Assembly (NCBI GenBank): GCA_030609135.1 | Contig: JAUWCU010000003.1 | Location: 55-64,054 of the forward strand | DNA from: Candidatus Stahliibacteriota bacterium | GTDB lineage: Bacteria; Hydrothermota; Tepidihabitantia; SM23-42 | Direction: 5' to 3' | Length of the DNA stretch: 64,000 bases | Part shown: one piece after another, positions 1 through 64,000 of the stretch | Position numbering within the stretch: position 1 is the first letter of the stretch | Layout of the letters: each line of letters begins with the position of its first letter | The notes under the pieces: generated by a model | Database searches by the model: none | Seen by the model: the letters and a program-made list of their open reading frames with translations, nothing else | What the model was told of the DNA's origin: nothing | Translations under genes and position numbers: made by a program

Positions 1-2372
1 GTAGCCGTATACGGGAACCCCGAATGATATGAGATTATGAAATCTGTGGAAAAATCCCTTAGTGGACTGAGATAGAAATCATCAGGGAGCATAATTCCAA
101 CGCTTGAATTTACAATGTGTCGTTCATCAAAATCCAACCAGTAATCAATCCGTGGTAAGGCGTATTCACCAGATATTGGATCCGGACCTCCAACATAAAC
201 ATCATAATAATGCTGCCAGGCATAAGAAGCAGTACCTTTGGCAAATTGCAATGTATAGGACAAATCAAAACGCCAGTAATCCAACATCTTTTTCTTGATA
301 GTAAATTCAATACCTTTTACATTACCGTAGTCAACATTCGTAACCTGATAATAAGGATAAGGCTGGGACAGTACCCTACGTGTTTGAATGAGGTCGTAGA
401 TATCTTTGTAATAAGCAACAAAACCAAAGGCAAAAGCATCAGATATTTGATTCTCATAACCCAATTCATAGGCAATTGTTTTTTCAACTGTAAGGTCAGG
501 ATTGCCAAGGACTGAGTTATATCTATGGAGAAGTAACCAGACAACGACCGGATTGGTTGAACGATAGAGGTTGTGTGCTGTGGGGGTTTGAAAGAAATGC
601 CCATAATTGAACCGTAACTTTGATCTCTCGGTAATAGGCATTGAAAATCCGAGACGGGGAGAAAAACGCCATTTAGCTGGGTATTGAACCATGGTTGTGT
701 CATCCATGTCTGAAGGGTTGTTCAAACCACTTGCCTTTGAATCGAAATAGTCGTAGCGAAGACCGATTCGACAAATAATACCTTCAAAATCTACCCTGTC
801 CTGTAAATAGACGGCTATTTTCAAAGGGTTTTTTTCATAAATGTCCCAGAAAGGGATTCTTGCCCAGGGCAGGTTATTGTCAAACCAGCCCACATTTTGA
901 GACATCAGGCTAACCCCGGATTTAACTTCGTGTATTTTAGCGATTGATTTTGTGATAGAAAAAACTCCTTGATAATCACGGTTATATAAATACCTCCAGA
1001 GCCTATTATCGCCTACAGTATAATAAAAACCGGTTGCTCCAAACGGGTTATTTCTTAAACTTGCAGCATTACGCTTACTCCATTCCTCGTAATAATTCAT
1101 CATGGAATCAACAAGATAAAGTTTTATCAAGGAATCATCTTCCATTTCCATTAACAGTTCAGGAAAGTGGTTGGCTTTAAAAATGTAGTCATCATACCAT
1201 TGCCTGTTCGCAGCTGCTTCTGCTTCGAGATCTCTTACTGCGTAAAACCGGATTGATTTTGTGTAACCCAGTTTCGATTCCAAAACAGTATTCTTTGTTA
1301 ACATATAATTAAACGTCACACTGGCGAGATAATTCTTCAGAGTTTCCGCCGTATTACGTTCAAGATTGTATATGAAGCTGAGATTACCCCAGATGTCTTT
1401 GTAGTGTGCGAACTGTTCACGGGAATAGAATCCGGAAAGAGTAACCTTGCCTTTTGCACCGGGCAGACGATAAGATACTTTTCCACCTAACTTGTAATCA
1501 AACCTTTCAGATTGAATTTTATATTTTGCTGCTTCAAACGCATCAGTTATCAGTGCTTCACCCGAGATAAAATATCTAAAACGGGATTTCTCCAATGCTC
1601 CACCCCCGAGGCTTATCTCATAAAGATTGTATCCATAATTTATTTTATCCGAAGCAAAGACCTCGTCGGTAGTATAACGGAATCTGCCACTTGGTTTCGC
1701 AGAGCCTTCACGCGTTATGATGCTAACGATTCCGGATAGAGCTTCACCGTATTCTGCGTCAAAGCCCCCCGTGGTTATTGCAATTTCTTCAACCGCTTGT
1801 TTATTTATTTTCACTGACTGATGACCATAATGCGGTGCTTTAGTGAGTATTCCATCAACATAATAGGCGATTTCTGTATCCCGACCGCCCCGGACATGAA
1901 TTCCTCTTTCACTGGTTGATACACCTGCCTGCAGGGTGATAATTTCGTTAATATCGCTTATCGGCATCATGTCAATATCGTCACCCGTTATGGTCCTCTG
2001 GGTCTGCGTCTGGGTTTTAATAACCAAGGGTCTTTCCGCGTTAACAACTATTGGTTCCATGGTAATTACTGCGGGGCTCAGCGTAAAATTAACAAAAACT
2101 GTCTGGTCGGAAAAAACAATGGTGTTGGATTTCGACACCGTGTTATAACCCAAATAAGACGCGGTTATTGTATGCATACCCACTGGGACAAAAGGTACGA
2201 TGAATTCGCCCTCCAGATCAGTGGCAGCACCCAATTCTGTTTTTTCAATTACGACGTTCACCCCAACTAAGGCTTCGCCATCTTCATCAATTACTTTTCC
2301 TTTTACTTGTCCTGTATTCGATGCTATTACAAAAGAGAAGATTACACAAACCGCGATAAAACATCTCTTCAT
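1..2372 (-). CDS. TonB-dependent outer-membrane receptor with N-terminal CarboxypepD_reg-like domain; C-terminus lies beyond the window edge
   Basis: Not in ORF track (no stop inside window). Hand translation from ATG at 2372 (GGAGGT 4 nt upstream): MKRCFIAVCVIFSFVIASNTGQVKGKVIDEDGEALVGVNVVIEKTELGAATDLEGEF.., then plug-like ..TITGDDIDMMPISDINEIITLQAGV..IHVRGGRDTE..FDAEYGEALSGIVSIITREG. The same frame was checked open at nt 3-116; the middle was not fully verified. Confidence 0.8.
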   Translation of the reverse strand, partial: MKRCFIAVCVIFSFVIASNTGQVKGKVIDEDGEALVGVNVVIEKTELGAATDLEGEFIVPFVPVGMHTITASYLGYNTVSKSNTIVFSDQTVFVNFTLSPAVITMEPIVVNAERPLVIKTQTQTQRTITGDDIDMMPISDINEIITLQAGVSTSERGIHVRGGRDTEIAYYVDGILTKAPHYGHQSVKINKQAVEEIAITTGGFDAEYGEALSGIVSIITREGSAKPSGRFRYTTDEVFASDKINYGYNLYEISLGGGALEKSRFRYFISGEALITDAFEAAKYKIQSERFDYKLGGKVSYRLPGAKGKVTLSGFYSREQFAHYKDIWGNLSFIYNLERNTAETLKNYLASVTFNYMLTKNTVLESKLGYTKSIRFYAVRDLEAEAAANRQWYDDYIFKANHFPELLMEMEDDSLIKLYLVDSMMNYYEEWSKRNAASLRNNPFGATGFYYTVGDNRLWRYLYNRDYQGVFSITKSIAKIHEVKSGVSLMSQNVGWFDNNLPWARIPFWDIYEKNPLKIAVYLQDRVDFEGIICRIGLRYDYFDSKASGLNNPSDMDDTTMVQYPAKWRFSPRLGFSMPITERSKLRFNYGHFFQTPTAHNLYRSTNPVVVWLLLHRYNSVLGNPDLTVEKTIAYELGYENQISDAFAFGFVAYYKDIYDLIQTRRVLSQPYPYYQVTNVDYGNVKGIEFTIKKKMLDYWRFDLSYTLQFAKGTASYAWQHYYDVYVGGPDPISGEYALPRIDYWLDFDERHIVNSSVGIMLPDDFYLSPLRDFSTDFIISYHSGFPYTA

Positions 2373-2392
2373 ACTTACCTCCAATTATAAAT

Positions 2393-2420
2393 ATATTAAC
2401 AAAAAATATACTTAAGTCAA
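2393..2420 (-). promoter_or_regulatory. sigma70-type promoter of the TonB receptor gene
   Basis: Minus strand reads TTGACT-N16-TAATAT, followed by a 20-nt leader with GGAGGT. Confidence 0.55.
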
Positions 2421-2451
2421 GACCCAATAATCAAACGACCGAGAATTAAAA

Positions 2452-2514
2452 GTAGGGCATTTAAGCCCAGTATATCTCGAAGTTTTGAAGATGTGAGGCT
2501 CAGAACCTCTGAAC
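2452..2514 (+). repeat. 63-nt repeat unit (GTAGGGC hairpin + TTTGAAGATGTGAGGCTCAGAACCTCTGAAC); second copy at 24992..25054
   Basis: Near-identical 3' half in both copies, read by eye. The 5' part is a GTAG-headed hairpin: gtagggcatttaagccc vs gtaggggctttagcccc. Confidence 0.8.
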
Positions 2515-2529
2515 AGATTGTTTAATAGC

Positions 2530-2652
2530 TGTAGTTGTCCAATTCATTGGACTGCCCGATAAATCCCGCAATCCTATTTATAGAATCTTGATACGAAACG
2601 GGATAAATCCCGCAATTCTATTTATAAAATCTTAATACGAAGCGGGATAAAT
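2530..2652 (+). repeat. Composite repeat: GTAG-headed hairpin (tgtagttgtccaattcattggac) followed by two overlapping tandem copies of a 51-nt nested-hairpin unit (2558..2608, 2602..2652)
   Basis: Unit is GATAAATCCCGC-aattctatttatagaatt-ataatacga-aGCGGGATAAAT: outer stem atcccgc/gcgggat, inner stem aattcta/tagaatt. Six copies in the window: 2558, 2602, 8377, 29639, 32243 and 36744 (reverse). Confidence 0.85.
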
Positions 2653-2737
2653 CATCTGTCTGCCTCAGGCTGAGGCGACTACAATTGATTGAATCATAAG
2701 TGATTGGAAGTCACGCTGGCGCTGTGATTGTTAAAAA

Positions 2738-2797
2738 GGGAGAGGGAAAAAGCCTGCTCTGAACCTTGTGCTGAATATCATTTCAGTATTGTTTCAG
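2738..2797 (+). repeat. ~58-nt repeat GGGAGrGrAAAAAGCyTGCyCTGAACCTTGTGCTGAATATCATTTCAGTATTGTTTCAG; inverted copy at 25566..25622
   Basis: The reverse complement of 25566..25622 matches this stretch with a few substitutions. Confidence 0.8.
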
Positions 2798-2838
2798 AGG
2801 TGAGGGATAAAGATGTGTTCAAGTTTCTGTTATTAGTA

Positions 2839-2866
2839 TTGACATAAGAGAAGCGCTAATTATAAT
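2839..2866 (+). promoter_or_regulatory. sigma70-type promoter of the 856-aa hydrolase gene
   Basis: TTGACA (2839)-N16-TATAAT (2861), 14 nt before ATG 2881. A conserved box GGGATAAAGATGTGTTCAAGTTTCT (2804..2828) lies 10 nt upstream of the -35. Confidence 0.65.
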
Positions 2867-2880
2867 CATTATACGGTCAT

Positions 2881-5451
2881 ATGAATTATCATATTATTTT
2901 AGTGCTTTTCATAAATAATCTTTCATTTATCCCTGGTATTAACGATACAATTACAATACACCAGTGGCAATATCTGGGTCCTTTTTCAATGGGGATGCGT
3001 GAGGGGATCATCGGCGTCGAGGAAAATATTAGACTTCTTGAGGATTTTGAGCCAGATAAAAGGTCGATATATCCAAGTCTTCTCGTGCAGGGCGGCAAAG
3101 TCATGTGGCGAACAATAGAATCTGCTAATGGAATAGTTAAGATCGAATATGAAAATGTCTTATGGGATAGTATTCAGGATTATTATGGTGCTGCCGGAGT
3201 TCTCTGCGGCGCTTATGCCTACGGTGATTTTAGTAGCGGCAGCACAAGGAGAGCATTGGTTATTGCACAAGATGTTTCTTCCTTCATCTTGAACGGCGTG
3301 AAATTCCCGGGTGATCCCTATAGCAATGGATTTTTGCAGGTCCCGGTTGTTCTAAACGAGGGAAAGAACAGAGTAATAGTCAAACTCAGCGGGTTTGGGG
3401 ACCATGAATTCACATTTAAACTCATCCCCGTACCAGGTCCTTTAATGTTGATAACCAAAGATATTACTACACCGGATTTTTTAAGGGGTGAACCGGTATG
3501 TGCCTGGGCAGGGATACCGATTGTCAATGCGACAAATCAGAGACTCTTTGATATTCAACTTAAAATAGAAGGCGTGAACATTAAAACAGACATTCAAACG
3601 GTTGCTAATATAATGCCTTTTTCAGCGGTTAAGATACCATTGAACATCGAATCAGAAGATAAAATAGAGACAGAAGAGGATAGCATTCTGATAACTATAA
3701 CGGCTTCCTTTGACACTTTTTCTACACAAGAAGATTTCTGGATCAAAGTGAAGCATAGAGATGAAGCATATGTTAAGACCTTTGTCTCTAATATAGATAA
3801 TTCATGCCAATACTATGCGATTCTGCCACCAGAAAACTATAATGAAGATTCATCTTATGCCCTCATAATGACTTGTCATGGAGCCAGTGTTAAGGCAAGA
3901 GGTCAGGTGAAAGCCTATACACAGAAGGATTGGGCTTTTGTCGTTGCGCCGACTAATCGCCGCAGGTTTGGTTTTGACTGGCAGGATTGGGGTAGACTCG
4001 ATTTTCTTGAGGTTCTGGAAGATGTTAAGAAGAATTTCAAGATTGATACAAATAGAATCTATCTTACTGGACATTCTATGGGTGGCCATGGTGCCTGGCA
4101 TATCGGCATAACCCATCCAGATATCTTCGCGGCAATGGCACCTTCTGCTGGATGGACCAGCTTTCAACTCTATGTCCCGTGGTTTCTTCAAAAAAGTGAG
4201 CTCTTTGCGCATCCTGATCTGATAAAGTATCGCGATATGGTATTGCGACAAGACAATCCGCTTTTATTCCTGGAAAACGCATATAATCTGCCGATCTATA
4301 TCTTGCAAGGCGGAACTGATGACAATGTGCCTCCAATCCAGGCAAGAATGTTCTGCAAATATCTGACCAATCTTGGCTATGATTATATATACAACGAGCT
4401 TGAGGGCAAAGGTCACTGGTGGAATATAGATTCCACGCCAGGTACTGACTGTGTGGATTTAAAAGAAATGATGGATTTTCTGAAAACCAAGGTGCGCAAC
4501 CCCTACCCTGAACGTATAATCTTCAAAACCTCAGATGTTGACTGTTCAAATAAGGCATACTGGGTGAGGATCGATGAACTTGAAAATCTATACCAGGATG
4601 GGATAATAGATATTTGGAAAACTGGAATGATAGGAGATCACACCGTGTTTTCAGTGGGACCACGCATTGGGTTCTTGGTGAAAACGAGCAACATAAACGG
4701 ATTCACCGTAGTATTAAATGATAAGGTTATTCCTAAAAGCATGCTAGGTGGAAAAATATGGTTTGAAATTAATGGTCAAAAAATTGCCTTCGACTATAAA
4801 GAAATAAGCGAAATTTCCTTCCACAAAAACAATGTGGGATTTGAAATCGTCAAACCGAAAGACCAAGGCTTGAAAAAACAGAAAAGGTTTTATGGACCTA
4901 TAAAAAAGGCATATTTTGAGCCTTTTGTTCTTGTCTATGGCACAACTGGAGATTCGGTTTCGACCGAGAACAACCTTCACCAAGCACGATTACAGTCTTA
5001 TACCTGGTGGTATCGGGCAAATGGATTTGTTGAGATACTGCCTGACACTGAAGTTACCGAAAAAATTATCAAAAACTATAACCTTGTTCTCTTTGGGAAT
5101 CCTGTAACTAACTCCATTCTCAAGTGGATTAGCTACAGATTACCTCTTCATATTGAAGAAGGTAGAGTGATTGTTGATAGAGATACAATAAGGGGGGATC
5201 TCTGTCTTGTAGAAATATATCCCAACCCTCTAAACCCTGAAAAATTCGTATTATTATATTCAGCAACTACAAAACCCGCAGAGAAATTAATCGGTCTATT
5301 TTCCACACTTTATGCAGGTGCCGGTTTACCTGATTTTCTTGTTTATGATAAATCAGCGCTTAAATACGGATGGGGTGGTGTAAACGCAGCCGGTTTTTTT
5401 GACAAAGACTGGAAATTTGATAGTAAATTGAGTTACTACTCAGAACCTTAA
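2881..5451 (+). CDS. Large alpha/beta-hydrolase-fold protein (prolyl-oligopeptidase/esterase-like serine hydrolase core) with long unassigned N- and C-terminal regions
   Basis: 856-aa ORF. Nucleophile elbow LTGHSMGGHGAW; later ..YILQGGTDDNVPP.. and ..GKGHWW.. fit Asp/His triad positions. No motif recognised in the first ~330 or last ~300 aa. Confidence 0.6.
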   Translation: MNYHIILVLFINNLSFIPGINDTITIHQWQYLGPFSMGMREGIIGVEENIRLLEDFEPDKRSIYPSLLVQGGKVMWRTIESANGIVKIEYENVLWDSIQDYYGAAGVLCGAYAYGDFSSGSTRRALVIAQDVSSFILNGVKFPGDPYSNGFLQVPVVLNEGKNRVIVKLSGFGDHEFTFKLIPVPGPLMLITKDITTPDFLRGEPVCAWAGIPIVNATNQRLFDIQLKIEGVNIKTDIQTVANIMPFSAVKIPLNIESEDKIETEEDSILITITASFDTFSTQEDFWIKVKHRDEAYVKTFVSNIDNSCQYYAILPPENYNEDSSYALIMTCHGASVKARGQVKAYTQKDWAFVVAPTNRRRFGFDWQDWGRLDFLEVLEDVKKNFKIDTNRIYLTGHSMGGHGAWHIGITHPDIFAAMAPSAGWTSFQLYVPWFLQKSELFAHPDLIKYRDMVLRQDNPLLFLENAYNLPIYILQGGTDDNVPPIQARMFCKYLTNLGYDYIYNELEGKGHWWNIDSTPGTDCVDLKEMMDFLKTKVRNPYPERIIFKTSDVDCSNKAYWVRIDELENLYQDGIIDIWKTGMIGDHTVFSVGPRIGFLVKTSNINGFTVVLNDKVIPKSMLGGKIWFEINGQKIAFDYKEISEISFHKNNVGFEIVKPKDQGLKKQKRFYGPIKKAYFEPFVLVYGTTGDSVSTENNLHQARLQSYTWWYRANGFVEILPDTEVTEKIIKNYNLVLFGNPVTNSILKWISYRLPLHIEEGRVIVDRDTIRGDLCLVEIYPNPLNPEKFVLLYSATTKPAEKLIGLFSTLYAGAGLPDFLVYDKSALKYGWGGVNAAGFFDKDWKFDSKLSYYSEP

Positions 5452-5498
5452 ATAGTTTAATTTGATAGTTCTCCATAGCTTGCTACAGAGTTTCTTCT

Positions 5499-5578
5499 GT
5501 CATTCCCTGGCTTGACCAGGGAATCCAGGAAAATAAGGAAATACAAAAGACTGGATTCCGCCTCAGGTGCGGAATGAC
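5499..5578. repeat. 80-nt double-hairpin palindromic element between convergent genes (possible bidirectional terminator)
   Basis: GTCATTCC-ctggcttgaccag-GGAATCCAG ... CTGGATTCC-gcctcaggtgc-GGAATGAC. A related unit lies at 32418..32447. Confidence 0.7.
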
Positions 5579-5645
5579 GACATACATTGAGCAGTATTTG
5601 ATTAAACTATTTAATGTTCTCCGTAATATATTGAGGATTGAGCAT

Positions 5646-6902
5646 TTACACCAATTCTATCCCCTTCTGTTCCTTTCTGAAAAATGCAAATATTATTACT
5701 GTCGAAATCAAATAAAGTACGCTTGTCGATAAAAAGGGTATTGTGTAAGAAAAGCGCTCAATGAGAAACCCACCCACACTGGCACTAGCTCCCCACCCTG
5801 CGGTCCAGGCTATGACAAGTAAAGCATTGGTAAAAGCTTGTTCATCGTGTTTGACTTTTTCCATTGCAAAGTTGGTGAATAAAGGCTGGGCCATATTCAT
5901 TAGCGCCGCCCTAACAAGGAATGCTATAATAGCTAAGATAAAATTAGTTGTTAGCCCCAGAACTACTAAAAAGGGTATTGATACTAATTGTGAAACGACA
6001 ACGGTTCTTATCTTTCCAATTCTTTCTGCAATGACCGGCGCAATCAGCAAGCCTGTTATCATTAGTAATTGTTGGCCGCTATAGAGTATGCCGATGTAGC
6101 TGGTTCCGGTCTGGAATACGTTCTTAAAATAAAGATTTAGAAAAGGGATACTTAAACCTGCTCCAATGCCGACGACCAAGCCAGGCAAAAATAATTTTAG
6201 AATAAGTCGCCACGAATGAATTTTCATTTTCTCTACTTTGCCAACAGGTTTTTCTTTAATCATTGAATAGGGTAATAGTGCGATCAACACCAAACAGGCA
6301 AAAATATACAATGTGTATCTGTATGCAAGATAGGGTACAGTACCGGTTTGTTCAATAATACCTGGAAGAAAACCAGCTAAGAGACTACCGATGATACCGG
6401 CAACGAGCATGAGCGCGAACTGCATGCTGAACAGATAAGGTCTTTCTTTTTGGGTGCTATTGCGCATGAAAAATGGTGCGGAGGCAACCCTTGAGAAAAC
6501 CGCAGCTAAACCAGCCATAAACCCACCGGCGATAATCAAATGATATGTTGATACACTTACCTGGATTAGGTAGGAGAATGTTGCAATCGGTGTGGCAATT
6601 AAGAGGATACGTTTTATTGGAACCCTTCTAATCAATACTGAAGCAGGTAATGCCATTATAAGCGTACCCAGCGTTGTTGCAGTTATTATGTTGCCGATTC
6701 GACTTTCCAGAAAGCCCATTTCTTTAAGGTAGAGGTTGAAAAGCAACATAAAACCAGAAAACCCCATACCCATAAAGAATGTCCCGATAAGGAATAATCG
6801 GGCATTTATTGAAAACAAACCTAGGTTATTTAGGTAATTGGAAATACCCCTTACTTTTGCGGAGCTGGTTTTGTTCTTTGGTCGGAACTCTTGGCTCGTC
6901 AA
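5646..6902 (-). CDS. MFS transporter
   Basis: 418-aa ORF with ~12 hydrophobic segments in a typical MFS layout. It overlaps the thi4 stop by 4 nt (operon). Confidence 0.75.
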
Positions 6903-7669
6903 AGTTTTTTAATCACTATTTCAGCGACTTTTTTACCCGACAATAGCATGCCGCCAAAAATAGGACCCATCCTTGGTCCACCAAATACGGCATTTGCTGC
7001 CATGCCAGTGACATATAAATTTGGAAAAACCTCCTTGGTATTTTGCATAGTTAATTGTTCAGCAACCTCTGCCCACATGGACTTTTCACCCTCGATTTTT
7101 CCTGAAGGTGTGAGCAGTTTACCGCCACTTTTCCTTTCGACAATATGAGCTATCTCGCACGGGTGACCAGTTGCATCGATCACTATCTTGGACTTGAAAG
7201 ATAATGGGTCAATATGCAGTTTTGCTAATTCAACGCTTGACCAGTTGATTACGACTCCGTTCACGCTATTCTCACGCACGATTACATCTTCTATGGATAG
7301 TAAATTGTAGATTCTCAAACCTGCCTTTATTGCTTTGTCAGTGAGACATGCGGTTGTCTCTAATGAGTTGGCAACGTAGTAGCCGGGCTGGTATTCATGA
7401 TAACCAATGCCGAATTCATCGAGCAAATGTTTTGCTTCATCTTGTACAACGATTCGATTGAACATGATACCGCCGCCTGGTAAACCACCACCAAGCTTGA
7501 GTCCCCGCTCAAAAAGTAGGGTTTTGTACCCTTTTTGCGCTAGATAATACCCGGCACAGAGTCCAGACGGTCCAGCACCACCGATTATGACATCGCTTTC
7601 AACTGAGCTGAGCAATTCCTTGAGATAGGTTTCGATTATCGCTTTTGTAATGACCGTTTCTTCGATCAT
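6899..7669 (-). CDS. thi4: Thi4-family thiazole biosynthesis enzyme
   Basis: 256 aa. GGAGPSGL dinucleotide-binding motif and ..IDATGH.. block. Size and layout match the Thi4/ribulose-1,5-bisphosphate-synthetase-like family. Confidence 0.8.
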
Positions 7670-8151
7670 TTCAAGACCCCGAACCTTGCTCCTATAGAAA
7701 GTCGGAATGTTACATCAGTGTCGCCGTTATCAGTAATAATCACACCGGGTTCGACAAAAAGATTAGTTGCCCGGCTCCATGGATAGGTTAAACCTAAGCC
7801 GCCGCGGATTGAGAAAAGTGTGACTGAACCACCATTACCTATCATATTAAACCCAAAACCAGCATGTACGTAGGGTTGCGGACCCCGCATCGGGAAATAA
7901 ATAAGTGCATCAAGAGAGTTGCCAAAATTCAAGTAGAATTGTGTGTAATTACCAAAACTGAGTTCTGTAAGACCAAAACGAAAACTTACTGTTTTCAAGG
8001 GGTTGAATATAACATCACAGCCGAGTCCAAAACGCACACTGCCAATATAAAGACTAACCTTTGGTTCAACCTCAACCAATGATCTGTAGCGTTTGGCATC
8101 CGCTGCCACAACAAAGAGCAGTATTGCACCAATGATAAGAATCTTCTTCAT
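7666..8151 (-). CDS. Small outer-membrane beta-barrel-like protein (signal peptide)
   Basis: Start moved to ATG 8151 (AGGAGG 5 nt upstream). Signal peptide [19 protein letters not shown]; Gly/aromatic-rich alternating pattern. Function is inferred only. Confidence 0.45.
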
Positions 8152-8175
8152 ACATCCTCCTTTTTTCATTATGTA

Positions 8176-8203
8176 ATTCTATATACATTTAGTTAAATTT
8201 CAA
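8176..8203 (-). promoter_or_regulatory. promoter of the OMP-thi4-MFS operon
   Basis: Minus strand reads TTGAAA-N16-TAGAAT. The predicted TSS is near 8169, giving a short SD-containing leader. Confidence 0.5.
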
Positions 8204-8222
8204 GGGTTATTTATCCGCACTT

Positions 8223-8271
8223 TGTAGTTGCTCGATTCATCGAGCATTGCCTGATAAATCAGGGGACTACA
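8223..8271 (+). repeat. REPIN-like doublet: TGTAGTTGC-tcgattcatcga-GCATTGCC-tgataaatca-GGGGACTACA
   Basis: GTAG head and inverted CTAC tail enclose two hairpins. Confidence 0.75.
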
Positions 8272-8333
8272 TTATGCCTGATTCAGCGTGGGCTTGAGCG
8301 TGGAAAGTGTAGTTGCTCGATTTGCCCATACTT

Positions 8334-8427
8334 TGTAGTTGCCCAATTTATTGGGCTTATGGCCATGTTCATGTCCGATAAATCCCGCAATTCTATTTAT
8401 AGAATTATAATACGAAGCGGGATAAAT
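8334..8427 (+). repeat. GTAG-headed hairpin (tgtagttgcccaatttattgggc) plus a 51-nt nested-hairpin unit (8377..8427)
   Basis: Same composite as at 2530..2608 and 32212..32293. The unit ends 8 nt from the alaS stop codon. Confidence 0.85.
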
Positions 8428-8434
8428 CGGAGAA

Positions 8435-10987
8435 CTACTCAATTTTGGTTTTCAGGAAATCAATTGCTTCTGCGACCTTTTTTGGATCGCCACCGCCGCC
8501 TTCTGCCATATGGGGTCGACCACCACCCCCGCCGCCAAGGATTTTGCTGACATCTTTGATGAGCTTGTTAGCAGGGTATTTTTTTACTAATTCATCGCCG
8601 ACAAATATTAAGAAGTTAATTTTACCCTTTGTCTTCTCATAGAAAAAACCCGCTGCTTTTTTAGATTTTTCTCTTATTAAATCAGCTACCAGACGCATTC
8701 CCTGACCCCCATAATTTTTGAGTTCTTTTGCGACAAAATTGCTTTTTTCCTCCCACATTTTAGCAAGTAGAACCATTGCTTCACTGTGTGTGAGTTGAGC
8801 AAGGGCTTCCTGGAAAGATTTCTCTGTTTCCTTGAATTTCTGTAGCGAATCAGAAATCCAGCTAACCAAATCGACATTCTTCCCGCCGACCAAATTTGTG
8901 ATTTCCTTGAGAATAGTTTCGTTCTTACGCAATTCCTCAAATAGCCTCAAGCCGACAATTGCTTCTACCCTACGTATACCAGCAGCTGCAGCTTCCTGCG
9001 AGATAATTTTGAAGAGACCAATTTGACCGGTATTATCAAGGTGGATCCCTCCACAGAGTTCAATTGAGAAATCATTGATCTTAACCACCCTGACTTTATC
9101 ACCATATTTCTCGCCGAATATCGCCATTGCACCGAGTCGCTTTGCTTCATCCAATGTTGTATTGAATTTTTCAACGGGTATATTGTCCAGGACCTTTTCG
9201 TTTACTGTATTTTCAATGACATTGATTTCATCGTTGCTCAACGGCTTAAAGTGCGAAAAGTCAAAACGGAACCTTCCTGGTTCAACAAATGAACCTTCCT
9301 GGCGGGCATGTTCGCCAAGGGTTTTCCTGAGCGCAGCATGGAGTAGATGGGTTGCCGTATGCGCACGCGCGCTTTCTTTGCGTTTCCTTAAATCTACCTC
9401 AGCAACAACTTTGCCAGGTGTAAACTTACCTTGAGCAAGTTTGCAATGGCATACAATCATGCCCTGGTACCAGTAAGTATCCTGGACTATCAATTTATAG
9501 GTTTTTCCGACAATTTCACCTTGGTCGCCTACTTGACCTCCAGCCTCAGCGTAAAAAGGTGATTCTTTTAATACTATCTCAATGATCTTTTCATGCGCAT
9601 TGAATTTTATTATTTTGGTTTCAACGCTGACTTTATCGTAACCAACGAATGTGCCATTTTCATCGTTTAAGATAGTCCACTCACCCTTGGGAATGAATTT
9701 TGTTTCTGCTTTTGAGATCTCGCGGGCTTGTTCAAGCTTAGCCATGAAGCCTTTTTCATCAACACTAATACCTTTTTCCTTGGCTATTTCCTGAATTAAT
9801 TCAATGGGGAATCCGTATGTGTCATAGAGCTTGAAAGCTTCTTCTCCAGAAATGGAGTTGTGGGTTTTGCTTATTACTTCAAATTGCTGTAATCCTTTTT
9901 CCAACGTGGTTAGAAATCGTTCTTCTTCTGATTTTATAATAAGAGTAATTTCTTCTCTTCTTTCAACTAAATCAGCATATGCAGGTTTATACATATCTAT
10001 AACCCTCGGTACAAACCTGTAGAGAAAAGGGTTGTTTATAGCCAGATTTCGACACAATCGGACAGCCCTACGTAAAATCCTTCGTAGCACATACCCGCGT
10101 TCTTCATTTGAAGGGATAATACCATCACCTATTGCAAAGACTAATGCCCTGACGTGGTCTGCCATCACATTGATAGCTACATCAATTCTTCTATCTTCAC
10201 CATATTTCAAATTCTTGTGTTTAATAATATCCTCAATAATAGGATAAAACAGGTCGGTCTGAAAAACCGAGTCCTTATTTTGCAGGATCGCTGCAAGTCT
10301 TTCAAAACCCATGCCCGTATCCACCCCGCGGTTCTTTAGAGGTAATCTTTCGCCGGCTACGGTCTGGTTAAACTGGGGGAATACCAGATTCCAGATTTCC
10401 GGATACCGGTCGCAGTCGCAGCCCGGTACACAAGTTTTCTTACCGCAGGAATATTTCTCGCCAAGGTCAAAAAATATTTCTGAGCATGGTCCACATGGTC
10501 CAGAATTCCCCGCCGGTCCCCAGAAGTTATCCTCATCACCAAACCTGAAGATTCTTTCTTTTTTCAAACCAATCTTCTTATGCCAGATATCATATGCCTC
10601 ATCATCATCCTTATATACTGAGACAGACAATCTGGTCGGGTCGATTCCCAGTACCTCAAGCAGGTATTCCCATGCCCATAAAATAGCCTCTTCCTTAAAA
10701 TAGTCGCCAAATGAAAAATTGCCCAGCATTTCAAAGAACGTATGGTGGCGTCTGGTCTTTCCCACATTATCTAAATCCGATGTCCTGAAACATTTTTGCA
10801 CACTTGTTGCGCGTTTATACGGCAGGAGCACAGAGCCTGTCCACAAAGGTTTAAACTGCACACAGCCGGCACTTGTGAACAATAGACTCGGGTCATCTTT
10901 CGGAATCAATGACATTGAAGGAACAATAGTATGGTCCTTGTTTTTAAAGAATTCTAAGAAACTCGTGCGCAGTTCGTTACTATTCAT
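8435..10987 (-). CDS. alaS: alanine--tRNA ligase
   Basis: 850 aa. Motifs HHTFFEMLGNFSFGDYFK, editing-domain HTATHLLHAALR and C-terminal GGGGGRPHMAEGGG. Confidence 0.97.
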   Translation of the reverse strand: MNSNELRTSFLEFFKNKDHTIVPSMSLIPKDDPSLLFTSAGCVQFKPLWTGSVLLPYKRATSVQKCFRTSDLDNVGKTRRHHTFFEMLGNFSFGDYFKEEAILWAWEYLLEVLGIDPTRLSVSVYKDDDEAYDIWHKKIGLKKERIFRFGDEDNFWGPAGNSGPCGPCSEIFFDLGEKYSCGKKTCVPGCDCDRYPEIWNLVFPQFNQTVAGERLPLKNRGVDTGMGFERLAAILQNKDSVFQTDLFYPIIEDIIKHKNLKYGEDRRIDVAINVMADHVRALVFAIGDGIIPSNEERGYVLRRILRRAVRLCRNLAINNPFLYRFVPRVIDMYKPAYADLVERREEITLIIKSEEERFLTTLEKGLQQFEVISKTHNSISGEEAFKLYDTYGFPIELIQEIAKEKGISVDEKGFMAKLEQAREISKAETKFIPKGEWTILNDENGTFVGYDKVSVETKIIKFNAHEKIIEIVLKESPFYAEAGGQVGDQGEIVGKTYKLIVQDTYWYQGMIVCHCKLAQGKFTPGKVVAEVDLRKRKESARAHTATHLLHAALRKTLGEHARQEGSFVEPGRFRFDFSHFKPLSNDEINVIENTVNEKVLDNIPVEKFNTTLDEAKRLGAMAIFGEKYGDKVRVVKINDFSIELCGGIHLDNTGQIGLFKIISQEAAAAGIRRVEAIVGLRLFEELRKNETILKEITNLVGGKNVDLVSWISDSLQKFKETEKSFQEALAQLTHSEAMVLLAKMWEEKSNFVAKELKNYGGQGMRLVADLIREKSKKAAGFFYEKTKGKINFLIFVGDELVKKYPANKLIKDVSKILGGGGGGRPHMAEGGGGDPKKVAEAIDFLKTKIE

Positions 10988-11009
10988 ATATCTATCCCCC
11001 TCTCTTTAT

Positions 11010-11145
11010 CTCTCCCCCTTTGAAGGGGGAGAGAAAGGTGGGGGTTCGTTCGGAATTTACCGGACATTATTGTGATTCCTATGATTGAAAAATTGTCAAG
11101 CCCAGAAGGGCTTTCCCACAATATGTGGGAGCGGGCTGCCCGCGA
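11010..11145. repeat. Hairpin-repeat cluster between recX and alaS
   Basis: ctctccccctttgaagggggagag (11010..11033) is the same module type as in the pdp insert. 11097..11145 (caagcccagaagggctttcccaca..tgggagcgggctgcccgcg) is an inverted relative of 25663..25745. Confidence 0.7.
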
Positions 11146-11148
11146 TTA

Positions 11149-11748
11149 TCATTCTTTAATAATTTCATATACAATGCTCGGGGTGAATCCTCGAGTCAGC
11201 AAGCGACGGACAAGTTTCTGGCGTTCTTTAGGATTTTTTATATCTAAATTGCCCGCTTTTTTTTCGATGTAATTTCTTATCAGTTCTCCCTCATCCCTTG
11301 TGTCAAGCAAATTCGTAATGATTTCTCTATCAACACCCCTTCTAGTCAGTTCGCTTAAGATGAAACGATTCCCCTTTGGCTTCAAGTTTGTATAGTCATT
11401 TACAAAAGCCCTGGCAAACCGTTTATCGTCAAGTGTTTTATCAGCGATCAATTCGTCAATCACTTCATCTGCGAGTGAATTGTCAAAACCAATACGCATC
11501 AGTCTATCCCTGAGTTCCTCAACTGATCTTTCACGATAGTGGAGTATTTTGAATGCTCGCTCCATGATTTTGGCTTTATCTGCATGGTGCACAATTTCAT
11601 CAATTTCCCGGTCGGTAATTTCAACACCTTCATACAAACCATACTGGAGAACTATTTCCTTTGGTAATCCAAATCTGAATTCACCGTCGATAAATATGGA
11701 ACAACGTTTCCTATTTTTTTTCTGAGGTTCGATCTTGCTTATCTTCAT
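11149..11748 (-). CDS. recX: RecX-family recombination regulator
   Basis: 199 aa, helical-repeat composition. It lies immediately downstream of recA and overlaps it. Confidence 0.7.
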
Positions 11749-12754
11749 GCTTGGATCTCTGTGCAGGGTTCATCTCTTCGCGTATTTTCTGTTCGATTTT
11801 CTGGGCGATGTCGCTGTCTGTTTTTAATAACTCGATAACTGCATCACGTCCTTGGCCGATTCGTTCATCGCCGTAAGAATACCAGGAACCTGCTTTCTGG
11901 ATAATTTTCAGATCCACGCCGATATCGACTAATTCTCCATATTTGGATATTCCTTCTCCGTAAATAATATCGAACTCCACTTTCTTAAAAGGTGGTGCGA
12001 GTTTGTTCTTTACCACTCGAACCCTTGTTCTTGAACCGATCATTGTATCGCCTTTCTTTATCGTGGCGATCCGTCTAATATCACATCGGACTGACGAATG
12101 AAACTTTAAAGCCATGCCTCCAGGTGTTGTTTCGGGTGAACCATATATAACCCCGATTTTGTAGCGTATTTGGTTAATGAAAACTGCGCAGGTATTTGAT
12201 TTGCTGATGACGCCAGTCAGTTTTCTCAGTGCTTGAGACATGAGACGGGCAATCAAGCCGACTTGTAGTTCACCCATTTCTCCGGCAATCTCCGCCTTCG
12301 GTACTAAGGCGGCAACTGAATCAAGCACGACAATATCAACACCGCCAGAACGGGTTAGGATTTCGGTAATTTCTAAAGCCTGTTCAGCAGTATCTGGTTG
12401 GGAAATGAGCAGGTCAGTTAGATTGATCCCAAGATTTTGAGCATAAGTTGGGTCAAAAGCGTGTTCGACATCAATGAAGATCGCGGTGCCACCAGCTTTT
12501 TGAGCTTGAGCAATAGCCTCTAAGGCAAGCGTGGTCTTACCACCTGCTTCTGGGCCAAATATCTCTACAACCCGACCACGTGGGAATCCACCAACACCCA
12601 GGGCAAAATCAAGACCGATTGAGCCAGTTGGAATCACTTCGACATCTACTCTTGCTCCTTTGTCGCCAAGGCGCATAATGGATCCTTTACCGAATTGTTT
12701 TTCAATTTGACTGATTGCTACATTCAAGACTTTTTGTTTATCGTCTTTTGCCAT
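11711..12754 (-). CDS. recA: recombinase RecA
   Basis: Walker [13 protein letters not shown]; ..[13 protein letters not shown]..; full-length 347 aa. Confidence 0.97.
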
Positions 12755-12770
12755 ATTCCTCCTTGCCTAT

Positions 12771-12798
12771 ATCATAATTAAAATCGTCACCAAGTCAA
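12771..12798 (-). promoter_or_regulatory. recA promoter
   Basis: Minus strand reads TTCCCCTTGACTTG..: TTGACT-N16-TATGAT, then AAGGAGG before the ATG. It overlaps the phoU stop. Confidence 0.55.
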
Positions 12799-13454
12799 GG
12801 GGAAGTAGGGTTATGATGTTTTATTACTTTTCCCTCCACTGCAAATATTACCTCTTCACAAATATTTGTGGATAAATCAGCAATACGTTCTAAATTTTTT
12901 GTAATATTAAGTAAATGGAAAGAACGTTCAATAGTGGTTGCGTCTGAAATCATATAAGTGATTAGTTCTCTTAAAATCTGATCTCGCAAGGCATCTACAA
13001 CACTATCTCTTTCACAAATACCCTTAGCCAATCCGGGGTTTTCATTTATAAAAGAATTTATACTGTCATTTAACATTTTAATTACTTCCTCTGCCATCCT
13101 TGGTATATCTATTAAGGGTTTAACCAAAGGTGTTTCTATTAAATACAATGCGCTCTGCGAAATATTTACTGCATGATCTGCAATTCTCTCCAGGTCATTA
13201 TTCATTTTTAATATCATTAATATTGTCCTTAGATCTATTGCTCTGGGTTGAAACTTAACAATGAGTGTTATACATATTTCATCTAATTCTATTTCAAAAT
13301 CGTTTGCATTAGGTTCATCTTTTTCTATTATGCCAGTGAGTAATTCCACGTTTTTTTCTACTAATCCTTTAATACTTTTCTCGACCATACTCACAACAAG
13401 ACAAGTGTAATCGACAAGCCTCTTTTTAAGCTCGTTTATTTTTTCCTCTAACAA
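12795..13454 (-). CDS. phoU: phosphate signalling regulator PhoU
   Basis: 219 aa with two ERIADxxxNI repeats; follows pstB. Confidence 0.9.
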   Translation of the reverse strand: MLEEKINELKKRLVDYTCLVVSMVEKSIKGLVEKNVELLTGIIEKDEPNANDFEIELDEICITLIVKFQPRAIDLRTILMILKMNNDLERIADHAVNISQSALYLIETPLVKPLIDIPRMAEEVIKMLNDSINSFINENPGLAKGICERDSVVDALRDQILRELITYMISDATTIERSFHLLNITKNLERIADLSTNICEEVIFAVEGKVIKHHNPTSP

Positions 13455-13465
13455 TCAATACCTCC

Positions 13466-14296
13466 TTATCCAAAACGTCCGGTTATATAATTTTCTGTTA
13501 GCTTTTCTTTTGGGGCAGTAAAAAGCTTTGTTGTTTCGCCAAACTCGACCAACTTACCCAGGTAGAGAAACCCCGTGTAATCTGAAATTCTTGCTGCCTG
13601 CTGCAAGTTATGAGTGACAATAATAATTGTATATCTTTGTTTAAGGTTAATCATTAAATCTTCTATTTTTGCTGTGGAGATAGGATCCAGGGCAGAACAC
13701 GGTTCATCAAACAGGATGACTTCAGGCTCAATTGCTAAAGCGCGGGCAATACAGAGTCTTTGTTGCTGTCCACCGGAAAGAGAAAATGCTGAATCATGTA
13801 AACGGTTTTTCACCTCATCCCATAAAGCAGCTGATTTTATAGCAGAAACAACTCTTTTTTCAATTTCTCTTTTATTTTTTATACCGTGTAGTCTTAACCC
13901 AAATGCGAGATTTTCAATGATTGATTTGGGAAATGGATTCGGTTTTTGAAAAACCATCCCAACTTTCTTTCTAAGTTCATACGGTTCATAATTGGGATCA
14001 TAAATATTAATATCATCCAAAATAATTTTACCTGTTATTCGTGCTGAAGGTATAATGTCATTCATCCTGTTTAAGCAGCGAATAAAGGTAGATTTACCAC
14101 AACCAGAGGGTCCGATGATTGCGGTAATACTATTACATTTTATATTAAATGTAACATCTTTTAAAACATGATTTTTACCGAAAGAGACATTTAATTTTTC
14201 AATTTTAAGACGCGTGTTATTTTTATCGCATTTAGACGTAGTGTCTAATAACGCAGGTATTATTTTTGGAGGATTGATATTTGCTACTTTTACCAT
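13466..14296 (-). CDS. pstB: phosphate ABC transporter ATPase
   Basis: [30 protein letters not shown]. Confidence 0.95.
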
Positions 14297-15207
14297 AATT
14301 TTTTCTTCCTTGCTCTTGTTCTTATTATGATTGCAATAAGATCCAGTCCTAAGACTAAAAGGAGAAGGACTAAAGCACTACCATAGGCAATTGGAATCTG
14401 TTCCTTAGGATGTGTACCTTCTGTCACTAATGCATAAATATGGTATGGAAGTGCTTGAACTTCAGAAAGAATCGATTTGGGCAGTTTCCTGGAAAAGAAG
14501 GTTACTGCAGTAAAAAGTATTGGTGCGGTCTCTCCTGCTGCCCTGCCTATCCCTAATATTGTTCCTGTGAGAATGCCCGGAAGTGCCGCTGGTAAGATAA
14601 TACCTCTAACCATTTGCCATTTTGTAGCACCAACACCATAACCTGCTTCACGAAATGAATCGGGTATAGATTTTAACGCTTCTACTGTTGTGCTAATAAT
14701 GACCGGCAGAATCATAATTGCCAGGGTCAGTGAACCGGATAAAAGGGATACTCCAAATCCGAAAAACTTAACAAATATTGCCAAACCAAAAAGACCGAAT
14801 ACAATAGAAGGTACACCCGCAAGATTGTTTATACCCATTTTTATTATTCTCACCAATGTGTTGGCACCGGTATATTCATTTAAATATATCGCCGTAAGAA
14901 TACCAAGCGGCAGGGCGAAAATAACAGCTCCTAATGATAAGTAGAATGTGCCGAGGATTGCCGGTAATATGCCTCCTTTTGTCATTGCCTGTCTAGGCAT
15001 GGCTGTTAAAAATTCGATATTTAAAACGCCTGCGCCGCGTACGGCTATAAAAATCACAATTATGAAAAGGAAAAATATAGTTACGATGAGTGAAAGAAAT
15101 AGTATAGAAATACCAATTTTTTGAACTAATCTCCGGTGATTTGCATACGATTTTATATTTAAGGGTGTATTCAACGCCGGTGAAATTTCCATTGCCCGAT
15201 TCTCCAT
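14290..15207 (-). CDS. pstA: phosphate ABC transporter permease PstA
   Basis: 305-aa polytopic permease with an EAA-type loop ([14 protein letters not shown]); operon position. Confidence 0.9.
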
Positions 15208-15209
15208 GG

Positions 15210-16097
15210 CTATCTGGTTGCTGTAAATTTTTTATGGAATTGATAAGAGATTCGGTCGGCAATGAAATTGAAACATAAGGTCATTATGAATAATACAATA
15301 GCAATACCAAAGAGGGCATAATAATGCTCACTGCCCATTACAGTCTCTGCCATTTCAGAAGCAATTGTTGAAGTCATTGCCCGCACTGGTTTTAAAAACG
15401 AGAAGACTATTCTTGCAGAACCACCGGCAACCATCAAAATAGCCATTGTCTCTCCAATTGCCCGGCCAATCCCTAAGATTAAAGCCGTAGAAATACCTGA
15501 AGCTGCGGCCGGCAACGTAATCTTAGTCATTGTCTCCCATTTGGTAGCTCCAACAGCAAAAGCCGCTTCTTTATATTCCTTTGGGATTGAAGAAAGGGCA
15601 TCTTCAACAATACTGGTCACTGTAGGTAAAACCATTATCCCCAGAATAATCGCTGCAGAAAATGCAGTAAGCCCAATAGGTAAATTGAATAGCTTCTGAA
15701 CAATTGGGGCTATTAACAACACACCGAAAAGTCCATAGATAACTGAAGGGATACACGCAAGGAGTTCAACAATCGGCTTCATTATTTCCTTGAGCCAAAA
15801 AGGAGCAACTTCAGCTATATATAAGGCACTGAGGATACCAAGAGGTGCAGCAAAAATTAATGCGCCGAGCGTGATGATAAGTGAACCGTAGATCATGGGA
15901 AGGATTCCAAATTCAGCATATTCGTGTGTTGGATACCAATGTGTGCCAAATAAAAATTCTCCAATACCTACATACTTTAATATGGGTAGCCCCTGAGTAA
16001 ATAGAACGATAACAATACCGCCAAGAAAGAGAAGCGAACTCAAGGCGCAGAATAGTAGTATTGATTTGATTATTAATTCTTTTAGTTTTCTACTCAT
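15210..16097 (-). CDS. pstC: phosphate ABC transporter permease PstC
   Basis: 295-aa permease with ..YKEAAFAVGATKWE..; operon position. Confidence 0.9.
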   Translation of the reverse strand: MSRKLKELIIKSILLFCALSSLLFLGGIVIVLFTQGLPILKYVGIGEFLFGTHWYPTHEYAEFGILPMIYGSLIITLGALIFAAPLGILSALYIAEVAPFWLKEIMKPIVELLACIPSVIYGLFGVLLIAPIVQKLFNLPIGLTAFSAAIILGIMVLPTVTSIVEDALSSIPKEYKEAAFAVGATKWETMTKITLPAAASGISTALILGIGRAIGETMAILMVAGGSARIVFSFLKPVRAMTSTIASEMAETVMGSEHYYALFGIAIVLFIMTLCFNFIADRISYQFHKKFTATR

Positions 16098-16188
16098 GTT
16101 CAGTCAATCTTCTTCCTTTTAATTAAGTAACAGTTTAGTTTTTCAAAACCTGTCCTGGTCCTGAATTAAGTTCAGGACAGGTCAAGAT

Positions 16189-16256
16189 TGTAGTGGTCGG
16201 ATTCATCCGACATTAATAAAAATGTGCAATAAATTGCACCGCTACAATTATTAATT
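16189..16256 (+). repeat. REPIN-like doublet in the pstS-pstC spacer
   Basis: TGTAGTGG-tcggattcatccga-...-gtgcaataaattgcac-CGCTACA. More hairpins lie on both sides (gtcctgaattaagttcaggac; accccgtaggaca..tgtccaacggggt). Confidence 0.7.
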
Positions 16257-16445
16257 GTACAACCATCTGAATATTGACATCTGTACTTTTTAATTTGTTC
16301 AAAGATAAACCCCGTAGGACATTTGCTGTCCAACGGGGTAAAGCCTTCTCCACGGTTCAAATTAGATACAAAAGCTTTTTGCTTTAGCAATAGCTGTTCT
16401 ATTTTATACATATCACCGCGGAGAAGACTTTACCATTATCTCTAT

Positions 16446-17240
16446 TTATTTAACTGGCACAAAACCAGCTTCTTGAACGATTTTCTGTCCTTGTTCTGAC
16501 ATGATAAAATCGATAAAATCCTTGGCTAAACCATCTGGTGAACCATTCGTATACATGAAAAGTGGACGGGCAAGTGGATAAGTTTCATTCCTTACAGTCT
16601 CTTCTGAAGGTGTTATACCATCAACCTTTAATGCCTTGACCTCGTCACTCAAATAACCAAGTCCAACATAACCAATTGCACCAGGTGTTTGGGCAACAAT
16701 TCTGGCAACCTCAAGATTTGATATAAGCATAAGTGCACCATCAGTCACTTTTGCTTTATTTAATGCCAGTTTGTTAAAGGTCTCAAATGTTCCTGATGCT
16801 GCATCTCGCGAAATCACGACAATTGTCCCAGAACCTCTGCCAATTTTATCCCAACGGGTAACTTCACCAGTGTAGATTTTTTTCAGATCCTCTTTTGATA
16901 TCTCATTTAAGGGATTATCAGGATGAACAATAACCGCAATGCCATCACGGGCAATGATATTGGCAACAGGATTCACGCCTTTTTCTCTTGCTTTTTTGAT
17001 TTCTTTTGTCTTCATGGGTCTTGAGGCATCTGCAATATCTGTTGCTCCATCAATAAGTGCTGCAATTCCTGTTCCTGAACCTCCCCCACGGATTGTAATG
17101 TCCGCTTCAGGGTTATTATCCATATAAACCTCTGCAGCATACTGTGCTATTGGAAGCACAGTTGTTGAACCCTGGATTGTCAGTTTCTGGGCAAAAAGCC
17201 CAACTGATAATACCAAAGCAAGAAAAGATAGTTTTTTCAT
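16446..17240 (-). CDS. pstS: phosphate-binding protein PstS
   Basis: Start moved to ATG 17240 (GGAGAAATA upstream). Signal peptide MKKLSFLALVLSVGLFA; GSTTVLPIAQ and GGGSGTG motifs. Confidence 0.9.
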   Translation of the reverse strand: MKKLSFLALVLSVGLFAQKLTIQGSTTVLPIAQYAAEVYMDNNPEADITIRGGGSGTGIAALIDGATDIADASRPMKTKEIKKAREKGVNPVANIIARDGIAVIVHPDNPLNEISKEDLKKIYTGEVTRWDKIGRGSGTIVVISRDAASGTFETFNKLALNKAKVTDGALMLISNLEVARIVAQTPGAIGYVGLGYLSDEVKALKVDGITPSEETVRNETYPLARPLFMYTNGSPDGLAKDFIDFIMSEQGQKIVQEAGFVPVK

Positions 17241-17364
17241 TATTTCTCCTTTTGAATCTTTATTAAAATAAAGATTCAATGATTGCAATGTTTTTTTTAG
17301 ATTACAATGACAATTTTTCATTTTTATATTAATCGTTGTAATCGTTTAATGATCGCTGTAATCA

Positions 17365-17389
17365 AAAATATGTTTTGAAAACATATTTT
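17365..17389 (-). terminator. AT-rich perfect hairpin at the porin stop codon (attenuator/terminator candidate)
   Basis: aaaatatgtttt-g-aaaacatatttt, 12-nt arms. The stem is weak and A/U-only, with no separate U tract. Confidence 0.25.
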
Positions 17390-18363
17390 CAATATGAATA
17401 CTTAAACTGGATCATTGCCTTATCCGAAGAATCGCTGTCGTCCTCATACGTCTTTATCTGATAATTAACCTGGGTTAAAAGAGTATTAGAGATTTTATAA
17501 TTAAAACCTCCAATAATCCTATTATGTGCATCATCATCAGTATCAACATCTTTGTCAAAGTAATCATACCTGCCAAGAATACTGAAATTTTTATTAATGG
17601 CAATTTCTCCAAGCCCTGTATAACCCATTCCTTTTATTTCGTCGTCTTCTGTTCCAAGATATTCTGCGATCAGTGTTACTGGTCCGTATTTCAATTGCAA
17701 GAGTCCTGCATATCTGTTTTGATCGACCTGTGTTACTATTGTATCACCCGCTGGCTGATCTGCATACCAGTAAGAACCTTTGAACATAACTCCTGGTATA
17801 GGGATCATTGCCAAATTTGCGCATAGAGCTTTATTCGTATTATTTTCTGTATAAGAATAACCATTTCCATTAAAGACCTGAACAGCAAATTCACCATATC
17901 CACCTGGCAATAGTCCATAAAAACCAACACCTAAATCCGCACTGTTTGTCTTCTTTTCAACCTCTTCTAAATTCTTCTCGATTACTGGATATTTCCAGAT
18001 ATCCATCATTCCAAAATAGACCTTTTGCAAACCAATAATTAGTTTTGCATCAGGTATGTATTCACCTATATAGGGAAGTTTCCAGTCTGCCTGGGCATAC
18101 TTTAATCTGACACGCCAGTCTGATTTATTTGTCGCACTACTTTTCTGAGCAATGTCTATGGTTCCTTTAAAAGAAACCGGTTTGGTCTTTGTTTTCCAGC
18201 GGATATAGCCTCTTTTGATTGCGAATTCGTGTTCATTCTCATCAACCTCGGGTGTGGTAGGATTTTCATAAGTATACCGACACCAGAAATAGCCGTATAT
18301 TGGTGCATCTGCATAACTAAAAACAGCGCACCCTAATAATAGAACCAACAAAAGCTGTTTCAT
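17389..18363 (-). CDS. Outer-membrane porin, probably phosphate-selective (first gene of the pst operon)
   Basis: Signal peptide MKQLLLVLLLGCAVFSYA; beta-barrel-like composition; C-terminal ..FKYSY. The phosphate role is inferred from position and the Pho-box. Confidence 0.55.
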   Translation of the reverse strand: MKQLLLVLLLGCAVFSYADAPIYGYFWCRYTYENPTTPEVDENEHEFAIKRGYIRWKTKTKPVSFKGTIDIAQKSSATNKSDWRVRLKYAQADWKLPYIGEYIPDAKLIIGLQKVYFGMMDIWKYPVIEKNLEEVEKKTNSADLGVGFYGLLPGGYGEFAVQVFNGNGYSYTENNTNKALCANLAMIPIPGVMFKGSYWYADQPAGDTIVTQVDQNRYAGLLQLKYGPVTLIAEYLGTEDDEIKGMGYTGLGEIAINKNFSILGRYDYFDKDVDTDDDAHNRIIGGFNYKISNTLLTQVNYQIKTYEDDSDSSDKAMIQFKYSY

Positions 18364-18398
18364 TAAGCCTCCTTTCTTATAATATAATAATACTATAT

Positions 18399-18437
18399 GG
18401 TTAATGTATGATTAAGAAATTGTTAAAATATGGTTAA
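18399..18437 (-). promoter_or_regulatory. Pho-box-like array: four direct hexamers with 11-bp phasing
   Basis: Minus strand reads TTAACC-atatt-TTAACA-atttc-TTAATC-ataca-TTAACC, then an AT-rich -10 region and AAAGGAGG before ATG 18363. Confidence 0.6.
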
Positions 18438-18531
18438 CCCCGTTAGAAATTCAAACGGCAAATTTATGATCTATCTATAAATATTTGTGTTTTTTAAATC
18501 ATTCAGGTTGTTTAAAAAGTCATTTTTCACT

Positions 18532-18669
18532 GGAGTAGAGCATTTATGCTCGCCCCGTTAAATAAAGGTATAGCAAAATGTTTTTGGTATAGTGAAATTA
18601 GTATTTAAACGGGGCTCGTGAAAAACGATGAAATTTCATTGCTTTTAACGGGGCTAAAGCCCCTACTCC
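18532..18669. repeat. Large composite palindromic element (GGAGTAG ... CTACTCC) enclosing five small hairpins
   Basis: Inner hairpins: agcatttatgct; ccccgttaaata..tatttaaacgggg; tcgtgaaaaacga; tgaaatttca; ggggctaaagcccc. Confidence 0.65.
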
Positions 18670-18719
18670 ACTAAATCAACAGCCTGATTAAATCATTTTT
18701 CTCGCAGTTATTGGGATTT

Positions 18720-20441
18720 CTAACGGGGTAAGATAATCGTAACTTTTGAGCCTTTATTGACTTTGCTCTCAATCTTTATCTCACCTTTATGTACCTGGAC
18801 AATATGTTTTACAATAGCAAGGCCAAGTCCTGTCCCTCCCATTTTTCTTGAACGCGATTTATCCACTACATAGAATCTTTCAAAAATCCTGGATAAATGT
18901 TCTCCTGAAATACCTATACCAGTATCCTCGATTCCTATTTTTACAGATGAATTTATTTGATCTACTGTTATTGTAATACCACCTTTTTCAGTATATTTGA
19001 GGGCATTGTCAATTAGATTAATAAACATTTGTTCAAGCTTAAATGAATCTGCCCTGATTACAGGAAAATTATCTGCTATGTTGAGTTTGAAATATAGATT
19101 TTTTTCTGTTAATCTTTGATTGAACATTTTGAATATATTATTAACAAGCTTCTGTAAATTTACGTTTTCTAACTCCAGGTTTTCCTTCTCCTCAAGTTCT
19201 GAGAGCAATTGTAAATCCTGCACGATATTTATGAGTCGATCTGTATGTCTTTTGATGATATCAAGATAATGTTTCGTTTTTACATTTTTTTCTTGTTCCA
19301 GTGTTTCTACAAATCCTTTTATTGCAGTAAGTGGTGTTCTTAATTCATGTGATACATTCGCGACAAAATCTTTTTTCATCTTTGTTACCTGTAAAATTTC
19401 TGTAATATCATGTAAGGTTAGTACGATCTGCTCTGCAGAACTCAAAAAAGCAGCACTACATATATAATTTCTCTCATTTATTTCTATTTCTTCATTTGCT
19501 ACAGTATTTTCCCTGCCAATATTTCCTATCAATTTGCCAAGTTTAAGTGACCTTATTAATTCCCAGTAGAATTTACCTTTGACTGCTGTATTGTTCACGA
19601 TTTTTCCAAAGCTGTTATTACTCAATAAAATTTTACCCTTTTTATCCAGGACCACAATACCCTCCTGAATCGAAGCGATGATTATATTTAAAGCCTCTTT
19701 TTCCAGTGATAACTCAGTAACGAGTTTTTTAATCTGGGTAACCATATAATTAAAACTCTCAGCAAGTTCTCCCAACTCATCTTTGCGTTTTGAAAGTATC
19801 ATTACATCAAAATCTCCAGCAGCAACGCGATGCGATGCATTAACTAATTCGCCAATAGGTTTTGATAAACTTTTAGAAAAAATTGCCGCTACAAAAAGGG
19901 ATACAGCTATTATTATAATTGCAATTTGAAGAATTTTTGTCTTTAAATTGTTGAGTAAACCATTTATCTCGCTCAAGAATAAACTTACCCTCAAAACACC
20001 TAATACCGCATCTTCTTCATTGATTGGTATGGCGACATACAACATTTCTTCTTTTATAGTTCGGCTAAACCGTATCGACTTCCCTGTTTTCCCTTCTAAT
20101 GCCTGGATTATTTCTAATCTCGTACTATGATTCTCCATAGCTTTGGGGTCTTTTTCAGAATCTGCTAAGACCATTCCGTCCGGGGCGATTATTGTAATTC
20201 TTGTACCTATTTCTGCGCCCAGTTCTTTTACAAGAGTATCTAATTTGTCGAATTGATTTTCTCTTACCAGAGGTGTTACTTTTAATTTTAAGGTAGTGGC
20301 AAGATTTTTTAAATCATTAGTCAGGGTTTGAATGTAGTGATCTTTTATTGTTGCAAAGGTAAAAACCAAAATCAAAACAGAGAGTAAAAGAGTTATTAAA
20401 AGATAGCCACTAAATATTTTGAAAAAGACAGACCTTTTCAT
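18720..20441 (-). CDS. phoR: Sensor histidine kinase, PhoR-like (TM-HAMP-PAS-HisKA-HATPase)
   Basis: H-box SHELRTPLT; G-box GGTGLGLAIVKHIV; two N-terminal TM segments. The PhoR assignment rests on adjacency to the pst operon. Confidence 0.7.
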   Translation of the reverse strand: MKRSVFFKIFSGYLLITLLLSVLILVFTFATIKDHYIQTLTNDLKNLATTLKLKVTPLVRENQFDKLDTLVKELGAEIGTRITIIAPDGMVLADSEKDPKAMENHSTRLEIIQALEGKTGKSIRFSRTIKEEMLYVAIPINEEDAVLGVLRVSLFLSEINGLLNNLKTKILQIAIIIIAVSLFVAAIFSKSLSKPIGELVNASHRVAAGDFDVMILSKRKDELGELAESFNYMVTQIKKLVTELSLEKEALNIIIASIQEGIVVLDKKGKILLSNNSFGKIVNNTAVKGKFYWELIRSLKLGKLIGNIGRENTVANEEIEINERNYICSAAFLSSAEQIVLTLHDITEILQVTKMKKDFVANVSHELRTPLTAIKGFVETLEQEKNVKTKHYLDIIKRHTDRLINIVQDLQLLSELEEKENLELENVNLQKLVNNIFKMFNQRLTEKNLYFKLNIADNFPVIRADSFKLEQMFINLIDNALKYTEKGGITITVDQINSSVKIGIEDTGIGISGEHLSRIFERFYVVDKSRSRKMGGTGLGLAIVKHIVQVHKGEIKIESKVNKGSKVTIILPR

Positions 20442-21124
20442 TCTTCTACTTTATATCCTATCCCTCTCACATTTTTAATGAATTTGCCAGCCTTACCCAA
20501 TTTTTCCCGTAAATGTTTAATATGAACATCTATTGTTCTATCAATGACAATTTTATTTTCACCCCAGAGAGAATTCAATATTTGTCCTCTTGAAAACACC
20601 CACCCTTTTCTTTCGGATAACGTTTTTAGGATTTTAAATTCGGTTGATGTTAAATCTATTCTTTCTCCATTAACCTTGACTTCGAATTTTTGTAAATCTA
20701 TTACAAGAATTTCACCTATTTCAATCTTCTTTACCTCTTGTTTTTGCTCTTTTCTTCGTAAAACTGCCTTTACCCGTGCAACAAGTTCCCTTGTAGAAAA
20801 TGGTTTGGTAACATAATCATCTGCACCCAGTTCCAGTCCTAAAACCTTGTCTGTTTCATGACCTTTTGCCGTAAGCATAATAATCGGGAGAGATGAAAAT
20901 TTATCTTTCATTTTTAAATATTTACAAATATCAAAACCATCTGCATCGGGCAGCATTAAATCAAGAATCAAAAGGTCTGGGATGTGGTAATTTAGAAATT
21001 TTAAAAAACTACCGGCATCTGAAAACCCCTTAACTACAAAATTCGCTTTTTTAAGGTGAATAGATACCAGTTCTAAAATATCCGGTTCATCATCAACAAT
21101 TGCTATTAGTTTTCCCATAAACAT
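20438..21124 (-). CDS. phoB: OmpR/PhoB-family response regulator
   Basis: Receiver motifs DDEPDIL, DLMLPDADG, LTAKG; winged-helix end ..RGIGYKVEE. ATGA overlap with the kinase gene. Alternative start at 21118. Confidence 0.75.
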   Translation of the reverse strand: MFMGKLIAIVDDEPDILELVSIHLKKANFVVKGFSDAGSFLKFLNYHIPDLLILDLMLPDADGFDICKYLKMKDKFSSLPIIMLTAKGHETDKVLGLELGADDYVTKPFSTRELVARVKAVLRRKEQKQEVKKIEIGEILVIDLQKFEVKVNGERIDLTSTEFKILKTLSERKGWVFSRGQILNSLWGENKIVIDRTIDVHIKHLREKLGKAGKFIKNVRGIGYKVEE

Positions 21125-21140
21125 TCTCTTAGATTAGCTT

Positions 21141-21168
21141 ATATTATGAATAAATACGTGCAAGTCAA
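21141..21168 (-). promoter_or_regulatory. promoter of the phoB/phoR-like operon
   Basis: Minus strand reads TTCCCCTTGACTTG (the same 14-mer as at recA): TTGACT-N16-TAATAT. Confidence 0.45.
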
Positions 21169-21190
21169 GGGGAAGCGGATAATTAGTCTC

Positions 21191-21317
21191 GTAATTGTTC
21201 AATTTTCAGTGGAGAAGCGTAGTTGCGACATTTATGGCGTCTATTTATGTGGCATATCGAGACTTTCTGCACGATGAATCGTGCGACTACAATGTTCCAC
21301 CAAGTTTTGAACAATTA
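21191..21317 (+). mobile_element. 127-nt MITE-like element with terminal inverted repeats (copy 1)
   Basis: GTAATTGTTCAAtttt...gttttGAACAATTAC termini. The inside has GTAG-headed gtagttgcgacatttatggcg and inverted tgcacgatgaatcgtgcgactac. A second copy lies at 62661..62818. Confidence 0.75.
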
Positions 21318-21326
21318 CTTAGCCTC

Positions 21327-21354
21327 TTGACACCTTATTAACACTTGTTATAAT
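21327..21354 (+). promoter_or_regulatory. promoter of the lipoprotein gene; leaderless-type spacing
   Basis: TTGACA-N16-TATAAT, then 6 nt before ATG 21361. It starts 10 nt after the MITE-like element. Confidence 0.65.
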
Positions 21355-21360
21355 ACTTAT

Positions 21361-22773
21361 ATGAAGAACATAGTATATATAGTTCTATCAGTAATTTTGG
21401 TCGTGAATTGTAGTGAAATGGAGACCAAGTGGGAAGTAAAATTCGAACCAGCAGGTCCAGGTAATTATCGAATCAATGGGATTTCTTCTTCAAAGACATA
21501 TACTACTCCAGACAACTACGACCACCGAGTCAAAGGAGTTCCTTGTTCAAGGACACATTCTTATGTTGTTACTGGGGCATTTTGGGAAGATAAGCAGGAA
21601 TCAGTCTGCATTACTGCAAACTATGATGCTAATGGTGAACTCATCTGGCACACAGTCTATGAATCGCATGGCTTGAAATCTTCGAAAGGAAATGCTATCC
21701 GTACCATCACAGGTGAAATTGAAGAGGTTAAACATGACATTTATGTACTAGCACAAACCACTGACTTAAAAGGTATCAACGCCGTAGTCCTGATACAATA
21801 TGACAGCCTTGGTAATATGCAATGGGACAAGGTTATTGAAAAATCCCGAGGAGAGATAACGAGTGTATTGCTGAACGACCACTTGAATAACCTCTATATA
21901 GCGGGCTGGACAAGTAATTCCGCAAATTCTACAGATATCTTCATTGCCAAATATCGACCTTCAGGAGAACTGGCTTGGTTGAACAAATATCATAACCCTC
22001 CTCTTGTTTTTAATACCTTAGTGTTTTGCTCTAGCAAGAATGACCAGTTTCTGGTTGCCGGTCATCTGAGACATAACAAGGATTTCTTTTTCATGAAATA
22101 TGATAGCCTTGGGAAACTTGTGCATCTGACAAAGTGCGAAACTTCTATGCAGGAGATTTCATTGGCAGATGCACAACTTGATGAACATGGTAATGTTTAT
22201 CTTCTGGGCACAACCCACAACAATAAAACTGGCAAGGATTACGTAACTGTAGTCTATGATAAAAACGACAGTCTCCTATTTGAGAAATGCTTTGATGGAC
22301 CAACGCATCATGACGATGTCGCCAATGCCTTGATTGTGGAGGATTCGTACGCGGGGTCATTGTATGTCTATGCTATCGGCAGCAGTGAGAACGAAAATGG
22401 CGTGAGTGAAGTGCTTACCGTGAAATATGATCTAACCGGCAACGAAATATGGACAAAAGCATTCAAGGGGAGAAAAAACGAATCAGCAAAACCCTATCTG
22501 CACGGTCCCAGAATAATCTATTCTCCAACACAGCACGGCGTCAATAATTTCTACATAACCGGATATGTGGGCGATGATGCATTGGTTTTGAAACACAATA
22601 CTAAAGGATTTATTTCCTGGTTTACAAGATACGCAAAGGTTGGCACAGTATGCAAGCCAACCGCATTCAGAAGTTTCTGCGTTGGTATAGAAAGCGTGTC
22701 AGATAAGGGGTCTGATGCATACTTAATAAAATTCGGAAAAACTGAACAGCTCGGCATTATCCGCTGGGATTAA
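21361..22773 (+). CDS. Lipoprotein with beta-propeller-type repeats
   Basis: Lipobox-like MKNIVYIVLSVILVVNC. Recurrent ..KYDxxGxxxW.. strands (IQYDSLGNMQW, AKYRPSGELAW, VKYDLTGNEIW). Confidence 0.5.
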   Translation: MKNIVYIVLSVILVVNCSEMETKWEVKFEPAGPGNYRINGISSSKTYTTPDNYDHRVKGVPCSRTHSYVVTGAFWEDKQESVCITANYDANGELIWHTVYESHGLKSSKGNAIRTITGEIEEVKHDIYVLAQTTDLKGINAVVLIQYDSLGNMQWDKVIEKSRGEITSVLLNDHLNNLYIAGWTSNSANSTDIFIAKYRPSGELAWLNKYHNPPLVFNTLVFCSSKNDQFLVAGHLRHNKDFFFMKYDSLGKLVHLTKCETSMQEISLADAQLDEHGNVYLLGTTHNNKTGKDYVTVVYDKNDSLLFEKCFDGPTHHDDVANALIVEDSYAGSLYVYAIGSSENENGVSEVLTVKYDLTGNEIWTKAFKGRKNESAKPYLHGPRIIYSPTQHGVNNFYITGYVGDDALVLKHNTKGFISWFTRYAKVGTVCKPTAFRSFCVGIESVSDKGSDAYLIKFGKTEQLGIIRWD

Positions 22774-22826
22774 CTTCTCACTACGCCATTATGCCAATTG
22801 GCGAATTACCGTAGTGCGAGAATGTG

Positions 22827-24278
22827 CTAATGAATTGTTTCTCGTATCAATTTTGTACTACGGCAGGATTTTCTTTTGATCGTAAATACTGCATGCATTT
22901 GTTTGGCTACAGCCCTTGCTTTTGATCGGTTGTCACAAATGATTTCTATTAAACATTCGCCTTTTTTTACATAATCACCGATTTTTTGGTTGACTTTAAA
23001 TCCACATGATGGGTCGATTTTGTCTTCCTTTTTAAGTCTACCCCCACCCAATTGTACGAGCAACATGCCGATATCAAAAGTATCAATATGATGTATATAC
23101 CCTGTTTGTTGTGCTTTGATTTTAATTCTATTTTTTGCTACTGGTAAACGTGAATAATCATCAATGATACGAACATCACCACCCTGATAATGAATAATCT
23201 CTTTAAATTTATTTAAGGCTTCACGGTTTGCTATCTTTTTCTCAAGGAGGTTTTTCCCGCCTTTAATTTTAGCGAGCTTAAGCATTGCCTTGCCAAGCTC
23301 GAACGTGACTTCCATCAAATCCTTTGGACCACTGCCCTTTAGCGCCTCGATCGTTTCAATAATCTCTAAAGAATTGCCTATATAGTTACCTAATGGATTA
23401 TTCATATCAGTTAGGATGGCGATGACTTTAACTTGGAATCCCCCGTTGCTTGCGGCGTGGGATGAGATATAATACTCCCTCTCCCTTGAGGGAGAGGGTA
23501 GGGGTGAGGGTGAAATTGAAAGTAAGATACCCTGCCCCAAGGGGCAGGGAGCTTCATTCTTTTTGCAACGAGAGTCTCGTTGCACTCCAAAGCGTTTGCC
23601 GATTTGAATCATGGTCCGCGCAAGCTTTTTTGCTTTTTTATAATCAGTCATGAATGCGCCACTGCCAAATTTCACATCGAGCACCAGACCATCGAGATTT
23701 TCAGCAAGTTTCTTAGACATTATGCTTGCGGCAATGAGAGGGATTGAATCAACCGTTGCTGTTACATCGCGCAAGGCATATATTTTTTTGTCAGCGGGCG
23801 CAATTTCTCCGGTTTGTCCAATCATGGCAACGCCAAGTCTTTTTAACTGGCGCTTGAATGCTTTGAGCGTTAGATTAGTACGAAACCCGGGGATTGATTC
23901 TAATTTGTCTAAAGTACCACCTGTATGACCCAGACCGCGACCCGAAATCATGGGCATACAGATACCACATGATGCCATCAAAGGTGCCAGAATAAGTGAT
24001 ACCTTATCACCGACCCCGCCCGTAGAATGCTTGTCGATCTTTGGCTTTTTAATTTCTGAAAGGTTGAGCATCTTTCCAGTGTGCATCATGGCTTGCATCA
24101 AATCAGTGGTTTCGTTAATATCCATACCCTGAAAATATACCGCCATTAAAAAGGCAGCCAGTTGATAGTCAGGGATATTGTGTTTTGTGTATTCAGAAAT
24201 CAGATACTTTATTTCGTGTTCATTTAATTTTTTACCATCACGTTTTTTACGAATAATATCAAGGACGCTAAATTCCAT
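22827..24278 (-). CDS. pdp: pyrimidine-nucleoside (thymidine) phosphorylase carrying a 50-codon in-frame insert
   Basis: KHSTGGVGDKVSL, SGRGLGHTGGTLDKLE, ALRDVTATVDSIPLIAASIMSKK. Start moved to ATG 24278 (MEFSVLDIIRKKRDGKKL..). Confidence 0.9.
   Translation of the reverse strand: MEFSVLDIIRKKRDGKKLNEHEIKYLISEYTKHNIPDYQLAAFLMAVYFQGMDINETTDLMQAMMHTGKMLNLSEIKKPKIDKHSTGGVGDKVSLILAPLMASCGICMPMISGRGLGHTGGTLDKLESIPGFRTNLTLKAFKRQLKRLGVAMIGQTGEIAPADKKIYALRDVTATVDSIPLIAASIMSKKLAENLDGLVLDVKFGSGAFMTDYKKAKKLARTMIQIGKRFGVQRDSRCKKNEAPCPLGQGILLSISPSPLPSPSREREYYISSHAASNGGFQVKVIAILTDMNNPLGNYIGNSLEIIETIEALKGSGPKDLMEVTFELGKAMLKLAKIKGGKNLLEKKIANREALNKFKEIIHYQGGDVRIIDDYSRLPVAKNRIKIKAQQTGYIHHIDTFDIGMLLVQLGGGRLKKEDKIDPSCGFKVNQKIGDYVKKGECLIEIICDNRSKARAVAKQMHAVFTIKRKSCRSTKLIRETIH
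23433..23582. repeat. 150-nt hairpin-repeat insertion inside the pdp reading frame
   Basis: Three hairpins: ccctctcccttgagggagaggg (23477..23498), ccctgccccaaggggcaggg (23530..23549) and tgcaacgagagtctcgttgca (23564..23584). Same module types as the intergenic repeats at 11010 and 25617. Confidence 0.8.
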
Positions 24279-24912
24279 TACACCCCATAGCTTCGCGCAA
24301 TCGCTTGCACGATGCGCATTTACCGCACATTTCTTTTTTGCCAAGATAGCACGAGTAAACATATTGGACAGGCGCCTTGTATTTTAGTCCGAGTTTGTAG
24401 ATTTGTTTCTTTGTATATTCAAGAACAAAGCTCCTCACCTTAACCTTGGTAAGTGTGCTGAACATTAGGGCGTGGTTTATTGCTGCCATGAATTGTGGTC
24501 TGTTGTCCGGGAATTCTTCGGCTTCTTCGCGGTTAAACCCTGTAATAATGAACTCGGCGCCTAAATATTCTGCATAACACGCCGCAATATTTATGAAAAG
24601 ACCATTTCTGTTTGGAATCCAAACGTTCTTTAAGTTGCTAAATTTCCTAATCCTGACATTTTTGGACTGAAGCATAAGGAGTTTCTTGAATTCTTTGAAA
24701 AAAGGTATTTTGATAACCTTGTGTTTGATTTGTAATGCCTTACATATCTTTCTGGATGCGGAAATTTCCATTTTTGCAGCCCGTTGGCCATAATCAAATG
24801 TTAGCGCAAATAGCGGTCTTGTTTTCTTCTTGGCTATTGTCGCGCTGACTAAGGAGTCAAGACCGCCGGATAGGAGGATGATGCTCTTCAATTGGCGAGA
24901 TTGCTTCGTCAT
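24268..24912 (-). CDS. queC: 7-cyano-7-deazaguanine synthase
   Basis: PP-loop LLSGGLDS; C-terminal Zn motif CGKCASC. Start moved to ATG 24912 (MTKQSRQLKSIILLSGGLDS). The upstream 63 codons of the track ORF are repeat DNA. Confidence 0.9.
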   Translation of the reverse strand: MTKQSRQLKSIILLSGGLDSLVSATIAKKKTRPLFALTFDYGQRAAKMEISASRKICKALQIKHKVIKIPFFKEFKKLLMLQSKNVRIRKFSNLKNVWIPNRNGLFINIAACYAEYLGAEFIITGFNREEAEEFPDNRPQFMAAINHALMFSTLTKVKVRSFVLEYTKKQIYKLGLKYKAPVQYVYSCYLGKKEMCGKCASCKRLREAMGCNGI

Positions 24913-25173
24913 TTCATTCCTCGCAATGACAAGGAGAGAGGGGTTCCTCGCAATGACAAGGAGAGATGAGTATTTTCGAATGACGCAAGGAGTAGGGGCT
25001 TTAGCCCCGTCGTATATCGAAGCTTTGAAGATGTGAGGCTCAGAACCTCTGAACTTCTCAACTTCGAGATTGCTTTGGGGCTGCGTGTCTTGCAATGACA
25101 AGAATGGTGGGTATTCTTTGCCCGACCGATGAGTGTGTCATTGCGAGCCTGAACGAAGTTAAGGCGTGGCAAT
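24913..25173. repeat. Repeat cluster between queD and queC
   Basis: Two tandem CCTCGCAATGAC-aaggagaga units, the 63-nt unit at 24992..25054, and GAGATTGC../..GTCATTGCGAGC..GGCAATCT units of the 'gtcattgcga...gaagcaatctc' family. Confidence 0.8.
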
Positions 25174-25533
25174 CTAATCTTCATAATATGTGACGGTATT
25201 GTTACGTCCTTCCCACACCGTGACCGCTTTCATCATATTAATTTTTTTCTTCATTTCATTAAAAACATACATCGCGACATATTCTGCGGTGGCATTACGT
25301 TCTTTGAAATATTTAAGCTCATTCAAGTTTTTGTGGTCGAGTTCAGAAAGTATTTCATCAAGCGCGGTTTTCACACGTCTGAAGTCAATAGCCATCCCTA
25401 TATTATCCAGCTTATCCACTTTTAATATTACTCTTACCTGATAAGTATGGCCGTGTATACCAGCACAATCACCAGGATATCCTTTTACCTGGTGTGCTGC
25501 TGAAAATATTCCTTCAACTGAAAGATCAAACAT
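25174..25533 (-). CDS. queD: 6-carboxy-5,6,7,8-tetrahydropterin synthase
   Basis: 119 aa; HGHTYQVRV zinc-ligand motif; size typical of QueD. Confidence 0.9.
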   Translation of the reverse strand: MFDLSVEGIFSAAHQVKGYPGDCAGIHGHTYQVRVILKVDKLDNIGMAIDFRRVKTALDEILSELDHKNLNELKYFKERNATAEYVAMYVFNEMKKKINMMKAVTVWEGRNNTVTYYED

Positions 25534-25804
25534 TATCTCCCCCTAATATAAAACACCTCCACCCACTGAAACAATACTGAAATGATATTCAGCACAAGGT
25601 TCAGGGCAAGCTTTTTCCTCCCCCTTCCAGGGGGAGGAAGACAGTTTGCAGTCTTTTCCTTGTGGGAAAGCCCTTCTGGGCTTGATATTCGCGGGCAGCC
25701 CGCGCCGCTTCGCAAGGCGAGGCCGGGCAAGCCCGCTCCCACTATGCAAATGCCTAAAACACCTAAACCCCGTTAGATGTGTACTATCTAAATGGGGTAA
25801 ACAC
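25534..25804. repeat. Repeat cluster between the DUF4416-like gene and queD
   Basis: Contains the inverted copy of the 2738 unit (25566..25622), the hairpin cctcccccttccagggggagg (25617..25637) and a relative of the 11097 unit (25663..25745). Overlapping track ORFs here look repeat-encoded. Confidence 0.8.
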
Positions 25805-26347
25805 CTAAACACTAAATTGATTACCCAAACGATTTTTCAGTATCTCCCGGGCTTTTTCAAAGAAATCAAGAACGATTTTTTCCTGGTGATCCGGGTATGT
25901 CCACGCTAAGGGTCTGAATCCCTTATTCTTGTAAATGAGCGTGACTTCTGCGTAAATACCTTTACCTATATAAATACGATGGGAAAAATCCTTAGTTGAA
26001 GCAAGGACTAAATTGCTCAAGGTTATGAGTCCGGGATCAATATTAACCTTCCTTCTTTTGTTTTCATTGACAAAGGAGCTTTCAATTCTATTGGTTCGGT
26101 GTTTCAAATCCGCGAGGACATCAGGATTTACCAAATCATCAAAGACACACCACTGTCGCAAGAGCTTATCGCCCATTTCCTTATTGTAGTATGTTGTGTG
26201 CGTAAACGGGATGATTTCAGATTTCATGGATATATTCCCGAAGTCTTTAGTTAATGCATCTAACACGTTCCTCACTCGAAAATCGTTAACAAAAATCAAT
26301 CCAGTCATAACCAGGACTTTCTGGGTCGGTTTAATCTCTGCCATCAC
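25805..26347 (-). CDS. DUF4416-like protein of unknown function
   Basis: 180 aa. ..VNIDPGLITLSNLVLASTKDFSHRIYIGKGIYAEVTLIY..WTYPD.. matches my memory of the DUF4416 family pattern; not verified by search. Confidence 0.5.
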   Translation of the reverse strand: MMAEIKPTQKVLVMTGLIFVNDFRVRNVLDALTKDFGNISMKSEIIPFTHTTYYNKEMGDKLLRQWCVFDDLVNPDVLADLKHRTNRIESSFVNENKRRKVNIDPGLITLSNLVLASTKDFSHRIYIGKGIYAEVTLIYKNKGFRPLAWTYPDHQEKIVLDFFEKAREILKNRLGNQFSV

Positions 26348-26978
26348 AGACCTTTACGCACACGCCACATATATACTGACCAATACCTCTGATCTTGGAG
26401 AATTCCTTTAATTGTTCCAGGCAGCGAGTTAGGTCAACACCGTCTTTAGAAATAGCCTGACCTGGACATGCCTCAATACATTTGATACATTCACCACAAC
26501 TTTGTTCCACTTTTTGGTCAGGCTCAAATGATAAGTCGGTCAGGAGTGAGCAATACCGAACCCTGGCTCCATATTTTGGATGGATGAGTAAGCCACTTCT
26601 GCCGATAAAGCCAAGACCAGCTGCTTTTGCCAATGATTTATGAGAAATATGGCCTTTTTGCATCTGCCAATCAACTGTCTGAGATGCTGGAATGGCAATT
26701 GCCTTTGCGCCTTTTTCTTCGATAAAACGCACAAGGTGATAGGCAGTTTGGTCTAATATCCAGTTCACCGTCTTGTAATGATGTTTATAAATGAGTGTTG
26801 GCCGGTCTTTTATCGTCTGTAAAACCGATTCTGATAATGGGTAGCCAAAAACAATTGCCCTTGGCAACTCAGCTTTGATTTCTAATAATTCAACATCTTC
26901 TGGCACTTTGCCAAAACCAATGATTTTGACATTATAGTTCAGAAGGAATGAGCAGACTTCTTTTTTGATTGATGTCAT
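26331..26978 (-). CDS. Short QueG-like 4Fe-4S protein (epoxyqueuosine-reductase-related)
   Basis: ..LAKAAGLGFIGRSGLLIHPKYGARV.. resembles the QueG GLGWIGKN block. Followed by CGECIKCIEACP and a second Cys cluster. Only 215 aa, whereas QueG is ~380 aa. Confidence 0.55.
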   Translation of the reverse strand: MTSIKKEVCSFLLNYNVKIIGFGKVPEDVELLEIKAELPRAIVFGYPLSESVLQTIKDRPTLIYKHHYKTVNWILDQTAYHLVRFIEEKGAKAIAIPASQTVDWQMQKGHISHKSLAKAAGLGFIGRSGLLIHPKYGARVRYCSLLTDLSFEPDQKVEQSCGECIKCIEACPGQAISKDGVDLTRCLEQLKEFSKIRGIGQYICGVCVKVCDGRD

Positions 26979-27640
26979 ATAAGGAACGATTCATCAGGTT
27001 TGTCTTTTACTGTCTCGTCATTTGTTTCTTCATCCTCAGTAGTTTCTTGCTCTGCTCCCTCAGTGCTCGGTTCAGGTTCTTGTTCATTGCCAGAAGGTTT
27101 AGTACCAGTGTGTTCCATGGTTGCAATTGCTTCACCAAAATCTTCTTCCCGGGGTAGATCACCCAGTTCTTTTATGCCAAAATATCTTAAGAATTCTTTG
27201 GTCGTGCCATACCTAATTGGTCTACCAGGAACCGGCAGTCTGCCGCATGTTTTAACCAGATTTTTCTGCAGGAGAACGTCTAATATCCAGGTTGAATCAA
27301 CACCCCTTACTTTTTCGATTTCTGGTCTGGTAATAGGTTGGTGGTATGCTATTATTGCAAGGGTTTCCAGTCCAGCTTTTGAAAGCCTGCTCTTGCGGTC
27401 GTGGAGTGCACCGACCCATAGAGCAAATTCTGGTAGGGTGTATATCTGATAGCCTCCAGCGATTTCCTTTATTTCAAAAGCTCGTTGTGACTCGTGATAT
27501 TCTTGATTCAGTTCTTTAACACAGCTGACAATCTCATCTTTTTGTAAATTGGCTATTTCAATGATCTTTTGCAATGTCAAAGGAGCATCAGTTGCTATTA
27601 ATAGTGCTTCTATAGTGCGTTTCATATTAGATCTGTCCAT
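26975..27640 (-). CDS. scpB: segregation and condensation protein B
   Basis: ..EALLIATDAPL..GGYQIYT..LETLAIIAYHQPITRPEIEKVRGVDS..PGRPIRYGTT; acidic C-terminal tail. Confidence 0.85.
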   Translation of the reverse strand: MDRSNMKRTIEALLIATDAPLTLQKIIEIANLQKDEIVSCVKELNQEYHESQRAFEIKEIAGGYQIYTLPEFALWVGALHDRKSRLSKAGLETLAIIAYHQPITRPEIEKVRGVDSTWILDVLLQKNLVKTCGRLPVPGRPIRYGTTKEFLRYFGIKELGDLPREEDFGEAIATMEHTGTKPSGNEQEPEPSTEGAEQETTEDEETNDETVKDKPDESFLI

Positions 27641-28813
27641 TTATTTCTCCTTGGTGGCATATAGCGAAATCAATTTATTTACAATCTTATCCCAATTGAA
27701 CCTATCGTCAATGCTTTTCTTAGCCCTCTTCCCCATTTCTTCACGTAGTTTTTTATCAATTGCCAGTCTTCGTATTGCCCTGGCAAGTGCCGGGACGTCG
27801 CCGGGCGGGACAAGAATGCCGTTCACACCATCTTCAACAACATCGGTAATGCCCCCAGCCTTCGAGGCAATAACTGGTTTATAGCAACTCATCGCCTCGA
27901 TCAAGACTACACCAAGACCTTCAATATCGCCTTGTTTATCATATACTGCCGGCAGCACAAAAAAGCCGCATTTTTCATAGTGCCGCAACTTTTCATCAAC
28001 TGAAATCCAGCCGGTAAAATAAACCCGGGAGCGTAGATCAAGACGGTCAACAAGGTTTTCCAGTTCAGGTCGCTCTGCTCCATCGCCGATGATCACTAAT
28101 TTATGGGGTATTTCATTTCTTAGCTCAGCCATGGCCTGTATCAAATACTTGATCCCTTTGCGCTCCACCAGCCGGCCAACAAAAAGAATTTCATTTTCAT
28201 CGCTGATGCTCGATACTCTTTCCGGAACTGCAGCGCTGAACGGTATGACTTCAATTTCACTTTTTATATAACTTCCTAATTCAGTTCTTGTATGGGTAGA
28301 TATCGCAGTAATCGTATCAGACTTATTCAGCAAAATCGAAAGACACTTTGTCAGCCACTTGAATTTTTTCGTGAACCAGCGTATTTCGCGTCCATAAAAA
28401 GTAGAGAATAAGCGGGTTTTACCGGCAATGCGGGCGAATACTCCAAAAATGATATGAGGAAATGGCCAGTGAACGTGAACGATATCATATTTTTCTCTTT
28501 TGACTAATTGGACAATTGCCCAGGTACCAGCTATCATATAGAAAAATATCAGCAGTAGGTTTAAGGGGTTGCGGCTTACCCGGTCGACAACGGTTTCGTC
28601 ATGCGTGAGTTTTTCCAGATTTTTGAAGAAATAACGGAAACGATGAACTTTAACCCGGTCAAGGATCTGATCACGCAAACCTTTGTATGATGAAGTAAAT
28701 ACTTCGACATCGATTTTTTTGTCACGAAGCCGGAGTATTAGCTCGGTAAGCCAGGGGGTTATTACATCCCCTTCATAACGTTTGTAAGCAGTAGTAACAA
28801 ATAATACCTTCAT
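27641..28813 (-). CDS. glycosyltransferase family 4 (GT-B)
   Basis: 390 aa; ..EGLGVVLIEAMSCYKPVIASKAGG.. (E-x7-E region). Confidence 0.8.
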   Translation of the reverse strand: MKVLFVTTAYKRYEGDVITPWLTELILRLRDKKIDVEVFTSSYKGLRDQILDRVKVHRFRYFFKNLEKLTHDETVVDRVSRNPLNLLLIFFYMIAGTWAIVQLVKREKYDIVHVHWPFPHIIFGVFARIAGKTRLFSTFYGREIRWFTKKFKWLTKCLSILLNKSDTITAISTHTRTELGSYIKSEIEVIPFSAAVPERVSSISDENEILFVGRLVERKGIKYLIQAMAELRNEIPHKLVIIGDGAERPELENLVDRLDLRSRVYFTGWISVDEKLRHYEKCGFFVLPAVYDKQGDIEGLGVVLIEAMSCYKPVIASKAGGITDVVEDGVNGILVPPGDVPALARAIRRLAIDKKLREEMGKRAKKSIDDRFNWDKIVNKLISLYATKEK

Positions 28814-29472
28814 TTCTTAAATTTCCACTTGATCAAGCTCCAGATTGCCTGAATGCCGTCTTTCACACCTATTTTCTTACCTTTTTTGCGTCCGGTGTAG
28901 CTAATCGGTATTTCGACAATTTTCTCTCTTCTTTTCAGGATTTTGCAGGTTATTTCGGGTTCGATCTCAAAATGCGATGAGATTAGGTGTAGATCCCTTA
29001 GGAGATCAGTTTTTATGACCTTATAACATGTCTCCATGTCTGATATATGGCTGCCAAATAAAACATTAGTCAAAAAGGTTAAGAACCGATTCGCAAAATA
29101 ACTTGATTTTAAGAAGCTACCTTTTCCTAAAATTCTTGAACCATACACAACATTTGTTCTTTTTTCTTTAATAGGTTTAATCAGCTGTGGATACTGTTTA
29201 GGTGAATACTCTAAATCAGCATCCTGAATAATAACTATATCTCCAGAGGCAATTTGCAAACCACTTCGGATGGCGGCTCCTTTTCCTCTGTTTTTCTCGT
29301 GAAATATTGTTTTTATTCCTTTTCGCCTTTTCAAAAAATCTCTGGTGCCGTCCACTGAAAAATCATCAACTACGACAATTTCGCGTGCTAAACCTACTTT
29401 TTCGACATCGGTTATTATCGTCTCTATATCGTTCTTCTCATTATATACAGGGATTATCACCGTAACCTCCAT
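28810..29472 (-). CDS. glycosyltransferase family 2 (polyprenol-phosphate sugar transferase-like)
   Basis: VIIPVYNE, VVDDFSVDGT, IQDADLEY. Confidence 0.8.
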   Translation of the reverse strand: MEVTVIIPVYNEKNDIETIITDVEKVGLAREIVVVDDFSVDGTRDFLKRRKGIKTIFHEKNRGKGAAIRSGLQIASGDIVIIQDADLEYSPKQYPQLIKPIKEKRTNVVYGSRILGKGSFLKSSYFANRFLTFLTNVLFGSHISDMETCYKVIKTDLLRDLHLISSHFEIEPEITCKILKRREKIVEIPISYTGRKKGKKIGVKDGIQAIWSLIKWKFKK

Positions 29473-29478
29473 GCCCAG

Positions 29479-29506
29479 ATTATATGGAAAAATCCCTCAA
29501 TGTAAA
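29479..29506 (-). promoter_or_regulatory. promoter of the GT2-GT4-scpB-queG-like-DUF4416 operon; leaderless-type spacing
   Basis: Minus strand reads TTTACA-N16-TATAAT, then 6 nt (ctgggc) before ATG 29472. Confidence 0.55.
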
Positions 29507-29528
29507 GTATATTCATAAATCTGACATG

Positions 29529-29572
29529 TTGTAGTCCTGACAGGCATTTGCAGAGTAAACTCTGCCACTACA
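29529..29572 (+). repeat. REPIN-like doublet TGTAGTCC-tgacaggcatttgca-gagtaaactc-TGCCACTACA
   Basis: Shares the 3' half (gagyaaRctctgccactaca) with the 74-nt family at 34251, 36395 and 36989. Confidence 0.7.
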
Positions 29573-29638
29573 GAATGTGCGAAATATCACTGTCCCGCTA
29601 TGCGGGATCTTCGATTTTCCTATAGTGTATGCTAATAT

Positions 29639-29689
29639 GATAAATCCCGCAATTCAATTTATAGAATTACAATACGAAGCGGGATAAAT
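29639..29689 (+). repeat. 51-nt nested-hairpin unit (copy 4)
   Basis: gataaatcccgcaattcaatttatagaattacaatacgaagcgggataaat. Confidence 0.85.
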
Positions 29690-29811
29690 AGGGCGGAGAG
29701 AGTAGATGGAGTGCAACGGCTTGCCGTTGCATGCAGTAGCAAGCTACTGCACTCCGTAGCAAAATCAAGGGATAAGGGATAAAGATGTGTCCAAGGTTTC
29801 TTAATTAAAAG

Positions 29812-29839
29812 TTGACATTTCGTGCTATATATCTATAAT
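29812..29839 (+). promoter_or_regulatory. tRNA-Glu promoter
   Basis: TTGACA-N16-TATAAT, 7 nt before tRNA position 1. The conserved box GGGATAAAGATGTGTCCAAGGTTTCT (29776..29801) lies 10 nt upstream of the -35. Confidence 0.65.
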
Positions 29840-29846
29840 ATCCCAC

Positions 29847-29922
29847 GGCGCCATCGTCTAGCTTGGTTTAGGACGTCGCCCTCTCAAGGCGAAGATCACG
29901 GGTTCAAATCCCGTTGGCGCTA
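29847..29922 (+). tRNA. tRNA-Glu (anticodon CUC)
   Basis: Hand-folded cloverleaf. Acceptor GGCGCCA/TGGCGCT (G1-U72); D arm GTCT/GGAC; anticodon stem TCGCC/GGCGA with loop CTCTCAA; T arm ACGGG-TTCAAAT-CCCGT. No encoded CCA; a T-run follows. Confidence 0.9.
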
Positions 29923-29939
29923 TTTTTTGAAATCGTTTA

Positions 29940-29967
29940 TTGACAAAATGAAGATTTTGCATATAAT
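29940..29967 (+). promoter_or_regulatory. promoter of the bactofilin-MBL-purQ operon
   Basis: TTGACA-N16-TATAAT; ~36-nt leader ending in AAAGGAGG. Confidence 0.6.
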
Positions 29968-30003
29968 TTATGTTAATAAATTACTGATTCAAAGGAGGAT
30001 TGG

Positions 30004-30351
30004 ATGGCGAAAGAAGGTCAGATAGACAGTGTTGTGGGAAAAGGGACTGTTATAAATGGCGATATCAAAGTTGATGGTTCAACTAAAATTGACGGGAAGG
30101 TCAAAGGAAACCTTACAGTAAAAGATAGTCTCTTTGTTGGTAAAAGTTCCGTGATAAAAGGTGATATTTACTGCAAATCAGCAATCATTGGAGGTAAGAT
30201 TCAAGGCAATATCCATATCCAAAACATTGTTGAATTCCAGAGTGGCGCGCAGATGTTTGGTGACATTATTTGCAAAGGCATAATCATCCATGCGGGCGTC
30301 TTTTTTGAAGGTACTTGCCAGATGTCTGAAAAAACAAAGGAAAAGCCGTAG
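30004..30351 (+). CDS. bactofilin-family cytoskeletal protein
   Basis: 115 aa. Beta-helix repeats ..INGDIKVDGSTKIDGKVKGNLTV..IKGDIYCKSAIIGGKIQGNI.. Confidence 0.8.
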   Translation: MAKEGQIDSVVGKGTVINGDIKVDGSTKIDGKVKGNLTVKDSLFVGKSSVIKGDIYCKSAIIGGKIQGNIHIQNIVEFQSGAQMFGDIICKGIIIHAGVFFEGTCQMSEKTKEKP

Positions 30352-31173
30352 ATGATAATCAAGTTGTACGGAACAAGAGGTTCCATAGCAGTTGCTAATA
30401 AAGAAACTAAAAAATACGGCGGCAATACGACTTGTCTATATGTTGAATCGAATTCGGGTGATGTAATAGTAGTTGACGCGGGGACTGGTATCCGGCTATT
30501 AGGTGTTCATCTAATACAGGAGAAGAAGGGCAAGATAAATATGCTATTCACCCATTATCACTGGGATCATATTCAGGGCTTTCCCTTTTTTACACCGATA
30601 TTTTTGCCTAGTTCAGTTATAGATATTTACGGTTCATCAAAAATGACAGATCCAAAAAAGGCTTTGTCGTATCAAATGACTCGACCGTACTTTCCCGCAG
30701 TATTGTCTGAATTACCTTCTAAAATCACATTCAAAACCTTAAAGAATAAATTAACTATCGGAGATATAGAAATTCAGACCATTATAAATAACCATCCAGA
30801 TCAAGCCTTAGGCATCAGATTTACTGAAGGCAAGAACTCGTTTGCCTTTTTAACGGACAACGAGCTTTTTGACGAGAATGGCAATACTCCATACAAAAAA
30901 TTCGTTGATTTCATAAAAGGTGTAAATTTCTTCATACATGACGCACAATACAAAGACGATATCTATAAAAAAAGATTGGGCTGGGGTCATTCAACGTACA
31001 GTCAAGTCATGAAGCTTGCTGAGGATGCTGGTGTAAGAAATGTTATGTTTACCCACCACGATCACGGCAGTATTGATAAATGCATAGATGGCATTGTGAA
31101 AGGGTACCGGGGTAAATATCCCAAATACAACATTCAAGCCGCCGCCGACGGTAAGACAATCATTTTAAAATAG
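30352..31173 (+). CDS. MBL-fold metallo-hydrolase
   Basis: HYHWDHIQG (HxHxDH); ..VDAGTGIR..; the start abuts the bactofilin stop. Confidence 0.75.
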   Translation: MIIKLYGTRGSIAVANKETKKYGGNTTCLYVESNSGDVIVVDAGTGIRLLGVHLIQEKKGKINMLFTHYHWDHIQGFPFFTPIFLPSSVIDIYGSSKMTDPKKALSYQMTRPYFPAVLSELPSKITFKTLKNKLTIGDIEIQTIINNHPDQALGIRFTEGKNSFAFLTDNELFDENGNTPYKKFVDFIKGVNFFIHDAQYKDDIYKKRLGWGHSTYSQVMKLAEDAGVRNVMFTHHDHGSIDKCIDGIVKGYRGKYPKYNIQAAADGKTIILK

Positions 31174-31182
31174 AAACGTATA

Positions 31183-31950
31183 GTGAAACCCAAGGTTTTA
31201 GTTCTTCGAGCCGCTGGGACAAATTGTGATGTCGAAACAGCTTATGCCTTTAAGATCGCCGGTGCGGAAATTGAAAGCGTATATATAGATGAACTTGAAC
31301 ACCGACAACTAACCGATTACCAAATTATCGCTCTGTCTGGTGGGTTTACTTATGGTGATGATATTGCAGCCGGGAAAATCCTTGCCAATGAGATCAAATA
31401 TAAATTCCGGGATAAGTTTCTTGAGTTTATTGAGCTGGATAATTTGATAATTGGAATCTGTAATGGCTTTCAAGTATTGGTGAAATGCGGGATTTTACCT
31501 GCTTTTGATGAAAGCTTTGAAGCACAATCAGTGAGCCTGATAAGTAATGATTCTGAACGCTTTGAGGATCGTTGGGTCCATCTGAAGGTCTACAGTAATA
31601 GGTCGATTTTCACTAAGGGAATGAAATCAATAATAACCCTTCCAGTAGCCCATGCTGAGGGCAAATTTGTTGTTAAGGATGACGACATTCTAAAACAAAT
31701 CCAAGAACATATTGTTTTCCAGTATGTTGACAAAAAAGGTAATGAAGCCGGTTATCCATTCAACCCAAATGGTTCAATACTTGGTGTCGCTGGCATAACT
31801 GATCAAACCGGTAGAATTCTTGGGTTGATGCCGCATCCAGAACGGCATATTTCGTTTTTGCAACACCCCAATCATACCCGGGAAAAACTCGATGAAACCG
31901 GTGATGGGCTGCGGATTTTTGAAAATGCAGTTAAGTACTTTGAGGTATAA
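31183..31950 (+). CDS. purQ: phosphoribosylformylglycinamidine synthase glutaminase subunit (PurQ-type GATase)
   Basis: GTNCDVETAYAF, GGFTYGDD, nucleophile GICNGFQ, MPHPER. GTG start. No purS or purL in the window. Confidence 0.8.
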   Translation: MKPKVLVLRAAGTNCDVETAYAFKIAGAEIESVYIDELEHRQLTDYQIIALSGGFTYGDDIAAGKILANEIKYKFRDKFLEFIELDNLIIGICNGFQVLVKCGILPAFDESFEAQSVSLISNDSERFEDRWVHLKVYSNRSIFTKGMKSIITLPVAHAEGKFVVKDDDILKQIQEHIVFQYVDKKGNEAGYPFNPNGSILGVAGITDQTGRILGLMPHPERHISFLQHPNHTREKLDETGDGLRIFENAVKYFEV

Positions 31951-32137
31951 ACAAGTGTTTTTTAACAGAATTATTAATAGCTATCATTATGGTGAGTTCT
32001 CGACAAGCCCCGTTAAATAATAGAGATCGATTTATGATAGAAGCAAAAAAGCGGGTTTAATGAGATGATAGATTTACTCGGAGGTGTAATATCTTGTATT
32101 TAACAGGGCAAGCTATCTCGATTTTACTCGATACAGG

Positions 32138-32404
32138 TCGAACAATAATGATTTTATACTTCGAGCGACCATGAGTTTTACGAATGAGAGTCGAGAATCG
32201 AGCGTTAATAATTGTAGTTGTCCAATTTATTGGACAAAACCTGATAAATCCCGCAATCCTATTCATAACATCATAACACGAAGCGGGATAAATCACCTGT
32301 CTGCGTGCGATGCACAGGCAGGCCTGTCTACCTCAGGCAGAGGCGACTCGAACAATAATGATTTTATACTTCGAGCGACCATGAGCTTTACGAATGAGAG
32401 TCGA
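32138..32404 (+). repeat. Composite repeat: two 57-nt direct repeats (32138..32194, 32348..32404; 1 mismatch) flanking 153 nt of hairpin modules
   Basis: The DR is tcgaacaataatgattttatacttcgagcgaccatgagYtttacgaatgagagtcga. The inside holds the GTAG hairpin tgtagttgtccaatttattggac, the 51-nt unit (32243..32293) and a ~57-nt unit (32291..32347) whose inverted copy is at 39100..39167. Confidence 0.85.
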
Positions 32405-32578
32405 TAAGTACCATTCTGTCATTGCCTGGCTTGACCAGGCAATCCAGAATACCTATTCCGGGATCATTCGGCTAAACCGTATGATGACGACTAAAAATTT
32501 TTTGGATTTGATCATTGGAATTTGTTTAAGATTTAGAATTTTGATTTTGGGATTTACCGAACGAAGTGAGGTGTCATT

Positions 32579-32890
32579 ATGGATGGTTACTTAAAAGAAC
32601 ATCCGATTTTAGAATTCAAACGCGGCAAAAAAATTAAGTTCTTTTTCGAAGACCGGGAAATCGAGGGCTATGAAGGACTTCCTATAGCCGCCGCGTTACA
32701 TGCAGCCGGTATTAAGGTGCTCAGTTTCTCAGAAAGGTATAATCGACCCCGAGGGTTCTTTTGTGCAGTTGGCAAATGCTCTTCTTGTTTAATGGAGGTT
32801 GATGGTCATTCCAATGTAATGGTTTGCATGGAATTACTAAAACCAGGTATGAAAGTGCGTCGGCAAAAAGGAAAAAGTCAGAAACAATGA
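32579..32890 (+). CDS. (2Fe-2S)-binding protein, HcnA / sarcosine-oxidase-alpha N-terminal-like
   Basis: 103 aa; ..RPRGFFCAVGKCSSCLMEVDGHSNVMVC.. Confidence 0.75.
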   Translation: MDGYLKEHPILEFKRGKKIKFFFEDREIEGYEGLPIAAALHAAGIKVLSFSERYNRPRGFFCAVGKCSSCLMEVDGHSNVMVCMELLKPGMKVRRQKGKSQKQ

Positions 32891-34026
32891 ATTCAAGCGC
32901 CAAGAACCAAGACCCAAGACCCAAAAATAACATTCAAAACTTCTCATCTTCAGAATTTCCTAACTTCGATATTTGTATTATCGGCGGCGGTCCTGCAGGT
33001 CTTGAAGCCGGGATCATTGCACGTAGGCTCGGAGCCAAGGTTATGATAATCGATGATAACCCAGTGCTCGGTGGACAATTAATCAAGCAGACGCACAAGT
33101 TTTTCGGCTCTAAAGCGCATTATTGCGGTGTAAGAGGCGTTGATATAGCAGGTATTCTCAGCAAAGAGATTAAGGATTTAGGTTTTGACGTTCTCCACAA
33201 TGCAACTGTAGTTGGGTATTATGATGATGATATCATCGGTGTGCTGCAACATGATAAATTGTTGTCAGTAAAGGCAAGGGCGTACATTTTTGCAACCGGG
33301 GCTAGTGAAAACATGCTCGCCTTTGACAACGCAGATTTACCTGGTGTTTATGGCGCTGGTGCTGTACAGACCATGATGAATGTCTATGGTGTTGTGCCCG
33401 GGAAAAGAGCGGTGGTAATCGGGTCTGGTAATATCGGCTTGATTGTTCCTTATCAGTTGCTGCAGGCTGGTGTTGAGGTGGCGGCAATTATAGAAATCAT
33501 GGATAAAGTCGGTGGTTATTATGTTCACGCGGCAAAGCTAAAAAGAGCCGGTGTACCGATTATCCTCAAACACACAATTATCCAAGCCCAGGGTAGAGAT
33601 TGTGTTGAAGCTGCACTTATCAGCAAGGTCGACGGAAAATATAAGTGCCTGCCCGGTACAGAAAAAACAATTGAGTGCGACATGATTCTGATTGCGATCG
33701 GTCTTTCGCCACTCTGCGAATTGCTCTACCAGGCAGGATGTCGTATAGATTATATCCCTGAGCTTGGCGGTCATGTACCCCTTCACAATGAAGACATGAT
33801 GACTACCCAGAAAAACATCTTTGTGTGCGGTGATCTGGCGTGTATTGAGGAAGCGTCTACGGCTATGCTCGAAGGCAAGATTGCCGGAGCCAAGGCGCAT
33901 GAAGTTATATACGGCGAGACCAAGCAGGGTAAAGAGATTGCCCAACAGGCAAAAAGAGAACTCGCGGTTATTCGGTCTTCTCCATTTGAACAAAGGATTA
34001 CTTACGGTCTGAATAAGTTGAAGTAG
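32887..34026 (+). CDS. NAD(P)/FAD-dependent pyridine-nucleotide-disulfide-type oxidoreductase (HcnB / opine-oxidase subunit A-like)
   Basis: Start moved to ATG 32887 (ATGA overlap with the upstream stop). IIGGGPAGLEAG and VIGSGNIGL dinucleotide folds; C-terminal ..VCGDLACIEEA.. Confidence 0.75.
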   Translation: MNSSAKNQDPRPKNNIQNFSSSEFPNFDICIIGGGPAGLEAGIIARRLGAKVMIIDDNPVLGGQLIKQTHKFFGSKAHYCGVRGVDIAGILSKEIKDLGFDVLHNATVVGYYDDDIIGVLQHDKLLSVKARAYIFATGASENMLAFDNADLPGVYGAGAVQTMMNVYGVVPGKRAVVIGSGNIGLIVPYQLLQAGVEVAAIIEIMDKVGGYYVHAAKLKRAGVPIILKHTIIQAQGRDCVEAALISKVDGKYKCLPGTEKTIECDMILIAIGLSPLCELLYQAGCRIDYIPELGGHVPLHNEDMMTTQKNIFVCGDLACIEEASTAMLEGKIAGAKAHEVIYGETKQGKEIAQQAKRELAVIRSSPFEQRITYGLNKLK

Positions 34027-34473
34027 CTGCAAATACGTCTTCAACAATTCAACAGGACTATTGTCATTACGAGTGTAGTCGAGAACCCTCAACATGATTA
34101 TTGTTCCTCTCACCTTGTTCGAGACAGGCGAGCGAAGTTGAGAACTTCCGCAATATGGGTGATGGCCCTAGATAAAAATGTCATTGCGAAGGCGTAGCCT
34201 GAAGCAATCTCACCTCCTTTTGTCAATCAAGCGCGTGAGGGCATAGTATTTGTAGTGGTCGAGTTTACTCGACAAACATCCCTGCACGCTACGGTATTTG
34301 TGCAGAGCAAGCTCTGCCACTACATATGTTGGGGTAGGTCTTTACACGAGCGGGACTCTGTTTCATGTCATTGCGAATCCGCCGCGTCATATAGCGGACA
34401 AAGTCCCGCAATGCAAGGATCCTCGATTTTCATTTATTAGAAATATATAGTACGGAAAATCGGGATAGTCTCA
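34027..34473. repeat. Repeat cluster, including 74-nt REPIN-like copy 1 (34251..34324)
   Basis: TGTAGTGGtcgagtttactcgaCAAACATCCCtgcacgctacggtatttgtgcaGAGCAAGCTCTGCCACTACA. Also a 38-nt unit tctcaccttgttcgagacaggcgagcgaagtYgagaac (34108..34145 = 36681..36718) and gtcattgcgaa..gaagcaatctc units. 34213..34324 is repeated at 36953..37062. Confidence 0.85.
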
Positions 34474-34501
34474 TTGACAGCCCAATTTTTCTCTATATAA
34501 T
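34474..34501 (+). promoter_or_regulatory. promoter of the RnfB-like/agmatinase operon
   Basis: TTGACA-N16-TATAAT, 8 nt before ATG 34510. Confidence 0.6.
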
Positions 34502-34509
34502 ACCATGTT

Positions 34510-35526
34510 ATGAATGCAATAGAAGTCATAAAATCAGTTGCTGGTCTTGGCGGTCTCAGTTTGATTTTTGGTATTGTTCTGGCTGTTGCATTTAAGAAAC
34601 TCGCGGTCAAAGTTAGTGAACAAGAGCAGAAACTGAGAGATGCTTTGCCAGGTACAAATTGCGGTGCCTGTGGTTTCCCGGGTTGTGATGCCTATGCCCA
34701 TGCCTTAGCTGAAAATACTGGTGAGGTAGCGTCAAACCTCTGCACCGTCGGTGGTGCTGAAACAATTAGGAAAATCGGCGAAATCCTGGGCATTGAGGTT
34801 GAGGCAGCAGAACCAATGATGTGTGTATTACGATGCCGGGGCGGTAGGGAAAACGCAGTTGAAAAGTTTGAGTATATAGGGCCAGGTGATTGCCGAAGCA
34901 ATTACATCCTCTTGGGCGGTAATAAAGCATGTGAGTGGGGGTGTTTGGGCGGTGGTCACTGTGAGACTGTTTGTCCATTTGACGCCATTACAATGGGGCC
35001 GAATCGTCTACCTATTATTGATCCACACAAATGCACGGCATGTGGTATTTGCGTAAAAGAGTGTCCGCGTCAGGTACTTGAGTTACTACCCCGCGTTCAA
35101 TTGATATACTTGGCCTGTAAAACTCTGGATAAAGGTAAAGTGGTCAAAAATGTCTGCAAGGTTGGTTGTATTGGTTGTACCCTCTGTGTTAAGTCCTGTC
35201 CTTATGAAGGAGCAATACAAATGGATGGTAATCTTCCCAAGATGGACTATACCAAGTGTATATCATGTGGTATTTGTTATAATAAATGCCCTACCAAATC
35301 ATTTGTTGACCGTGCTCCAGCGCGACCTTATGCGATTATTTCTTCAAAGTGCGATGGCTGTGGAGAATGCGTAAAAGTATGTTTGTTCAAGGCAATTGAG
35401 GGAAAACCAGGAAAACGCCACACCGTGATAAAAGATAAGTGCATAGGCTGTGGCAGGTGTTTTGAAGTTTGTCCGATAAAAGTTATTACCATGGCTGGCG
35501 CCTTGGGATATGTAGAAACAGCATAG
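34510..35526 (+). CDS. RnfB-like membrane-anchored polyferredoxin
   Basis: N-terminal TM helix; RnfB-type cluster LPGTNCGACGFPGCDAYA; at least four CxxCxxCxxxCP ferredoxin motifs. No other rnf genes are nearby. Confidence 0.7.
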   Translation: MNAIEVIKSVAGLGGLSLIFGIVLAVAFKKLAVKVSEQEQKLRDALPGTNCGACGFPGCDAYAHALAENTGEVASNLCTVGGAETIRKIGEILGIEVEAAEPMMCVLRCRGGRENAVEKFEYIGPGDCRSNYILLGGNKACEWGCLGGGHCETVCPFDAITMGPNRLPIIDPHKCTACGICVKECPRQVLELLPRVQLIYLACKTLDKGKVVKNVCKVGCIGCTLCVKSCPYEGAIQMDGNLPKMDYTKCISCGICYNKCPTKSFVDRAPARPYAIISSKCDGCGECVKVCLFKAIEGKPGKRHTVIKDKCIGCGRCFEVCPIKVITMAGALGYVETA

Positions 35527-35557
35527 TGTTAGAACATCAGGCTATCAGAGGATCAGG

Positions 35558-42758: not shown

Positions 42759-45069
42759 ATGAAAAGAGTGGTCATTGGGATATGTGCAATAGTGATAGGG
42801 TTTATGCCCTTGTCCATCTATGGTTCTGAAATTGCAACTGTAACTTTGGAAACCTGGATGAATGCTTCCCAGGGTTTTGAACCAAACCTTGGTCAGATTG
42901 GCGATTTTGAAGGGAATGTGGTTAATAATATCTTGTGCGCTTTCAAGGGTAATGGACTTGGTATATTCATTAATGAAAAAGGGGTAAGTTATGTTATTTA
43001 TCAAGCGGAAAAAATCTTAAGAGATGAGTCCCAGAGAATTGATTTAAGAGAACCTGAAAAAAATCTTATCCACTATGCAAGGATTGATGTGGAGCTTGTG
43101 AATTCCAATTTTGAAAAGTCAAAAATCGTTTATGAAGATGAGCTACCCGGATATGCGCATTATTATTTGCCACAATGTCCTGATGGTATTCTTTATGTGA
43201 AAAGTTTCAGAAAGGTGCGGATTAAAGAGATATATCCGGGCGTTGACTGGATATGGAAATATGAAGATGGACGGTTGCATCATGAATTTGAGGTCAAACC
43301 TGCGTCTGATGTTTCAAAGATAAAGATGAAGGTTAAATGGGCTGATGTTGAGATAAGCGAAAATGGTAGAAAACTTATATATTCTACGCCACTTGGTAAG
43401 ATAAAAGATGGAAATATACTTGGTTATGAAAATCCGAAATCCAAAATCCGAAATCCGAGACCGATTGATATTTCTTATATAAAAAATGAAGATGGGATAA
43501 TTTCCTTTGAAATAAAGAATTATTCCGGTAAAAATCCTCTAATTATTGACCCACCCCTTGCACTATTATGGGGGACATATTACGGAGGCAATGATCCTGA
43601 TCGTGGCTATTCAATTACAACCGATAATTCAGGTAATATTTTTGTAACTGGGACCACTTATTCAACAGAATTTTCCCACACAAGACCCCGGTGGTGGTGC
43701 TTATTATCAAGGTACAAAAGCAGGATATTTTGATGTATTTGTTTTAAAGTTTACAAATACAGGGGTTCGGCTTTGGGCGACATATTACGGAGGAAATGAC
43801 AGAGATGGGGGCGCTTCAATTATAACTGACAATTCAGGTAATGTTTTTGTAGGTGGAACCACCTATTCAACAGATTTTGCCACACAGGACCCTGGCGGTG
43901 GTGCTTATTATCAAGGAACATTTGCAGGTGTTGGTGATGCATTTATTTTGAAGTTTACAAATGTTGGTATTCGCCTCTGGGCAACATATTACGGCGGAAA
44001 TGATAGTGATATGGTGTGTTCGATTACCACTGATAATTCAGGTAATGTTTTTATAACTGGGTGGACTCTTTCAACAGATTTTCCCATACAGGACCCTGGC
44101 GGTGGTGCCTATTATCAGGGAGCAAATGCAGGTTATAGAGATGCATTTATTTTGAAGTTTACAAATACGGGTGTTCGTCAATGGGCAACGTATTACGGAG
44201 GAAATGCTGGTGATTGGTGCAATTCAATTACAGCGGATAGTTCAGGTAATGTTTTTATAGCCGGATACACCTATTCAACAAATTTCCCCACATATGACCC
44301 CGGGGGAGGTGCTTATTATCAGGAAACACTTGGAGGTGTTCATGATGCATTTATTTTGAAGTTTACAAATACCGGTGTTCGGCAAAGGGCGACATATTAC
44401 GGCGGAAATAATGAGGATATGTGTAATTCAGTTACAACTGATGCTTCAGGTAATATTTTTGTGACTGGATACACTTTTTCACCAGATTTTCCCACATATG
44501 ACCCCGGGGGAGGTGCTTATTATCAGGGAGCACTTGCAGGCGGATATGATGCATTTGTCTTGAAGTTTACAAATAGCGGTATTCGCCAATGGGCAACGTA
44601 TTACGGAGGAAATGATGTGGATTGTGGCTTTTCAATTAAAACCGATAATTCAGGTAATGTTTTTGTAACTGGACTAACTGTTTCAACAAATTTCCCAACA
44701 CAGGACCCTGGCGGTGGTGCTTATTATCAGGGGACACATGCAGGTGTTGGTGATGTATTTCTTTTGAAGTTTGAAACTTCACTGGGAATTGTAGAGGAAA
44801 ATACTAAAAAGAATGAGCCTTCGGTTCTAATTATTTCTTCTATCTTTATCAACAGAATACGAATAGACCTTTCATTATCTTCTAAAAAACCCATGGCTCT
44901 TATCCTTTATAATTTATTGGGGCAGAAAATCTTTTCAAGGTCTTATCCTGAAACTAAGTCTCTTATTATAAGAGGCAGAGAGATTGAAGAATTGAGTAAA
45001 GGAATATATTTCTTATCTGTCTATTCAGGAAAAAAAGAGATTGGCAGGGTTAAGCTGATAAAGAGATAA
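42759..45069 (+). pseudogene. SBBP beta-propeller-repeat surface protein with T9SS-type C-terminal sorting domain, interrupted by a 1-nt frameshift near 43668-43670
   Basis: Track ORFs 42717..43733 and 43948..45069 are one gene. Frame +1 from 43669 reads [42 protein letters not shown].., continuing the repeat. Start at ATG 42759 (AAGGAGG; signal MKRVVIGICAIVIGFMPLSIYG). The tail is ..[22 protein letters not shown]. Confidence 0.75.
43569..44780 (+). repeat. Six tandem 204-nt (68-codon) coding repeats (SBBP modules)
   Basis: W/R of (W)ATYYGGN falls at 43569, 43774, 43978, 44182, 44386 and 44590. The extra nucleotide in the first interval is the frameshift. Long stretches look near-identical at DNA level between modules. 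Confidence 0.85.
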
Positions 45070-45126
45070 AGGCTCCATGTTTGCGCGTTGGTTTAATAAT
45101 AACTTTGTAATAATTGGAGGTGTGCG

Positions 45127-47931
45127 ATGGGGCGATTTAAGGTAATTCTTATCGTGATTGTAATCTATTTAATGGCTCAGATTGTTTTTGCTGAGCCCAC
45201 CGCAAAGACTTATATCTTTGCCGCATCCCAATATATGTTTTACCATCCCTGGTATGGTGGAAACCCTCTGGATTCGCTTTGCAAACACTTTGATGTGATT
45301 ATCTTTCATGACTGGAATAGGGATACAATCCCTACGATTCGGGATAGCACAAAAGTAGAATGGCGTAGAAATAATGCGCCAATACTTTTATTGTATAAAG
45401 ATGCAATGACTATATGTGGTCCAGGTCGTCCCTGGCATCCTGAACCAGACCCGACAATTGGTGGTCGTGAAACTGTTGGTGGGTATAATCATTTTGATTC
45501 GTTATTAAAGCAAAATTACCCGTCAGATACTTTCTTTATGTTAGCGACGACCGTAGGTTCTCAGCAAACTTCCCATTATGATACCATCGTTATCGGTAAT
45601 GATACTCTGCATCGTGTCAAGGCTGGTAGTGATCCCTCCTGGCAGTGGCGCTGGGCAATGGCATACGGTGAGTCATACTGGCGGAATTTTTATGCCTGCA
45701 CCACCAAGGTGCAATGCCTGCGGAATTATGCAGACACAACTTATGATGATACCTATTTTGACGGTGTACTCATTGATAATTTGTTACCCTTAAGAAGTCT
45801 GCATGGCTTATATCCACAACAATATCCCGACAATAACAGTTTTAGAGAGGCGGTTTATTCTTTCACCCAGACCGCCTGCTCTGAATATCATAATCTTACA
45901 TCACCTCCGGGTAATCCCCGTTCAATTCTTGGTACTGGCAATTTGAACTATATTTACTTAACACCTCTAAGTGATACAGTATGGAAAAAGCTTCTCCATA
46001 TTTTAGATGGCGGTATGGAGGAAGGCTCAGATGGCTTACACAGATTGTCTTTTAATGACTGGCATAGAATTATGCAGGAAATTGCAATGGCTGAATCTTT
46101 AGGTAAGATATCTTTTATACGTGAGGCAGTTGACTCATGCGAATACGATACAATTATCAATCCCTTTGGATTACTTTCGTTTAGTTCTACAAATCTGATG
46201 TTTGGTTTTACAAGTTATCTTATGGTCTTTGATTCTATGGCGCACTTCTATTTTTGTCCACGGGAAGGTCCGCATTACGCGTTTATCTGCTGGGCGCCAG
46301 TCTTAGATATTGATATTGGTAAGCCAATGGGGCGGTACATCCTGACCGCAGACACCCTCGCATATCGTTATTATGAAGGTGCAGCAGTATTTGCCAATCC
46401 GTGCAGTCTTTCATCAGTAACTGCAGGTTTCCCCGGTGATACTTTGTTGTTCATAAAGACAGCATCCTGCACAGTGGATGTTACAATTGACCAGTTAATA
46501 CTTCCTTCTCATACAGGGGTAATTGGACTTTATCCATTAAACTATTTCCAGGCAAGCGGTTTTGAGCCTGATGACCGTTTGTGCTGGGAGAACTACTGTC
46601 TTGAGGTTGAGGGGGTTACAAATTGCTATGCAAAAAGAGTGCAGGGTATTCCGCCAAACGGTGTGACACCACATTCCGGTCAATGGATGTATAAGGTTTA
46701 TGGTCAGGATGAGAGCACTGATACAAGTTTTGTCAGCTTCAAGGTCTTTCCGTACGATGTGCTGATTGAAGATCCCACTTATCTGTCTTTCTGGATATAT
46801 GTTGAAGATGCACCCGGCGATTCAGCACCGATTGGTATAGACTGTCTACTAAAGAGCGGCAAGCGGTTGAGTGAGTGGACAAAATTTGGCACGATTTTAG
46901 ACCAGTATGGTAAAGAAATAAATCCCGCTGACCGCCGTGTGCCCGAAGGTGCGTGGTATCAATATGTGTTTACATTTAACCCGGCAGTCAACGAAACGAT
47001 TGACCACATTGAGTTGGTTTATGATGGCTCGCAGATTTCAGAGACCGGCGATTTTTGTGCGTATATTGATGATATAGAGATACTAACTCAATTCCCGATA
47101 CTCGATACCTGGTATGCGGAGAAGTTTCCGGTTGGCAGTCCCATCAATAATCCTAACAATTATGACCCGAACTTCTATATGAACTTCATTGCTCAAGGCG
47201 ATTCTGTTAGATTGATTATCAATCCACAGGGTGATGGTGGTGAGGGTGCGCACTGGGTTAACCCGGCGCCAGGGATTAGAAACAACATTACTGATATTTC
47301 TGTTGATTCATTCACAACAGTCATCTGGAGTCAGTATGATAAGGCACACAGTCTGATTCTTTCGCTATTTGTCCATGATAACCAGGAGAATAACCGATGG
47401 CTTATGTATGCAAAGAATGCGAGCAATTGGTGGCCACAAACCGGCTGGGTTGATATGGGAGATACGGCGAGGCATTATAATATGTGGGAAGGGTTTTTTA
47501 GGAACATTAGAGATGATTATACTGCGGAATACGGCGGTGAAGTTGAACCCGAATCTATCATAGAGTTGAGACTGGAGCACTTTGCCCGGTCAGAATGGGT
47601 TGGTGATTCCGGTGGGACAATCAGGAATCTTTTCATCGTGCCCTTCACCCAGGAATTTACCATAAATCAAAATCAGACCTATACCAATATGCCATATGTA
47701 GCACTGAGGACCAAAGTGACTTCTGAGATTGTGGACTCAATGAATATCCATCAGGATTATAGCGATTCGCTTACGGATTCTACTGGCTGGATTGCCTATG
47801 ATACTTCCTATTGCTGGTATCTGCGAGAGGGAGAAGGAAACAACACAGTTTATATTCAATACAAGGTTGGTGGTTTCAGCGAGAGTCCGGTCTATTGCGA
47901 TACCATCATCTTTGATAAAACTTTGACTTGA
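45127..47931 (+). CDS. 934-aa secreted protein; N-terminal half possibly a GH114/GHL-type TIM-barrel glycoside-hydrolase-like domain, C-terminal half unknown
   Basis: Signal peptide MGRFKVILIVIVIYLMAQIVFA (GGAGG upstream). The YFDGVLIDN motif and polysaccharide-locus context are the only basis for the hydrolase guess. Confidence 0.35.
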   Translation: MGRFKVILIVIVIYLMAQIVFAEPTAKTYIFAASQYMFYHPWYGGNPLDSLCKHFDVIIFHDWNRDTIPTIRDSTKVEWRRNNAPILLLYKDAMTICGPGRPWHPEPDPTIGGRETVGGYNHFDSLLKQNYPSDTFFMLATTVGSQQTSHYDTIVIGNDTLHRVKAGSDPSWQWRWAMAYGESYWRNFYACTTKVQCLRNYADTTYDDTYFDGVLIDNLLPLRSLHGLYPQQYPDNNSFREAVYSFTQTACSEYHNLTSPPGNPRSILGTGNLNYIYLTPLSDTVWKKLLHILDGGMEEGSDGLHRLSFNDWHRIMQEIAMAESLGKISFIREAVDSCEYDTIINPFGLLSFSSTNLMFGFTSYLMVFDSMAHFYFCPREGPHYAFICWAPVLDIDIGKPMGRYILTADTLAYRYYEGAAVFANPCSLSSVTAGFPGDTLLFIKTASCTVDVTIDQLILPSHTGVIGLYPLNYFQASGFEPDDRLCWENYCLEVEGVTNCYAKRVQGIPPNGVTPHSGQWMYKVYGQDESTDTSFVSFKVFPYDVLIEDPTYLSFWIYVEDAPGDSAPIGIDCLLKSGKRLSEWTKFGTILDQYGKEINPADRRVPEGAWYQYVFTFNPAVNETIDHIELVYDGSQISETGDFCAYIDDIEILTQFPILDTWYAEKFPVGSPINNPNNYDPNFYMNFIAQGDSVRLIINPQGDGGEGAHWVNPAPGIRNNITDISVDSFTTVIWSQYDKAHSLILSLFVHDNQENNRWLMYAKNASNWWPQTGWVDMGDTARHYNMWEGFFRNIRDDYTAEYGGEVEPESIIELRLEHFARSEWVGDSGGTIRNLFIVPFTQEFTINQNQTYTNMPYVALRTKVTSEIVDSMNIHQDYSDSLTDSTGWIAYDTSYCWYLREGEGNNTVYIQYKVGGFSESPVYCDTIIFDKTLT

Positions 47932-47975
47932 AAATTGTTTTTAAAATAAGAAATTCTGTAACAATTAGAACTCTT

Positions 47976-48027
47976 GTTATTGCGAGCCCACACACCAATG
48001 CATTGGTGTGCGGGCGTGGCAATCTCT
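47976..48027. terminator. Palindromic repeat between convergent genes (bidirectional terminator candidate)
   Basis: ttattgcgagc-CCACACACCAATGCATTGGTGTGCGG-gcgtggcaatctct; a 'cattgcgag...ggcaatct' family unit with a 10-bp perfect palindrome core. Confidence 0.35.
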
Positions 48028-48053
48028 ATTTAGGATATCTGCAATTAAAAAAT

Positions 48054-49031
48054 CTATTTATTAACTTCATTAGCTAAGTACCAATCTATCATTCTTCGGA
48101 ACCCTTCTGTTATCTCTATCTTTTGTATAAACCCCTGTTCTCGTATTTTCTCTGCTTTATGGTGTGTAGCGGTAGCGAACTTCTTCATTCTTGCGGCGGT
48201 AATGGGAAGGTTGCGTCCTGTTATCTTGGCAAGGAGATCAAATATGCTGCCGAGAGATACTGCAAGAAATAAAGGTAGTTTGATTTTCGGTGCACCATAA
48301 GGCAGGCATGTGCCAATCACGTCTACTATCTGAGCTATAGTCATTTGTGGTTCATCAGAATAAGAGAAAATCTGAATACCAGGTTTTAGTTTGTCAATCA
48401 AGAATATGTTTGCATCCACTAAATTTTCTACATAAGCAACCGATTTTATATTATCACCTTTACCAACAAAAACAAATTTCTTCTTGTATATTTTGTCAAT
48501 TAAATTATAAACATTCGCGAAATTATTTGGCCCAAATATTACAGATGGTCTAATAATTATTACATTTCTGCTTTTGTCATCATCAACCCACTTCTGTATA
48601 ACTTTTTCTGCAGCCAGTTTCGATTCACCATAATTATTATCTGGTTGCGGAATAGTATTTTCAGTGCTGGGTTCGTCGTTTGTTCCGTATACTGCCACAG
48701 AGCTATAGAAAATCAGCTTCTTGATCTGCAATTTGGCTGCGCAGTCGAGCAGCATTTGGGTACCGGTTTCATTTACGTGAAAGAATTCTTCCCTTGTGAC
48801 GCCAAAATCATGGTGTTTTGCTGCGAGCGTAATGATTAAATCCACGCCCCGCGCTGCTTTAAGGATATCTTCAGGACATAGCATATTACCAACAAGGCAA
48901 GTGCAGAGCTTATTCAGTTCTTTTGGACCAGGGTTGATATCCAAGCCAATGACTTCATGTTTTTTCTCGACAAGCTTCTTAACCAGAAATTGACCGATAA
49001 AACCTGTGGAACCTATCACCAGTATTTTCAT
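48054..49031 (-). CDS. NAD-dependent epimerase/dehydratase
   Basis: VIGSTGFIGQ; YGESK (YxxxK); 325 aa. Confidence 0.8.
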   Translation of the reverse strand: MKILVIGSTGFIGQFLVKKLVEKKHEVIGLDINPGPKELNKLCTCLVGNMLCPEDILKAARGVDLIITLAAKHHDFGVTREEFFHVNETGTQMLLDCAAKLQIKKLIFYSSVAVYGTNDEPSTENTIPQPDNNYGESKLAAEKVIQKWVDDDKSRNVIIIRPSVIFGPNNFANVYNLIDKIYKKKFVFVGKGDNIKSVAYVENLVDANIFLIDKLKPGIQIFSYSDEPQMTIAQIVDVIGTCLPYGAPKIKLPLFLAVSLGSIFDLLAKITGRNLPITAARMKKFATATHHKAEKIREQGFIQKIEITEGFRRMIDWYLANEVNK

Positions 49032-49044
49032 GTGGATATTATAG

Positions 49045-50238
49045 CTAAAATGGATAATATTTCAATATTTCTCTTACTACTTGTTTTGAATCGAATTTTT
49101 GAAGAGCTATATCTCTACTTGCTTGGCCCATACTGGAAATCAACCCTGGGTTAGCAATATACTTTTCCATGGCTGAGGCAAGTTTTGCTGAATCCTTAAT
49201 TGGCACCAGAAAACCATTTATACCATCCTCAACAACCTCCCTACAGCCAGTTGAATCGGTAGTAATTATGGGCATTCCCATTGCGGCACCTTCTAATAGT
49301 GATAAAGGAAGCCCCTCTCGATAATAGGATGGCAAAACTATCACATCTGCCTTTTCATAATAGGTTTTTATATTATCAGTCATGCCAAAGTATTTCACTG
49401 TGCCTTCTTTATTCCATTTCTCCAATTGCTCTGAAGATATGCCTTTTGGGTTTTGTAGATCTACAGGACCCAATAACCAGAAATCAACGTTATTATATTT
49501 CTTGCGGAGCGTATATGCAGCATCGACAAACTCTTTAATCCCTTTGTCCCATAACATGCGGGCGGCAAGAATGAAGGTGACTACTTTTTTTCGCTCGTGC
49601 TTACGTGGCGAAAATTTGGCGGTATCAACACCTGTTCCTGGAATCACGCTTGTTTTCTGTTTATCTACCATTTTATGTTCAAGAAAGTAATTTCTATCAT
49701 CCTGATTTTGGAAAAATACATGTTGGGAGAATAGCATAGTTCTTCGGTAGAGAAATCTTACAATCTTTTGAACCCAGAACTTCTTGAAACTAGTACCAGT
49801 AAAGACATAACCCAATCCTGGAACCATATTGTAGATATGTCTAACACGCGATACGCGGGCTGCTATTGTGCCATAGATCACAGGTTTAACAGTGAAGTGT
49901 TGGACTATATCTGGCTTGTGGCGTTTATAAATGCTAAGGAATTTGAGAAATAGTACAATATCCTCAAATGGATTAATGCCACTGCGTGTAATCTGTATAT
50001 CTAGGTGCTTAATACCGTATTCTTGAAAATGTTTTGCATAGGAGTCAAACGGAGCAAGTGCAAATACCTGGTATCCACGCTTTACCAGTTCTTTAAGAAG
50101 CGGTAAACGAAAATTGAAAAGATACCAGGATGTGTTACTTGAAACTACAGTTTTTTTTGGTTTATCGTGAGACACTCGGGTTATTATATACGTTGGCATA
50201 ATAAAGTCAAGGATTCTCAAATGATTATTTCTTGACAT
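49045..50238 (-). CDS. glycosyltransferase family 4 (GT-B)
   Basis: ..YYREGLPLSLLEGAAMGMPIITTDSTGCRE..; alternative start at M14 (50199). Confidence 0.75.
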   Translation of the reverse strand: MSRNNHLRILDFIMPTYIITRVSHDKPKKTVVSSNTSWYLFNFRLPLLKELVKRGYQVFALAPFDSYAKHFQEYGIKHLDIQITRSGINPFEDIVLFLKFLSIYKRHKPDIVQHFTVKPVIYGTIAARVSRVRHIYNMVPGLGYVFTGTSFKKFWVQKIVRFLYRRTMLFSQHVFFQNQDDRNYFLEHKMVDKQKTSVIPGTGVDTAKFSPRKHERKKVVTFILAARMLWDKGIKEFVDAAYTLRKKYNNVDFWLLGPVDLQNPKGISSEQLEKWNKEGTVKYFGMTDNIKTYYEKADVIVLPSYYREGLPLSLLEGAAMGMPIITTDSTGCREVVEDGINGFLVPIKDSAKLASAMEKYIANPGLISSMGQASRDIALQKFDSKQVVREILKYYPF

Positions 50239-50348
50239 ATGCGTATAATTTGTGTATTGTTATGAGCGAATTCAAGTGGTGCGGATTTATTATTACAATC
50301 TGAAAAAGGTGTTTCCAAATAGGGTGATAAAGAAAGGAAGGTAGAGAT

Positions 50349-50777
50349 ATGCCTCTTAATCAAATGAATGACCAACTGAACGACGCATTTGAAACATATT
50401 TTCCAAAATTTGGGGTTTTGATAAGATTTGTTTATAGATTATTTAGTTTACTCGTACTAATTGGGTTGAAACTACGAATTATGCTATTACCAGAAGCAGA
50501 TAGACGAGCTGTTGCTCAGGTATCAAAGTGGCTAAGACGAGGAGGTCAGCTTCTTGTCACCGTTCCATTTGGGAAACCTGAGGTGACCAAGAAGCACCGA
50601 ATTTATGATATTGGTAGATTGAAATATCTTTTTTCTGACTTCAAGTGGGTACAACAGCGGTTTTTTGAGCGAGTTGAGGGAGCATGGGTTCAGAGCAGTG
50701 CTGAGAAATTAAAAAATGTAGCTTCTTCTACCCTACCTCCTAATGACGTAGCGATTCTTGACCTTGAAAGGAAATGA
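50349..50777 (+). CDS. Methyltransferase-like C-terminal fragment (no SAM motif I)
   Basis: ..VSKWLRRGGQLLVTVPFGKPEV..HRIYD.. resembles the post-motif-III part of class I methyltransferases. The N-terminal 50 aa are hydrophobic and unrelated. Confidence 0.35.
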   Translation: MPLNQMNDQLNDAFETYFPKFGVLIRFVYRLFSLLVLIGLKLRIMLLPEADRRAVAQVSKWLRRGGQLLVTVPFGKPEVTKKHRIYDIGRLKYLFSDFKWVQQRFFERVEGAWVQSSAEKLKNVASSTLPPNDVAILDLERK

Positions 50778-50826
50778 TTAGAAAAGGTCACATATCAGTG
50801 TTAATGATTGCTGTGCACACCTCATC

Positions 50827-51939
50827 ATGTCCTTAAAGAAAATATTAATAGATGCTACAGGAATCGTTGATATACCCACTGGTTTAGGGAAATATAGCTA
50901 CTATCTTTTAAAAGCATTACTTAAAAGTTCAGATTATACATTTGTAGTACTTCACCAGGTAAGTTTAATGAAAACCCATCCACTTTTTCAACTAAGTAAG
51001 ACAAATCTGAGATTCATGCCCGTGGATGCTCCTACAATTGGTCCAAAGCGAGAGCTGACAATGTTCAGTTTGCGAAAGGAAATAAACGAGTATGATATTT
51101 TTCATTGCCTCAGCTCATATTTACCAGCTTTTGGTTTGCGCATTCCATCAATAGTAACGATACATGACCTGAAATATCTTCTGTTTCCTGATTTTTTTGG
51201 TAACCGATTTAAAACGCTATATTATGATTGGATAATTCGGAAAGGAATTCGAAACGCATCTCGTGTTATTGCTGTATCTGAGGCTACAAAAAGAGACATT
51301 GAAGATATTGGTGTGCGGTCAAATAAGATCCAGGTAATATATGAAGCTTCAACAATTCCATTTTCTGGTTCCAGCGATGATTTACCAGACGAATTGCGTG
51401 GTAAATCATACTTGCTATTCGTGGGTGAAAATCGACCCCACAAGAATATATTCAGACTCATAAAGGCATACAACAAAGTACTTTGTAGACTTGGTGAACT
51501 ATGTCCTTTTCTTGTGTTTGTCGGATCAGGATTTAATAGTCTAAAAGAGAGGTGTAAGTGTGAAAAAATACTTATTTGTGGACTAGTCTCGGAAGCAAAA
51601 GTAGTAAGTTTATATAGACATGCAATAGTGCTCATTTATCCATCTTTGTATGAAGGCTTTGGATTGCCAATATTAGAGGCAATGTCTACAGAAACGCCAG
51701 TCATTACTTCAAATTGTTCATCTATGCCTGAGGTTGCTGGAGAAGCAGCAATTCTTGTCGATCCATACAATGTAGATCAATTGGCAGATGCAATATTAAA
51801 GGTCATACAGAACAATTCCGAAAAGAGGAGATTAGGACATTTGGGCACACGACGTGCAAAATGTTTTTCCTGGGGAAGAGCAGCAAAATCGATTGAAGCT
51901 CTATATGCAAGAATTTTATCATATAGAGAAAACCGATAG
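50827..51939 (+). CDS. glycosyltransferase family 4 (GT-B)
   Basis: ..PSLYEGFGLPILEAMSTETPVITSNCSSMPEV.. Confidence 0.8.
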   Translation: MSLKKILIDATGIVDIPTGLGKYSYYLLKALLKSSDYTFVVLHQVSLMKTHPLFQLSKTNLRFMPVDAPTIGPKRELTMFSLRKEINEYDIFHCLSSYLPAFGLRIPSIVTIHDLKYLLFPDFFGNRFKTLYYDWIIRKGIRNASRVIAVSEATKRDIEDIGVRSNKIQVIYEASTIPFSGSSDDLPDELRGKSYLLFVGENRPHKNIFRLIKAYNKVLCRLGELCPFLVFVGSGFNSLKERCKCEKILICGLVSEAKVVSLYRHAIVLIYPSLYEGFGLPILEAMSTETPVITSNCSSMPEVAGEAAILVDPYNVDQLADAILKVIQNNSEKRRLGHLGTRRAKCFSWGRAAKSIEALYARILSYRENR

Positions 51940-51981
51940 TTATTAACCCACATCCTCAATCAAAAAAACCGGGCTGGATCA

Positions 51982-53082
51982 TTATAATTGTTCGCTATTC
52001 AAGAATTTTTTTTGCGGTCTGTCCAAAAACGGCAGAATTGCTTTATAATTTTCCCTGCCAACATCATCCCAGGTTCTTAATTTTTTGCTTAACCGGACAT
52101 TGTTTTTCATTATGGCATATCTTAAATTAGTATCACATGCTAATTTGCGAATTGCCAGAGCAAGCGATTCAGAATCTTCAGTGTCATAGAGAATACCATT
52201 GGTATTGTTGTCAATGATACCAACAGTTGTCGGTATACTAGATGCAATTACCGGAAGCCCAAATGAAATTGCTTCTACTAGAACCATACCAAATGTTTCG
52301 TGACGCGATGGAAAAACGAATAAGTCAGCCTTCTTATAGAGGTTTGAGAGTTCATTTGGTGACAAGCAACCATGAAATGATACATGGTCAGTCAATTGAC
52401 TTTCGTTGATTGTTTTTTGAATATTTCTGAAATAACTCGAATTTCTGTTATATAAACCAGCAACGTCCAAATGCAAGTCGAGATCTTTCAATCTACCCAT
52501 GGCCTTAATTAAAATATCCAAGCCCTTTCGCCATTCAACATGTCCGGTGAATAGTATTTTACTAACCTGCCTGTGAAATAATACTTCGTTCTGTCCTACA
52601 ACATTGGGCGCAGGATTGACTACAACTATTTTTTTTCTTTCGATATGAAAAACTTTGAATTGTTGGATGGCGGCTTTACTTGGTATAATAAGCAATGAGG
52701 CGCCTTGAAGAATTAGATATTCGCACAGAAATTCAAGCCATCTCATAAAGAAATTTTTCCTGAGATTGTATTGGGTTAAATGACAACCACATCCGTATTT
52801 GTTTCCCATTAGGCGGCTGAAAAAAAGCGGAATTAAAAGATAAAAATAGAGATTATGGTTGGTAAAAGAAAAAATACCTTTTCTGTTTCTCAAAAAGTGT
52901 TTAAGGATATAAACAACGAAAAGAAAACGATTATTTCTGGCTTTTATTGGAACTGTATCGCAATTAAACACATCCATATTTAATTTTTCACGCTTCAGAT
53001 ATTGTATAGTATTTGCTAAATAGTAATGTCCACCTGTACTAAGATTCTTGAAATTTCTATGAATTACTATGAGCTTATTCAT
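51982..53082 (-). CDS. glycosyltransferase family 4 (GT-B)
   Basis: ..PSRHETFGMVLVEAISFGLPVIASSIP.. Confidence 0.8.
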   Translation of the reverse strand: MNKLIVIHRNFKNLSTGGHYYLANTIQYLKREKLNMDVFNCDTVPIKARNNRFLFVVYILKHFLRNRKGIFSFTNHNLYFYLLIPLFFSRLMGNKYGCGCHLTQYNLRKNFFMRWLEFLCEYLILQGASLLIIPSKAAIQQFKVFHIERKKIVVVNPAPNVVGQNEVLFHRQVSKILFTGHVEWRKGLDILIKAMGRLKDLDLHLDVAGLYNRNSSYFRNIQKTINESQLTDHVSFHGCLSPNELSNLYKKADLFVFPSRHETFGMVLVEAISFGLPVIASSIPTTVGIIDNNTNGILYDTEDSESLALAIRKLACDTNLRYAIMKNNVRLSKKLRTWDDVGRENYKAILPFLDRPQKKFLNSEQL

Positions 53083-53115
53083 AATAATATAGTAGCATAA
53101 TATTATTTCCAGCCT

Positions 53116-53143
53116 ATTATACTGATATCAGTGTGTATGTCAA
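53116..53143 (-). promoter_or_regulatory. promoter of the GT gene 51982..53082
   Basis: Minus strand reads TTGACA-N16-TATAAT; 33-nt leader. Confidence 0.6.
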
Positions 53144-53374
53144 CGACGTAAAACTCTCAGTAATTTGGAATATAATATTTTTGATACGGAAATAAACCAA
53201 GTAGACCTACCAAATACGTTTTGATGTTTCTGACGTTGAAGCATATGTATTTGTGCTAATTGAGATGTGTAAGTTGCTCTGAAGCGATAGCTCTTGACAC
53301 ACAAAGGGTTGGGAGTATAATGGTGCGATTAGATTCGCTCCGTTCTTGCAGCACGATATGCATATTCTGTTTTC

Positions 53375-53554
53375 ATGAGGCATTATCAACTAGCTAATGT
53401 GGAACGTCATTTTACTTGCTTGGAATTAGGTCCAGGAGACTCTTTTTTCTCTGATTTAATACGGCAATCTGATTTCTTTGCTAAATCAGGGTTTTGCACG
53501 AATAGAATTAGGTTTGCAGAAATGCAAAACTTGTTTAAAAAAGCGGGATTTTAA
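53375..53554 (+). pseudogene. 59-codon remnant of a SAM-dependent methyltransferase
   Basis: Hand translation MRHYQLANVERHFTCLELGPGDSFFSDLIRQSDFFAKSGFCTNRIRFAEMQNLFKKAGF*. The motif-I-like LELGPGDS is joined almost directly to a C-terminal-type ..EMQNLFKKAGF end. Confidence 0.35.
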
Positions 53555-53597
53555 GTTGAAATAATTAAAAAAAAGCGAATTGACACTAAAGAGATAC

Positions 53598-53625
53598 TTG
53601 ACCTTAAGTAGCATTTACATATAAT
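53598..53625 (+). promoter_or_regulatory. promoter upstream of the wzy-wzx-GT genes
   Basis: TTGACC-N16-TATAAT, ~210 nt before ATG 53840. Confidence 0.5.
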
Positions 53626-53839
53626 GTGTGGTAGTGGTGTGGTTTCAATCCTTGTTGGTTTTGTGATAAGGATTTCCTGGATGGGAATCGTTAATTATTA
53701 TTCTATAAAACGTGAGTTATGCCAAGATTGCAAAATATTTGTGTTTAGATACACTCGTGCGGGTGTGTGTTATATCATTAGGTAAAATCACAGTTGCTGA
53801 TGCTAAGAATATCAAACAAGCCGTGATTCATAAAACGAG

Positions 53840-55270
53840 ATGACCTATAATACTGATGCAATACATTCATCATTGATTCAAAAACTTTCAACTATATTTA
53901 ATCGTAGCAATCAGGGTGGGATTTTAGTTACTATGCTACTTATTTTGATATTGAGTCTAGAAGTCCTAACGGTGGTATTCTTTGCTTATTATGGATTTTA
54001 CGTTATTATTTCGTTACTACTTATTTTTCTGTTTCTTTTTACCGCATTTGCAATGGAGAAATCATACTATTTATTTACTGCATATTTCCTTATTCTTCCA
54101 GAGAAATTTTACAGTATTTTTTTTCCAGGTGTACCTATTACCTTTCACTGGGTAATTGGCTATCTTTTATTTCTTTTATTATTATTTTATTGGATTATCT
54201 ACGTATTGAAAAACTCTGTACAATTTTCATTTAAAGCTACAGATAAAATGTTGATAGTTTTTTTTATAGCAATTGCTGTTGCATTAGTGTCTGGGGTTCT
54301 AAGAAAGCACCAATTCTCGTTTATTCGATTAGAAATTATCGCTCTATCACTATATTTAGCCTATTTTATGGTCCTATATTCACCCTTGAAAAATAATCCA
54401 AAGCGGTTCTTTGATTTTGTAACATTGTGTTCAGTTATAATAGCATTTCAATTTTTGGATTCACTTTTTAAATTCGGAGGGAGTATTTTCTTGGTGCGTG
54501 TAGTTTCTATGCATATTCACGTGGCATTGCTTGCGATTTCTTATATTTGCATTACGTTAGTCTACTCAATGAATAGGATTAGAAGAATAATTATGGGATT
54601 GCTACTACCTCTTATATTCGCGAGTGTTATAATATCACAGCAACGAGCATTGTGGGGTGCTTCCTTGGTTATATGTGTGTTGGTTTTGTTAATATACATT
54701 TATCACAAACGTCATAAAATGAGAATTATTTTAATAACAATTGGTGGATCTATTGCTTTTGTGGTTTTGTCTTTTCTTATTATCAATTATTTAACAGCAG
54801 GTAGTTTCTATAATACTATAATTTCAAGGGGTCGTGTTCTATTGAATATTGAAGCAACCTTATCCGACGCATCATATATAATTCGAACAAATGAAATAGC
54901 TGAAGCGATCCAGACTGTAAAAGGTGATTTTCTTTTAGGCAAAGGAATTGGAGCTTCAACAATTTCAAGATGGCGTTTGATGAACCATGCCACCGTGGAT
55001 AATAGCTATGCTTACATCTATTGGAAAATGGGAATCTTAGGCTTGATAGGGTTTGTTGGTTTCTATATTGTTTTCTTTGTGAGGGGATTAAAATTACTTA
55101 GGTTACCAATAACCACCGATGAACGGATATTCACGATTGCCACGCTTTTAAATTTTGTCGGTCTGTTCATTGTTGGACTGACAAATGTGTGCATTGTGCA
55201 TTATAGATTTATACTCATTTGGGCTGCCAGTATTGGGTTTATAGAGTTTATTATAAGAAAATATGATTGA
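53840..55270 (+). CDS. wzy: O-antigen polymerase/ligase-family membrane protein (Wzy-like)
   Basis: 476 aa with ~11 TM segments and a large periplasmic loop near residue 330-380. The ..ISQQRALWGA.. segment is typical of the Wzy_C region. Confidence 0.65.
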   Translation: MTYNTDAIHSSLIQKLSTIFNRSNQGGILVTMLLILILSLEVLTVVFFAYYGFYVIISLLLIFLFLFTAFAMEKSYYLFTAYFLILPEKFYSIFFPGVPITFHWVIGYLLFLLLLFYWIIYVLKNSVQFSFKATDKMLIVFFIAIAVALVSGVLRKHQFSFIRLEIIALSLYLAYFMVLYSPLKNNPKRFFDFVTLCSVIIAFQFLDSLFKFGGSIFLVRVVSMHIHVALLAISYICITLVYSMNRIRRIIMGLLLPLIFASVIISQQRALWGASLVICVLVLLIYIYHKRHKMRIILITIGGSIAFVVLSFLIINYLTAGSFYNTIISRGRVLLNIEATLSDASYIIRTNEIAEAIQTVKGDFLLGKGIGASTISRWRLMNHATVDNSYAYIYWKMGILGLIGFVGFYIVFFVRGLKLLRLPITTDERIFTIATLLNFVGLFIVGLTNVCIVHYRFILIWAASIGFIEFIIRKYD

Positions 55271-56567
55271 ATACTTCAAAAAATCTTTTGTAACTTACGT
55301 TAATCTACTTCTGCGATTAGTGTTACTTGCTGGCAGTAACGTAATTATTGCAAATTATTTAGGTCCGTCTGGTAAAGGTATTCTATCATTAATTATGAGC
55401 TTTCTGGCAATCATTTTGATGATTGGAATGTCTGGTGTTGATGAAGCTAACGTGTATTTTATGAGTAGTGGAAAAGCACCGCATAGAAAAATAATCACGA
55501 ATGCCTTATTTCATACATTTTTTATTTCATGTATTTGCATTTTTATTTGTATAGTCTTTATGAAATGGTTCATTACGAATCCACTGAAAGGGATAGATAT
55601 CAAATATTTTTATATAATAATCATGCTAATTCCTTTTTATTTCATTAACCAACATTTTAGAAGTATTTTATTGGGCCATCGTGCAATATATAAATACAAT
55701 ATTCTTATAATAGCACAATTTATCGTTCTCTTTCTTATTCAGTTAATTTTTATACCGAAAACAGGTTTATTTGGAGGTATTTTGGCGATTATCGTTAGTA
55801 CTTTTACACTTACACTTTTAGGGTCAATATTATTGTTGAAATATGAATTACCTGGAATTTCTATCGACTTTTCGTTGATGAAAAAATCATACTTTTTTGG
55901 CATGAAATCTCAGTTAGGCATTATTTTTAGTTTTCTAAATCAACGACTGGACTTTTTTGTTGTTAATTTTTTTCTCAACCCTTCTCAGGTTGGTATATAT
56001 GCAATAGCTGTTGTAGTTGCTGAACTACCGTGGCACCTGCCTGCGGCTGCGGCAACTGTGCTGTTCCCATGGATAGCTGATAAGAATAAAGATGAGGCTG
56101 CAAAATTTACAGCATATATCTTGCGTAATATTCTATTTTTTACAACCATTATGATAATTGTGTTAGCATTATTTGGTAAATATATCATTATTACATTATT
56201 TGGTGCAGCTTTTCAGGGATCTATTGTCTTAATGTATGTACTTTTACCTGGTATTTTAGCACTCAGTATAACCAGAATACTCGGTAGTCATTTTCAGGGT
56301 TCAGGGAGACCAGAATTAGGAACCATAATGGTTGCATTTTCATTTATTGAAACTATCGTTCTTGATATAATACTTATTCCACGTTTCGGAACCTTAGGAG
56401 CTGCAATAGCTTCATCAATAGCTTATATGACTTCCGCTATCGTGGGACTATTTATATTTATAAGAATATGGCATATTAATATATTTGAAATCGTAATTCC
56501 AAGGTGGCAAGAGATAATTAAAATCCGTAAATTTATACAAATTTTAAAAAGGAGTAAGAACAAATGA
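55263..56567 (+). CDS. wzx: polysaccharide flippase (MOP/Wzx family)
   Basis: 434 aa, ~12 TM segments, overlaps neighbours by 8 and 4 nt. Confidence 0.7.
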   Translation: MIEYFKKSFVTYVNLLLRLVLLAGSNVIIANYLGPSGKGILSLIMSFLAIILMIGMSGVDEANVYFMSSGKAPHRKIITNALFHTFFISCICIFICIVFMKWFITNPLKGIDIKYFYIIIMLIPFYFINQHFRSILLGHRAIYKYNILIIAQFIVLFLIQLIFIPKTGLFGGILAIIVSTFTLTLLGSILLLKYELPGISIDFSLMKKSYFFGMKSQLGIIFSFLNQRLDFFVVNFFLNPSQVGIYAIAVVVAELPWHLPAAAATVLFPWIADKNKDEAAKFTAYILRNILFFTTIMIIVLALFGKYIIITLFGAAFQGSIVLMYVLLPGILALSITRILGSHFQGSGRPELGTIMVAFSFIETIVLDIILIPRFGTLGAAIASSIAYMTSAIVGLFIFIRIWHINIFEIVIPRWQEIIKIRKFIQILKRSKNK

Positions 56568-57610
56568 AAAAAAGATTGCTTCTCTCTACACCATTTGGCG
56601 CACCTGGTCCAATGACTGCGTTCAGAAATCATAAGGCTATATTAGAACCATATATCGCATGTGATCTTGTTCCCTTGGAAGAGTTGGTATCTCCATCGTT
56701 TTTGAAACCGATAGACTATAAACGAATAATTTATCGTATAGGCAAAAGAACAAAAAGGATTTTTTCTGTTAAAAACATAATGAAATATGGTGATAATGTT
56801 ATTTTTGGTACTTTTGGTTCTGTTCATGAAGGAATAATCAAAAAATTGAATAAACATGGAATAAAACCCTCTTTCATGTGGTGCAGTACATTAGGCCAGA
56901 TGGAATTGACGCCATATGAAATGAGAAATTTCATGCGATTAGTTGAACTTCGGAAAAAAGGCTACGTTAATTTTCTTTTTCTTCAGCATCGATTATATAA
57001 TTCCGTTGGGCATTTTGTGAAAGAAGCCACACTTCTCCCTTACAGCATTGATTTATCACCTTACAAAGTTTCAGAACAAATCGAGCTTCCCGGTATAAAC
57101 ATAGATCTTTTTTGTCGACCACGTCAGGGTAAAAATATTCTTAATCAGATCGCCTCGTTTACTATGGCTGGCATCAATGGTAAACTTCATATTAACTTTA
57201 AAACGGATTTTCTCTCAGGTATACCGAATTTACTATCTAAAAAAATTGTTTACCATAAGTGGATCCCTGATTCTATGTATTATAATTTTATCGCAGGGAT
57301 GAACCTTTCATTGCAGGTTACAATTGGCGAAAGTTTTAATTATGTTGCATGCGAGCGGATGTGTCTTGGGGTACCTGTTCTAACAACGAAGGATATATAT
57401 CTTGTTGCGGGTGATGATTTTTTGGCTAAATATCTTTGTGTTGAAGCACCAGATACACCTACCACTATAGCAGCTAGGATTAAATTTTTAATTGATGAGA
57501 ATAATTTAAGAAAGGAACTTGCTATAAAATGTAGATCAAGAATAAAAGATATTGCCAGATGTAATAATAGCATGGTTGTTGATATAATACAAAAACATTT
57601 CAATACGTAG
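56564..57610 (+). CDS. Hypothetical protein, distant GT-B glycosyltransferase-like
   Basis: ..GESFNYVACERMCLGVPVLTT.. resembles the E-x7-E region; otherwise unassigned. Confidence 0.35.
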   Translation: MKKRLLLSTPFGAPGPMTAFRNHKAILEPYIACDLVPLEELVSPSFLKPIDYKRIIYRIGKRTKRIFSVKNIMKYGDNVIFGTFGSVHEGIIKKLNKHGIKPSFMWCSTLGQMELTPYEMRNFMRLVELRKKGYVNFLFLQHRLYNSVGHFVKEATLLPYSIDLSPYKVSEQIELPGINIDLFCRPRQGKNILNQIASFTMAGINGKLHINFKTDFLSGIPNLLSKKIVYHKWIPDSMYYNFIAGMNLSLQVTIGESFNYVACERMCLGVPVLTTKDIYLVAGDDFLAKYLCVEAPDTPTTIAARIKFLIDENNLRKELAIKCRSRIKDIARCNNSMVVDIIQKHFNT

Positions 57611-57652
57611 ATCTACAATGTGAATCATTTATTCGACAATAATATATAAATG

Positions 57653-57680
57653 TTGACGCATTAACATATTAATATATAAT
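57653..57680 (+). promoter_or_regulatory. promoter of the 727-aa secreted protein gene
   Basis: TTGACG-N16-TATAAT; 50-nt leader. Confidence 0.55.
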
Positions 57681-57730
57681 TAAACAGAAAAAAGTTAGGG
57701 CATTTGAGATTATAATATACGAAAGCAAAT

Positions 57731-59914
57731 ATGGGAATAAAAAGGTCAATCGGGTGTCGAAAATTGATGCTTCTTTGCATTTTACCTTTGTTATTATGCG
57801 CCAAAACCGTACGCTATGAAGCAGAGCATTTATTCGCGCGGTCGCCTTGCGACAGTGTTATCAAAGATGTCACAGCAAGTAACGACAGTTGTAGGGTAGC
57901 ATATACAAAACATAATTCCAGAGGGTATTTAATATATGGTCCAAACATTTCTTTCTCTTCTGGATTCTATGTGGCAACATTCAGATTAAAAACAGGAAAT
58001 GTTGGTGTTAGCGTTAATCCTGTTGGTATAATAGACATAACTAGCCGTCGTGAATATCCGCTTAAATATCATGCACGACAACCAATTTATGCATCCAGCT
58101 TCGATTCAATCTTCAGGTGGCAGAACATAAGGGTCGGCTTTTATCTTGAACGTACCATCGAGTGCTTTCAATTGAGAATTGAGTGGTTTGATAGTGTGGA
58201 TCTCTATGTCGACTATGTTGATGTTCAGCCGTATCCGCGCAGAGAGAATATCACATTTGCCATTAATCTCCAGGATCTCAATCTTGATATGATACCAGAC
58301 CTTTTTGATGAAATTATGACAGATCGTCGCATATTGCTTGCATCAATCCAGGCCGGTGTCAACAGAGATAAGGCAAATCTTGTATTACTGCACGATTACC
58401 GCGATTACGAAGGGCAGGGTATTTATCGATGGCTTTGTGCTTTCGACATGCCGTACGTTTTACTAACATATGATGAGTGTATCGAGAAATCAGCAATACC
58501 TAACACGTTTAATGGCTGTGTTTTTTTCGATCCTGGAGAACTCTCTATAGACGCAATAAATAATCCGCCAGAATATCAAAAGTCGCTTTTTCAAGTAAAA
58601 GCAATTGCGACAAATCTAGCAGCTCTCGACTCTCTATTAATTGTTACACCTCGAACAATTAATGATATTGACTTGACAAAATTCCCAATTAAATACGACC
58701 TCACAAATAGAGATATATATCCCTTTTTGAAAGACCTGTCTGGGGATGAAGCGATGGCTTTCAACATACAGTTGTTTGAAACGTATAGATTTAACAAAGA
58801 TGTCCTGTTTAAGTTGTTTCCCTATATGAGTAGTAGTCCATTAAGAAATGCGAGTGAAAAACTGACCGATTATGTCATTCAAAATAGATGCTGGTCTTTC
58901 TATAAAGATCTGCGTAATGATACTGATAATTCTTTTTTTGAAAATGAGGTATTCAACCAGAGCCATTTTCTTATGGGGTGGCCTGATGAGGGTTGGACCA
59001 ATGAGAGTACACACTATTGCAAAGAATACGAGCATATTAAGTTGGCAAGTGAAGCAGGTAAACTGTGGATAGGTGATATGAATAGGATACACAACCTTTC
59101 ATTTTTCGCGAGATTGCCAAATGACATACATTATATCTATCGCCAATCTGCCCCTCAAATTCCAAAACTGGAACACAAGACATATATTTCTTTTATAACA
59201 ATGGATGGTGATAACCCTCTACTTTGGCTCAAACATTATCGTAGAGATTGGGATTCACCTCTGCGGGGAACAATTCCTGTTTCCTGGGGGATTCCACCCA
59301 AGCTTTTGGATCTTGCGCCGGCTGTTCTTCAGTACTTGTATAGGACGAAAACGCAGAATGACTACTTTATTGCAGATATCAGTGGTCTTGCATGGCATCT
59401 GACAGACCATTTTGATTTCAATGATTTTCCGGAAATGTTAATTGTAACTGCTGATTATCTTGAGAGACTCGATATTAGAGTTGTCAAATTGATGGCTGAT
59501 CGTAATGATGATATTGTAGATATTGCGTACCTTCGGAAATGCGTAGAAGGATATCCAGATGTGAGTGGTTTTGTTGAAGGATACTGGCCTCCCGCGGAAC
59601 AGGGATATGTAATGGTGAAAGAAAAATATCCGTCCATTAGACTTGCAGTACACGAGCCTCGCGGCAATGGTGGAGTGTACAGGGTCGTAGATTCCATTGA
59701 ATCAGTTATTGAAGCAACGTCAAATCGACCACTATTTTTGCCAGTTATATATAATATTTACAGTGATAGCTATCGAAAAAGAAACCAAACATTATTTGAT
59801 AAACTTGATAGTATAAGAACAATTTTGGATGATAAACATCAAACTATCGTATATGTACGTCTGGATGTTATGATGGAGTTAATAAAGGAATATAATGAAA
59901 CGAGCAGTAAATGA
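57731..59914 (+). CDS. 727-aa secreted protein of unknown function
   Basis: Signal peptide ..RKLMLLCILPLLLCA. No catalytic motif recognised; ..SGFVEGYWPP.. faintly recalls the GxGYxYP family. Confidence 0.3.
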   Translation: MGIKRSIGCRKLMLLCILPLLLCAKTVRYEAEHLFARSPCDSVIKDVTASNDSCRVAYTKHNSRGYLIYGPNISFSSGFYVATFRLKTGNVGVSVNPVGIIDITSRREYPLKYHARQPIYASSFDSIFRWQNIRVGFYLERTIECFQLRIEWFDSVDLYVDYVDVQPYPRRENITFAINLQDLNLDMIPDLFDEIMTDRRILLASIQAGVNRDKANLVLLHDYRDYEGQGIYRWLCAFDMPYVLLTYDECIEKSAIPNTFNGCVFFDPGELSIDAINNPPEYQKSLFQVKAIATNLAALDSLLIVTPRTINDIDLTKFPIKYDLTNRDIYPFLKDLSGDEAMAFNIQLFETYRFNKDVLFKLFPYMSSSPLRNASEKLTDYVIQNRCWSFYKDLRNDTDNSFFENEVFNQSHFLMGWPDEGWTNESTHYCKEYEHIKLASEAGKLWIGDMNRIHNLSFFARLPNDIHYIYRQSAPQIPKLEHKTYISFITMDGDNPLLWLKHYRRDWDSPLRGTIPVSWGIPPKLLDLAPAVLQYLYRTKTQNDYFIADISGLAWHLTDHFDFNDFPEMLIVTADYLERLDIRVVKLMADRNDDIVDIAYLRKCVEGYPDVSGFVEGYWPPAEQGYVMVKEKYPSIRLAVHEPRGNGGVYRVVDSIESVIEATSNRPLFLPVIYNIYSDSYRKRNQTLFDKLDSIRTILDDKHQTIVYVRLDVMMELIKEYNETSSK

Positions 59915-60110
59915 AAATCGAGGTTCTATGACTGTAAATTTGGAACAAAACATAAGAAATTACTTTGATAAAAAATATCAACTGAATAAATTTACGTAAG
60001 ACATATTGAAACTTTAATGTTGGTAAATTGGTAATACCATTAAATATCGTTATTATGGGGTATTATTGTAAAACAACAGGACCTGACTTTATCCAATTGC
60101 TAAGCACAGG

Positions 60111-61346
60111 TTATTTTTTTGAAAAAAACCTTCTGATTACTTTCAAATCATCGGATATATTATCTATAAACCTACTAACAGTTTTGTGAGAACTGGGATT
60201 CGCTTTATAGTCATGTATGTATTCAAAAAGGAATGCAAGGAACACATTACCAAAGATTGACAAGAAGAAAGCGAATAGAACAATTTTCATTCGTTTGGGG
60301 AAACTTCTTTTTTCAGGCGGTGAAGCGCGATCTAAAAACTGGACTGTCGGTGTATCCTTTAATTCCATTAGCTTAGCCTGTTCGTATTGTTGTGTTAATA
60401 ATTCATAAATTACTGATTGAACTTCAACGTCACGTAATAACCGAGCATATTCAAGGGAAACCTCTGGAAGCTTTGAAAAAGGTACAGCAAAACCAGCTCC
60501 AAATGCCTTTTTAATCGTATCCTGGTCTCCAAATTCGATTTTTAATAGTTGATTTTTAAATTCTTTTAATTCTTTATTTATATCGTACAAATAGGGATTA
60601 TTGAATCGCGAAGAGGAAGATAGCACTCCTTTTTTAACTTCTAGGAGAATTATCTGACTTTTTAATTCGGCGATGGTTTGAATTGCAGTTATGATTTCTT
60701 CTTCAAGAGCGATAGTGTGATGTTCTTCTTGGAAACTTCTTAGAGCTTCCTCTGTCTGTTTTAGGGTATCGATATTGCCTTTTAATCTTTGCTCAATAAA
60801 TATGCGATATTTCTTTCCAGTCGTCATCGCTGTTTCAGTATTGAATTTGTCAAGCTCTTCAATAAAGGAGTTAGCTATATCAGCGGCCAGGTATTTATTC
60901 TTGTAAGTTATACTCACCGAAATAATTCCTTCAGGACTAACAGCGATCGTGGTAATTTCATCCAATGCTTTCATTGCATCGGTCATTGTTTTGGTTTTGA
61001 ATTCCTTCATCAAATTATTCTTATGAATTACCTGACTTTTAATACGACCGCTATTTAAGATAGCGGCATATAAGTCCGACGGACTTGTTAGACCAGGTAT
61101 GCCACTTGTTAATCTTGATAGATTTGCTATACTTGATGGCATATTAGATGTAAACATTCCCAACATCATTGATTGGTCAGAAGTCGGAGGTAAGGTTGTT
61201 GCGGTGGCAGAATATTGATGTACTAATAGGAGGCTTATTATTGCAGCAGTAATTACAACTGCTATTGAATTACGATAGAAATACTTACGGTATTTCAGGA
61301 TGATTAACCAATATTCTGACGGCTTTGATTTTTTAGTAACGGTCAT
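60111..61346 (-). CDS. wzz: polysaccharide chain-length determinant (Wzz/PCP family)
   Basis: Start moved to ATG 61346 (MTVTKKSKPSEYWLIILKYRKYF..). N-terminal and C-terminal TM helices flank a long coiled-coil periplasmic region. Confidence 0.7.
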   Translation of the reverse strand: MTVTKKSKPSEYWLIILKYRKYFYRNSIAVVITAAIISLLLVHQYSATATTLPPTSDQSMMLGMFTSNMPSSIANLSRLTSGIPGLTSPSDLYAAILNSGRIKSQVIHKNNLMKEFKTKTMTDAMKALDEITTIAVSPEGIISVSITYKNKYLAADIANSFIEELDKFNTETAMTTGKKYRIFIEQRLKGNIDTLKQTEEALRSFQEEHHTIALEEEIITAIQTIAELKSQIILLEVKKGVLSSSSRFNNPYLYDINKELKEFKNQLLKIEFGDQDTIKKAFGAGFAVPFSKLPEVSLEYARLLRDVEVQSVIYELLTQQYEQAKLMELKDTPTVQFLDRASPPEKRSFPKRMKIVLFAFFLSIFGNVFLAFLFEYIHDYKANPSSHKTVSRFIDNISDDLKVIRRFFSKK

Positions 61347-61354
61347 ATCTAGAT

Positions 61355-61382
61355 AGTATAATAAAATTAGTACCGAAGTCAA
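61355..61382 (-). promoter_or_regulatory. wzz promoter
   Basis: Minus strand reads TTGACT-N16-TATACT, 8 nt before ATG 61346. Confidence 0.55.
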
Positions 61383-61411
61383 TACGTCAACATCACTAAT
61401 CTGGTCTTGAC

Positions 61412-61497
61412 TTTTTTTGAATAATATCTGTAGTGTTAGAATACGATATGGGATTAATATCTTTGAGGAGGATTTTTGGGCGATCAAGGATACGTTA
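61412..61497. repeat. ~86-nt direct repeat, left copy (partner at 62512..62598)
   Basis: tttttttgaataatatctgtagtgttagaatacgatatgggattaatatctttgaggaggatttttgggcgatcaaggatacgtta. About nine-tenths identical to the right copy by eye. Confidence 0.85.
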
Positions 61498-61618
61498 AAC
61501 CGTCTCTTGCAAGATACCAATGCATAAACAACTTTTCGTTGATCAAAAAAACCGTTTTCGGTATTGTAAATATGTATGTACTTGCGGATTTCATGGGATG
61601 AATAAAGGCGGAATATTA

Positions 61619-62038
61619 TTAGGTAGATTCTAAGTAATTTACAATTGCTTGGGCAAAGCTATTGAAATCAGCTAATTGATTCTGTAGGATATCATAAACC
61701 TGATTGGGATCAGTATAAAGATAATTATGCACTAAAATGTTTCTAAAACTAACCATACCTTTAATTTTCTTAATCAATTCTTCTGGCAACACGCCATTTT
61801 TGCCTAAAACAACAAAGATATTTTCCTGTTCATCTGGCACTAATAGATTTTGTCCAGCAATAATGTAATTAGCAATGTCAATACAGGTTTGCATAGCTAC
61901 CTGAAAATTTCTTTCAGCAATATCCTGGTAATCTTGATTATTGGTATATTCATCCTTTGATATTCGTTGAATTCTTTTCAGCCTTGATACGGCATGATCG
62001 AGTTTTTTTAATCGCACCTCAATAACCTTTTTATCCAA
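61619..62038 (-). CDS. hepT: HepT-type (DUF86) ribonuclease toxin
   Basis: 139 aa; Rx4HxY motif FRNILVHNY near the C-terminus; overlaps the upstream MNT gene by 8 nt. Confidence 0.85.
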   Translation of the reverse strand: MDKKVIEVRLKKLDHAVSRLKRIQRISKDEYTNNQDYQDIAERNFQVAMQTCIDIANYIIAGQNLLVPDEQENIFVVLGKNGVLPEELIKKIKGMVSFRNILVHNYLYTDPNQVYDILQNQLADFNSFAQAIVNYLEST

Positions 62039-62453
62039 TGCCTACCTCTTTGATTTTTTTCTTTAAATACCTTGAATGAAACTCAAAATATTTCTTATAA
62101 TCGTAATACAATCCCATTGAATATGCTTGGAATAGCGCCCTTTTGTTTTCATCTTTCTCATAAATTAATTGTCCCTTTTCAAAAACCTGGGCCCTTAAAA
62201 GTAGATTTGCAAAGTTCAAAATTACAAGGTCAACTTTTCCTTTTAATAGCTCCATTAAATCTGTACTAAGATTCATTCGATAGAACAGTGGATTCTCTAT
62301 TTTCTTTTCATTAATCAATAGCGCGATATCAATGTCACTATCTTTTCTTTGTTTCTTTTCAACTACTGAACCAAATAAATAAGCCGAATAAATTTCAGGT
62401 TTTGTAGTAAAATATTTCCGGAGTTTTTCAGTTATTTCCAGTTGGAATTTCAT
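62031..62453 (-). CDS. mntA: MNT-type nucleotidyltransferase antitoxin
   Basis: LFGSVVEKKQRKDSDIDIALL (GS-x10-DxD). Confidence 0.85.
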   Translation of the reverse strand: MKFQLEITEKLRKYFTTKPEIYSAYLFGSVVEKKQRKDSDIDIALLINEKKIENPLFYRMNLSTDLMELLKGKVDLVILNFANLLLRAQVFEKGQLIYEKDENKRALFQAYSMGLYYDYKKYFEFHSRYLKKKIKEVGIG

Positions 62454-62459
62454 AAAGAA

Positions 62460-62487
62460 ATTGTATTCAATTTAATAGTGAAGTCAA
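62460..62487 (-). promoter_or_regulatory. mntA-hepT promoter; leaderless-type spacing
   Basis: Minus strand reads TTGACT-N16-TACAAT, 6 nt before ATG 62453. Confidence 0.55.
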
Positions 62488-62511
62488 GGTAGAACCCACA
62501 TTCTATTTAGA

Positions 62512-62598
62512 TTTTTTTTGATAATATCTGTAATATTTGAATAAAAGATGGGATTAATATCTTTCAAGGAGGATTTTTGGGCGATCAATGATACGTTA
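62512..62598. repeat. ~86-nt direct repeat, right copy
   Basis: ttttttttgataatatctgtaatatttgaataaaagatgggattaatatctttcaaggaggatttttgggcgatcaatgatacgtta. Confidence 0.85.
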
Positions 62599-62660
62599 TG
62601 ATTCAATTGGTTCTTTGATAGAGCGGCAATGATCATAATGGTTGGGATGATATGTTACAT

Positions 62661-62818
62661 GTAACTGTTCAATTTTCGGTGGAAACTTGTAGTTGCGACA
62701 TTTATGGCGCATATTTGTTTTAAATTTCAAGACATTTTGCACGATGAATCGTGCGACTACACCCCGCCATTTTGTAAAAGAGCGGGGTACATTAGTCCAC
62801 CAAGTTTTGAACAGTTAC
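62661..62818 (+). mobile_element. MITE-like element copy 2 (158 nt) carrying a nested hairpin insertion
   Basis: GTAACTGTTCAAtttt...gttttGAACAGTTAC termini. Same internal gtagttgcgacatttatggcg / tgcacgatgaatcgtgcgactac as copy 1. Extra accccgccattttgtaaaagagcggggt at 62761..62788. Confidence 0.75.
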
Positions 62819-62827
62819 TGTTGTCTC

Positions 62828-62855
62828 TTGACATAGATTCCATATTCTGTATAAT
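62828..62855 (+). promoter_or_regulatory. abiEi-abiEii promoter
   Basis: TTGACA-N16-TATAAT, starting 10 nt after the MITE-like element. Confidence 0.6.
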
Positions 62856-62876
62856 TTTATACAGAAGAAGGGAACT

Positions 62877-64000: not shown

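Follow-up and report, generated by a model that had tools for sequence, protein, structure and literature searches.

The window analysed here, a stretch of 64,000 nucleotides from a bacterial contig, encodes on its minus strand an outer-membrane porin followed by pstSCAB and phoU and, immediately upstream of the porin, a response regulator and a sensor kinase. Four short direct repeats lie between these two groups of genes, and they raise the question of whether the operon is governed by a Pho box and, if so, which regulator would dock on it. By its named homologues and genome loci, the window belongs to candidate division WOR-3, with a Candidatus Stahlbacteria metagenome-assembled genome (MAG) as the source of the closest locus. 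MAGs appear to be all that is known of WOR-3 (Stahlbacteria and relatives), since every related locus and every named homologue that was retrieved is a MAG, and a literature search found nothing combining WOR-3 with a Pho regulon.

Four phased repeats precede the porin-pst operon

Read on the minus strand, positions 18437..18399 are TTAACC-atatt-TTAACA-atttc-TTAATC-ataca-TTAACC, that is, four hexamers in exact 11-bp phase with 5-bp spacers, and 35 nt separate the end of the last hexamer (18399) from the ATG of the porin gene (18363). Downstream of unit 4, the same strand continues as atatagtat-TATTAT-attataag-AAAGGAGG-ctta-ATG. The initial annotation, made from the letters alone, had described this arrangement as a candidate Pho box, and its coordinates, the 11-bp phasing and the distance of ~35 nt to the porin start are all as we read them. 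Its wording of the units as TTAAC[AC]-type holds for units 1, 2 and 4; unit 3 is TTAATC, so the repeats are not strictly TTAAC[AC]. The generic pattern TTAAYM-N5, repeated four times, has a single exact match in the 64-kb window and none in 100 dinucleotide-preserving shuffles of it. When the orthologous sites are turned into a four-unit position weight matrix, the window site, itself one of the 14 training sites, scores 40 bits, the maximum in 20 block-shuffled windows being 13.6. The features of the locus are collected in Table 1.

Table 1. Features of the porin-pst locus and its upstream region, in order of position in the window
Feature	Position	Strand	Basis or remark
phoU	12795..13454	-	Pfam, NCBIfam
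pstB	13466..14296	-	Pfam, NCBIfam
pstA	14290..15207	-	Pfam, NCBIfam
pstC	15210..16097	-	Pfam, NCBIfam
pstS	16446..17321	-	Pfam, NCBIfam
Outer-membrane porin gene, 324 aa, first of operon	17389..18363	-	Homologues; weak OmpO-family match
Shine-Dalgarno sequence AAAGGAGG	18368..18375	-	4 nt before ATG 18363; kept in all aligned loci
Inferred -10 hexamer, TATTAT	18384..18389	-	Conservation; 9 nt after unit 4
Putative Pho-box unit 4, TTAACC, promoter-proximal	18399..18404	-	8-bp form aTTAACCa; consensus TTTAA[T/C]A
Putative Pho-box unit 3, TTAATC	18410..18415	-	8-bp form cTTAATCa; orthologue consensus CTTAATCA
Putative Pho-box unit 2, TTAACA	18421..18426	-	8-bp form tTTAACAa; orthologue consensus TTTAACA
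Putative Pho-box unit 1, TTAACC	18432..18437	-	8-bp form gTTAACCa; orthologue consensus CTTAACCA
Palindromic insertion, ~290 bp	18437..18729		Between kinase stop codon and unit 1; outside box
Sensor histidine kinase, sCache-HAMP-HisKA-HATPase	18720..20441	-	Pfam, NCBIfam
OmpR/PhoB-family response regulator, presumed box binder	20438..21124	-	Pfam, NCBIfam
Sigma-70-type promoter of the regulator-kinase operon, TTGACT-16-TAATAT	21141..21168	-	Ordinary type; without TTAAC repeats
Extended sigma-70 promoter, TTGACA-16-TG-TATAAT	21327..21354	+	Perfect, 12/12

The gene calls of Pfam and NCBIfam bear out an operon in which a porin heads pstSCAB-phoU, as initially annotated, the porin being recognized through its homologues. 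Many of these (59-72% identity to the window porin) contain PF07396, Porin_O_P (phosphate-selective porin O/P); the window protein has no match of its own in Pfam at E values up to 10, PF07396 included, and the call thus rests on the PF07396-bearing homologues together with the weak OmpO-family match. Past phoU, the genes for RecA, RecX and AlaS follow on the minus strand. The gap between pstS and pstC (16098..16445) is unusually long, with 348 nt of non-coding sequence, no Rfam match and a weak hairpin followed by a T-run at 16239..16224 (minus strand), and gaps of 100-530 nt separate the two genes in all related loci. Judging from this arrangement, the gap could be an attenuator that gives an excess of pstS transcript.

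The repeats are conserved in WOR-3 and are lost together with pst

From an alignment of porin homologues, 15 related WOR-3 loci from species-representative genomes were obtained. Four TTAA[C/T] units in 11-bp phase stand directly before the porin start in 13 of them, with porin identities of 52-87% among the box-bearing loci. Anchored on the units, the consensus reads tCTTAACCAT-att-TTAACA-.T..-CTTAATcA-..g.-TTAAta-(9 nt)-TATAAT-(about 7 nt)-AAAGGAGG-(4-8 nt)-ATG. The average information per column is 1.79 bits for the 20 core positions and 1.56 for the -10 hexamer, against 0.47 in the linkers and 0.22 in the 22 nt upstream; pairwise identity follows the same order, with 0.91 for the TTAAY cores, 0.81 for the -10, 0.34 for the spacers and 0.27 for the upstream flank. 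Since spacers and flank are near-random next to conserved cores and a conserved -10, the unconstrained positions have been randomised among these genomes, and by this comparison the repeats are real, non-random and under strong purifying selection. The TTAAC core of unit 1 is retained in 13 of the 14 aligned loci, and position 5 of unit 3 is an invariant T (14/14). Moreover, odd units favour CTTAAYC and even units TTTAAYA (Fisher p of 0.003 and 0.001, values that overstate independence, as the 14 aligned loci are phylogenetically related). This alternation gives a 22-bp super-period, which is what would be expected for two dimers.

The -10-like hexamer begins exactly 9 nt past the fourth hexamer in all 14 sequences. 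Its context was aligned against L136-L138 and L001, and the hexamer is TATAAT in L136 and L137, two relatives with 96% identity, versus TATTAT in the window.

In all 11 loci that reach far enough, a tblastn search with the window proteins recovered the box followed by porin-pstSCAB. The box is absent in exactly two loci, L005 (4001..6313) and L008 (157..2421), where recA comes directly after the porin gene and the locus has neither pstSCAB-phoU nor the regulator-kinase pair; the short spacer there suggests that the porin gene may be co-transcribed with an unrelated upstream gene. In the window and in seven loci, the regulator-kinase pair is the immediate upstream neighbour. Four others (L004, L007, L010 and L011) have the box with no such pair within 4 kb, and adjacency is therefore not universal. 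Taken over all loci, these positions tie the box to the porin-pst promoter rather than to the 3' end of the kinase gene.

A recent palindromic insertion lies next to the repeats

In the window, a palindromic insertion separates the kinase stop codon from unit 1. Its ends are inverted repeats of 19 nt (ACCCCGTTAGAAAT...), it contains GCCCCGTTAAA / TTTAACGGGGC pairs internally, and its predicted fold has an energy of -88 kcal/mol (z = -8.1). The insertion reaches precisely to the first T of unit 1, without disrupting the box. In the 96%-identical L136 and L137 the insertion is missing and a 101-bp spacer is found instead, and in L138 it is shorter; the insertion is recent and looks like a MITE- or REP-like element within a pre-existing terminator-like hairpin. 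The internal 11-mer pair recurs at 32007 and 32099 of the window.

Given that the insertion stops so precisely at the first unit, the repeats might be taken for a part of this mobile element, or for a chance feature, with no regulatory role in either case. We regard this as practically negligible in probability, as it is already at odds with the comparative data: the insertion-free relatives have the same box, the box is conserved over the whole range of porin identity given above, and the shuffled sequences never yield the pattern.

A promoter with a conserved -10-like hexamer and repeats in the place of the -35

A consensus scan found no sigma-70-type -35/-10 pair before the porin gene, in agreement with the initial annotation, in which no -35 hexamer had been seen in the usual place. 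The expected -35 position reads ATCATA and is covered by unit 3. The neighbouring promoters of the window have a good -35, so the organism does use such elements. One of them is the promoter of the regulator-kinase operon; the other precedes a gene for an SBBP beta-propeller lipoprotein (21361..22773), divergent from the regulator gene, and served as our internal reference for a constitutive promoter in this organism. An Rfam scan of the window matched one tRNA only, and no known RNA element was found in the leader or in the intergenic regions.

On the coding strand, the four units span about -60 to -22, with the proximal pair over the -35 region. Judged by its elements, namely direct repeats, no -35 and a good -10, the porin-pst promoter is built as an activator-dependent one. 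As repressors can act at the -35 region too, which the site covers in part, and the sequence is A/T-rich with helical phasing, the repeats could also have a negative or architectural role, either as the operator of a repressor or as a phased A/T-rich UP-like or bending element that works without a dedicated activator. This we hold to be very unlikely, considering that the TTAAY word is what is conserved (0.91) while the A/T-rich spacers drift (0.34), that, lacking a -35, the promoter would be weak unless helped by an activator, and that promoters activated by PhoB or PhoP show this same arrangement of direct repeats on the coding strand, at about -60 to -22 (PMC1906773, PMC4415409).

The adjacent two-component pair as the presumed binder

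The initial annotation spoke of a PhoB/PhoR-like pair immediately upstream. This stands in so far as an OmpR-family regulator and a kinase are adjacent there and their best NCBIfam models are PhoB for the one and PnpS/PhoR for the other, and it has to be weakened in so far as the scores stay below the curated equivalog cut-offs for PhoB, PnpS and PhoR alike. The regulator reaches 238 bits with PhoB (TIGR02154), versus a cut-off of 296; the best models of the kinase are PnpS (358 bits, cut-off 400), WalK and PhoR_proteo (285 bits, cut-off 334). In its combination of an extracytoplasmic sensor domain with HAMP, the kinase is laid out like PhoR of Bacillus, and the regulator has the signature residues of a receiver domain and a winged-helix output domain.

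The closest solved relatives of the regulator are BaeR (the best), RegX3, MtrA and RpaA rather than PhoB; for the DNA-binding domain alone, BaeR and ArlR come first and E. coli PhoB lower. By this measure it is a generic OmpR/PhoB member to which BaeR, ArlR, RegX3 and PhoB are all similar, and hence the structures do not decide orthology. The recognition helix of the regulator, DRTIDVHIKHLREKL, resembles that of PhoB, DRTVDVHIRRLRKAL, a likeness that we treat as a lead only. The assignment as a Pho regulator is thus based on PhoB as the best family (below cut-off), on gene adjacency and on the joint loss with the box.

With these limits in mind, the repeats could instead be the operator of a different OmpR-family regulator that answers to another signal (envelope stress or general nutrient limitation), the adjacent pair controlling something else. 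The PhoB equivalog cut-off was missed and the best solved relative is BaeR; the four loci named above have the box without the adjacent pair; and among the metagenome matches listed (see below) fourfold TTAAT repeats also stand before FG-GAP/ASPIC and TolC-like genes. Nevertheless, no NCBIfam model scores higher than PhoB for the regulator or than PnpS/PhoR for the kinase, the box stands in every case at the head of the pst operon and disappears along with pst and the regulator pair, and the unit sequence closely resembles the published Pho boxes of two phyla (PMC1906773, PMC12404567). We therefore consider a different regulator unlikely.

The reading that we prefer is that the four repeats are a Pho box, a docking site for a phosphorylated regulator of the OmpR/PhoB family, to which we give a probability of about 0.8 on the sequence evidence. 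It agrees with the initial proposal and draws on the conserved position, phase and orientation of the units, on the fixed -10 and on the joint loss with pst. The most likely binder would be the adjacent regulator, an assignment that we make with somewhat lower confidence than that of the box itself. Under phosphate limitation, the kinase would phosphorylate the regulator, and two regulator dimers would bind head-to-tail on the four 11-bp units. The promoter-proximal dimer, lying over the missing -35, would then recruit RNA polymerase to the -10 hexamer (18389..18384), the porin-pstSCAB-phoU operon would thereby be switched on, and PhoU and Pst would feed back on the kinase. In this scheme, we infer the binding, the dimer stoichiometry, the activation and the phosphate signal by analogy with PhoB, PhoP and SphR.

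Comparison with known Pho boxes

The PhoP core site of Bacillus consists of four repeats for two dimers on the coding strand, at about -60 to -20 of activated promoters, and the four-unit layout at about -60 to -22 here matches it. The half-site named in the initial annotation agrees with the literature: PMC12404567, citing Liu & Hulett 1998, gives the B. subtilis consensus as TT(A/T/C)ACA-N4-6-TT(A/T/C)ACA. Relative to this half-site, the four units have 5-bp spacers and the second is exactly TTAACA; 5, 6, 4 and 5 of the 6 positions are matched in units 1 to 4. This makes the site PhoP-like, with a trailing ACA that is not conserved, units 1, 3 and 4 ending in C-C, T-C and C-C instead. The setting differs as well, as the organism here is diderm, its operon is headed by a porin and phoU is present, whereas B. 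subtilis is without phoU (PMC4415409).

In E. coli, PhoB binds tandem 11-nt units made of 7-8 conserved bases and an A/T-rich linker (PMC1906773, PMC4415409). The likeness of the WOR-3 site to this PHO box (Makino 1988; Blanco 2002; reviewed in PMC4415409) lies in the 11-nt direct repeats and in the replaced -35; the E. coli box also controls pstSCAB-phoU and is bound head-to-tail by a winged-helix regulator of the OmpR/PhoB type. The 9-nt gap to the -10 here resembles the rule for E. coli, where the box sits 10 bp upstream of the -10 (PMC1906773). The differences are in the word and in the extent. The core is TTAAY and not the CTGTCAT of E. coli, which was not found in the units, the pst promoter has four units versus a minimal two, and, unlike in E. 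coli, the regulator operon showed no autoregulatory box; the architecture alone is common.

The closest published match is the Pho box of cyanobacterial SphR. For Synechocystis PCC 6803, Suzuki et al. 2004, as summarised in PMC1906773, describe at least three tandem 8-bp units CTTAACCT (PyTTAAPyPy[T/A]) with 3-bp linkers, and the predicted cyanobacterial boxes include TTTAACTAgccCTTAATCAtttCTTATATT of Prochlorococcus (PMC1906773, Table 1). Set against this consensus, the window has the units gTTAACCa, tTTAACAa, cTTAATCa and aTTAACCa with 3-bp linkers; the WOR-3 orthologue units CTTAACCA and CTTAATCA fit it too, and the Prochlorococcus unit looks nearly identical to them. The SphR box thus shares with the WOR-3 box the 8-bp unit with 3-bp linker, the 11-bp period, the number of at least three units and the location upstream of pst operons, and the cyanobacterial Pho-box operons also include porin, phoA and other genes (PMC1906773). 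Unlike the SphR box, the one described here belongs to the phylum WOR-3 and has four units that alternate between CTTAAYC and TTTAAYA; its position, very close to the -10, is fixed and its leader short, in contrast to the 50-400 bp that separate many predicted cyanobacterial boxes from the start codon. As is expected of a Pho box in general, the site in the window consists of 11-bp tandem repeats, lies in the -35 place upstream of a putative -10, and stands before pst.

As a conserved and probable docking site of such a well-known kind, the finding is real but ordinary; the architecture is textbook, and the understanding of Pho regulation is unchanged by it. For a phylum without experimental genetics, the phylogenetically footprinted box supplies a concrete cis-element and a matrix from which the phosphate-starvation regulon could be predicted, and it marks porin-pst as a reporter of phosphate limitation in metatranscriptomes. 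In addition, a third, distant phylum is added to the users of the TTAAC-type word.

Similar four-unit boxes in metagenomes

Metagenomes were searched with the pattern TTAAY-N6 repeated four times, followed by N10 and TANNNT, which gave at least 120 loci and at least 122 site groups. Among the site groups listed, 35 of 122 (about 30%) are perfect 11-bp satellite arrays and were discarded, which leaves 87 others, 65 of them with a downstream ORF. Satellite-like TTAAT arrays with the 11-bp period occur, for instance, in L026, L035, L042, L064, L073, L090 and L103, in some cases at contig ends. Such arrays are unrelated to promoters and must be filtered from any pattern-based search for Pho boxes.

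By Pfam and BLAST, the first downstream ORF is phosphate-related at 11 of the 65 sites among the matches listed (five PstS, one PstC, three Porin_O_P, one PhoX and one Na/Pi-cotransporter-PhoU), compared with none of the 25 divergent control ORFs at the same listed sites (Fisher p 0.02); against an assumed background of 0.5%, the enrichment among the matches listed has a binomial p of 3e-14. At two more of the listed loci (L101 and L130), pst genes are found further along the operon. None of the listed contigs is from WOR-3, and identity to the window proteins is at most 58%. The search thus supports a general Pho-box signature in several lineages and not the WOR-3 regulon itself.

Some individual loci are worth recording. 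In L047 (2609..3097), on a high-GC contig, phoX and pstS diverge, and a separate four-unit TTAAC box stands before each of them. Four-unit TTAAC/TTAAT boxes also precede three SusC-like TonB-dependent receptors (CarboxypepD_reg-Plug-barrel; L022, L025 and L049), which hints at a possible Pho-regulated outer-membrane uptake in those lineages. A different group is formed by 4 x 11-bp repeats of TTTAAT[C/T]C (L017, L018, L057, L071, L084, L095, L104, L108, L117 and L135), which precede genes for FG-GAP/UnbV_ASPIC lipoproteins (confirmed in L071, L095 and L108) and probably TolC-like (OEP) genes. A TAnnTTTG-like motif comes after the repeats in L017, L084 and L135. These repeats probably belong to the regulon of another OmpR-family regulator, and since the generic pattern also stands before genes such as FG-GAP/ASPIC and TolC-like ones, which are probably unrelated to phosphate, it is not specific to Pho.

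It is tempting to see in the TTAAC-type box with fixed -10 spacing a deeply shared code of the PhoB family, used by Cyanobacteria, Bacillota, WOR-3 and further uncultivated lineages, from which the proteobacterial CTGTCAT and the actinobacterial GTTCACC would be derived. We regard this as doubtful. If it were true, one pattern would read Pho regulons from metagenomes of unculturable organisms and would bring in unexpected members, such as the SusC-like TonB-dependent receptors and an ArsC-like gene in a WOR-3 relative (see below), and the CTTAAYC / TTTAAYA alternation would mean that the two subunits of a dimer recognize the DNA asymmetrically.

Further candidate sites in the window and in related loci

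Matrix scans of the 64-kb window with one to four units gave no other credible site. The one candidate to exceed the shuffle maximum, 62007..62039 (plus strand), scores 15.6 bits versus 13.5, lies within two overlapping minus-strand ORFs and was set aside as chance. The matrix scan likewise found no autoregulatory box before the regulator gene, where the ordinary promoter of Table 1 is located. Among the best 25 of the 68 Pfam families, no other phosphate gene was seen in the rest of the window, so the lack of further boxes there is uninformative. In roughly 120 kb of related loci, the matrix scan gave no further significant site; a candidate at L007:1009 is intragenic and was rejected.

Arsenate is an analogue of phosphate, and in L015, positions 1684..1716 (minus strand), two or three TTTAAC units (TTTAACGcaatTTTAACAtttcTTTTATC) stand before an LMWPc/ArsC-like gene (1185..1643, minus strand). 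This gene diverges from the porin promoter, and the distance from unit to -10 is unlike that of the porin promoter. The units may represent a possible second member of the regulon or a product of chance, and we note them as a weak lead.

Follow-up and report, generated by a model that had tools for sequence, protein, structure and literature searches.

A small inverted-repeat transposon and its parent insertion sequence at set distances upstream of predicted promoters in candidate division WOR-3

The elements described here form a MITE family (non-autonomous DNA transposons) whose host lineage is candidate division WOR-3. Two copies are present in the window, by which we mean the whole 64,000-nt stretch of DNA analysed (Candidatus Stahliibacteriota bacterium), and further copies were collected from metagenomes. 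Most right arms of the element, and hardly any left arms, are followed 5-16 nt further out by a promoter pattern at preferred spacings; 8-bp target-site duplications border the copies, and a longer insertion sequence has the same ends. Read together, these observations probably describe a MITE that is moved in trans by its parent and integrates orientation-specifically at a fixed offset 5' of host promoters.

The window copies and their relatives

The two repeat copies of the window occupy 21191..21318 (128 nt) and 62661..62818 (158 nt) and are identical at 109 of 128 shared positions. Their features and the adjoining sites are as follows.

21141..21168, minus strand: weaker divergent promoter-like site TTGACT-N16-TAATAT of a PhoB-type response regulator, 22 nt from the left arm
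21183..21190, no strand: left 8-bp target-site duplication of copy 1, TTAGTCTC, matching the right one at 7/8 positions
21191..21318, plus strand: MITE copy 1, canonical 128-nt form, 97% identical to metagenome copy L136 at an unrelated locus
21191..21213, plus strand: left terminal inverted repeat of copy 1, GTAATTGTTCAATTTTCAGTGGA
21219..21290, plus strand: GTAG...CTAC double-hairpin core of copy 1, with the architecture of the free REP-like units at 8224 and 36817
21296..21318, plus strand: right terminal inverted repeat of copy 1, TCCACCAAGTTTTGAACAATTAC, the promoter-side arm
21319..21326, no strand: right 8-bp target-site duplication of copy 1, TTAGCCTC, abutting the -35 hexamer
21327..21354, plus strand: predicted host promoter TTGACA-N16-TATAAT (12/12 consensus) of a 470-aa lipoprotein-like gene, outside the duplication
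62653..62660, no strand: decayed left target-site duplication of copy 2, TGTTACAT, 5/8 match
62661..62818, plus strand: MITE copy 2, a 128-nt body with a nested 30-nt hairpin, 99% identical over 128 nt to L166 at an unrelated locus
62661..62683, plus strand: left terminal inverted repeat of copy 2
62689..62760, plus strand: GTAG...CTAC double-hairpin core of copy 2
62761..62790, plus strand: nested GC-clamped 30-nt hairpin of copy 2, CCCCGCC-ATTTTGTAAAAGA-GCGGGG, placed identically in L174 and L171
62796..62818, plus strand: right terminal inverted repeat of copy 2
62819..62826, no strand: decayed right target-site duplication of copy 2, TGTTGTCT, 1 nt 5' of the -35 box
62828..62855, plus strand: predicted host promoter TTGACA-N16-TATAAT (12/12 consensus) of an abiEi-like/abiEii pair, ATG at 62877

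The initial annotation of this DNA had noticed two inverted-repeat-bounded copies sharing a pair of GTAG hairpins, and this description holds. The terminal inverted repeat is 23 nt long (GTAAyTGTTCAA, six unmatched nucleotides and GTGGA) at both ends of both copies, and the 23-mer TGCACGATGAATCGTGCGACTAC, for which zero chance matches are expected, lies inside both GTAG...CTAC cores. In each repeat 12 bp of perfect inverted repeat come first, then 6 nt without a match and then 5-6 bp more; both copies start with GTAAyTGTTCAA-TTTTCr-GTGGA and end with TCCACC-AAGTTT-TGAACArTTAC, and the left-arm 17-mer has exact matches in the window at these two sites only. The extra nested hairpin reported for copy 2 is present as well, with a length of 30 nt. 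The end assigned to copy 2 (62818) was right, but copy 1 had been ended at 21317, its true last base being 21318. Both elements do end close to TTGACA, though not exactly 10 nt before it as had been stated, since copy 1 leaves a gap of 8 nt and copy 2 one of 9 nt.

Each copy is predicted to fold as a single long hairpin (-43.5 and -63 kcal/mol, z = -4.9 and -8.1). An Rfam search gave no match at the element, a tRNA elsewhere being the sole match. A reading of the element as an intrinsic terminator was rejected, because the hairpin is not followed by a T-run on either strand.

Both copies are followed by consensus promoters at 21327 and 62828, as annotated, and the genes beyond them are indeed unrelated: a 470-aa product with a lipoprotein-like N-terminus past copy 1 and, past copy 2, a product with a weak match to AbiEi and then a clear AbiEii. 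Consensus and gene position suggest that the adjoining sites act as promoters. The 470-aa gene starts with an ATG at 21361, 6 nt past the -10 box, and probably gives a leaderless mRNA. Perfect promoters are frequent in this genome (11 TTGACA-N15-19-TATAAT sites in 64 kb, with 0.13 expected), so that the two window promoters by themselves are weak evidence and the significance of promoter adjacency rests on the wider census.

Metagenomes were scanned with the 23-nt arm pattern, which gave 55 loci; the flanks played no part in this choice and are thus an unbiased sample. A relaxed arm search gave 26 complete elements, and inverted repeats were present at both ends in more than 20 metagenome copies. 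Element length varies between 110 and 295 nt, 128 nt being the commonest, and genes are absent from every copy. The longer copies carry small hairpin inserts that differ from one another and sit at differing internal positions, which supports the earlier proposal that elements insert into elements. Some variants retain the arms alone, with a wholly unrelated core. Short-read assemblies break within the element. A scan of a genome collection with 16 fixed bases returned about 116 matches (L002-L117), mostly due to chance, with L024 and L097 the only true copies, and no copies were found in viral contigs.

Target-site duplications and the promoter census

Direct repeats of 8 bp, mutually unrelated in sequence, abut the inverted repeats. 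Among the 21 complete copies whose flanks were both readable, the duplication is perfect (8/8) in 12 and matches at 7/8 in three more. No shared motif was found in the duplications or in the left flanks. With terminal inverted repeats, a duplication of fixed length and variable sequence, small non-coding units in many copies and an autonomous partner, the window repeats are true MITEs; the annotation had called them MITE-like, and the duplications together with an autonomous insertion sequence sharing their ends bear this out. A search for an empty-site allele through exact copies of the flanking proteins returned only short Logan contigs, which break inside the element, and contigs of the response regulator's close relatives have another upstream neighbour and hence offer no orthologous empty site. 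The search recovered no empty-site allele, and the pre-insertion state given here is thus a reconstruction.

For the census, the promoter pattern was TTGAC[AT]-N15-18-TAnnnT starting 5-16 nt outward of an arm, and the arms were the 33 unique right and 28 unique left ones from the window and the metagenomes. A predicted promoter of this pattern adjoins 27/33 right arms and 1/28 left arms, at a background chance of 0.005 per arm (right versus left arms, Fisher p = 2.6e-10; orientation bias 27:1, p = 2e-7). The annotation had proposed that the copies be collected, their ends and duplications defined and an adjoining promoter looked for, and it had considered that other copies might lack one; the 23-nt ends, the 8-bp duplications and the 27 promoter-adjoining right arms are the outcome. 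Four to six right arms are without a recognisable promoter (L131, L140, L173 and the right arm of L146 among them). The pattern also holds for two additional right arms, from genomes of WOR-3 or its relatives, at distances of 14 nt (L024) and 7 nt (L097).

The distance from arm to -35 hexamer in the 27 right arms is 15 nt in 13 cases, 9 nt in seven, 8 nt in two and 5, 7, 11, 14 and 16 nt in one each. Counted from the end of the duplicated 8 bp, the two peaks correspond to gaps of 0-1 nt and 7 nt to the -35 hexamer. The two preferred distances lie 6 bp apart, and no link was seen between distance class (9 or 15 nt) and arm variant. All 12 MITE copies with perfect duplications are adjacent to a promoter, as is the full-length L182 insertion sequence (13/13), so recent insertions are already promoter-side.

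The genes past the right-arm promoters are ordinary ones (rpsP, rpmB, sppA, ftsE, folK, a leuC-like gene and others). Their start codons lie 5-25 nt past the -10 box and often only 5-7 nt, which suggests leaderless mRNAs. The sppA promoter carries a MITE in two species, and these insertions are independent, because both their duplications and their cores differ; in a third species sppA is without its own promoter and no MITE is found at that place. Neighbours on the left side are tandem genes at some loci and divergent genes at others.

The parent insertion sequence and its transposase

The parent of the MITE is an insertion sequence of 1.65-1.7 kb with the same 23-nt ends and a zinc-ribbon DDE transposase. 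The loci L170, L175, L176 and L181/L182 bear GTAAyTGTTCAA...GTGG ends identical to those of the MITE. At L170 the insertion sequence is 1711 bp long with MITE-type ends, its transposase is frameshifted, and neither a duplication nor a promoter is present. A protein search gave intact transposase relatives of 347-375 aa, whose contigs contain 1651-bp insertion sequences with GTAAyTGTTCAA...GTGG ends. One of these, L182, has a TTTTCG left arm and an AAGTTG right arm, asymmetric as in the MITE, and a perfect target duplication, AACATCCT; its right arm lies 15 nt from the TTGACG-N16-TATAAT of an MNT/HepT pair, in the same orientation as the MITE.

The 1711-bp insertion sequence is symmetric-armed, and the promoter pattern with TTGACA at 15-21 nt occurs at 6/13 of its unique arms; two more arms have TTGACA at 15-16 nt with no matching -10 box. 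Where arms could be assigned to an end of a 1711-bp element, both ends occur on the promoter side. Orientation seems to go with the arm-specific 6-nt block, in that elements whose two arms differ are oriented and the symmetric insertion sequence is not, although the numbers are small. Promoter evidence is thinner for the parent element than for the MITE.

The transposase family has invariant D, D and E residues and an N-terminal CxxC...CxxC zinc ribbon, and its scores against the ISH6, IS66, ISL3, IS6 and IS256 models are far under the cut-offs. With NCBIfam transpos_IS256 the scores are 20-48 bits (cut-off 150), and those with Pfam Transposase_mut are under or near threshold. With Pfam DDE_Tnp_IS66 (threshold 23.1 bits) the distant relatives P0008 (29.2) and P0019 (39.5) pass, whereas P0001 and P0009, scanned among the transposases closest to the MITE, which also include P0004, fall below; with NCBIfam IS66 all are below (18-62 bits, cut-off 180). 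An AF2 model of the transposase (pLDDT 88) has ISCth4 of the IS256 family as its best PDB match (6xgx_A, E = 4e-9), and because TM is just 0.50 and rmsd 8-9 A, the match points to superfamily and not family membership.

The structural match to ISCth4 concerns a DDE RNase-H fold with a helical insertion. The IS256 family makes target duplications of 8-9 bp, a range that includes the 8 bp found here, but the zinc ribbon, the separate small OrfA, the ends and a sequence score far under the NCBIfam cut-off set the present family apart, and we know of no promoter-directed target choice described for IS256. The ISBst12-like single-transposase group of IS66 has GTAA ends, an 8-bp duplication and a length of about 1.6 kb, all of which recur here, and some relatives of the transposase pass DDE_Tnp_IS66 as noted; on the other side stand the sub-threshold scores of P0001 and P0009 and the absence of the canonical IS66 accessory genes tnpA/tnpB, in place of which only the small OrfA is present. 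The transposase appears IS256-like in fold, is IS66-like in ends and duplication and reaches the sequence threshold of neither family, and we place it, unclassified, within the IS256/IS66/ISL3 supergroup. The small upstream OrfA is of two unrelated kinds: one subgroup has a DUF6788 protein, the other a protein of 102 aa. OrfA was dropped as a candidate targeting protein, because unrelated OrfAs accompany identical ends and behaviour.

Proposed target choice, rival explanations and known systems

We infer that promoter adjacency reflects target choice by the transposase complex and not later selection. The insertion sequence, encoding the small OrfA and a zinc-ribbon DDE transposase of IS256/IS66/ISL3-like fold, would supply the transposase in trans to the MITE, and integration would yield the 8-bp duplication. 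The target would be a position, not a sequence within the 8 bp, namely the 8 bp that end 0-1 or 7 nt 5' of a sigma-70-type -35 hexamer, and the right arm, which is the end downstream of the parent's transposase gene, would face the promoter. The promoter would be the host's and older than the insertion, neither carried nor created by the element. Recognition might be direct, the transposase reading the -35 hexamer with one DNA-binding domain that binds both TTGACA and the similar TTGAACA held in its own ends; alternatively, it might pass through promoter-bound RNA polymerase/sigma or through the DNA bend that these induce. The complex would then integrate at a fixed offset and in a single orientation. 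The element would likely gain a safe landing site, where no gene is disrupted and where it is not transcribed from the host promoter. The more specific proposal, a DDE transposase family that uses the promoter (the -35 box through sigma/RNA polymerase, or read directly) as an integration beacon 9 or 15 bp upstream and in fixed orientation, is tentative and rated slightly below even.

The main and serious rival, which we regard as unlikely, is that insertion is random and the pattern is made by later selection, either because only promoter-proximal, oriented insertions are harmless or because the right arm is kept as an upstream promoter element or regulator site. The visible copies are surviving or fixed insertions in metagenome assemblies only; the right arm closes with 19 AT-rich nucleotides (CCAAGTTTTGAACAATTAC), which take over the region of UP elements; the sppA and rpsP promoters carry the element in different species, possibly through retention; and other repeats in this genome likewise gather upstream of promoters. 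The fit is nevertheless poor. Purifying selection alone predicts a broad intergenic spread, not peaks at 9 and 15 nt that are sharp to about one nucleotide, and the 6-bp offset between the classes is not the helical repeat that a face-dependent activator site would need. The sppA insertions, moreover, are independent. Target choice is preferred because the distances are near single-base sharp and the youngest insertions, those with perfect duplications, already show them, and because the 1.65-kb parent conforms to them as well, as do MITE variants whose cores are unrelated. The annotation had suggested that the element targets promoter-proximal sites, and the contrast between right and left arms and the sharp distance peaks support this part of its claim.

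Its other suggestion, that the promoter belongs to a larger mobile unit (we considered a Correia-like promoter-carrying MITE and a larger composite element), had in its favour the identical CTCTTGACA-N16-TATAAT after both window copies, but is now very improbable. The promoter lies outside the mobile unit, because perfect duplications directly flank the inverted repeats and the -35 box is found beyond the right-hand one, at 0-7 nt; a Correia-type element was rejected on this ground. The linker also varies from 5 to 16 nt, and linkers, spacers and downstream sequences are unrelated among copies whose inverted repeats are near-identical, while the housekeeping genes downstream need promoters of their own. 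Equally improbable is a structured RNA gene or cis-regulatory RNA in place of mobile DNA. The strong predicted fold would agree with it, but a hairpin is the plain product of inverted repeats; besides the empty Rfam search and the target-site duplications, the element lies 5' of promoters on both sides that point away from it, and variants swap the whole core and retain the inverted repeats only. Least credible of all, with hardly any probability left to it, is that two intergenic repeats lie by coincidence near two of many consensus promoters, or that the loci arose by segmental duplication. The abundance of perfect promoters in the window had made coincidence conceivable, but the recurrence of the adjacency in independent right arms at many times the chance rate refutes it, and segmental duplication fails because the loci share only CTC and the two promoter hexamers past the inverted repeat. 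Similarity running through the promoter into the flanks, which the annotation had named as a sign of simple segmental duplication, was thus not observed.

Promoter-bearing bacterial MITEs, among them Correia/CREE of Neisseria and MITEAba12, are small, inverted-repeat-bounded elements 5' of genes with sigma-70-type promoters (PMC10969869). Their promoter hexamers are internal, whereas here the host promoter lies outside the target duplication. Similar in behaviour, with no homology to the element, is Tn7, which through the TnsD pathway inserts at attTn7 at a fixed distance from the recognised site, in a single orientation and at a harmless intergenic position; Tn7 has one site per genome and depends on TnsC and TnsD, unlike the hundreds of possible promoters here. 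The yeast elements Ty3, Ty1 and Tf1 integrate a short, defined distance upstream of transcription starts, guided by the transcription machinery to a safe haven. They are eukaryotic retroelements whose integrases are tethered to Pol III/TFIIIB or Sap1, and their homology to the present family is limited to the DDE fold.

A literature search, with most subscription journals outside its scope, gave no report of fixed-distance integration 5' of -35 boxes by a bacterial insertion sequence or MITE; it turned up promoter-carrying MITEs and unrelated target preferences only. What would be new is a MITE/insertion-sequence family with apparently promoter-directed, orientation-specific target choice. The known target classes in bacterial transposition are sequence motifs, DNA structure, the replication clamp, res sites, attTn7 and guide RNAs, and insertion that is truly promoter-directed would add a new class. 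If promoters do serve as integration beacons, the promoter-tethered integration of Ty3, Ty1 and Tf1 would have its first counterpart in prokaryotes. The strategy would be a safe-haven one convergent with that of yeast retrotransposons, and the family would provide natural promoter tagging in a phylum not yet cultivated. A compact transposase of about 375 aa that integrates at a fixed offset 5' of promoters and leaves genes intact could also serve for promoter tagging or safe-site insertion.

For annotation, right arms would mark predicted working promoters in candidate division WOR-3, in which, to our knowledge, no promoter has been mapped so far. By this guide WOR-3 promoters would be very E. 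coli-like (TTGACA-N16-TATAAT), with frequent predicted leaderless genes. For the host, one AT-rich sequence able to form hairpins has taken the place of the DNA upstream of dozens of housekeeping promoters, and it may change the activity of these promoters or coordinate it.

The core of the window copies recalls REP/REPIN sequences, which are extragenic palindromes of GTAG type. The movement of REPINs is ascribed to RAYT tyrosine transposases, and REPINs are without inverted repeats or duplications, unlike the present element, whose mobility comes from insertion-sequence-type inverted repeats and whose other variants have unrelated cores. The likeness lies in the GTAG...CTAC double hairpin, in the layout shared with the free units and in the compensatory changes of its stems.

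Consensus promoters and a conserved upstream block

Perfect TTGACA/TATAAT promoters are strongly over-represented in the 64-kb window, where 11 were observed against 0.13 expected, and 10 of the 11 have a spacer of 16 nt. In several genes, the start codon is positioned only 5-7 nt 3' of the -10 box, which suggests that leaderless mRNAs are widespread in the WOR-3 lineage of the window.

Perfect promoters in the window (examples from the 11 sites)
2839, 29812, 29940, 34474, 37121, 39383, 53294
53116, minus strand

Besides the MITE, a 128-nt non-autonomous element with terminal inverted repeats, a second conserved block, GATAAAGATGTGTyCArrTTTCT, was identified at three unrelated promoters, ending in each case exactly 10 nt 5' of TTGACA.

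Copies of the conserved block at promoters
Window 2806..2828, promoter of an esterase-like gene
Window 29778..29801, promoter of the tRNA at 29847
L178 (related WOR-3 genome) 3930..3952, promoter of a PhoB-type regulator

The DNA 5' of the block differs between these three promoters, and the block is also present in loci L179 and L180. The block may function as a UP-type site or as a site for a regulator; alternatively, it may form an end of a further element that seeks promoters.

Flank motif and arm type at the insertion sites

Several of the targeted promoters have in common the motif (GAT)GCGTG, located 3 nt 5' of the -35 box (e.g., GATGCGTGgggTTGACA and GGCGTGGTTGACG). It was found in the flanks of right arms, the MITE ends that usually face the promoter, or of insertion-sequence arms in loci L122, L146/L153, L150, L160 and L182, and one promoter bearing it drives an MNT/HepT toxin-antitoxin pair. 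The motif may serve as an operator, or may be a further target determinant. The MITE copy at L171 34..214 has two left-type arms (TTTTCG at each end) and an inverted core, and no promoter adjoins it on either of the two flanks checked. As a single case, this copy agrees with a role of the right-arm block in placing the element close to promoters.

Small palindromic elements and nested insertions

Free-standing REP-like units are built as GTAG, a hairpin with loop GATTTATC, a hairpin with loop GATGAATC and CTAC, and their stems carry compensatory changes from copy to copy. In the window they are grouped 5' of promoters, and the MITE core is itself one REP-like unit of the same GTAG...CTAC layout. 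Another hairpin element, about 44 nt long (CCCGCAATTCTATTTATAGAATTACAATACGAAGCGGG), occurs at five window sites and is also nested within the MITE copies L147 and L174. The element appears to be located in hairpin loops of the sequence GAT(G/A)AATC, with this motif repeated at either side, as if such loops were its target.

Small elements and the hairpin-bearing reading frame in the window
8224..8270, minus strand, REP-like unit
36817..36874, minus strand, REP-like unit
About 2660..2682, about 29530..29572 and about 36990..37030, REP-like units
2565, 2609, 8384 and 29646, ~44-nt hairpin element
36765, minus strand, ~44-nt hairpin element
22827..24362, minus strand, thymidine-phosphorylase-like ORF (511 aa)

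Within this ORF, a stretch of ~140 nt (about 23445..23585) carries a number of short hairpins rich in GC (e.g., CCCTCTCCCT/AGGGAGAGGG and TGCAACGAGA/TCTCGTTGCA), and the reading frame is kept through it. The stretch resembles an insertion of small palindromic repeats in coding sequence. Nesting was also observed in the parent insertion sequence, which has MITE-like ends. In locus L175 (517..1737), an IS110-family element splits one copy between orfA and the transposase gene, and this interrupted copy lies whole within a second copy of the parent element.

Follow-up and report, generated by a model that had tools for sequence, protein, structure and literature searches.

Near-consensus promoters with a preferred 16-nt spacer and predicted leaderless genes in candidate division WOR-3

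A perfect TTGACA/TATAAT pair with a 16-nt spacer stands so close to gene 21361 that only six nucleotides separate its -10 box from the start codon, and the gene has no Shine-Dalgarno (SD) sequence. The locus raises the question of whether transcription could begin at the start codon itself, and whether the same promoter geometry recurs in this lineage. We analyzed the 64-kb window (the whole stretch of 64,000 nucleotides), which is placed by its RecA in Candidatus Stahlbacteria / candidate division WOR-3. The number of nucleotides between a -10 box and a start codon is called d below. The features at this locus are as follows.

21327 to 21354, plus strand: perfect promoter (TTGACA 21327-21332, 16-nt spacer, TATAAT 21349-21354), with TG at -15/-14
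21361 to 22773, plus strand: gene predicted to be leaderless, encoding a putative lipoprotein of 470 aa, d = 6, no SD
21141 to 21168, minus strand: weaker divergent promoter (TTGACT-N16-TAATAT) of an OmpR-type response regulator gene with ATG 21124

The six nucleotides between TATAAT and ATG 21361 are acttat, and the N-terminus of the protein, MKNIVYIVLSVILVVNC, resembles a signal peptide. Orthologues keep ATGAAGAAC 5-6 nt past TATAAT. The promoter was found conserved in five other loci, in different genomic contexts, and the similarity among these loci starts a few nucleotides upstream of the -35 box. A 12-nt inverted repeat at 21191/21307 was confirmed by exact search. The divergent response regulator promoter shares a cCTTGACTt subclass of the motif with the one upstream of recA.

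The window contains 10 perfect copies of TTGACA-N16-TATAAT and one with a 17-nt spacer, against an expectation of about 0.03 or fewer per spacer length. When at most one mismatch was allowed, 15 N16 sites were found, compared with a mean of 1.04 in dinucleotide-preserving shuffles, and none of 100 shuffles reached 15. The ratio of N16 to N17 sites was 15/1, and no spacer other than 16 nt was enriched among the lengths of 13-21 nt scanned in the window. These counts confirmed that the sequence observation is real and far above chance. A low-stringency scan (9 of 12 matches) gave 67 sites, barely above the 51.7 in shuffles; the signal is confined to high stringency and to N16. Although AT-rich hexamers are common in a window of 39% GC and the loose scan would fit such a reading, the explanation that the sites are chance matches or repeat copies is refuted by the strict shuffling result, by the single enriched spacer length, and by the spacer sequences, all of which differ among the window promoters, showing that these are not repeat copies, and its probability is negligible.

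A preliminary description had listed 11 plus-strand and eight minus-strand pairs. All plus-strand sites were as described: eight are perfect N16 pairs, 53598 has TTGACC, 57653 has TTGACG, and 42659 has a spacer of 17. On the minus strand, each coordinate listed as a start is the lower end of the -10 box. Six of these pairs, at 8176, 12771, 29479, 53116, 61355, and 62460, are clear, with N16 and no more than two mismatches; 2393 and 21141, with the -10 sequence TAATAT, are weaker. Three further sites had been missed, namely a perfect orphan at 53294 and two minus-strand sites of the leaderless type, 49038-49065 and 50183-50210.

Genes and a tRNA downstream of the motif

Thirteen further sites stand upstream of a tRNA gene, of genes with an SD or a longer distance to the start codon, or of no intact ORF.

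29812 to 29922, plus strand: perfect N16 promoter (29812-29839) and tRNA-Glu(CTC) at 29847-29922, 7 nt past the -10 box
29940 to 30351, plus strand: perfect N16 promoter (29940-29967) and SD-led bactofilin gene, AGGAGG, ATG 30004, d = 36
37121 to 39016, plus strand: perfect N16 promoter (37121-37148) and SD-led M1 peptidase gene, ATG 37166, d = 17
42659 to 42759, plus strand: the sole N17 promoter, TTGACA 42659 and TATAAT 42682-87; main gene at ATG 42759 behind AGGAGG
2839 to 5451, plus strand: perfect N16 promoter (2839-2866) and S9-type hydrolase gene, ATG 2881, d = 14, no SD
53294 to 53321, plus strand: perfect N16 promoter, orphan, no intact ORF downstream
53598 to 53625, plus strand: TTGACC-N16-TATAAT, 214 nt before ATG 53840
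57653 to 57680, plus strand: TTGACG-N16-TATAAT, 50 nt before ATG 57731
62828 to 62855, plus strand: perfect N16 promoter; ATG 62877 follows 21 nt later, behind gaagaaggga, a weak purine-rich leader
51982 to 53143, minus strand: perfect N16 promoter (53143-53116) and GT4 gene, ATG 53082, d = 33, no recognisable SD (leadered, non-SD)
11711 to 12798, minus strand: TTGACT-N16-TATGAT (12798-12771) and SD-led recA, AGGAGG, ATG 12754, d = 16
7666 to 8203, minus strand: TTGAAA-N16-TAGAAT (8203-8176) and SD-led gene, ATG 8151
2393 to 2420, minus strand: weaker TTGACT-N16-TAATAT, then GGAGG and ATG 2372

G1 of tRNA-Glu lies exactly 7 nt past the -10 box in 8 of the 8 WOR-3 loci that could be read, a spacing that calibrates the predicted transcription start indirectly, but independently of ORF calling; the 5' leader of the tRNA would be at most about 1 nt long. 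The bactofilin arrangement is kept in seven other loci, and in an eighth with GGAGG. In the M1 peptidase gene AGGAGG begins at about the predicted transcription start, giving a predicted 5'UTR of about 11 nt, and in recA the predicted transcript would have hardly any sequence before the SD. About 20 of the 32 Stahlbacteria and WOR-3 loci keep the recA promoter, and the others are arranged differently upstream of the gene. For the S9-type hydrolase gene, which has the same arrangement in three other loci, the predicted 5'UTR is about 7-8 nt. At the N17 promoter a second TATAAT follows directly after the first, and a 15-codon ORF begins at ATG 42694, 6 nt past the first -10 box.

AGGAGG or GGAGG was found 3-6 nt upstream of the starts 8151, 12754, 18363, 30004, 37166, 42759, and 45127, as the preliminary description had read them. 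In total, an SD at 3-11 nt (of the AGGAGG, GGAGG, or GGAG/GAGG type) precedes about 17 of the 54 window genes, and many window genes have none. ATG 8169 had seemed a possible ninth leaderless start but was rejected for lack of conservation: the 11 orthologous loci compared keep the AGGAGG-led start instead. The SD-led ATG 8151 is thus the real start, as had been chosen before.

The many window genes without SD would also fit a reading in which a TATAAT adjoining a start codon is not a promoter but an A/U-rich translation enhancer within a longer leader, as in the non-SD initiation of Bacteroidota. WOR-3 is usually placed with the FCB superphylum, which is dominated by non-SD, AT-rich upstream signals (PMC6028130; PMC3160421). 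Against this, a TTGACA-like hexamer, needless for a translation signal, stands exactly 16 nt upstream of each box, and the same geometry precedes the untranslated tRNA gene in all eight loci. Sequence conservation starts at about the -35 box. The Bacteroidota-type promoter (TTTG at -33 and TAnnTTTG at -7, scanned for as TTTG-N17-21-TAnnTTTG) was rejected as a candidate for the motif and was not enriched in the window, where it occurred 3 times against 2.9 expected and never upstream of a gene start. Together these observations make a translation enhancer extremely improbable, and they favor reading the boxes as promoters.

Spacer length in WOR-3 and other phyla

We sampled about 490 kb around recA from 32 relatives, together with 34 metagenome loci. 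The organism itself is present in the samples SRR14923492, SRR14923480, and SRR14876856. In 365 kb from 23 WOR-3 genomes there were 70 N16 sites and 13 N17 sites, whereas control phyla scanned identically (701 kb) had 2 N16 and 20 N17 sites. An unbiased TTGAC...TAnnnT scan gave the same picture, with a WOR-3 peak of 103 at 16, where the background is about 15, and a peak at 17 in the controls. The regularity noted in the preliminary description thus persists outside the window, as far as the roughly 490 kb from 32 relatives represent their genomes. Its wording, a near-uniform 16-nt spacer, holds as a preference for N16 and is slightly too strong otherwise, since about 16% of near-consensus WOR-3 promoters have N17. 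Judged from these loci, 16 nt is the apparent preferred spacing across WOR-3, within the tolerated range of 17 +/- 1 bp. Spacers in a survey of 49 species were predominantly 17-bp (PMC12641261). A literature search found no earlier description of a 16-bp spacer optimum, but the search was incomplete and its outcome is absence of evidence only.

The WOR-3 spacer also has a signature of its own. T is at -16 in 64 of 85 aligned WOR-3 promoters, the stretch from -19 to -16 is T-rich, and there is no TRTG motif. Enrichment of an extended -10 element (TGn) was absent, with T at -15 in 18 and G at -14 in 26 of the 85 promoters, and an extended -10 promoter class was rejected on this ground. Among the listed strong window sites, 21327 is the only one with TGn.

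By its hexamers, including A2 and T6 of the -10 box, the motif would be a sigma-70-type housekeeping promoter. We also regard it as a probable housekeeping promoter because of the genes that it precedes in the window: recA, tRNA-Glu, bactofilin, M1 peptidase, Fe-S protein, hydrolases, and cell-envelope genes. It could alternatively belong to a specialised sigma factor or regulon, for example one for the cell envelope, in which case the 16-nt spacing would be uninformative on the housekeeping holoenzyme. Several of the predicted leaderless window genes are indeed polysaccharide or envelope genes, and the cCTTGACTt subclass occurs at recA and the response regulator gene. This explanation is nevertheless very unlikely, given the breadth of the gene list above outside the envelope class, hexamers that are the exact sigma-70 consensus, and a density that in each set of WOR-3 loci is about 15-23 sites per 100 kb, on the order of one per few genes. 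Such a density is as expected if most transcription units carry the motif.

Start codons close to the -10 box

Besides 21361, seven window genes have a start codon 5-8 nt after the -10 box and no SD.

28810 to 29506, minus strand: TTTACA-N16-TATAAT (29506-29479) and predicted leaderless GT2 glycosyltransferase gene, ATG 29472, d = 6
34474 to 35526, plus strand: perfect N16 promoter (34474-34501) and predicted leaderless or near-leaderless Fe-S protein gene, ATG 34510, d = 8
39383 to 40618, plus strand: perfect N16 promoter (39383-39410) and predicted leaderless NAD-dependent epimerase/dehydratase gene, GTG 39416, d = 5
48054 to 49065, minus strand: TTGAAA-N16-TATAAT (49065-49038) and predicted leaderless epimerase gene, ATG 49031, d = 6
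49045 to 50210, minus strand: TTGACT-N16-TATAAT (50210-50183) and predicted leaderless GT4 glycosyltransferase gene, GTG 50175, d = 7
60111 to 61382, minus strand: TTGACT-N16-TATACT (61382-61355) and predicted leaderless Wzz/GNVR chain-length determinant gene, ATG 61346, d = 8
62031 to 62487, minus strand: TTGACT-N16-TACAAT (62487-62460) and predicted leaderless nucleotidyltransferase gene (Polbeta/MNT-type), ATG 62453, d = 6

Six of these eight genes were already known from the preliminary description, and the distances given there were exact: 6 nt for 21361, 29472, and 62453, 5 nt for GTG 39416, and 8 nt for 34510 and 61346. The genes 49031 and 50175 were added here. The short distances are not what a random placement would give; in the window 6 of 16 promoters had them (P = 1e-6), and across WOR-3 the start of a long ORF fell at d = 5-8 after 21 of 70 promoters (10 at 5 nt and 8 at 6 nt), with a null of 3% per position and P of about 1e-15. 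In a test that ignored the -35 box, the peak at d = 5-6 appeared in WOR-3 only and was absent from the control phyla.

As to start codons, the 21 WOR-3 cases comprised 17 ATG, 4 GTG, and 0 TTG, and TTG was likewise absent from the 8 window cases. In the -35-independent scan there were 22 ATG, 8 GTG, and 1 TTG, compared with 3 TTG and 1 GTG among the chance matches in the control phyla (n = 4). The near-absence of TTG agrees with a purine as the initiating nucleotide.

A rival reading is that the start codons have been mis-assigned, with the real starts downstream behind ordinary SD-less leaders. In its favor, start calling based on ORFs is inherently ambiguous, ATG 8169 seemed leaderless yet proved unconserved, and gene 29472 has a downstream in-frame GTG at 29460, 12 nt from the ATG, with GGAGG before it. 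That GTG is not conserved, although in this strain there may be an SD-led start at GTG 29460 on a 12-nt leader. The ATG arrangement of 29472, by comparison, is kept in five other loci, with ATG and GTG interchanging at d = 6-7. A start codon at d = 5-9 is in fact kept in the orthologues of three genes, 21361, 29472, and 39416, while the spacer and flanks diverge. Pfam domains in the short-start proteins begin at residues 1-9: the GT2 domain from residue 4 in 29472, Epimerase from residue 3 (profile position 1) in 49031, and the Wzz domain from about residue 5 of the 411-aa form of the 61346 product. The 39416 protein opens with MSQQLNILVTGAAG, the first part of the Rossmann fold. Together with the signal peptide at 21361, the sharp 5-6 nt peak, and the lack of TTG in the leaderless class, these data make mis-assignment quite unlikely, and judging from domain starts, signal peptide, and orthologue conservation, the start codons at short d appear to be true N-termini. 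At d = 8-9 (34510, 61346, and several 39416 orthologues) the transcript might have a leader of 1-3 nt.

Of 14 orthologues of 39416 whose first 60 residues are 57-89% identical, 12 have TTGACx-N16/17-TATAAT 5-9 nt before ATG or GTG, whereas homologues below 57% identity have GGAG/AGGA-type SD-like motifs in place of the promoter. Two modes of initiation in this organism, as proposed in the preliminary description, are supported at the sequence level by the enrichment of short d, orthologue conservation, Pfam boundaries, and the signal peptide.

Proposed initiation and comparison with known systems

From the motif, its spacing, enrichment, position relative to starts, conservation, and lineage specificity, all of them observed, we infer where exactly transcription starts, which sigma factor acts, and how the mRNAs are translated. 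The motifs are probably housekeeping sigma-70-type promoters with a 16-bp spacing that are aimed at functional 5' ends, leaderless starts included. An RNA polymerase holoenzyme would recognise near-consensus TTGACA and TATAAT preferentially 16 bp apart, not 17, and transcription would begin about 6-8 nt past the -10 box. Mapped transcription starts in 49 species centre on a point 7 bp past the -10 box (PMC12641261). At about one third of the promoters, the A or G of ATG or GTG would be the first transcribed base, yielding an mRNA with neither leader nor SD, which would be translated by a ribosome and initiator tRNA binding the 5'-terminal start codon. At other promoters AGGAGG would begin almost at the 5' end of the transcript, with predicted 5'UTRs clustering at about 11-16 nt and about 23-27 nt, and at tRNA-Glu(CTC) the mature 5' end would be the start point.

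A broader version can be held only tentatively, at somewhat less than even chances: the geometry of the WOR-3 primary holoenzyme may be shifted by 1 bp (an optimum of 16 against 17 in every surveyed lineage), with near-consensus promoters as the norm and transcription starting at the start codon, the SD, or position +1 of a tRNA, which would amount to a minimal-UTR transcriptome. If this is true, RNase P processing may be largely or wholly dispensable for at least one tRNA. A phylum-wide 16-bp preference would be a natural experiment in which the distance between sigma regions 2 and 4 sets promoter geometry. Searches with tblastn using approximate E. coli region 2/4 queries gave no match to a sigma-70 gene in the window and 32 WOR-3 loci. 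Neither the window, in which Rfam finds the tRNA alone, nor the sampled loci contain a 16S rRNA.

The combination of leaderless and SD-led initiation is already known from Actinobacteria and Deinococcus-Thermus. The window and WOR-3 appear to fit the pattern called group C in GeneMarkS-2 (Actinobacteria such as Mycobacterium tuberculosis, and Deinococcus-Thermus), in which a short -10 distance coexists with SD-led genes. Shared features are a Pribnow box 6-8 nt from first-gene starts, SD on the remaining genes, leaderless transcription of about 25-50% of operons, and the use of both ATG and GTG (PMC6028130; Zheng et al. 2011, PMC3160421). Unlike group C, the leaderless promoters of WOR-3 also have a full consensus -35 box, and the lineage differs. 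Surveys assign FCB-group genomes mostly to group B (non-SD ribosome binding sites), with leaderless genes in 1 of 37 Bacteroidetes/Chlorobi genomes (PMC6028130; PMC3160421). Our literature search, itself incomplete and hence absence of evidence only, returned nothing linking WOR-3 to leaderless genes. What would be new is the phylum, a complete -35 box in promoters of leaderless genes, and an optimum of 16 nt. A mostly uncultured FCB-associated phylum would be added to a list of leaderless users previously dominated by Actinobacteria and Deinococcus-Thermus. Current understanding is not overturned by this; it would gain a clear, well-supported lineage-specific variant.

The likeness to Deinococcus-Thermus lies in -10 boxes a few bp from the ORF and in leaderless genes that are phylum-wide and make up about 30% of ORFs (PMC12340547; D. 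deserti dRNA-seq, PMC4007540). Most such promoters in Deinococcus have no -35 element, TANNNT being sufficient, and an added -35 works at 17 bp, whereas in WOR-3 a near-perfect -35 stands at 16 bp. The -10-only type was rejected for the window, in which all leaderless promoters have a TTGACA-like hexamer at 16 nt; the WOR-3 leaderless set required a -35 box by construction, and the offset peak of the TTGAC...TAnnnT scan bears out the coupling. Thermotoga maritima shares information-rich near-consensus promoters, minimal intergenic space, and a class of 5'UTRs of only 11-17 nt that begin with the SD, but no leaderless transcripts were detected there and its promoters mostly have an extended -10 (TGn) (Latif et al. 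2013, PMC3636130), in contrast to the many predicted leaderless genes and the lack of TGn enrichment in WOR-3. With sigma-70/SigA promoters of E. coli and B. subtilis (TTGACA-17 bp-TATAAT), those of WOR-3 share the hexamers and an implied distance of about 7 nt between -10 box and start point, but their modal spacer is 16.

For the recently cultured WOR-3 strain sy37 (PMC12285271), such sites could supply strong promoters with which to build genetic tools. Gene annotation is affected as well, since gene callers that have no leaderless model appear to misplace starts in WOR-3, and a simple TTGACA-N16-TATAAT model would correct first-gene starts in WOR-3 MAGs. An exact-sequence look-up of the 39416 product in public records gave no match, which probably reflects other start calls in the public data and is no argument against the gene. 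The 50175 protein, of 376 aa here, is 384 or 397 aa long in public gene calls, the ORF being extended through its promoter.

The 16-nt promoter spacer in the window and in related loci

The window (39% GC) codes for recA, alaS, a two-component system, polysaccharide-synthesis genes and one tRNA. Its RecA is 98-94% identical to that of metagenome-assembled genomes labelled Candidatus Stahlbacteria and 76-82% identical to that of many 'candidate division WOR-3' genomes (NCBI taxonomy names for these groups: Ca. Stahliibacteriota, Caldifarciminota), against 60-68% for other phyla. Proteins identical to those of the window were found solely on short metagenomic contigs. A recA scan supplied a test set of 32 WOR-3/Stahlbacteria loci (~490 kb, the ~0.5 Mb of relatives sampled; L numbers below denote such loci) and a control set of 48 loci from other phyla (~700 kb).

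The preliminary description had reported about 20 TTGACA/TATAAT pairs with a 16-nt spacer (N16). All 11 plus-strand sites matched it, eight being perfect at N16; the -35 box is TTGACC at 53598 and TTGACG at 57653, and 42659 has the 17-nt spacer ascribed to it. On the minus strand, where each coordinate marked the lower boundary of a -10 box, six pairs were clear N16 sites and two (2393 and 21141) were weaker, with TAATAT as -10 box. Three sites had not been listed: a perfect orphan at 53294 and the minus-strand sites 49038-49065 and 50183-50210. N16 matches with at most one mismatch numbered 15 in the window; 100 dinucleotide-preserving shuffles averaged 1.04 and never reached 15. Perfect matches numbered 10 at N16 and one at N17 (expected, ~0.03 or fewer per spacer length), and no other spacer from 13 to 21 nt was enriched in the window. 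The signal was gone in a low-stringency scan (67 sites vs 51.7 expected). Enrichment that is strong at high stringency and lost at low stringency marks a population of near-consensus sites with fixed spacing, not general AT-richness.

TTGACA/TATAAT pairs by spacer length (N16 with at most one mismatch; N17)
Window: N16, 15; N17, 1
Stahlbacteria loci: N16, 19; N17, 1
WOR-3 loci (n=23): N16, 70; N17, 13
Control phyla: N16, 2; N17, 20

The 16-nt spacing thus extended beyond the window, N16 being the mode in Stahlbacteria and WOR-3 loci and N17 that in the control phyla. In a less biased test, we counted TAnnnT at each offset after every TTGAC; the peak was at 16 in WOR-3 (103 vs a background of ~15; the N17 count was 27), whereas the controls peaked at 17 (36 vs ~14). 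WOR-3 promoters are unusually near consensus. An alignment of 85 of them had T at -16 in 64, a T-rich run from -19 to -16 and almost no T directly 5' of the -35 hexamer (1/85); the extended -10 motif TGn was not seen in it, and a Bacteroidota-type promoter motif was tested and not enriched. Among 49 species with mapped starts, spacers are mostly 17 bp and starts centre 7 bp past the -10 box (PMC12641261). Our literature search, whose incomplete coverage makes it no proof of novelty, found no lineage with a 16-bp mode. Judged from these sequence counts, the 16-nt spacer is a lineage trait.

The orphan promoter lies in a 757-bp intergenic region, and an intact downstream ORF is absent (53294-53580). 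The sequence after it has a degraded-coding look by eye, including a fragment resembling a SAM-methyltransferase motif, and could be a pseudogene or a non-coding RNA. The 42659 promoter, the only one in the window with a 17-nt spacer, has a tandem TATAATTATAAT; an ATG 6 nt past its first -10 box opens a 15-codon ORF (MNFDTTKFWGKLNYY), which stops 8 nt short of the AGGAGG that precedes the main gene's ATG at 42759 and may be a leaderless upstream ORF or a chance occurrence.

Start codons 5-8 nt past the -10 box

Eight starts in the window lie at a distance (d) of 5-8 nt from the -10 box, leaving no room for a Shine-Dalgarno (SD) sequence. Six of them had been proposed as leaderless-type starts and were borne out; 49031 and 50175 join them.

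Short-distance starts in the window (start-codon position, product, codon, d)
21361, putative lipoprotein: ATG, d=6
29472, GT2: ATG, d=6
34510, Fe-S protein: ATG, d=8
39416, epimerase: GTG, d=5
49031, epimerase: ATG, d=6
50175, GT4: GTG, d=7
61346, Wzz/GNVR chain-length determinant: ATG, d=8
62453, nucleotidyltransferase: ATG, d=6

These make up 8/54 genes, and their promoters are about one third of the 22 that are gene-linked. The 23 more distant WOR-3 loci had a long ORF starting at d=5-8 for 21/70 N16 promoters (10 at 5 nt, 8 at 6 nt), against 3% expected at a random position in the same loci (P=1e-15); the same test gave 6/16 in the window (P=1e-6). When TATAAT followed by an ORF-opening start was sought independently of the -35 box, WOR-3 peaked at d=5-6 and the control phyla had no peak. 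The start codons in the 21 WOR-3 cases were 17 ATG and 4 GTG, with no TTG, and TTG is likewise absent from the eight in the window. The -35-independent scan gave 22 ATG, 8 GTG and 1 TTG, whereas the controls' four chance matches were three TTG and one GTG. Scarcity of TTG is expected if the codon's first base doubles as the initiating purine.

The proteins and their orthologues also agreed with these starts. In the short-start proteins, Pfam domains open within residues 1-9 (GT2 from 4, Epimerase from 3, Polbeta from 9); the 39416 product begins with MSQQLNILVTGAAG, the first strand of the Rossmann fold, and the 21361 product with a lipoprotein-like signal peptide, MKNIVYIVLSVILVVNC. The 21361 promoter consists of TTGACA (21327-21332), a 16-nt spacer, TATAAT (21349-21354) and acttat before the ATG. 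Its orthologues in L007, L008, L011, L012 and L013 (57-90% protein identity) retain cTTGACAc-N15-TATAAT-N5/6-ATGAAGAAC, while spacer and discriminator vary, genomic neighbourhoods differ and similarity extends past the -35 box by only a few nt on its upstream side. For 29472, TTTACA-N16-TATAAT 6-7 nt before ATG or GTG is retained in five loci, down to 61% identity; a downstream GGAGG-GTG alternative in the window has no counterpart in the distant orthologues. For 39416, we fetched 34 metagenome loci and took identity over the N-terminal 60 residues. TTGACx-N16/17-TATAAT ending 5-9 nt before ATG/GTG was present in 12/14 orthologues at 57-89% identity; more distant homologues lacked this promoter, and most had a GGAG/AGGA-type SD-like motif shortly upstream of ATG.

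Public calls for the GT4 gene (49045-50238; L003-L006) are 384 or 397 aa and span its own predicted promoter, and for the 39416 gene (39416-40618), read from its GTG, no public record with exactly this product was found. Automated gene calling seems to get leaderless starts wrong in this lineage. Upstream of the 21327 promoter, a 12-nt perfect inverted repeat, GTAATTGTTCAA (21191-21202) and TTGAACAATTAC (21307-21318), flanks 104 bp of the divergent intergenic region, with 8 nt between its end and the -35 box. The 210 nt upstream of the promoter were unrelated in L007, L008, L012 and L013, four of the five orthologous loci; in the fifth, L011, just TTGTTCAA, 8 nt long and half-site-like, was present. 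The repeat could serve the neighbouring OmpR-type regulator as an operator, or it could be a small element inserted there.

The tRNA-Glu gene as a marker of the predicted transcription start

The first nucleotide of tRNA-Glu(CTC) (29847-29922) lies 7 nt past the -10 box of the perfect 29812 promoter. This distance was exactly 7 nt in all eight readable WOR-3 loci (the window, 29812-29950, with L007, L008, L016, L021, L024, L025 and L028), though the 7 nt themselves vary. Since a tRNA 5' end is set by structure and not by ORF calling, the polymerase should start no later than the 8th nt past the -10 box, and this limit coincides with the position of the leaderless start codons. The constant distance also implies a 5' leader of at most ~1 nt, so that RNase P processing of tRNA-Glu may be largely or wholly unnecessary. 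The remaining tRNAs of these loci either have leaders (nearby Ile, Leu and Arg) or lack an adjacent promoter. The tRNA-Glu gene is a minimal transcription unit in which CCA is not encoded; a T run comes directly after the discriminator base in L016 and the Stahlbacteria loci, so the acceptor stem may also serve as a terminator hairpin.

The analysis established a motif that is enriched, regularly spaced, conserved and specific to the lineage, and showed where it lies relative to starts. In the mechanism we propose, the primary sigma holoenzyme would bind both hexamers 16 bp apart and transcription would initiate 6-8 nt past the -10 box. Where the initiating nucleotide is the A or G of a start codon, the mRNA would be leaderless, and ribosome and initiator tRNA would bind its 5'-terminal codon directly to begin translation, a route established for Mycobacterium and Deinococcus (PMC6028130, PMC4007540, PMC12340547).

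Other start classes and known systems

Every start described earlier as SD-led is preceded, at 3-6 nt, by AGGAGG or GGAGG. Among them is 8151, its AGGAGG-led ATG being the real start as assumed; ATG 8169, considered as a leaderless start, was dropped because it is not conserved in orthologous loci. The SD begins nearly at the predicted transcription start in recA (12754, d=16), 37166 (M1 peptidase, d=17) and 8151 (d=24). Across WOR-3, d of SD-led genes clusters at 17-22 and 29-33 nt, giving predicted 5'UTRs of ~11-16 and ~23-27 nt. Leaderless-type and SD-led starts were both present, and many window genes have neither signal (e.g. 2881, 53082, 57731 and many operon-internal genes), which makes at least three start classes. 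The S9-family hydrolase gene 2881 (promoter 2839) has d=14 and no SD, a gap conserved in L007, L010 and L011; the predicted 5'UTR of ~7-8 nt fits neither the leaderless nor the SD-led class.

The alaS gene (8435-10987 in the window) has no SD in most WOR-3 loci, where it begins a few nt from the apparent end of the upstream gene; in Stahlbacteria loci it follows a GA-rich stretch (ataaagagaggg). By its sequence context, alaS adds a further class of non-SD starts. About half of WOR-3 lineages (L014, L016, L018, L020, L021, L024-L028) lack the recA promoter and instead have repeats of CTGTAATC / CCGTAATC-like motifs immediately before the recA SD (~10001 in most such loci). These motifs could be a regulatory site (perhaps an SOS-type operator) or the upstream gene's end.

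The evidence supports a leaderless plus SD-led reading of these predicted starts. The same mix is the GeneMarkS-2 'group C' pattern, assigned to 1028/4769 bacteria, mainly Actinobacteria and Deinococcus-Thermus; 90% of FCB-group genomes are 'group B', the non-SD type (PMC6028130). Zheng et al. found leaderless genes in 1/37 Bacteroidetes/Chlorobi genomes (PMC3160421), and our incomplete literature search found no paper linking WOR-3 to leaderless genes. Mixed initiation is already known; new are its occurrence in a mostly uncultured phylum, the near-consensus promoters with a full -35 box and the modal 16-bp spacer. Deinococcus leaderless promoters mostly have no -35 box, and an added one functions at 17 bp (PMC12340547), whereas those of WOR-3 have a near-perfect -35 box at 16 bp. 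The short predicted WOR-3 5'UTRs resemble a class of short UTRs in Thermotoga maritima, an organism that has no leaderless transcripts (PMC3636130). Now that a first WOR-3 isolate is in culture (PMC12285271), start-site mapping has become feasible.

Follow-up and report, generated by a model that had tools for sequence, protein, structure and literature searches.

The stretch of Candidatus Stahliibacteriota DNA analysed here (64 kb, hereafter the window) carries on its minus strand the coding sequence of a pyrimidine-nucleoside phosphorylase, pdp (22827..24278, with the stop codon at 22827-22829), which encodes a protein of 483 aa starting with MEFSVLD. Three Pfam domains (Glycos_trans_3N, Glycos_transf_3 and PYNP_C) were found in the product, and it matched PDB 1BRW at E = 6e-120 in an alignment that was split into two stretches. 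In addition, the AF2 model of Pdp superimposed on 1BRW with a target-normalised TM of 0.95 and an rmsd of 1.8 A. The gene is free of frameshifts and stops, all residues that are invariant among 16 and among 62 aligned homologues are kept, and both the synteny with queC and the overlapping start/stop codons are preserved at the locus. The dN/dS ratio was 0.15 against the closest relative (locus L001) and 0.12-0.18 against the remaining relatives that carry the REP hairpin described below; each value averages over both lineages since their split, so that the date of an insertion is not derivable from it. For this calculation the first ~50 columns of the alignment were left out and the columns of the inserted cassette were kept in; the latter were gapped or identical in the compared pairs and therefore barely affected the ratio. 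The ratio indicates that pdp is under purifying selection, and the fold, the motifs and the dN/dS ratio all agree with the first-pass annotation of the window, which had described the enzyme outside the insert as intact. Exact-sequence look-ups with the 483-aa and 511-aa products returned no identical record; the nearest GTDB representative, Ca. Stahlbacteria CSMAG_1267, stood at 84%, and none was identical.

The two stretches of the 1BRW alignment are separated by an in-frame, stop-free insert of 153 nt (51 codons; 23430..23582, minus strand), which encodes Q233..V283. It had been recognised as in frame and stop-free before but was counted as 50 codons (150 nt); 51 codons are obtained by comparison with the 113 uninterrupted sequences among the 120 closest homologues, where the junction is a single Val (..RxGVKV..) and not two. 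The GC content of the insert is 0.53, compared to 0.39 in the rest of pdp. The spacing between I226 and T290 is 14 residues in those 113 homologues and 65 residues in the window Pdp, and query residues 232 and 285 match chain residues 230 and 232 of 1BRW, which confirms that the block is contiguous in relatives and that short hairpin repeats have entered the gene of an otherwise intact enzyme without disturbing its frame. When the site was mapped onto the AlphaFold model, as the first-pass annotation had suggested, it was placed in a loop between helix 213-229 and strand 284-291, and residues 232-281, with a pLDDT <50, are predicted to be disordered. A homologous segment in orthologues, as expected for an ancestral loop of the enzyme family that most lineages have lost, was found for only 9 of the 51 residues and in a single clade of at least eight lineages. 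An ancestral loop is effectively refuted by the 113 insert-free homologues and by its absence from all PDB structures, from Bacillus to human; furthermore, the inserted DNA is recognisable as a REP plus a boxC/TM repeat.

The three perfect hairpins reported earlier in the insert (23477-23498, 23530-23549 and 23564-23584) were recovered at exactly these coordinates, with stems of 10, 9 and 10 bp, respectively, and a 1-nt loop in the last. A fourth, imperfect hairpin, ATCCC-CCG-TTGCTTG-CGG-CG-TGGGAT (23438..23463), lies at the promoter-distal end of the cassette and is paired in the MFE structure. Across the 64-kb window, 12 GC-rich hairpins of 9 or more pairs were counted, compared to 0-3 in shuffled sequences, and three of the 12 crowd into 108 nt of pdp. 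The 181-nt sense RNA of the cassette region folded at -67 kcal/mol (z = -4.4 vs shuffles). Rfam gave no match to the cassette at the gathering score (best, ClpQY_promoter, 23 bits vs 42) and over the whole window matched only a tRNA. The same module types had also been proposed at 11010 and 25617; the C-run hairpins there, at 11009 and 25615, are similar in composition but differ in sequence (CTCCCCCT/AGGGGGAG). Elsewhere in the window, only a REP pair at 29708-29755 is truly related to one of the cassette modules.

The hairpin at 23564-23584 is the stem-loop of a GGAG-tagged REP module with a 3' A-run (23558..23588, minus strand), which consists of GGAG, the hairpin TGCAACGAGA-C-TCTCGTTGCA and AAAAAA. 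The corresponding 27-nt insert (GGAG-TGCAACGAGACTCTCGTTGCA plus the A-run) is present in identical form, and as the only insert, in pdp of L001-4, L008, L010 and L011, and in degenerate form in L007, while the site is empty in L005, L012-15 and L076. Among the 120 closest homologues, six carry the resulting 9 aa (QRDSRCKKI), and the REP form is common to relatives down to ~81% protein identity. The GGAG(T) at 23585-23588 doubles as the codons of Gly231-Val232 and may be target instead of inserted DNA; in L014 and L015, where the site is empty, the sequence is GCAGGAGT|AAAGGTC, which already contains GGAGT.

In sister genomes, a RAYT gene lies directly upstream of pdp and is flanked by the same REP family. 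The gene adjoining pdp in L001-3 scored 113.8 bits against NCBIfam REP_Tyr_transpos (NF047646; cut-off 80) and 25.9 bits against the IS200 profile (cut-off 55), and the sole PDB relative of its product was TnpA-REP of E. coli (4ER8), in which both the HUH and the YI..NPVKHG motifs fell into alignment. Units of the form GGAGTGCAACGAG..CTCGTTGC flank this gene in L001-3 and L010, three of them direct and upstream and others inverted and downstream; the GGAGTGCAACGAG..CTCGTT units beside the gene are in the inverted orientation. The RAYT gene was additionally found in L010 and L015 and as a remnant in L007, and tblastn detected none in the 64-kb window. Only two copies of the REP family were seen in the window and four in the 7-kb locus L001. 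A REPIN-like inverted pair of this family (GGAGTGCAACGGCTTGCCGTTGCA and TGCAGTAGCAAGCTACTGCACTCC; 29708..29755, plus strand) lies in the intergenic region upstream of a tRNA gene (29847-29922). The 5' tag of the pdp copy, the RAYT-flanking copies and the 29708 copy is GGAG, as in GGAGTGCAACGAG; it has the position of the canonical GTAG but a different sequence. Taken together, these sequence comparisons support the assignment of the module in pdp to a RAYT-associated REP.

The rest of the insert is found in the window only. Codon alignment against L001, L004, L008, L010 and L011 delimited it to 23432..23559 (minus strand), where 128 nt replace the 'AA' of an L001-like state, a net gain of 126 nt; the junction lies at the A-run of the REP and is ambiguous by 1-3 nt. 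The cassette had been read as one three-hairpin unit, and the repeats are indeed in frame, but two nested insertions, the 27-nt REP and the 126 nt, replace the single event. The 126-nt segment holds the imperfect hairpin, a boxC/TM motif and one orphan hairpin.

The boxC or 'TM' intrastrand-triplex motif (CCCTCTCCC-TTGA-GGGAGAGGG-TA-GGGGTGAGGG; 23477..23510, plus strand) includes the first perfect hairpin. Its G-rich strand is the plus strand, which is the pdp template, and its C-rich strand is sense. Conservation around the motif reaches ~23470-23518, a homology of ~41-47 nt, and at least 120 metagenome contigs that differ widely in composition share the pattern CCCTCTCCC-N4-GGGAGAGGG-T-N-GGGGTGAGGG. 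In E. coli, 4556 of 5426 genomes contain matches of 90-97% identity over 38-41 nt, and none of the eight matches listed lies under an annotated feature. The motif shares the C-block/G-block/G-block architecture of boxC/PIT/TM elements, with blocks of ~9 nt and short loops, and its sequence (CCCTCTCCCTTGAGGGAGAGGGTAGGGGTGAGGGT) is nearly that of TMECO no. 2 (CCCTCTCCCTTGAGGGAGAGGGTTAGGGTGAGGGT), from which the second loop alone differs (Holder et al., 2015; PMC4666352). These likenesses support the identification of this module as a boxC/TM motif. In E. coli K-12 such motifs are 'always located intergenically', no transposase was found associated with them, triplex formation was shown in vitro only, and they have been linked to local insertion/deletion instability (Holder et al., 2015; PMC4666352). 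In contrast, the window copy, the only one in 64 kb, lies in frame 295 codons into the 483-codon coding sequence. TM motifs deep in long open frames were also seen among the 120 metagenome loci, and when the ten longest frames were translated nearly all proved spurious, being in high-GC contigs whose real genes begin past the motif. One candidate for an in-frame TM elsewhere remains (L196), with a weak GT87 match only.

The other modules of the 126 nt are without relatives in the searches made. The imperfect hairpin at 23438-23463 had none in the window and the 205 fetched loci, and for the perfect orphan hairpin at 23530..23549 (CCCTGCCCC-AA-GGGGCAGGG) no CCCTGCCC..GGGCAGGG hairpin was detected in these loci or in the rest of the window. 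Similarly, blastn of the whole segment against the window and the 205 loci returned only the ~45-nt TM core, and its 42-aa peptide has no relatives among 5.8 billion proteins, none of which shares even three 5-residue words with it. Terminal inverted repeats were not found at the ends of either the 126-nt or the 153-nt segment, and comparison with L001 revealed no clean target duplication at the 126-nt junctions. The 126-nt step is thus a singleton, known from one assembly. It is distinctly improbable that it is an assembly or binning artefact, such as a repeat-induced chimera, and that the true allele is the 9-aa REP. Such an origin would fit the uniqueness of the 126 nt, the protein and peptide without a matching record and the proneness of short GC-rich palindromes to errors in short-read assembly. 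However, the extra DNA enters and exits pdp precisely, in frame and stop-free, whereas a chimeric join would normally not re-enter the same gene. It is also located at the A-run of a previously inserted REP, a site that is expanded differently in an independent assembly (L009), and comparable variable module inserts occur in an epimerase of many independent assemblies.

L009 has an independent expansion of the pdp site, made up of 2.5 REP units in tandem, which encode 26 aa and whose stems are perfectly paired and of different sequence. The site thus carries no insert in 113 of the 120 homologues, 9 aa in six and 26 aa in one, and 51 aa in the window. The L009 allele is missing ~40 residues of the C-terminal domain, and pdp may therefore be decaying in some lineages. 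For the window gene, we consider it unlikely that pdp is inactivated or decaying, a young and still-open pseudogene with the 153-nt cassette as a lesion. A disordered insert of 51 residues could harm a compact alpha/beta domain, and the chance of a stop-free frame in the shuffled insert was ~0.14, or ~0.05 when a multiple of three was also required, which is not negligible; the truncated L009 allele points the same way. However, these arguments are opposed by the intact frame, the retained invariant residues, the dN/dS ratio and the preserved queC synteny and overlapping codons reported above. Moreover, the REP form with its 9 aa has been retained over a deep divergence (dS ~0.7). The inserts of 27, 78 and 153 nt at this site all keep the reading frame, as do several inserts in the epimerase, and those in pdp are also stop-free.

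Most likely, both transcription and translation run through the cassette and give a disordered Ser/Pro-rich loop in an enzyme that would still be functional; the peptides NEAPCPLGQGILLSISPSPLPSPSR and EYYISSHAASNGGFQVK would mark its translation. That the cassette is instead absent from the mature protein, through translational bypassing in the style of T4 gene 60 or mitochondrial byp, or as an intron or intein, is most improbable. Take-off and landing codons could be provided by the GGA of Gly231, immediately 5' of a stable hairpin, and by a second GGA that precedes the end of the insert by three codons; however, no stop codon follows the take-off site, and bypassing does not require every insert variant to be in frame and stop-free, as observed. 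An intron or ribozyme is opposed by the Rfam result, which stayed below the gathering score. An intein was rejected as well: the peptide begins with Q/V and ends with FQ(V), so the Cys/Ser N end and the His-Asn plus nucleophile C end are both lacking, and 51 aa are too short.

We favour, and hold to be probable, a nested insertion in two steps, by which short hairpin repeat modules entered, in frame, a loop-coding segment of the gene for a functional pyrimidine-nucleoside phosphorylase. In the first step, which alignment of the relatives shows, the 27-nt REP entered between the Gly-Val and Lys codons (..KRxGV|KV..) in an ancestor of a Stahlbacteria sub-clade. A RAYT may have placed it there by an IS200/IS605-style single-strand insertion, 3' of the GGAGT supplied by the Gly-Val codons. 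In the second step, which codon alignment likewise shows and places in the window lineage only, 126 nt were added at the A-run of the REP. The intragenic REP may have acted as a landing pad or a replication-fragile site that gathers modules, with accretion by transposition or template switching, and selection in a tolerant loop may have retained only stop-free variants whose length is a multiple of three. Points against the two-step insertion are the singleton status of the 126 nt, the window without a RAYT and with only two REP copies of the family, the GGAG tag in place of GTAG, the missing target-site duplication and terminal inverted repeats of the 126 nt, the failure to find a transposase with boxC/TM motifs in E. 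coli and the C-terminal deletion of the L009 allele.

A complement to this two-step insertion, which we rate as unlikely, is that the intragenic hairpins are kept for their nucleic-acid structure and not merely tolerated, possibly as a binding site for RAYT or another protein, as an mRNA stability or pausing element between the halves of the alpha/beta domain, or as an internal attenuator. Over 28 nt, the pdp stretch with the REP is identical among six lineages with pairwise dS up to 0.6-0.9, in which 53% of third codon positions vary; this is matched by only 30 of 1262 windows of 21 nt, which fall into three clusters. However, this invariance could equally reflect gene conversion among REP copies, or peptide constraint combined with small numbers (~9 third positions). 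Two of the hairpins added in the second step score terminator-like on the sense strand, but the U-tails behind them are weak, and in E. coli PIT/TM motifs acted neither as promoters nor as terminators (PMC4666352). The evidence from the hairpins of the relatives is also divided: the L009 variants retain perfect pairing with different stems, whereas in L007 the stem was lost through three uncompensated non-synonymous changes and the ORF remained intact.

Bacterial interspersed mosaic elements (BIMEs) are mosaic clusters of differing short palindromic units that grow by accretion; they are extragenic and consist of REP variants of one family. By this general description, the pdp cluster is a similar mosaic of palindromic units, but it is intragenic and draws on several families. 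Compared to REP/RAYT REPtrons and REPINs (TnpA-REP, 4ER8; NF047646), the system shares a 21-nt hairpin with a conserved 5' tetranucleotide, inverted copies around RAYT in sister genomes, the REPIN-like pair at 29708-29755 and a RAYT with HUH and Tyr motifs; it differs in having GGAG for GTAG, a copy inside a coding sequence, a low number of copies among those seen and a window without RAYT. In-frame MITEs such as the QMITEs of Coxiella burnetii are non-autonomous repeats that also add protein residues (PMC5896051), but the terminal inverted repeats and target duplications that characterise MITEs were not seen in the pdp insert.

The first-pass annotation knew of no description of such an insertion for this kind of lineage or enzyme. 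In-frame GTAG/CGTC REPs have been published from genes of many bacteria, as singles, dimers or clusters that encode 20-82 aa, with some sites struck twice, and insertion into loops or linkers has been proposed as the reason why they persist (Di Nocera et al., 2013; PMC3733652). The kind of event is thus already known, and only the lineage (Stahliibacteriota / WOR-3), the host gene pdp and the module mix are new here. The Rickettsia palindromic elements (RPEs; Ogata et al., as cited in PMC3733652), named earlier as the precedent, are a fair analogue, being likewise short palindromic repeats in frame in genes of known proteins. With GGAG as its tag and not the CGTC of RPEs, the pdp element resembles them only in behaviour, by inserting in frame into functional genes. 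In contrast to these intragenic REPs and RPEs, the pdp cluster mixes unrelated families (a REP, a boxC/TM motif and orphan hairpins), and its relatives preserve the empty site, the single REP and two different expansions at one codon, with a candidate transposase (RAYT) adjoining pdp in sister genomes. The locus is thus a rare stepwise record of non-coding palindromic repeats turning into protein sequence, and an unusually clear one among in-frame REP/RPE insertions. In addition, it extends the range of nearly identical boxC/TM motifs from E. coli to a candidate phylum and into a translated region, where the E. coli work had not found them.

A broader proposal, which we regard as doubtful, is that GGAG-REPs, boxC/TM motifs and 'GTCATTGCGAG..CGAAGCAATC' units routinely colonise the loop-coding parts of housekeeping genes in Stahliibacteriota, and that an intragenic REP is then kept at the nucleotide level as a docking or fragile site that recruits further modules. 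If true, repeats would in this way generate fast-evolving surface loops in enzymes that are otherwise conserved. If the pattern is genome-wide, to which the epimerase points, Rickettsia and Opitutus would be joined by Stahlbacteria as lineages with visibly repeat-shaped proteomes, of relevance to loop evolution and to annotation (spurious 'hypothetical' extensions, split domains). The footprints of such a process would be the insert sizes in pdp (0, 9, 26 and 51 aa) and three in-frame module insertion hot spots in a NAD-dependent epimerase of the window (39416-40618), the module content of which varied even between close relatives.

The pdp gene of the window (22827-24278, minus strand), encoding a pyrimidine-nucleoside phosphorylase of 483 aa from MEFSVLD, carries three perfect hairpins exactly where the first-pass annotation had placed them, at 23477-23498 (10-bp stem), 23530-23549 (9-bp stem) and 23564-23584 (10-bp stem), as well as a fourth, imperfect hairpin at 23438-23463. 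The insert had been put at 50 codons; compared with uninterrupted homologues, it covers 23430-23582, which is 153 nt or 51 codons, the orthologues reading ..RxGVKV.. with a single Val. The sense RNA of the cassette (181 nt) has a folding energy of -67 kcal/mol (z = -4.4 against dinucleotide shuffles). In the whole 64-kb window there are 12 GC-rich hairpins of at least 9 pairs compared to 0-3 after shuffling, and 3 of the 12 are crowded into 108 nt of the pdp cassette.

Residues between I226 and T290 were counted in the 120 best matches among 5.8 billion proteins. As the insertion reading had predicted, 113 homologues lack the insert (14 residues, none extra); six homologues that are 81-91% identical (P0001-P0006) have 23 residues (+9, QRDSRCKKI), P0047 has 40 (+26) and the window Pdp has 65 (+51). 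Among DNA loci fetched from relatives and metagenomes, the site is empty in L005 and L013 (..CGATCCAGTGTAAAAGTC..) and in L014 and L015 (..GCAGGAGTAAAGGTC..). One module is present in L001-4, L008, L011 and L010, the last being the closest species representative in the genome records, Candidatus Stahlbacteria CSMAG_1267 (..TTTGGAG-TGCAACGAGACTCTCGTTGCA-AAAAAA-TTAAAGT..). Genome records assign the lineage to Candidatus Stahlbacteria / Stahliibacteriota (WOR-3). The window pdp has the L001-type module plus 126 nt entering at the A-run (GCAAAAA/G AAT GAA ... TTC CAA G/TTAAAG, slashes marking the junctions). At the same codon, L009, which encodes P0047, carries 2.5 tandem REP units (GGAGTACGAAAAACA-TGGAGTACAACAAGGGGCCTTGTTGCGAAAAATA-TGGAGTGCAATGAGTCCCCTCATTGCAAAAAAATA; 78 nt, 26 aa), whose stem sequences differ while pairing is still perfect. 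The site is thus a hot spot, and the pdp segment is an insertion acquired in two steps; the proposed in-frame hairpin-repeat insertion is supported with these refinements in steps and length. The L009 pdp (962-2257) also lacks ~40 residues of the C-terminal PYNP_C region (..GYIYH/KIYTKTGKHVKKGEC..), which may mean that the gene is degenerating there or that the assembly is faulty.

Between queC and pdp, the closest contigs (L001-3) contain a gene of 215 aa that scored 113.8 bits on the NCBIfam model 'REP-associated tyrosine transposase' (RAYT; cut-off 80) compared to 25.9 bits for IS200. Within the PDB it is related to E. coli TnpA-REP (4ER8) alone, and the HUH and YI..NPVKHG motifs align between the two proteins. 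Upstream of this RAYT lie three direct units (CTATGGAGTGCAACGAG-TCC-TCTCGTT..) and downstream of it inverted units (GGACTGCGACGAGTCTCTCGTTGCG, other strand), and the flanking sequence recurs inside pdp (GGAGTGCAACGAGACTCTCGTTGCA). By this sequence match, the first pdp module is a REP with a putative cognate RAYT. Such a REPtron, a RAYT gene with flanking GGAG-REPs, occupies the queC-pdp junction at L001:2200-3000, L010:9180-9960 (RAYT 94% identical, likewise adjoining pdp), L015:3-467 and, as a remnant, L007:3920-4050. In L015 the RAYT adjoins an uninterrupted pdp; it shares 86% identity with its L001 counterpart, though pdp identity between L015 and the window is just 67%. In L007, deletion has left only 14 codons of the RAYT, which are fused to pdp. 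No RAYT gene was found in the 64-kb window, where, as in L004, L008 and L011, the queC/pdp overlap is undisturbed; the overlap sequence, ATGG(A/G)GTG(C/T)AATGG, is similar to the REP 5' end. The sole other window copy of the pdp REP family is a REPIN-like inverted pair at 29708-29755. The family tag is GGAG, as opposed to the canonical GTAG. GGAGT is already there in empty pdp sites such as L014 (as Gly-Val codons), and the REPtron is located at the 3' end of queC, which reads ATGGAGTG(C/T)AA; from these two features we infer an insertion of the IS200/IS605 type on the 3' side of a GGAGT target.

Conservation of the REP was examined in six REP-bearing lineages (the window, L001, L004, L008, L010 and L011), which have pairwise dS of up to 0.6-0.9 and vary at 53% of pdp third codon positions. 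A 28-nt stretch over the REP has zero variable sites, and equally invariant 21-nt windows number 30 of 1262, in three clusters. This pattern suggests constraint on the REP hairpin itself, or else homogenisation from other REP copies. In L007 the stem was lost via three uncompensated, non-synonymous changes, which argues against an essential role of the hairpin.

Within the second-step DNA, the pattern CCCTCTCCC-N4-GGGAGAGGG-T-N-GGGGTGAGGG (23477-23510) recurs in at least 120 contigs from metagenomes, unrelated in base composition, often as inverted pairs or beside other hairpin modules; the window is similar to these copies only at about 23470-23518. By comparison with the literature, this pattern is identifiable as the boxC/PIT/'TM' intrastrand-triplex motif, of which E. 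coli K-12 TM copy no. 2 reads CCCTCTCCCTTGAGGGAGAGGGTTAGGGTGAGGGT; the motif is found in >260 genomes, is linked to local instability and in K-12 is 'always located intergenically' (Holder et al. 2015, PMC4666352). A direct search found the motif at 90-97% identity, across 38-41 nt, in 4556 of the 5426 complete E. coli genomes, and none of the 8 matches listed falls under an annotated feature. Searches of the window and the 205 loci, and of the protein database with the peptide, found no relatives for the other parts, which are the spacers, the imperfect hairpin (23438-23463) and the CCCTGCCCC hairpin. Since, in addition, the cassette has no Rfam match and the step-2 DNA no terminal inverted repeat or clean target duplication, step 2 may have come about in any of three ways: as a single composite insertion, as several small insertions, or through template switching where a fork stalled. 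A further coding-region boxC/TM may occur on the metagenome contig L196 (299-1822, plus strand), where a polytopic membrane protein with a weak GT87 match (16.7 bits, below cut-off) has two TM-type modules apparently in frame between transmembrane segments (..SPHPSLLPEREG.., ..APSPGWERVGVRA..).

The AlphaFold2 model of the window Pdp (62-sequence alignment) has a mean pLDDT of 83, and residues 232-281 fall below 50. The insert peptide is Ser/Pro-rich; on its two sides the model has a helix (213-229) and a strand (284-291), both confidently predicted. Comparison with the PDB structure 1BRW gave two aligned stretches, one on each side of the insert, query 232->285 corresponding to chain 230->232. 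That the rest of the enzyme is intact, as claimed, agrees with the fit of the predicted model to 1BRW (target-normalised TM 0.95, rmsd 1.8 A) and with the presence of all three expected Pfam domains. Two of the three sense frames of the insert lack a stop, and shuffling leaves an insert open in frame with probability 0.14, so that the open frame alone is weak evidence. All three insert variants at the site, of 27, 78 and 153 nt, keep the frame. Between the pdp genes of the window and L001, pairwise dN/dS is 0.15 (dS 0.24), and for the remaining REP-bearing relatives it is 0.12-0.18; these low values show purifying selection on pdp, and dN/dS does not date the 126-nt event. On the pdp sense strand, two step-2 hairpins (23477-23549, minus strand) with tails AGTATTATAT and TATCTTACTT have weak terminator-like scores, by consensus match only; the 1.8-kb region scored has 6 terminator-like sites compared to 1.7 expected.

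In-frame module insertion is not limited to pdp. An NAD-dependent epimerase (UDP-glucuronate 4-epimerase-like; 39416-40618, plus strand) has ~14 and ~60 extra residues compared to PDB 5U4Q, and its extra DNA contains a GTCATTGCGAGG..GACGAAGCAATC unit at 39656-39700, of a type clustered upstream of queC (24895-25175), and a hairpin module at 39816-39846. Alignment of 20 homologues revealed three in-frame insertion hot spots, whose content varies even between close relatives (SPLGGEGKGEG-type, which is TM-encoded, RHCEESSDEAIS, VIASEARQS, others, or nothing). Homologue lengths are 229-437 aa among the 120 listed and 321-437 aa among those aligned. Among the module signatures scanned, pdp and the epimerase are the only long window ORFs with copies deep inside.

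In-frame palindromic repeats are already established for the Rickettsia RPEs, and in-frame GTAG/CGTC REPs for Opitutus terrae, Thauera and others, where clusters encode 43-82 aa (PMC3733652); in-frame MITEs are known in Coxiella (PMC5896051). RPEs and GTAG/CGTC REPs share with the window pdp the in-frame insertion into genes, whereas the window REP has a GGAG tag. In published work mentioning Stahlbacteria, we found nothing on repeats. New relative to the known systems are the lineage and host gene, the GGAG tag, a boxC/TM motif within a CDS, a cassette mixing repeat families, and the preserved evolutionary series with the RAYT next door in relatives. We consider it probable that a RAYT-type event inserted the REP into the loop-coding GGAGT, that more hairpin modules accreted later at this REP, and that selection would retain only in-frame, stop-free variants, translated as a disordered loop; each single mechanistic step is less certain, and the 126-nt step was seen in this one assembly only.

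Other repeat modules were observed in the window. The 24895-25175 cluster (minus strand) consists of 'CTCGCAATGAC / GATTGCTTCG' modules covering the 5' end of queC and its upstream part. One module apparently contains the likely start of queC (MTKQSRQLKSIILLSGG), and the mechanical ORF runs 60+ codons further through repeats (SLLVIARNPSLLVIARNE...). An exact 39-nt repeat, CTGAACCTTGTGCTGAATATCATTTCAGTATTGTTTCAG, is found at 2759-2797 (plus), 25566-25604 (minus) and L007:2429-2467. Both window copies are preceded by a G/C-run hairpin or GGGAGAGGG block plus AAAAAGC, and each copy is followed by a G-rich stretch, with a gene lying close downstream (queD at 25533). No Rfam match was obtained for this repeat, which could represent a leader or regulatory RNA. 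In addition, CTCCCCCT-loop-AGGGGGAG hairpins are present at 11007-11036 and 25613-25641, and in the relatives L001, L010 (8057, 14485) and L076 (6254, 7341); the L001 and L010 positions look orthologous to the window copies. A G-run (AAGGTGGGGGT) after the hairpin at 11009 makes this copy TM-like, and the adjacent GCCCAGAAGGGC and GCGGGCTGCCCGC hairpins recur in inverted orientation at 11100-11150 and 25670-25705.

Follow-up and report, generated by a model that had tools for sequence, protein, structure and literature searches.

A palindromic repeat unit probably provides the translation start of queC at a queD-queC junction in a Candidatus Stahliibacteriota genome

The window (the whole stretch of DNA analysed here, 64,000 nt of contig JAUWCU010000003.1) carries on its minus strand, in this order, queD, a 261-nt spacer, queC and a gene encoding a pyrimidine-nucleoside phosphorylase. 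The product of queC is recognised by the QueC equivalog profile TIGR00364 (family label TIGR00364 / PF06508) with 188.3 bits, above the equivalog cut-off of 150.3, and profile positions 2-200 of 201 are covered. The hallmarks of QueC are also present: the SIILLSGGLDS segment, with the PP-loop SGGLDS placed after one short beta-strand, and the C-terminal cysteine cluster CGKCASC. The first-pass annotation of this DNA described queC as essential, which is overstated; E. coli mutants deficient in queuosine are viable. The upstream operon gene, queD, matches TIGR03367 (E = 2e-24) with 85.8 bits, slightly under the cut-off of 89.25, and its counterparts in relatives are called as PTPS. The spacer is made almost wholly of repeats; in the 5' to 3' direction of the minus strand these are an inverted unit, a full unit, a hairpin, two half-units and a start unit. 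The features of the locus are as follows:

25174..25533, minus strand: queD (6-carboxytetrahydropterin synthase)
25137..25175, plus strand: inverted unit GTCATTGCGAGCC...GGCAATCT, whose outer end reads TAGATTGCC on the minus strand
25066..25099, minus strand: second full unit GTCATTGCAAGACACGCAGCCCCAAAGCAATCTC, a match to the family pattern
about 24995..25065, minus strand: hairpin element GAAGTTGAGAAGTTCAGAGGTTCTGAGCCTCACATCTTC ... GGGGCTAAAGCCCC, a long and imperfect hairpin
24917..24971, minus strand: two tandem copies of a 27-nt half-unit CCTCTCTCCTTGTCATTGCGAGGAAC (TRF, 2.0 copies, 92% match)
24897..24930, minus strand: start-donor repeat unit GTCATTGCGAGGAATGAAATGACGAAGCAATCTC, 34 nt, comprising GAGG, ATG and codons 2-5 (T K Q S)
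24268..24912, minus strand: proposed coding sequence of queC (7-cyano-7-deazaguanine synthase), 214 aa and a stop codon, with ATG at 24912-24910; the product begins MTKQSRQLKSIILLSGGLDS...
24889..24891, minus strand: rival start codon TTG, 6 nt past the unit, with no Shine-Dalgarno motif; it would give MKSIILL and 207 aa
24268..25101, minus strand: 277-aa open reading frame ("track" ORF) with a TTG start, whose first 63 codons are repeat read-through and whose residue 64 corresponds to ATG 24912
24909..25184, minus strand: bridging open reading frame of 91 codons, from the ancestral queC ATG (tattATGAA) to a TGA that overlaps the new ATG (ATGA)

The repeats belong to a short palindromic family that has no name and is defined by GTCATTGC...GCAATCT; both arms, the right spacing and a copy number above chance were found. 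The pattern GTCATTGY-N(8-36)-GCRATCTC has five matches in the window versus 0.01 expected, a number that none of 100 shuffled sequences reached, and ACGAAGCAATCTC has four matches versus 0.08 expected. The string CCTCGCAATGAC, located at 24919-24930 and 24946-24957, occurs six times in the window versus 0.15 expected. Inverted units bracket the cluster (AGATTGC...GCAATCT), and on the side of queD the outer end TAGATTGCC of the inverted unit supplies the stop codon of that gene (TAG, 25174-25176), a junction that is common to all filled relatives. The number of 27-nt half-units differs among genomes, with one copy in L002 and L071, two in the window and three in L033 and L085. The codons ahead of queC had previously been read as tandem repeats plus a 63-nt unit. 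The tandem part, with a 27-nt period and two copies, is correct, whereas the 63-nt unit (the hairpin element) is single-copy in the window, where no second copy was found with up to 3 mismatches allowed in 39 nt; it is nonetheless a real element in relatives, since L003, L004, L006, L008, L031 and L032 have it at this very site and L006 has a second copy.

A strong structure is predicted for the RNA of the spacer (z = -4.5), in which the outer ends of the units pair and both the queC ATG and its GAGG fall within stems. The consensus fold of the lone unit is weak (-4.6 kcal/mol), and no covariation support was found for the unit's own stem. The hairpin element bears a superficial resemblance to a preQ1-I riboswitch (AGAGGTTCTGAGCCTC...). 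This candidate was rejected: an Rfam scan of positions 24700-25400 with E up to 10 returned nothing relevant, no Rfam match was obtained for the hairpin element, and at gathering thresholds the whole window gave one tRNA only.

The best start of queC is ATG 24912, which sits centrally in the last unit of the cluster. The same unit contains the Shine-Dalgarno-like motif GAGG (24919-24922), with the ATG 6 nt downstream, which is an ordinary Shine-Dalgarno spacing. A single frame is open through the unit, and the other two run into TGA at -4 and +1 from the ATG (GAA TGA A ATGA). Shine-Dalgarno sites precede 15 of 45 first ATGs in this organism versus a background of 7.5%, and such usage makes direct initiation at GAGG-N6-ATG plausible. 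The earlier proposal that the first plausible start lies within a repeat unit is thus borne out by the position of this ATG in the minus-strand unit 24897-24930 and by the excess of the family over expectation.

The match to TIGR00364 opens at residue 74 of the 277-aa frame, and residues 3-4 of the structures 2PG3 and 3BL5 align to residues 7-9 of the ATG-started protein, just 2-3 residues standing ahead of the first strand in the solved structures; neither the profile nor the structures accommodate a long N-terminal extension. Identity of homologues to the protein of the window reaches 93%, and about 100 of the 120 best begin MKPKSIILLSGG or a close, MKPKS-like variant and have a length of 205-208 aa. 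The 214-, 277- and 207-aa versions were absent from the protein collection on exact-sequence look-up, which means that there is no public gene call for the exact allele of the window. Gene callers assign to QueC of these organisms from 211 to 230 or more residues, according to how deeply they read into the repeats, which is of consequence for annotation; the longest frame in the window has 277 aa.

Comparison with metagenome-assembled genomes of Candidatus Stahlbacteria / WOR-3 reveals three types of queD-queC junction. In the empty sites (L001, with a 93% identical QueC, L007 and L009) queD and queC overlap (TATTATGAAACCTAA). The junction of L001 and L007 reads ...TAT TAT GAA ACC TAA and has the queC start ATG AAA CCT or CTT (MKPKS/MKLKS) embedded in it; the overlap of L009 differs, its queC start lying further upstream inside queD (MRQRITKHRS). 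The hairpin-type sites of L003, L004, L006 and L008 have a spacer of 107-135 nt with the TAGATTGCC end and the hairpin, and they retain ATG AAA CCT/ACT/CCA to the right of the insert; a 5-bp ATGAA duplication is apparent when L001 (empty) is compared with L003 (hairpin-filled). The unit-type sites (window, L002, L031, L032, L033/L085, L034/L035, L036, L071 and L090/L120) share one common right junction, at which no clean target-site duplication was identified. In the window and in at least eight related assemblies the cluster fills the junction and ATG AAA CCT is absent. At these loci the unit is followed by three codons (CGY/CAC, CAA/AAA/CGA, TTG/TCG/TTC) and then by the conserved AAG AGY ATC; in the window CGC CAA TTG stands where the ancestral ATG AAA CCT stood, with AAG AGC ATC next. 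A derivation of CGC CAA TTG from ATG AAA CCT via point changes was rejected because it requires too many substitutions.

When eight unit-bearing sequences were aligned (the window, L002, L031-L034, L036 and L071), neither TGAAATG nor the Shine-Dalgarno AGG showed any variation. This conservation in diverged sequences, along with the ATG AAA CCT kept by relatives without the unit, supports the suggestion of the first-pass annotation that the N-terminus of QueC and its start are derived from repeat DNA. Conservation of MTKQS independently of the repeat was looked for in the relatives and was not encountered, since every homologue starting MTKQS or MAKQS whose DNA was compared bears the unit and the proteins without it start MKPKS.

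A second lineage, TA06 DG_78 (L010/L037 and the diverged L038), has a QueC 67-69% identical to that of the window. Here a unit, GTCATTGCGAGGAAYGAAGTGACGAAGCAATCT (with GAGGAAYGAAGTG), is located 21 nt upstream of the sequence AGG AAA CCC AAA AGT, in which AGG AAA CCC differs by a single base from the ancestral ATG AAA CCC. The GTG of this unit, with GAGGA upstream, is the only canonical start in frame. This lineage gives the clearest evidence of a unit that appears to have taken over initiation, the old start having apparently decayed afterwards.

Junctions of the three types are intermingled in a neighbour-joining tree of the QueC core, where the unit-bearing alleles form no clade. Junction type differs even between L004 (no unit) and L031 (unit), which share 97% identity, and likewise between L005 and L033, at 92%. 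A single insertion followed by vertical descent was therefore rejected in favour of a history that includes recombination or repeated turnover, and for the same reason the eight "lineages" are not fully independent witnesses. Given that one right junction is found in all unit-type loci, the simplest reading is a single origin, recombination having since passed the insert on or taken it out again.

Sequence comparison shows that the unit is a repeat, that empty as well as filled sites exist, that the old start has been lost and that the new ATG and AGG are conserved. These findings suggest, with a probability that we put at about 0.78, that the last repeat of the cluster gives QueC its ribosome-binding site, its start codon and its first five amino acids, and ribosomes would accordingly be expected at ATG 24912. 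The history was probably the following. A composite, MITE-like cluster of short palindromic units would have been inserted where queD and queC overlapped, at a junction reading TAT TAT GAA ACC TAA with the queC start ATG AAA CCT within the end of queD. The left inverted unit of the cluster would have closed the queD frame with a new stop, and the right unit would have handed over to queC the GAGG, ATG 24912 and codons 2-5. QueC would then be made as a protein of 214 aa, with about 5-7 extra N-terminal residues that are probably unstructured, and the 63 codons upstream in the 277-aa frame would be untranslated repeat DNA, open in frame by chance. Ribosomes could reach the new start by binding directly at the Shine-Dalgarno site of the unit.

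The most serious alternative is that translation starts at TTG 24891 (MKSIILLSGG), the unit being 5' untranslated DNA with a chance in-frame ATG. The resulting 207 aa fit the modal length of the homologues (205-208 aa), the QueC profile begins at the next residues, and the codon, still available in the window itself, is also found in L002, L031, L032, L033 and L071. Nevertheless it is an improbable start: no Shine-Dalgarno motif stands ahead of it, it is replaced by TCG in L034/L035 and by TTC in L036, where the ATG of the unit is the only canonical start, and the second lineage is devoid of any equivalent. Besides, L031 has a 30-nt insertion right after the ATG, thus between ATG and TTG, which is in frame and free of stops. 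That the unit could be conserved for some reason other than translation should also be mentioned. As for the 277-aa frame, its being real would mean a QueC with a 63-residue repeat-encoded extension (including SSLLVIARNPSLLVIARNE), started at TTG 25101 or at another upstream in-frame codon. The frame is indeed open for 63 codons in the window and repeats do sit in frame inside other genes of this genome, but the extension matches no QueC region, the length of the stretch follows repeat copy number among the relatives, and its equivalents hold in-frame stops in L032 (-69), L034 (-78) and L036 (-114). These stops, together with the start of the profile at residue 74, support the earlier view that this frame begins 63 codons early through repeat read-through, and they make the extended protein very hard to defend.

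Hardly more credible is the possibility that queC lost its start on repeat insertion and is an untranslated pseudogene. The ancestral ATG AAA CCT is missing, as this explanation would demand; however, the reading frame is intact, with SGGLDS, the C-terminal cysteine cluster and a score above the TIGR00364 cut-off, the unit-bearing alleles, at 73-89% identity in the QueC core, show no frameshifts or stops, and the adjoining genes of the Q pathway are intact. The chance that the junction is a repeat-induced chimera of a metagenome-assembled genome is close to nil: short-read assemblies are often broken or mis-joined at repeats, yet assemblies made independently, with different samples and several sources behind them (NCBI, ENA, JGI and Logan), have the same unit-queC junction.

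Alongside the proposed unit-borne start at ATG 24912, the locus keeps a trace of the former one. Position 25184, 8 nt ahead of the queD stop, still holds the ancestral queC ATG, and the bridging frame that begins there crosses the entire cluster. Comparable frames were found in relatives:

L002: 82 codons
L031: 82 codons
L033: 36 codons
L034: 34 codons, closed by the TGA at -4
L036: 32 codons, closed by the TGA at -4
L071: 18 codons
L090: relay of two open reading frames
L010: 25 codons, meeting the queD stop as ATGA and the queC start as GTGA
L038: 22 codons
L003: 49 codons, at a hairpin-type site
L006: 38 codons, at a hairpin-type site

A bridging frame is thus present in six of the seven tabulated unit-bearing queC loci (the exception is L032) and, on reading the sequences, in L071 and L090/L120; it is also found in the two sequences from the second lineage and at two of five hairpin-type loci, and none was found in L004, L005, L008 or L032. 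The changes in 27-nt copy number preserve the frame. In the window it is open in 2.7% of shuffles, which is a modest significance, and the shorter versions of the relatives are not individually significant; the repeat strand is generally poor in stops, two of its three frames being largely open. A repeat frame that overlaps the upstream stop and the downstream start (ATGA), as in MIRU elements, occurs in the window and in most unit-bearing relatives. Considering also a predicted spacer structure in which ATG and GAGG are within stems, a MIRU-like termination-reinitiation is proposed by analogy as a second route to the queC start, to which we give somewhat less than an even chance. Ribosomes would enter at the old ATG 25184, translate the 91-codon frame up to the TGA of ATGA and reinitiate at the new ATG. 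This route would keep queD and queC translationally coupled and might unfold the structure predicted near the start.

Events of this kind have precedents in other repeat families, such as Neisseria REP2 and MIRU. In Neisseria REP2 and in similar inverted repeats of Borrelia plasmids, a ribosome-binding site, together with an ATG, is fused to downstream open reading frames (PMC3184786). REP2 is longer, has in addition a promoter and a 5' UTR, and is described without terminal inverted repeats, whereas the present unit is a palindrome of 33-34 nt that replaced an existing start inside an operon, and it is not known to be related to REP2 in sequence. GAGG and ATG both lie in the present unit, and the latter, the only conserved start in the sequences compared, may be used as in REP2. 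With respect to a promoter, no convincing sigma-70-like site was found in the unit, and the region has five weak matches versus 2.3 expected.

MIRUs are short repeats of operons whose internal open reading frame overlaps the flanking stop and start (-4 nt, ATGA-type) (PMC3184786, PMC12548453). They insert at start codons, the internal frame being coupled to the gene by the -4 overlap (PMC12548453), and their tandem copy number varies (PMC3184786, PMC12548453). In a similar way, the repeat frame described here extends from the end of queD to the ATGA at queC, and the 27-nt copies range from 1 to 3. On the other hand MIRUs retain the start codon of the host gene, and in the present case the host start is gone and the repeat brings both a start and a Shine-Dalgarno motif. 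The two also differ in sequence family and in phylum, and the coupling proposed here is by analogy with MIRUs. Other elements, namely the Rickettsia palindromic elements (RPEs), pneumococcal RUP, BOX and SPRITE and the Bordetella BRE, are tolerated in frame or extend the 5' or 3' ends of genes (PMC3184786). Those cases add residues, and replacement of an ancestral start documented by empty-site relatives was not found in the reports on them. As far as can be judged from the DNA, the present case joins features of REP2 with features of MIRUs in a 33-nt palindromic family of an uncultured phylum that is not known to be related to either, with the original start lost. It would constitute a comparatively documented replacement of the translation start of a core gene by mobile repeat DNA, in which empty, intermediate and filled sites and a second independent lineage can be followed, and it would represent one way for an operon junction to survive repeat insertion.

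The case also brings to notice a widespread repeat family, along with a nuclease that may be its partner. Across the queC loci there are 17 family units, and the same ATG-bearing variant of 32/33 nt is found at other positions in L005 and L033. A metagenome scan for the exact 32-mer gave at least 128 copies in at least 120 stretches, on contigs with a GC content of 0.30-0.60; among the matches listed, the copies are mostly intergenic and the ATG opens a long open reading frame in a few. The presence of the identical ATG-containing 32-mer in at least 120 unrelated contigs indicates that the ATG is native to the repeat, which strengthens the case for a repeat-derived start made in the first-pass annotation. 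Since ATGAC complements the GTCAT arm of the family, the start codon can be understood as a by-product of the palindrome. Literature searches with the strings GTCATTGCGAG, CGAAGCAATCTC, GAGATTGCTTCG and CCTCGCAATGAC gave unrelated primer matches only and no description of the family, and nothing relevant came up in the literature on a connection of GIY-YIG with REP or MITEs. The family is very widespread and apparently undescribed.

As in REP/BIME systems, the palindromic units are of about 30-40 nt, they occur single, in inverted pairs and in clusters, and a nuclease gene is flanked by units. The RAYT partner of REP, an IS200/IS605-like Y1 transposase, was not noticed here; the unit-flanked gene belongs to a different family, GIY-YIG, and its product is a putative mobiliser. 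This small GIY-YIG nuclease gene flanked by units was found by phmmer. It can be speculated that the 33-nt unit (subfamily GAGG-AATGA-AATGA-C) is a widely travelling translation-restart cassette, possibly mobilised by the flanked small GIY-YIG nucleases in a new REP-RAYT-like partnership over many phyla, although we consider this unlikely. If it were true, ribosomes in any frame would be brought to a new start, and the element could settle in overlapping junctions and at the 5' ends of genes without polar damage. Under such a reading the examples would comprise the queC of two lineages, one GIY-YIG gene and the leader of a prepilin-like gene, with host contigs spanning GC 0.30-0.60.

Several further genes in contact with the repeats were noticed. 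In the GIY-YIG gene of L134 the Pfam domain begins at residue 5, directly after the MTKQS of the repeat, and the entire leader of the prepilin-like gene of L087 is encoded by the repeat. In the window itself, repeats are inserted in frame in deoA and in an epimerase gene.

Units of the repeat family that carries the queC start codon adjoin small genes for GIY-YIG proteins (PF01541) in five loci, which come from about 120 loci fetched solely because they hold the 32-mer, an exact stretch of the unit that includes the ATG. These genes are the following (rc, reverse complement):

L102:3153-3531, small GIY-YIG gene, adjoined by units
L075 (rc 4643-5012), small GIY-YIG gene, adjoined by units
L134:2142-2502, small GIY-YIG gene, adjoined by units
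L156:3300-3549, small GIY-YIG gene, adjoined by units
L123 (rc 2109-2406), small GIY-YIG gene, with units detected on just one side

Four of these loci have repeat units at most about 100 nt away on both sides of the gene, and this arrangement, a nuclease gene bracketed by repeat units, resembles the REP-RAYT system. The position of the genes suggests that the flanked GIY-YIG protein is a candidate mobilising nuclease for the units. No literature was found on GIY-YIG genes flanked by such repeat units. A further GIY-YIG gene (L037:792-1052), in a TA06 relative, adjoins queD.

Within the window, repeats also stand inside coding sequences. A half-unit and a full unit of 47 nt, both from the family of the queC-start unit, lie in frame at 39630-39702 (+), within an epimerase/dehydratase ORF at 39437-40615 (…NSHCQEPSSSVIARNPEFVEGDEAISPN…); the Pfam Epimerase match picks up again only at residue 131 (profile position 48), implying that the Rossmann region holds a large insert. 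Upstream of this gene, at 39190-39257 (+), a pair of units pointing towards each other as an inverted repeat forms a long hairpin (GTCATTGTGAAGGCGAAGTCCGAAGCAATCTC caaaaaa GAGATCGCTTCGTTCACACTCGCGATGAC). The pyrimidine-nucleoside phosphorylase gene (22830-24278, minus strand) has a 51-aa in-frame insertion at 23424-23576 (…RDSRCKKNEAPCPLGQGILLSISPSPLPSPSREREYYISSHAASNGGFQV…) with respect to the orthologue in L034, to which it is 64% identical outside the insertion. The inserted segment looks like another repeat family tolerated within coding sequence, in likeness to the RPEs.

The phosphorylase gene lies downstream of queC and overlaps it at 24268-24278 (ATGGAATTTAG). In L033 and L005 this junction is filled with units of the queC-start family, including the identical ATG-bearing variant, and units appear to have landed repeatedly in overlapping gene junctions. 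The queD-queC spacer is hypervariable among near-identical QueC alleles (L090 (rc 3300-3581), L085, L033 and L071), in which the 27-nt half-unit is present one to three times; L090/L120 have a duplicated array, so that two coupled ORFs, of 27 and 56 codons, form a relay ahead of queC. The DUF4416-queD spacer (25534-25804, minus strand, 270 nt) holds a G/C-rich palindrome (CTTCCTCCCCCTGGAAGGGGGAGGAA), and it probably represents a further repeat insertion in the same operon, because the gap measures just 3-16 nt in the relatives L034 and L036.

Many genes of the window show a TATAAT-like box just 7-12 nt or so 5' of the ATG, without a Shine-Dalgarno motif (for example ATGs 2881, 21361, 34510, 49031(-), 53082(-) and 57731), which suggests that leaderless mRNAs are frequent in this organism; a clear AGGAGG-type site is found in about one third of the genes. 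At L087:147-215, a prepilin-like ORF (MTKQSQRLLRSARNDDGG|FTLIEV…) has its entire leader peptide encoded by repeat DNA, first a forward and then a reverse unit.
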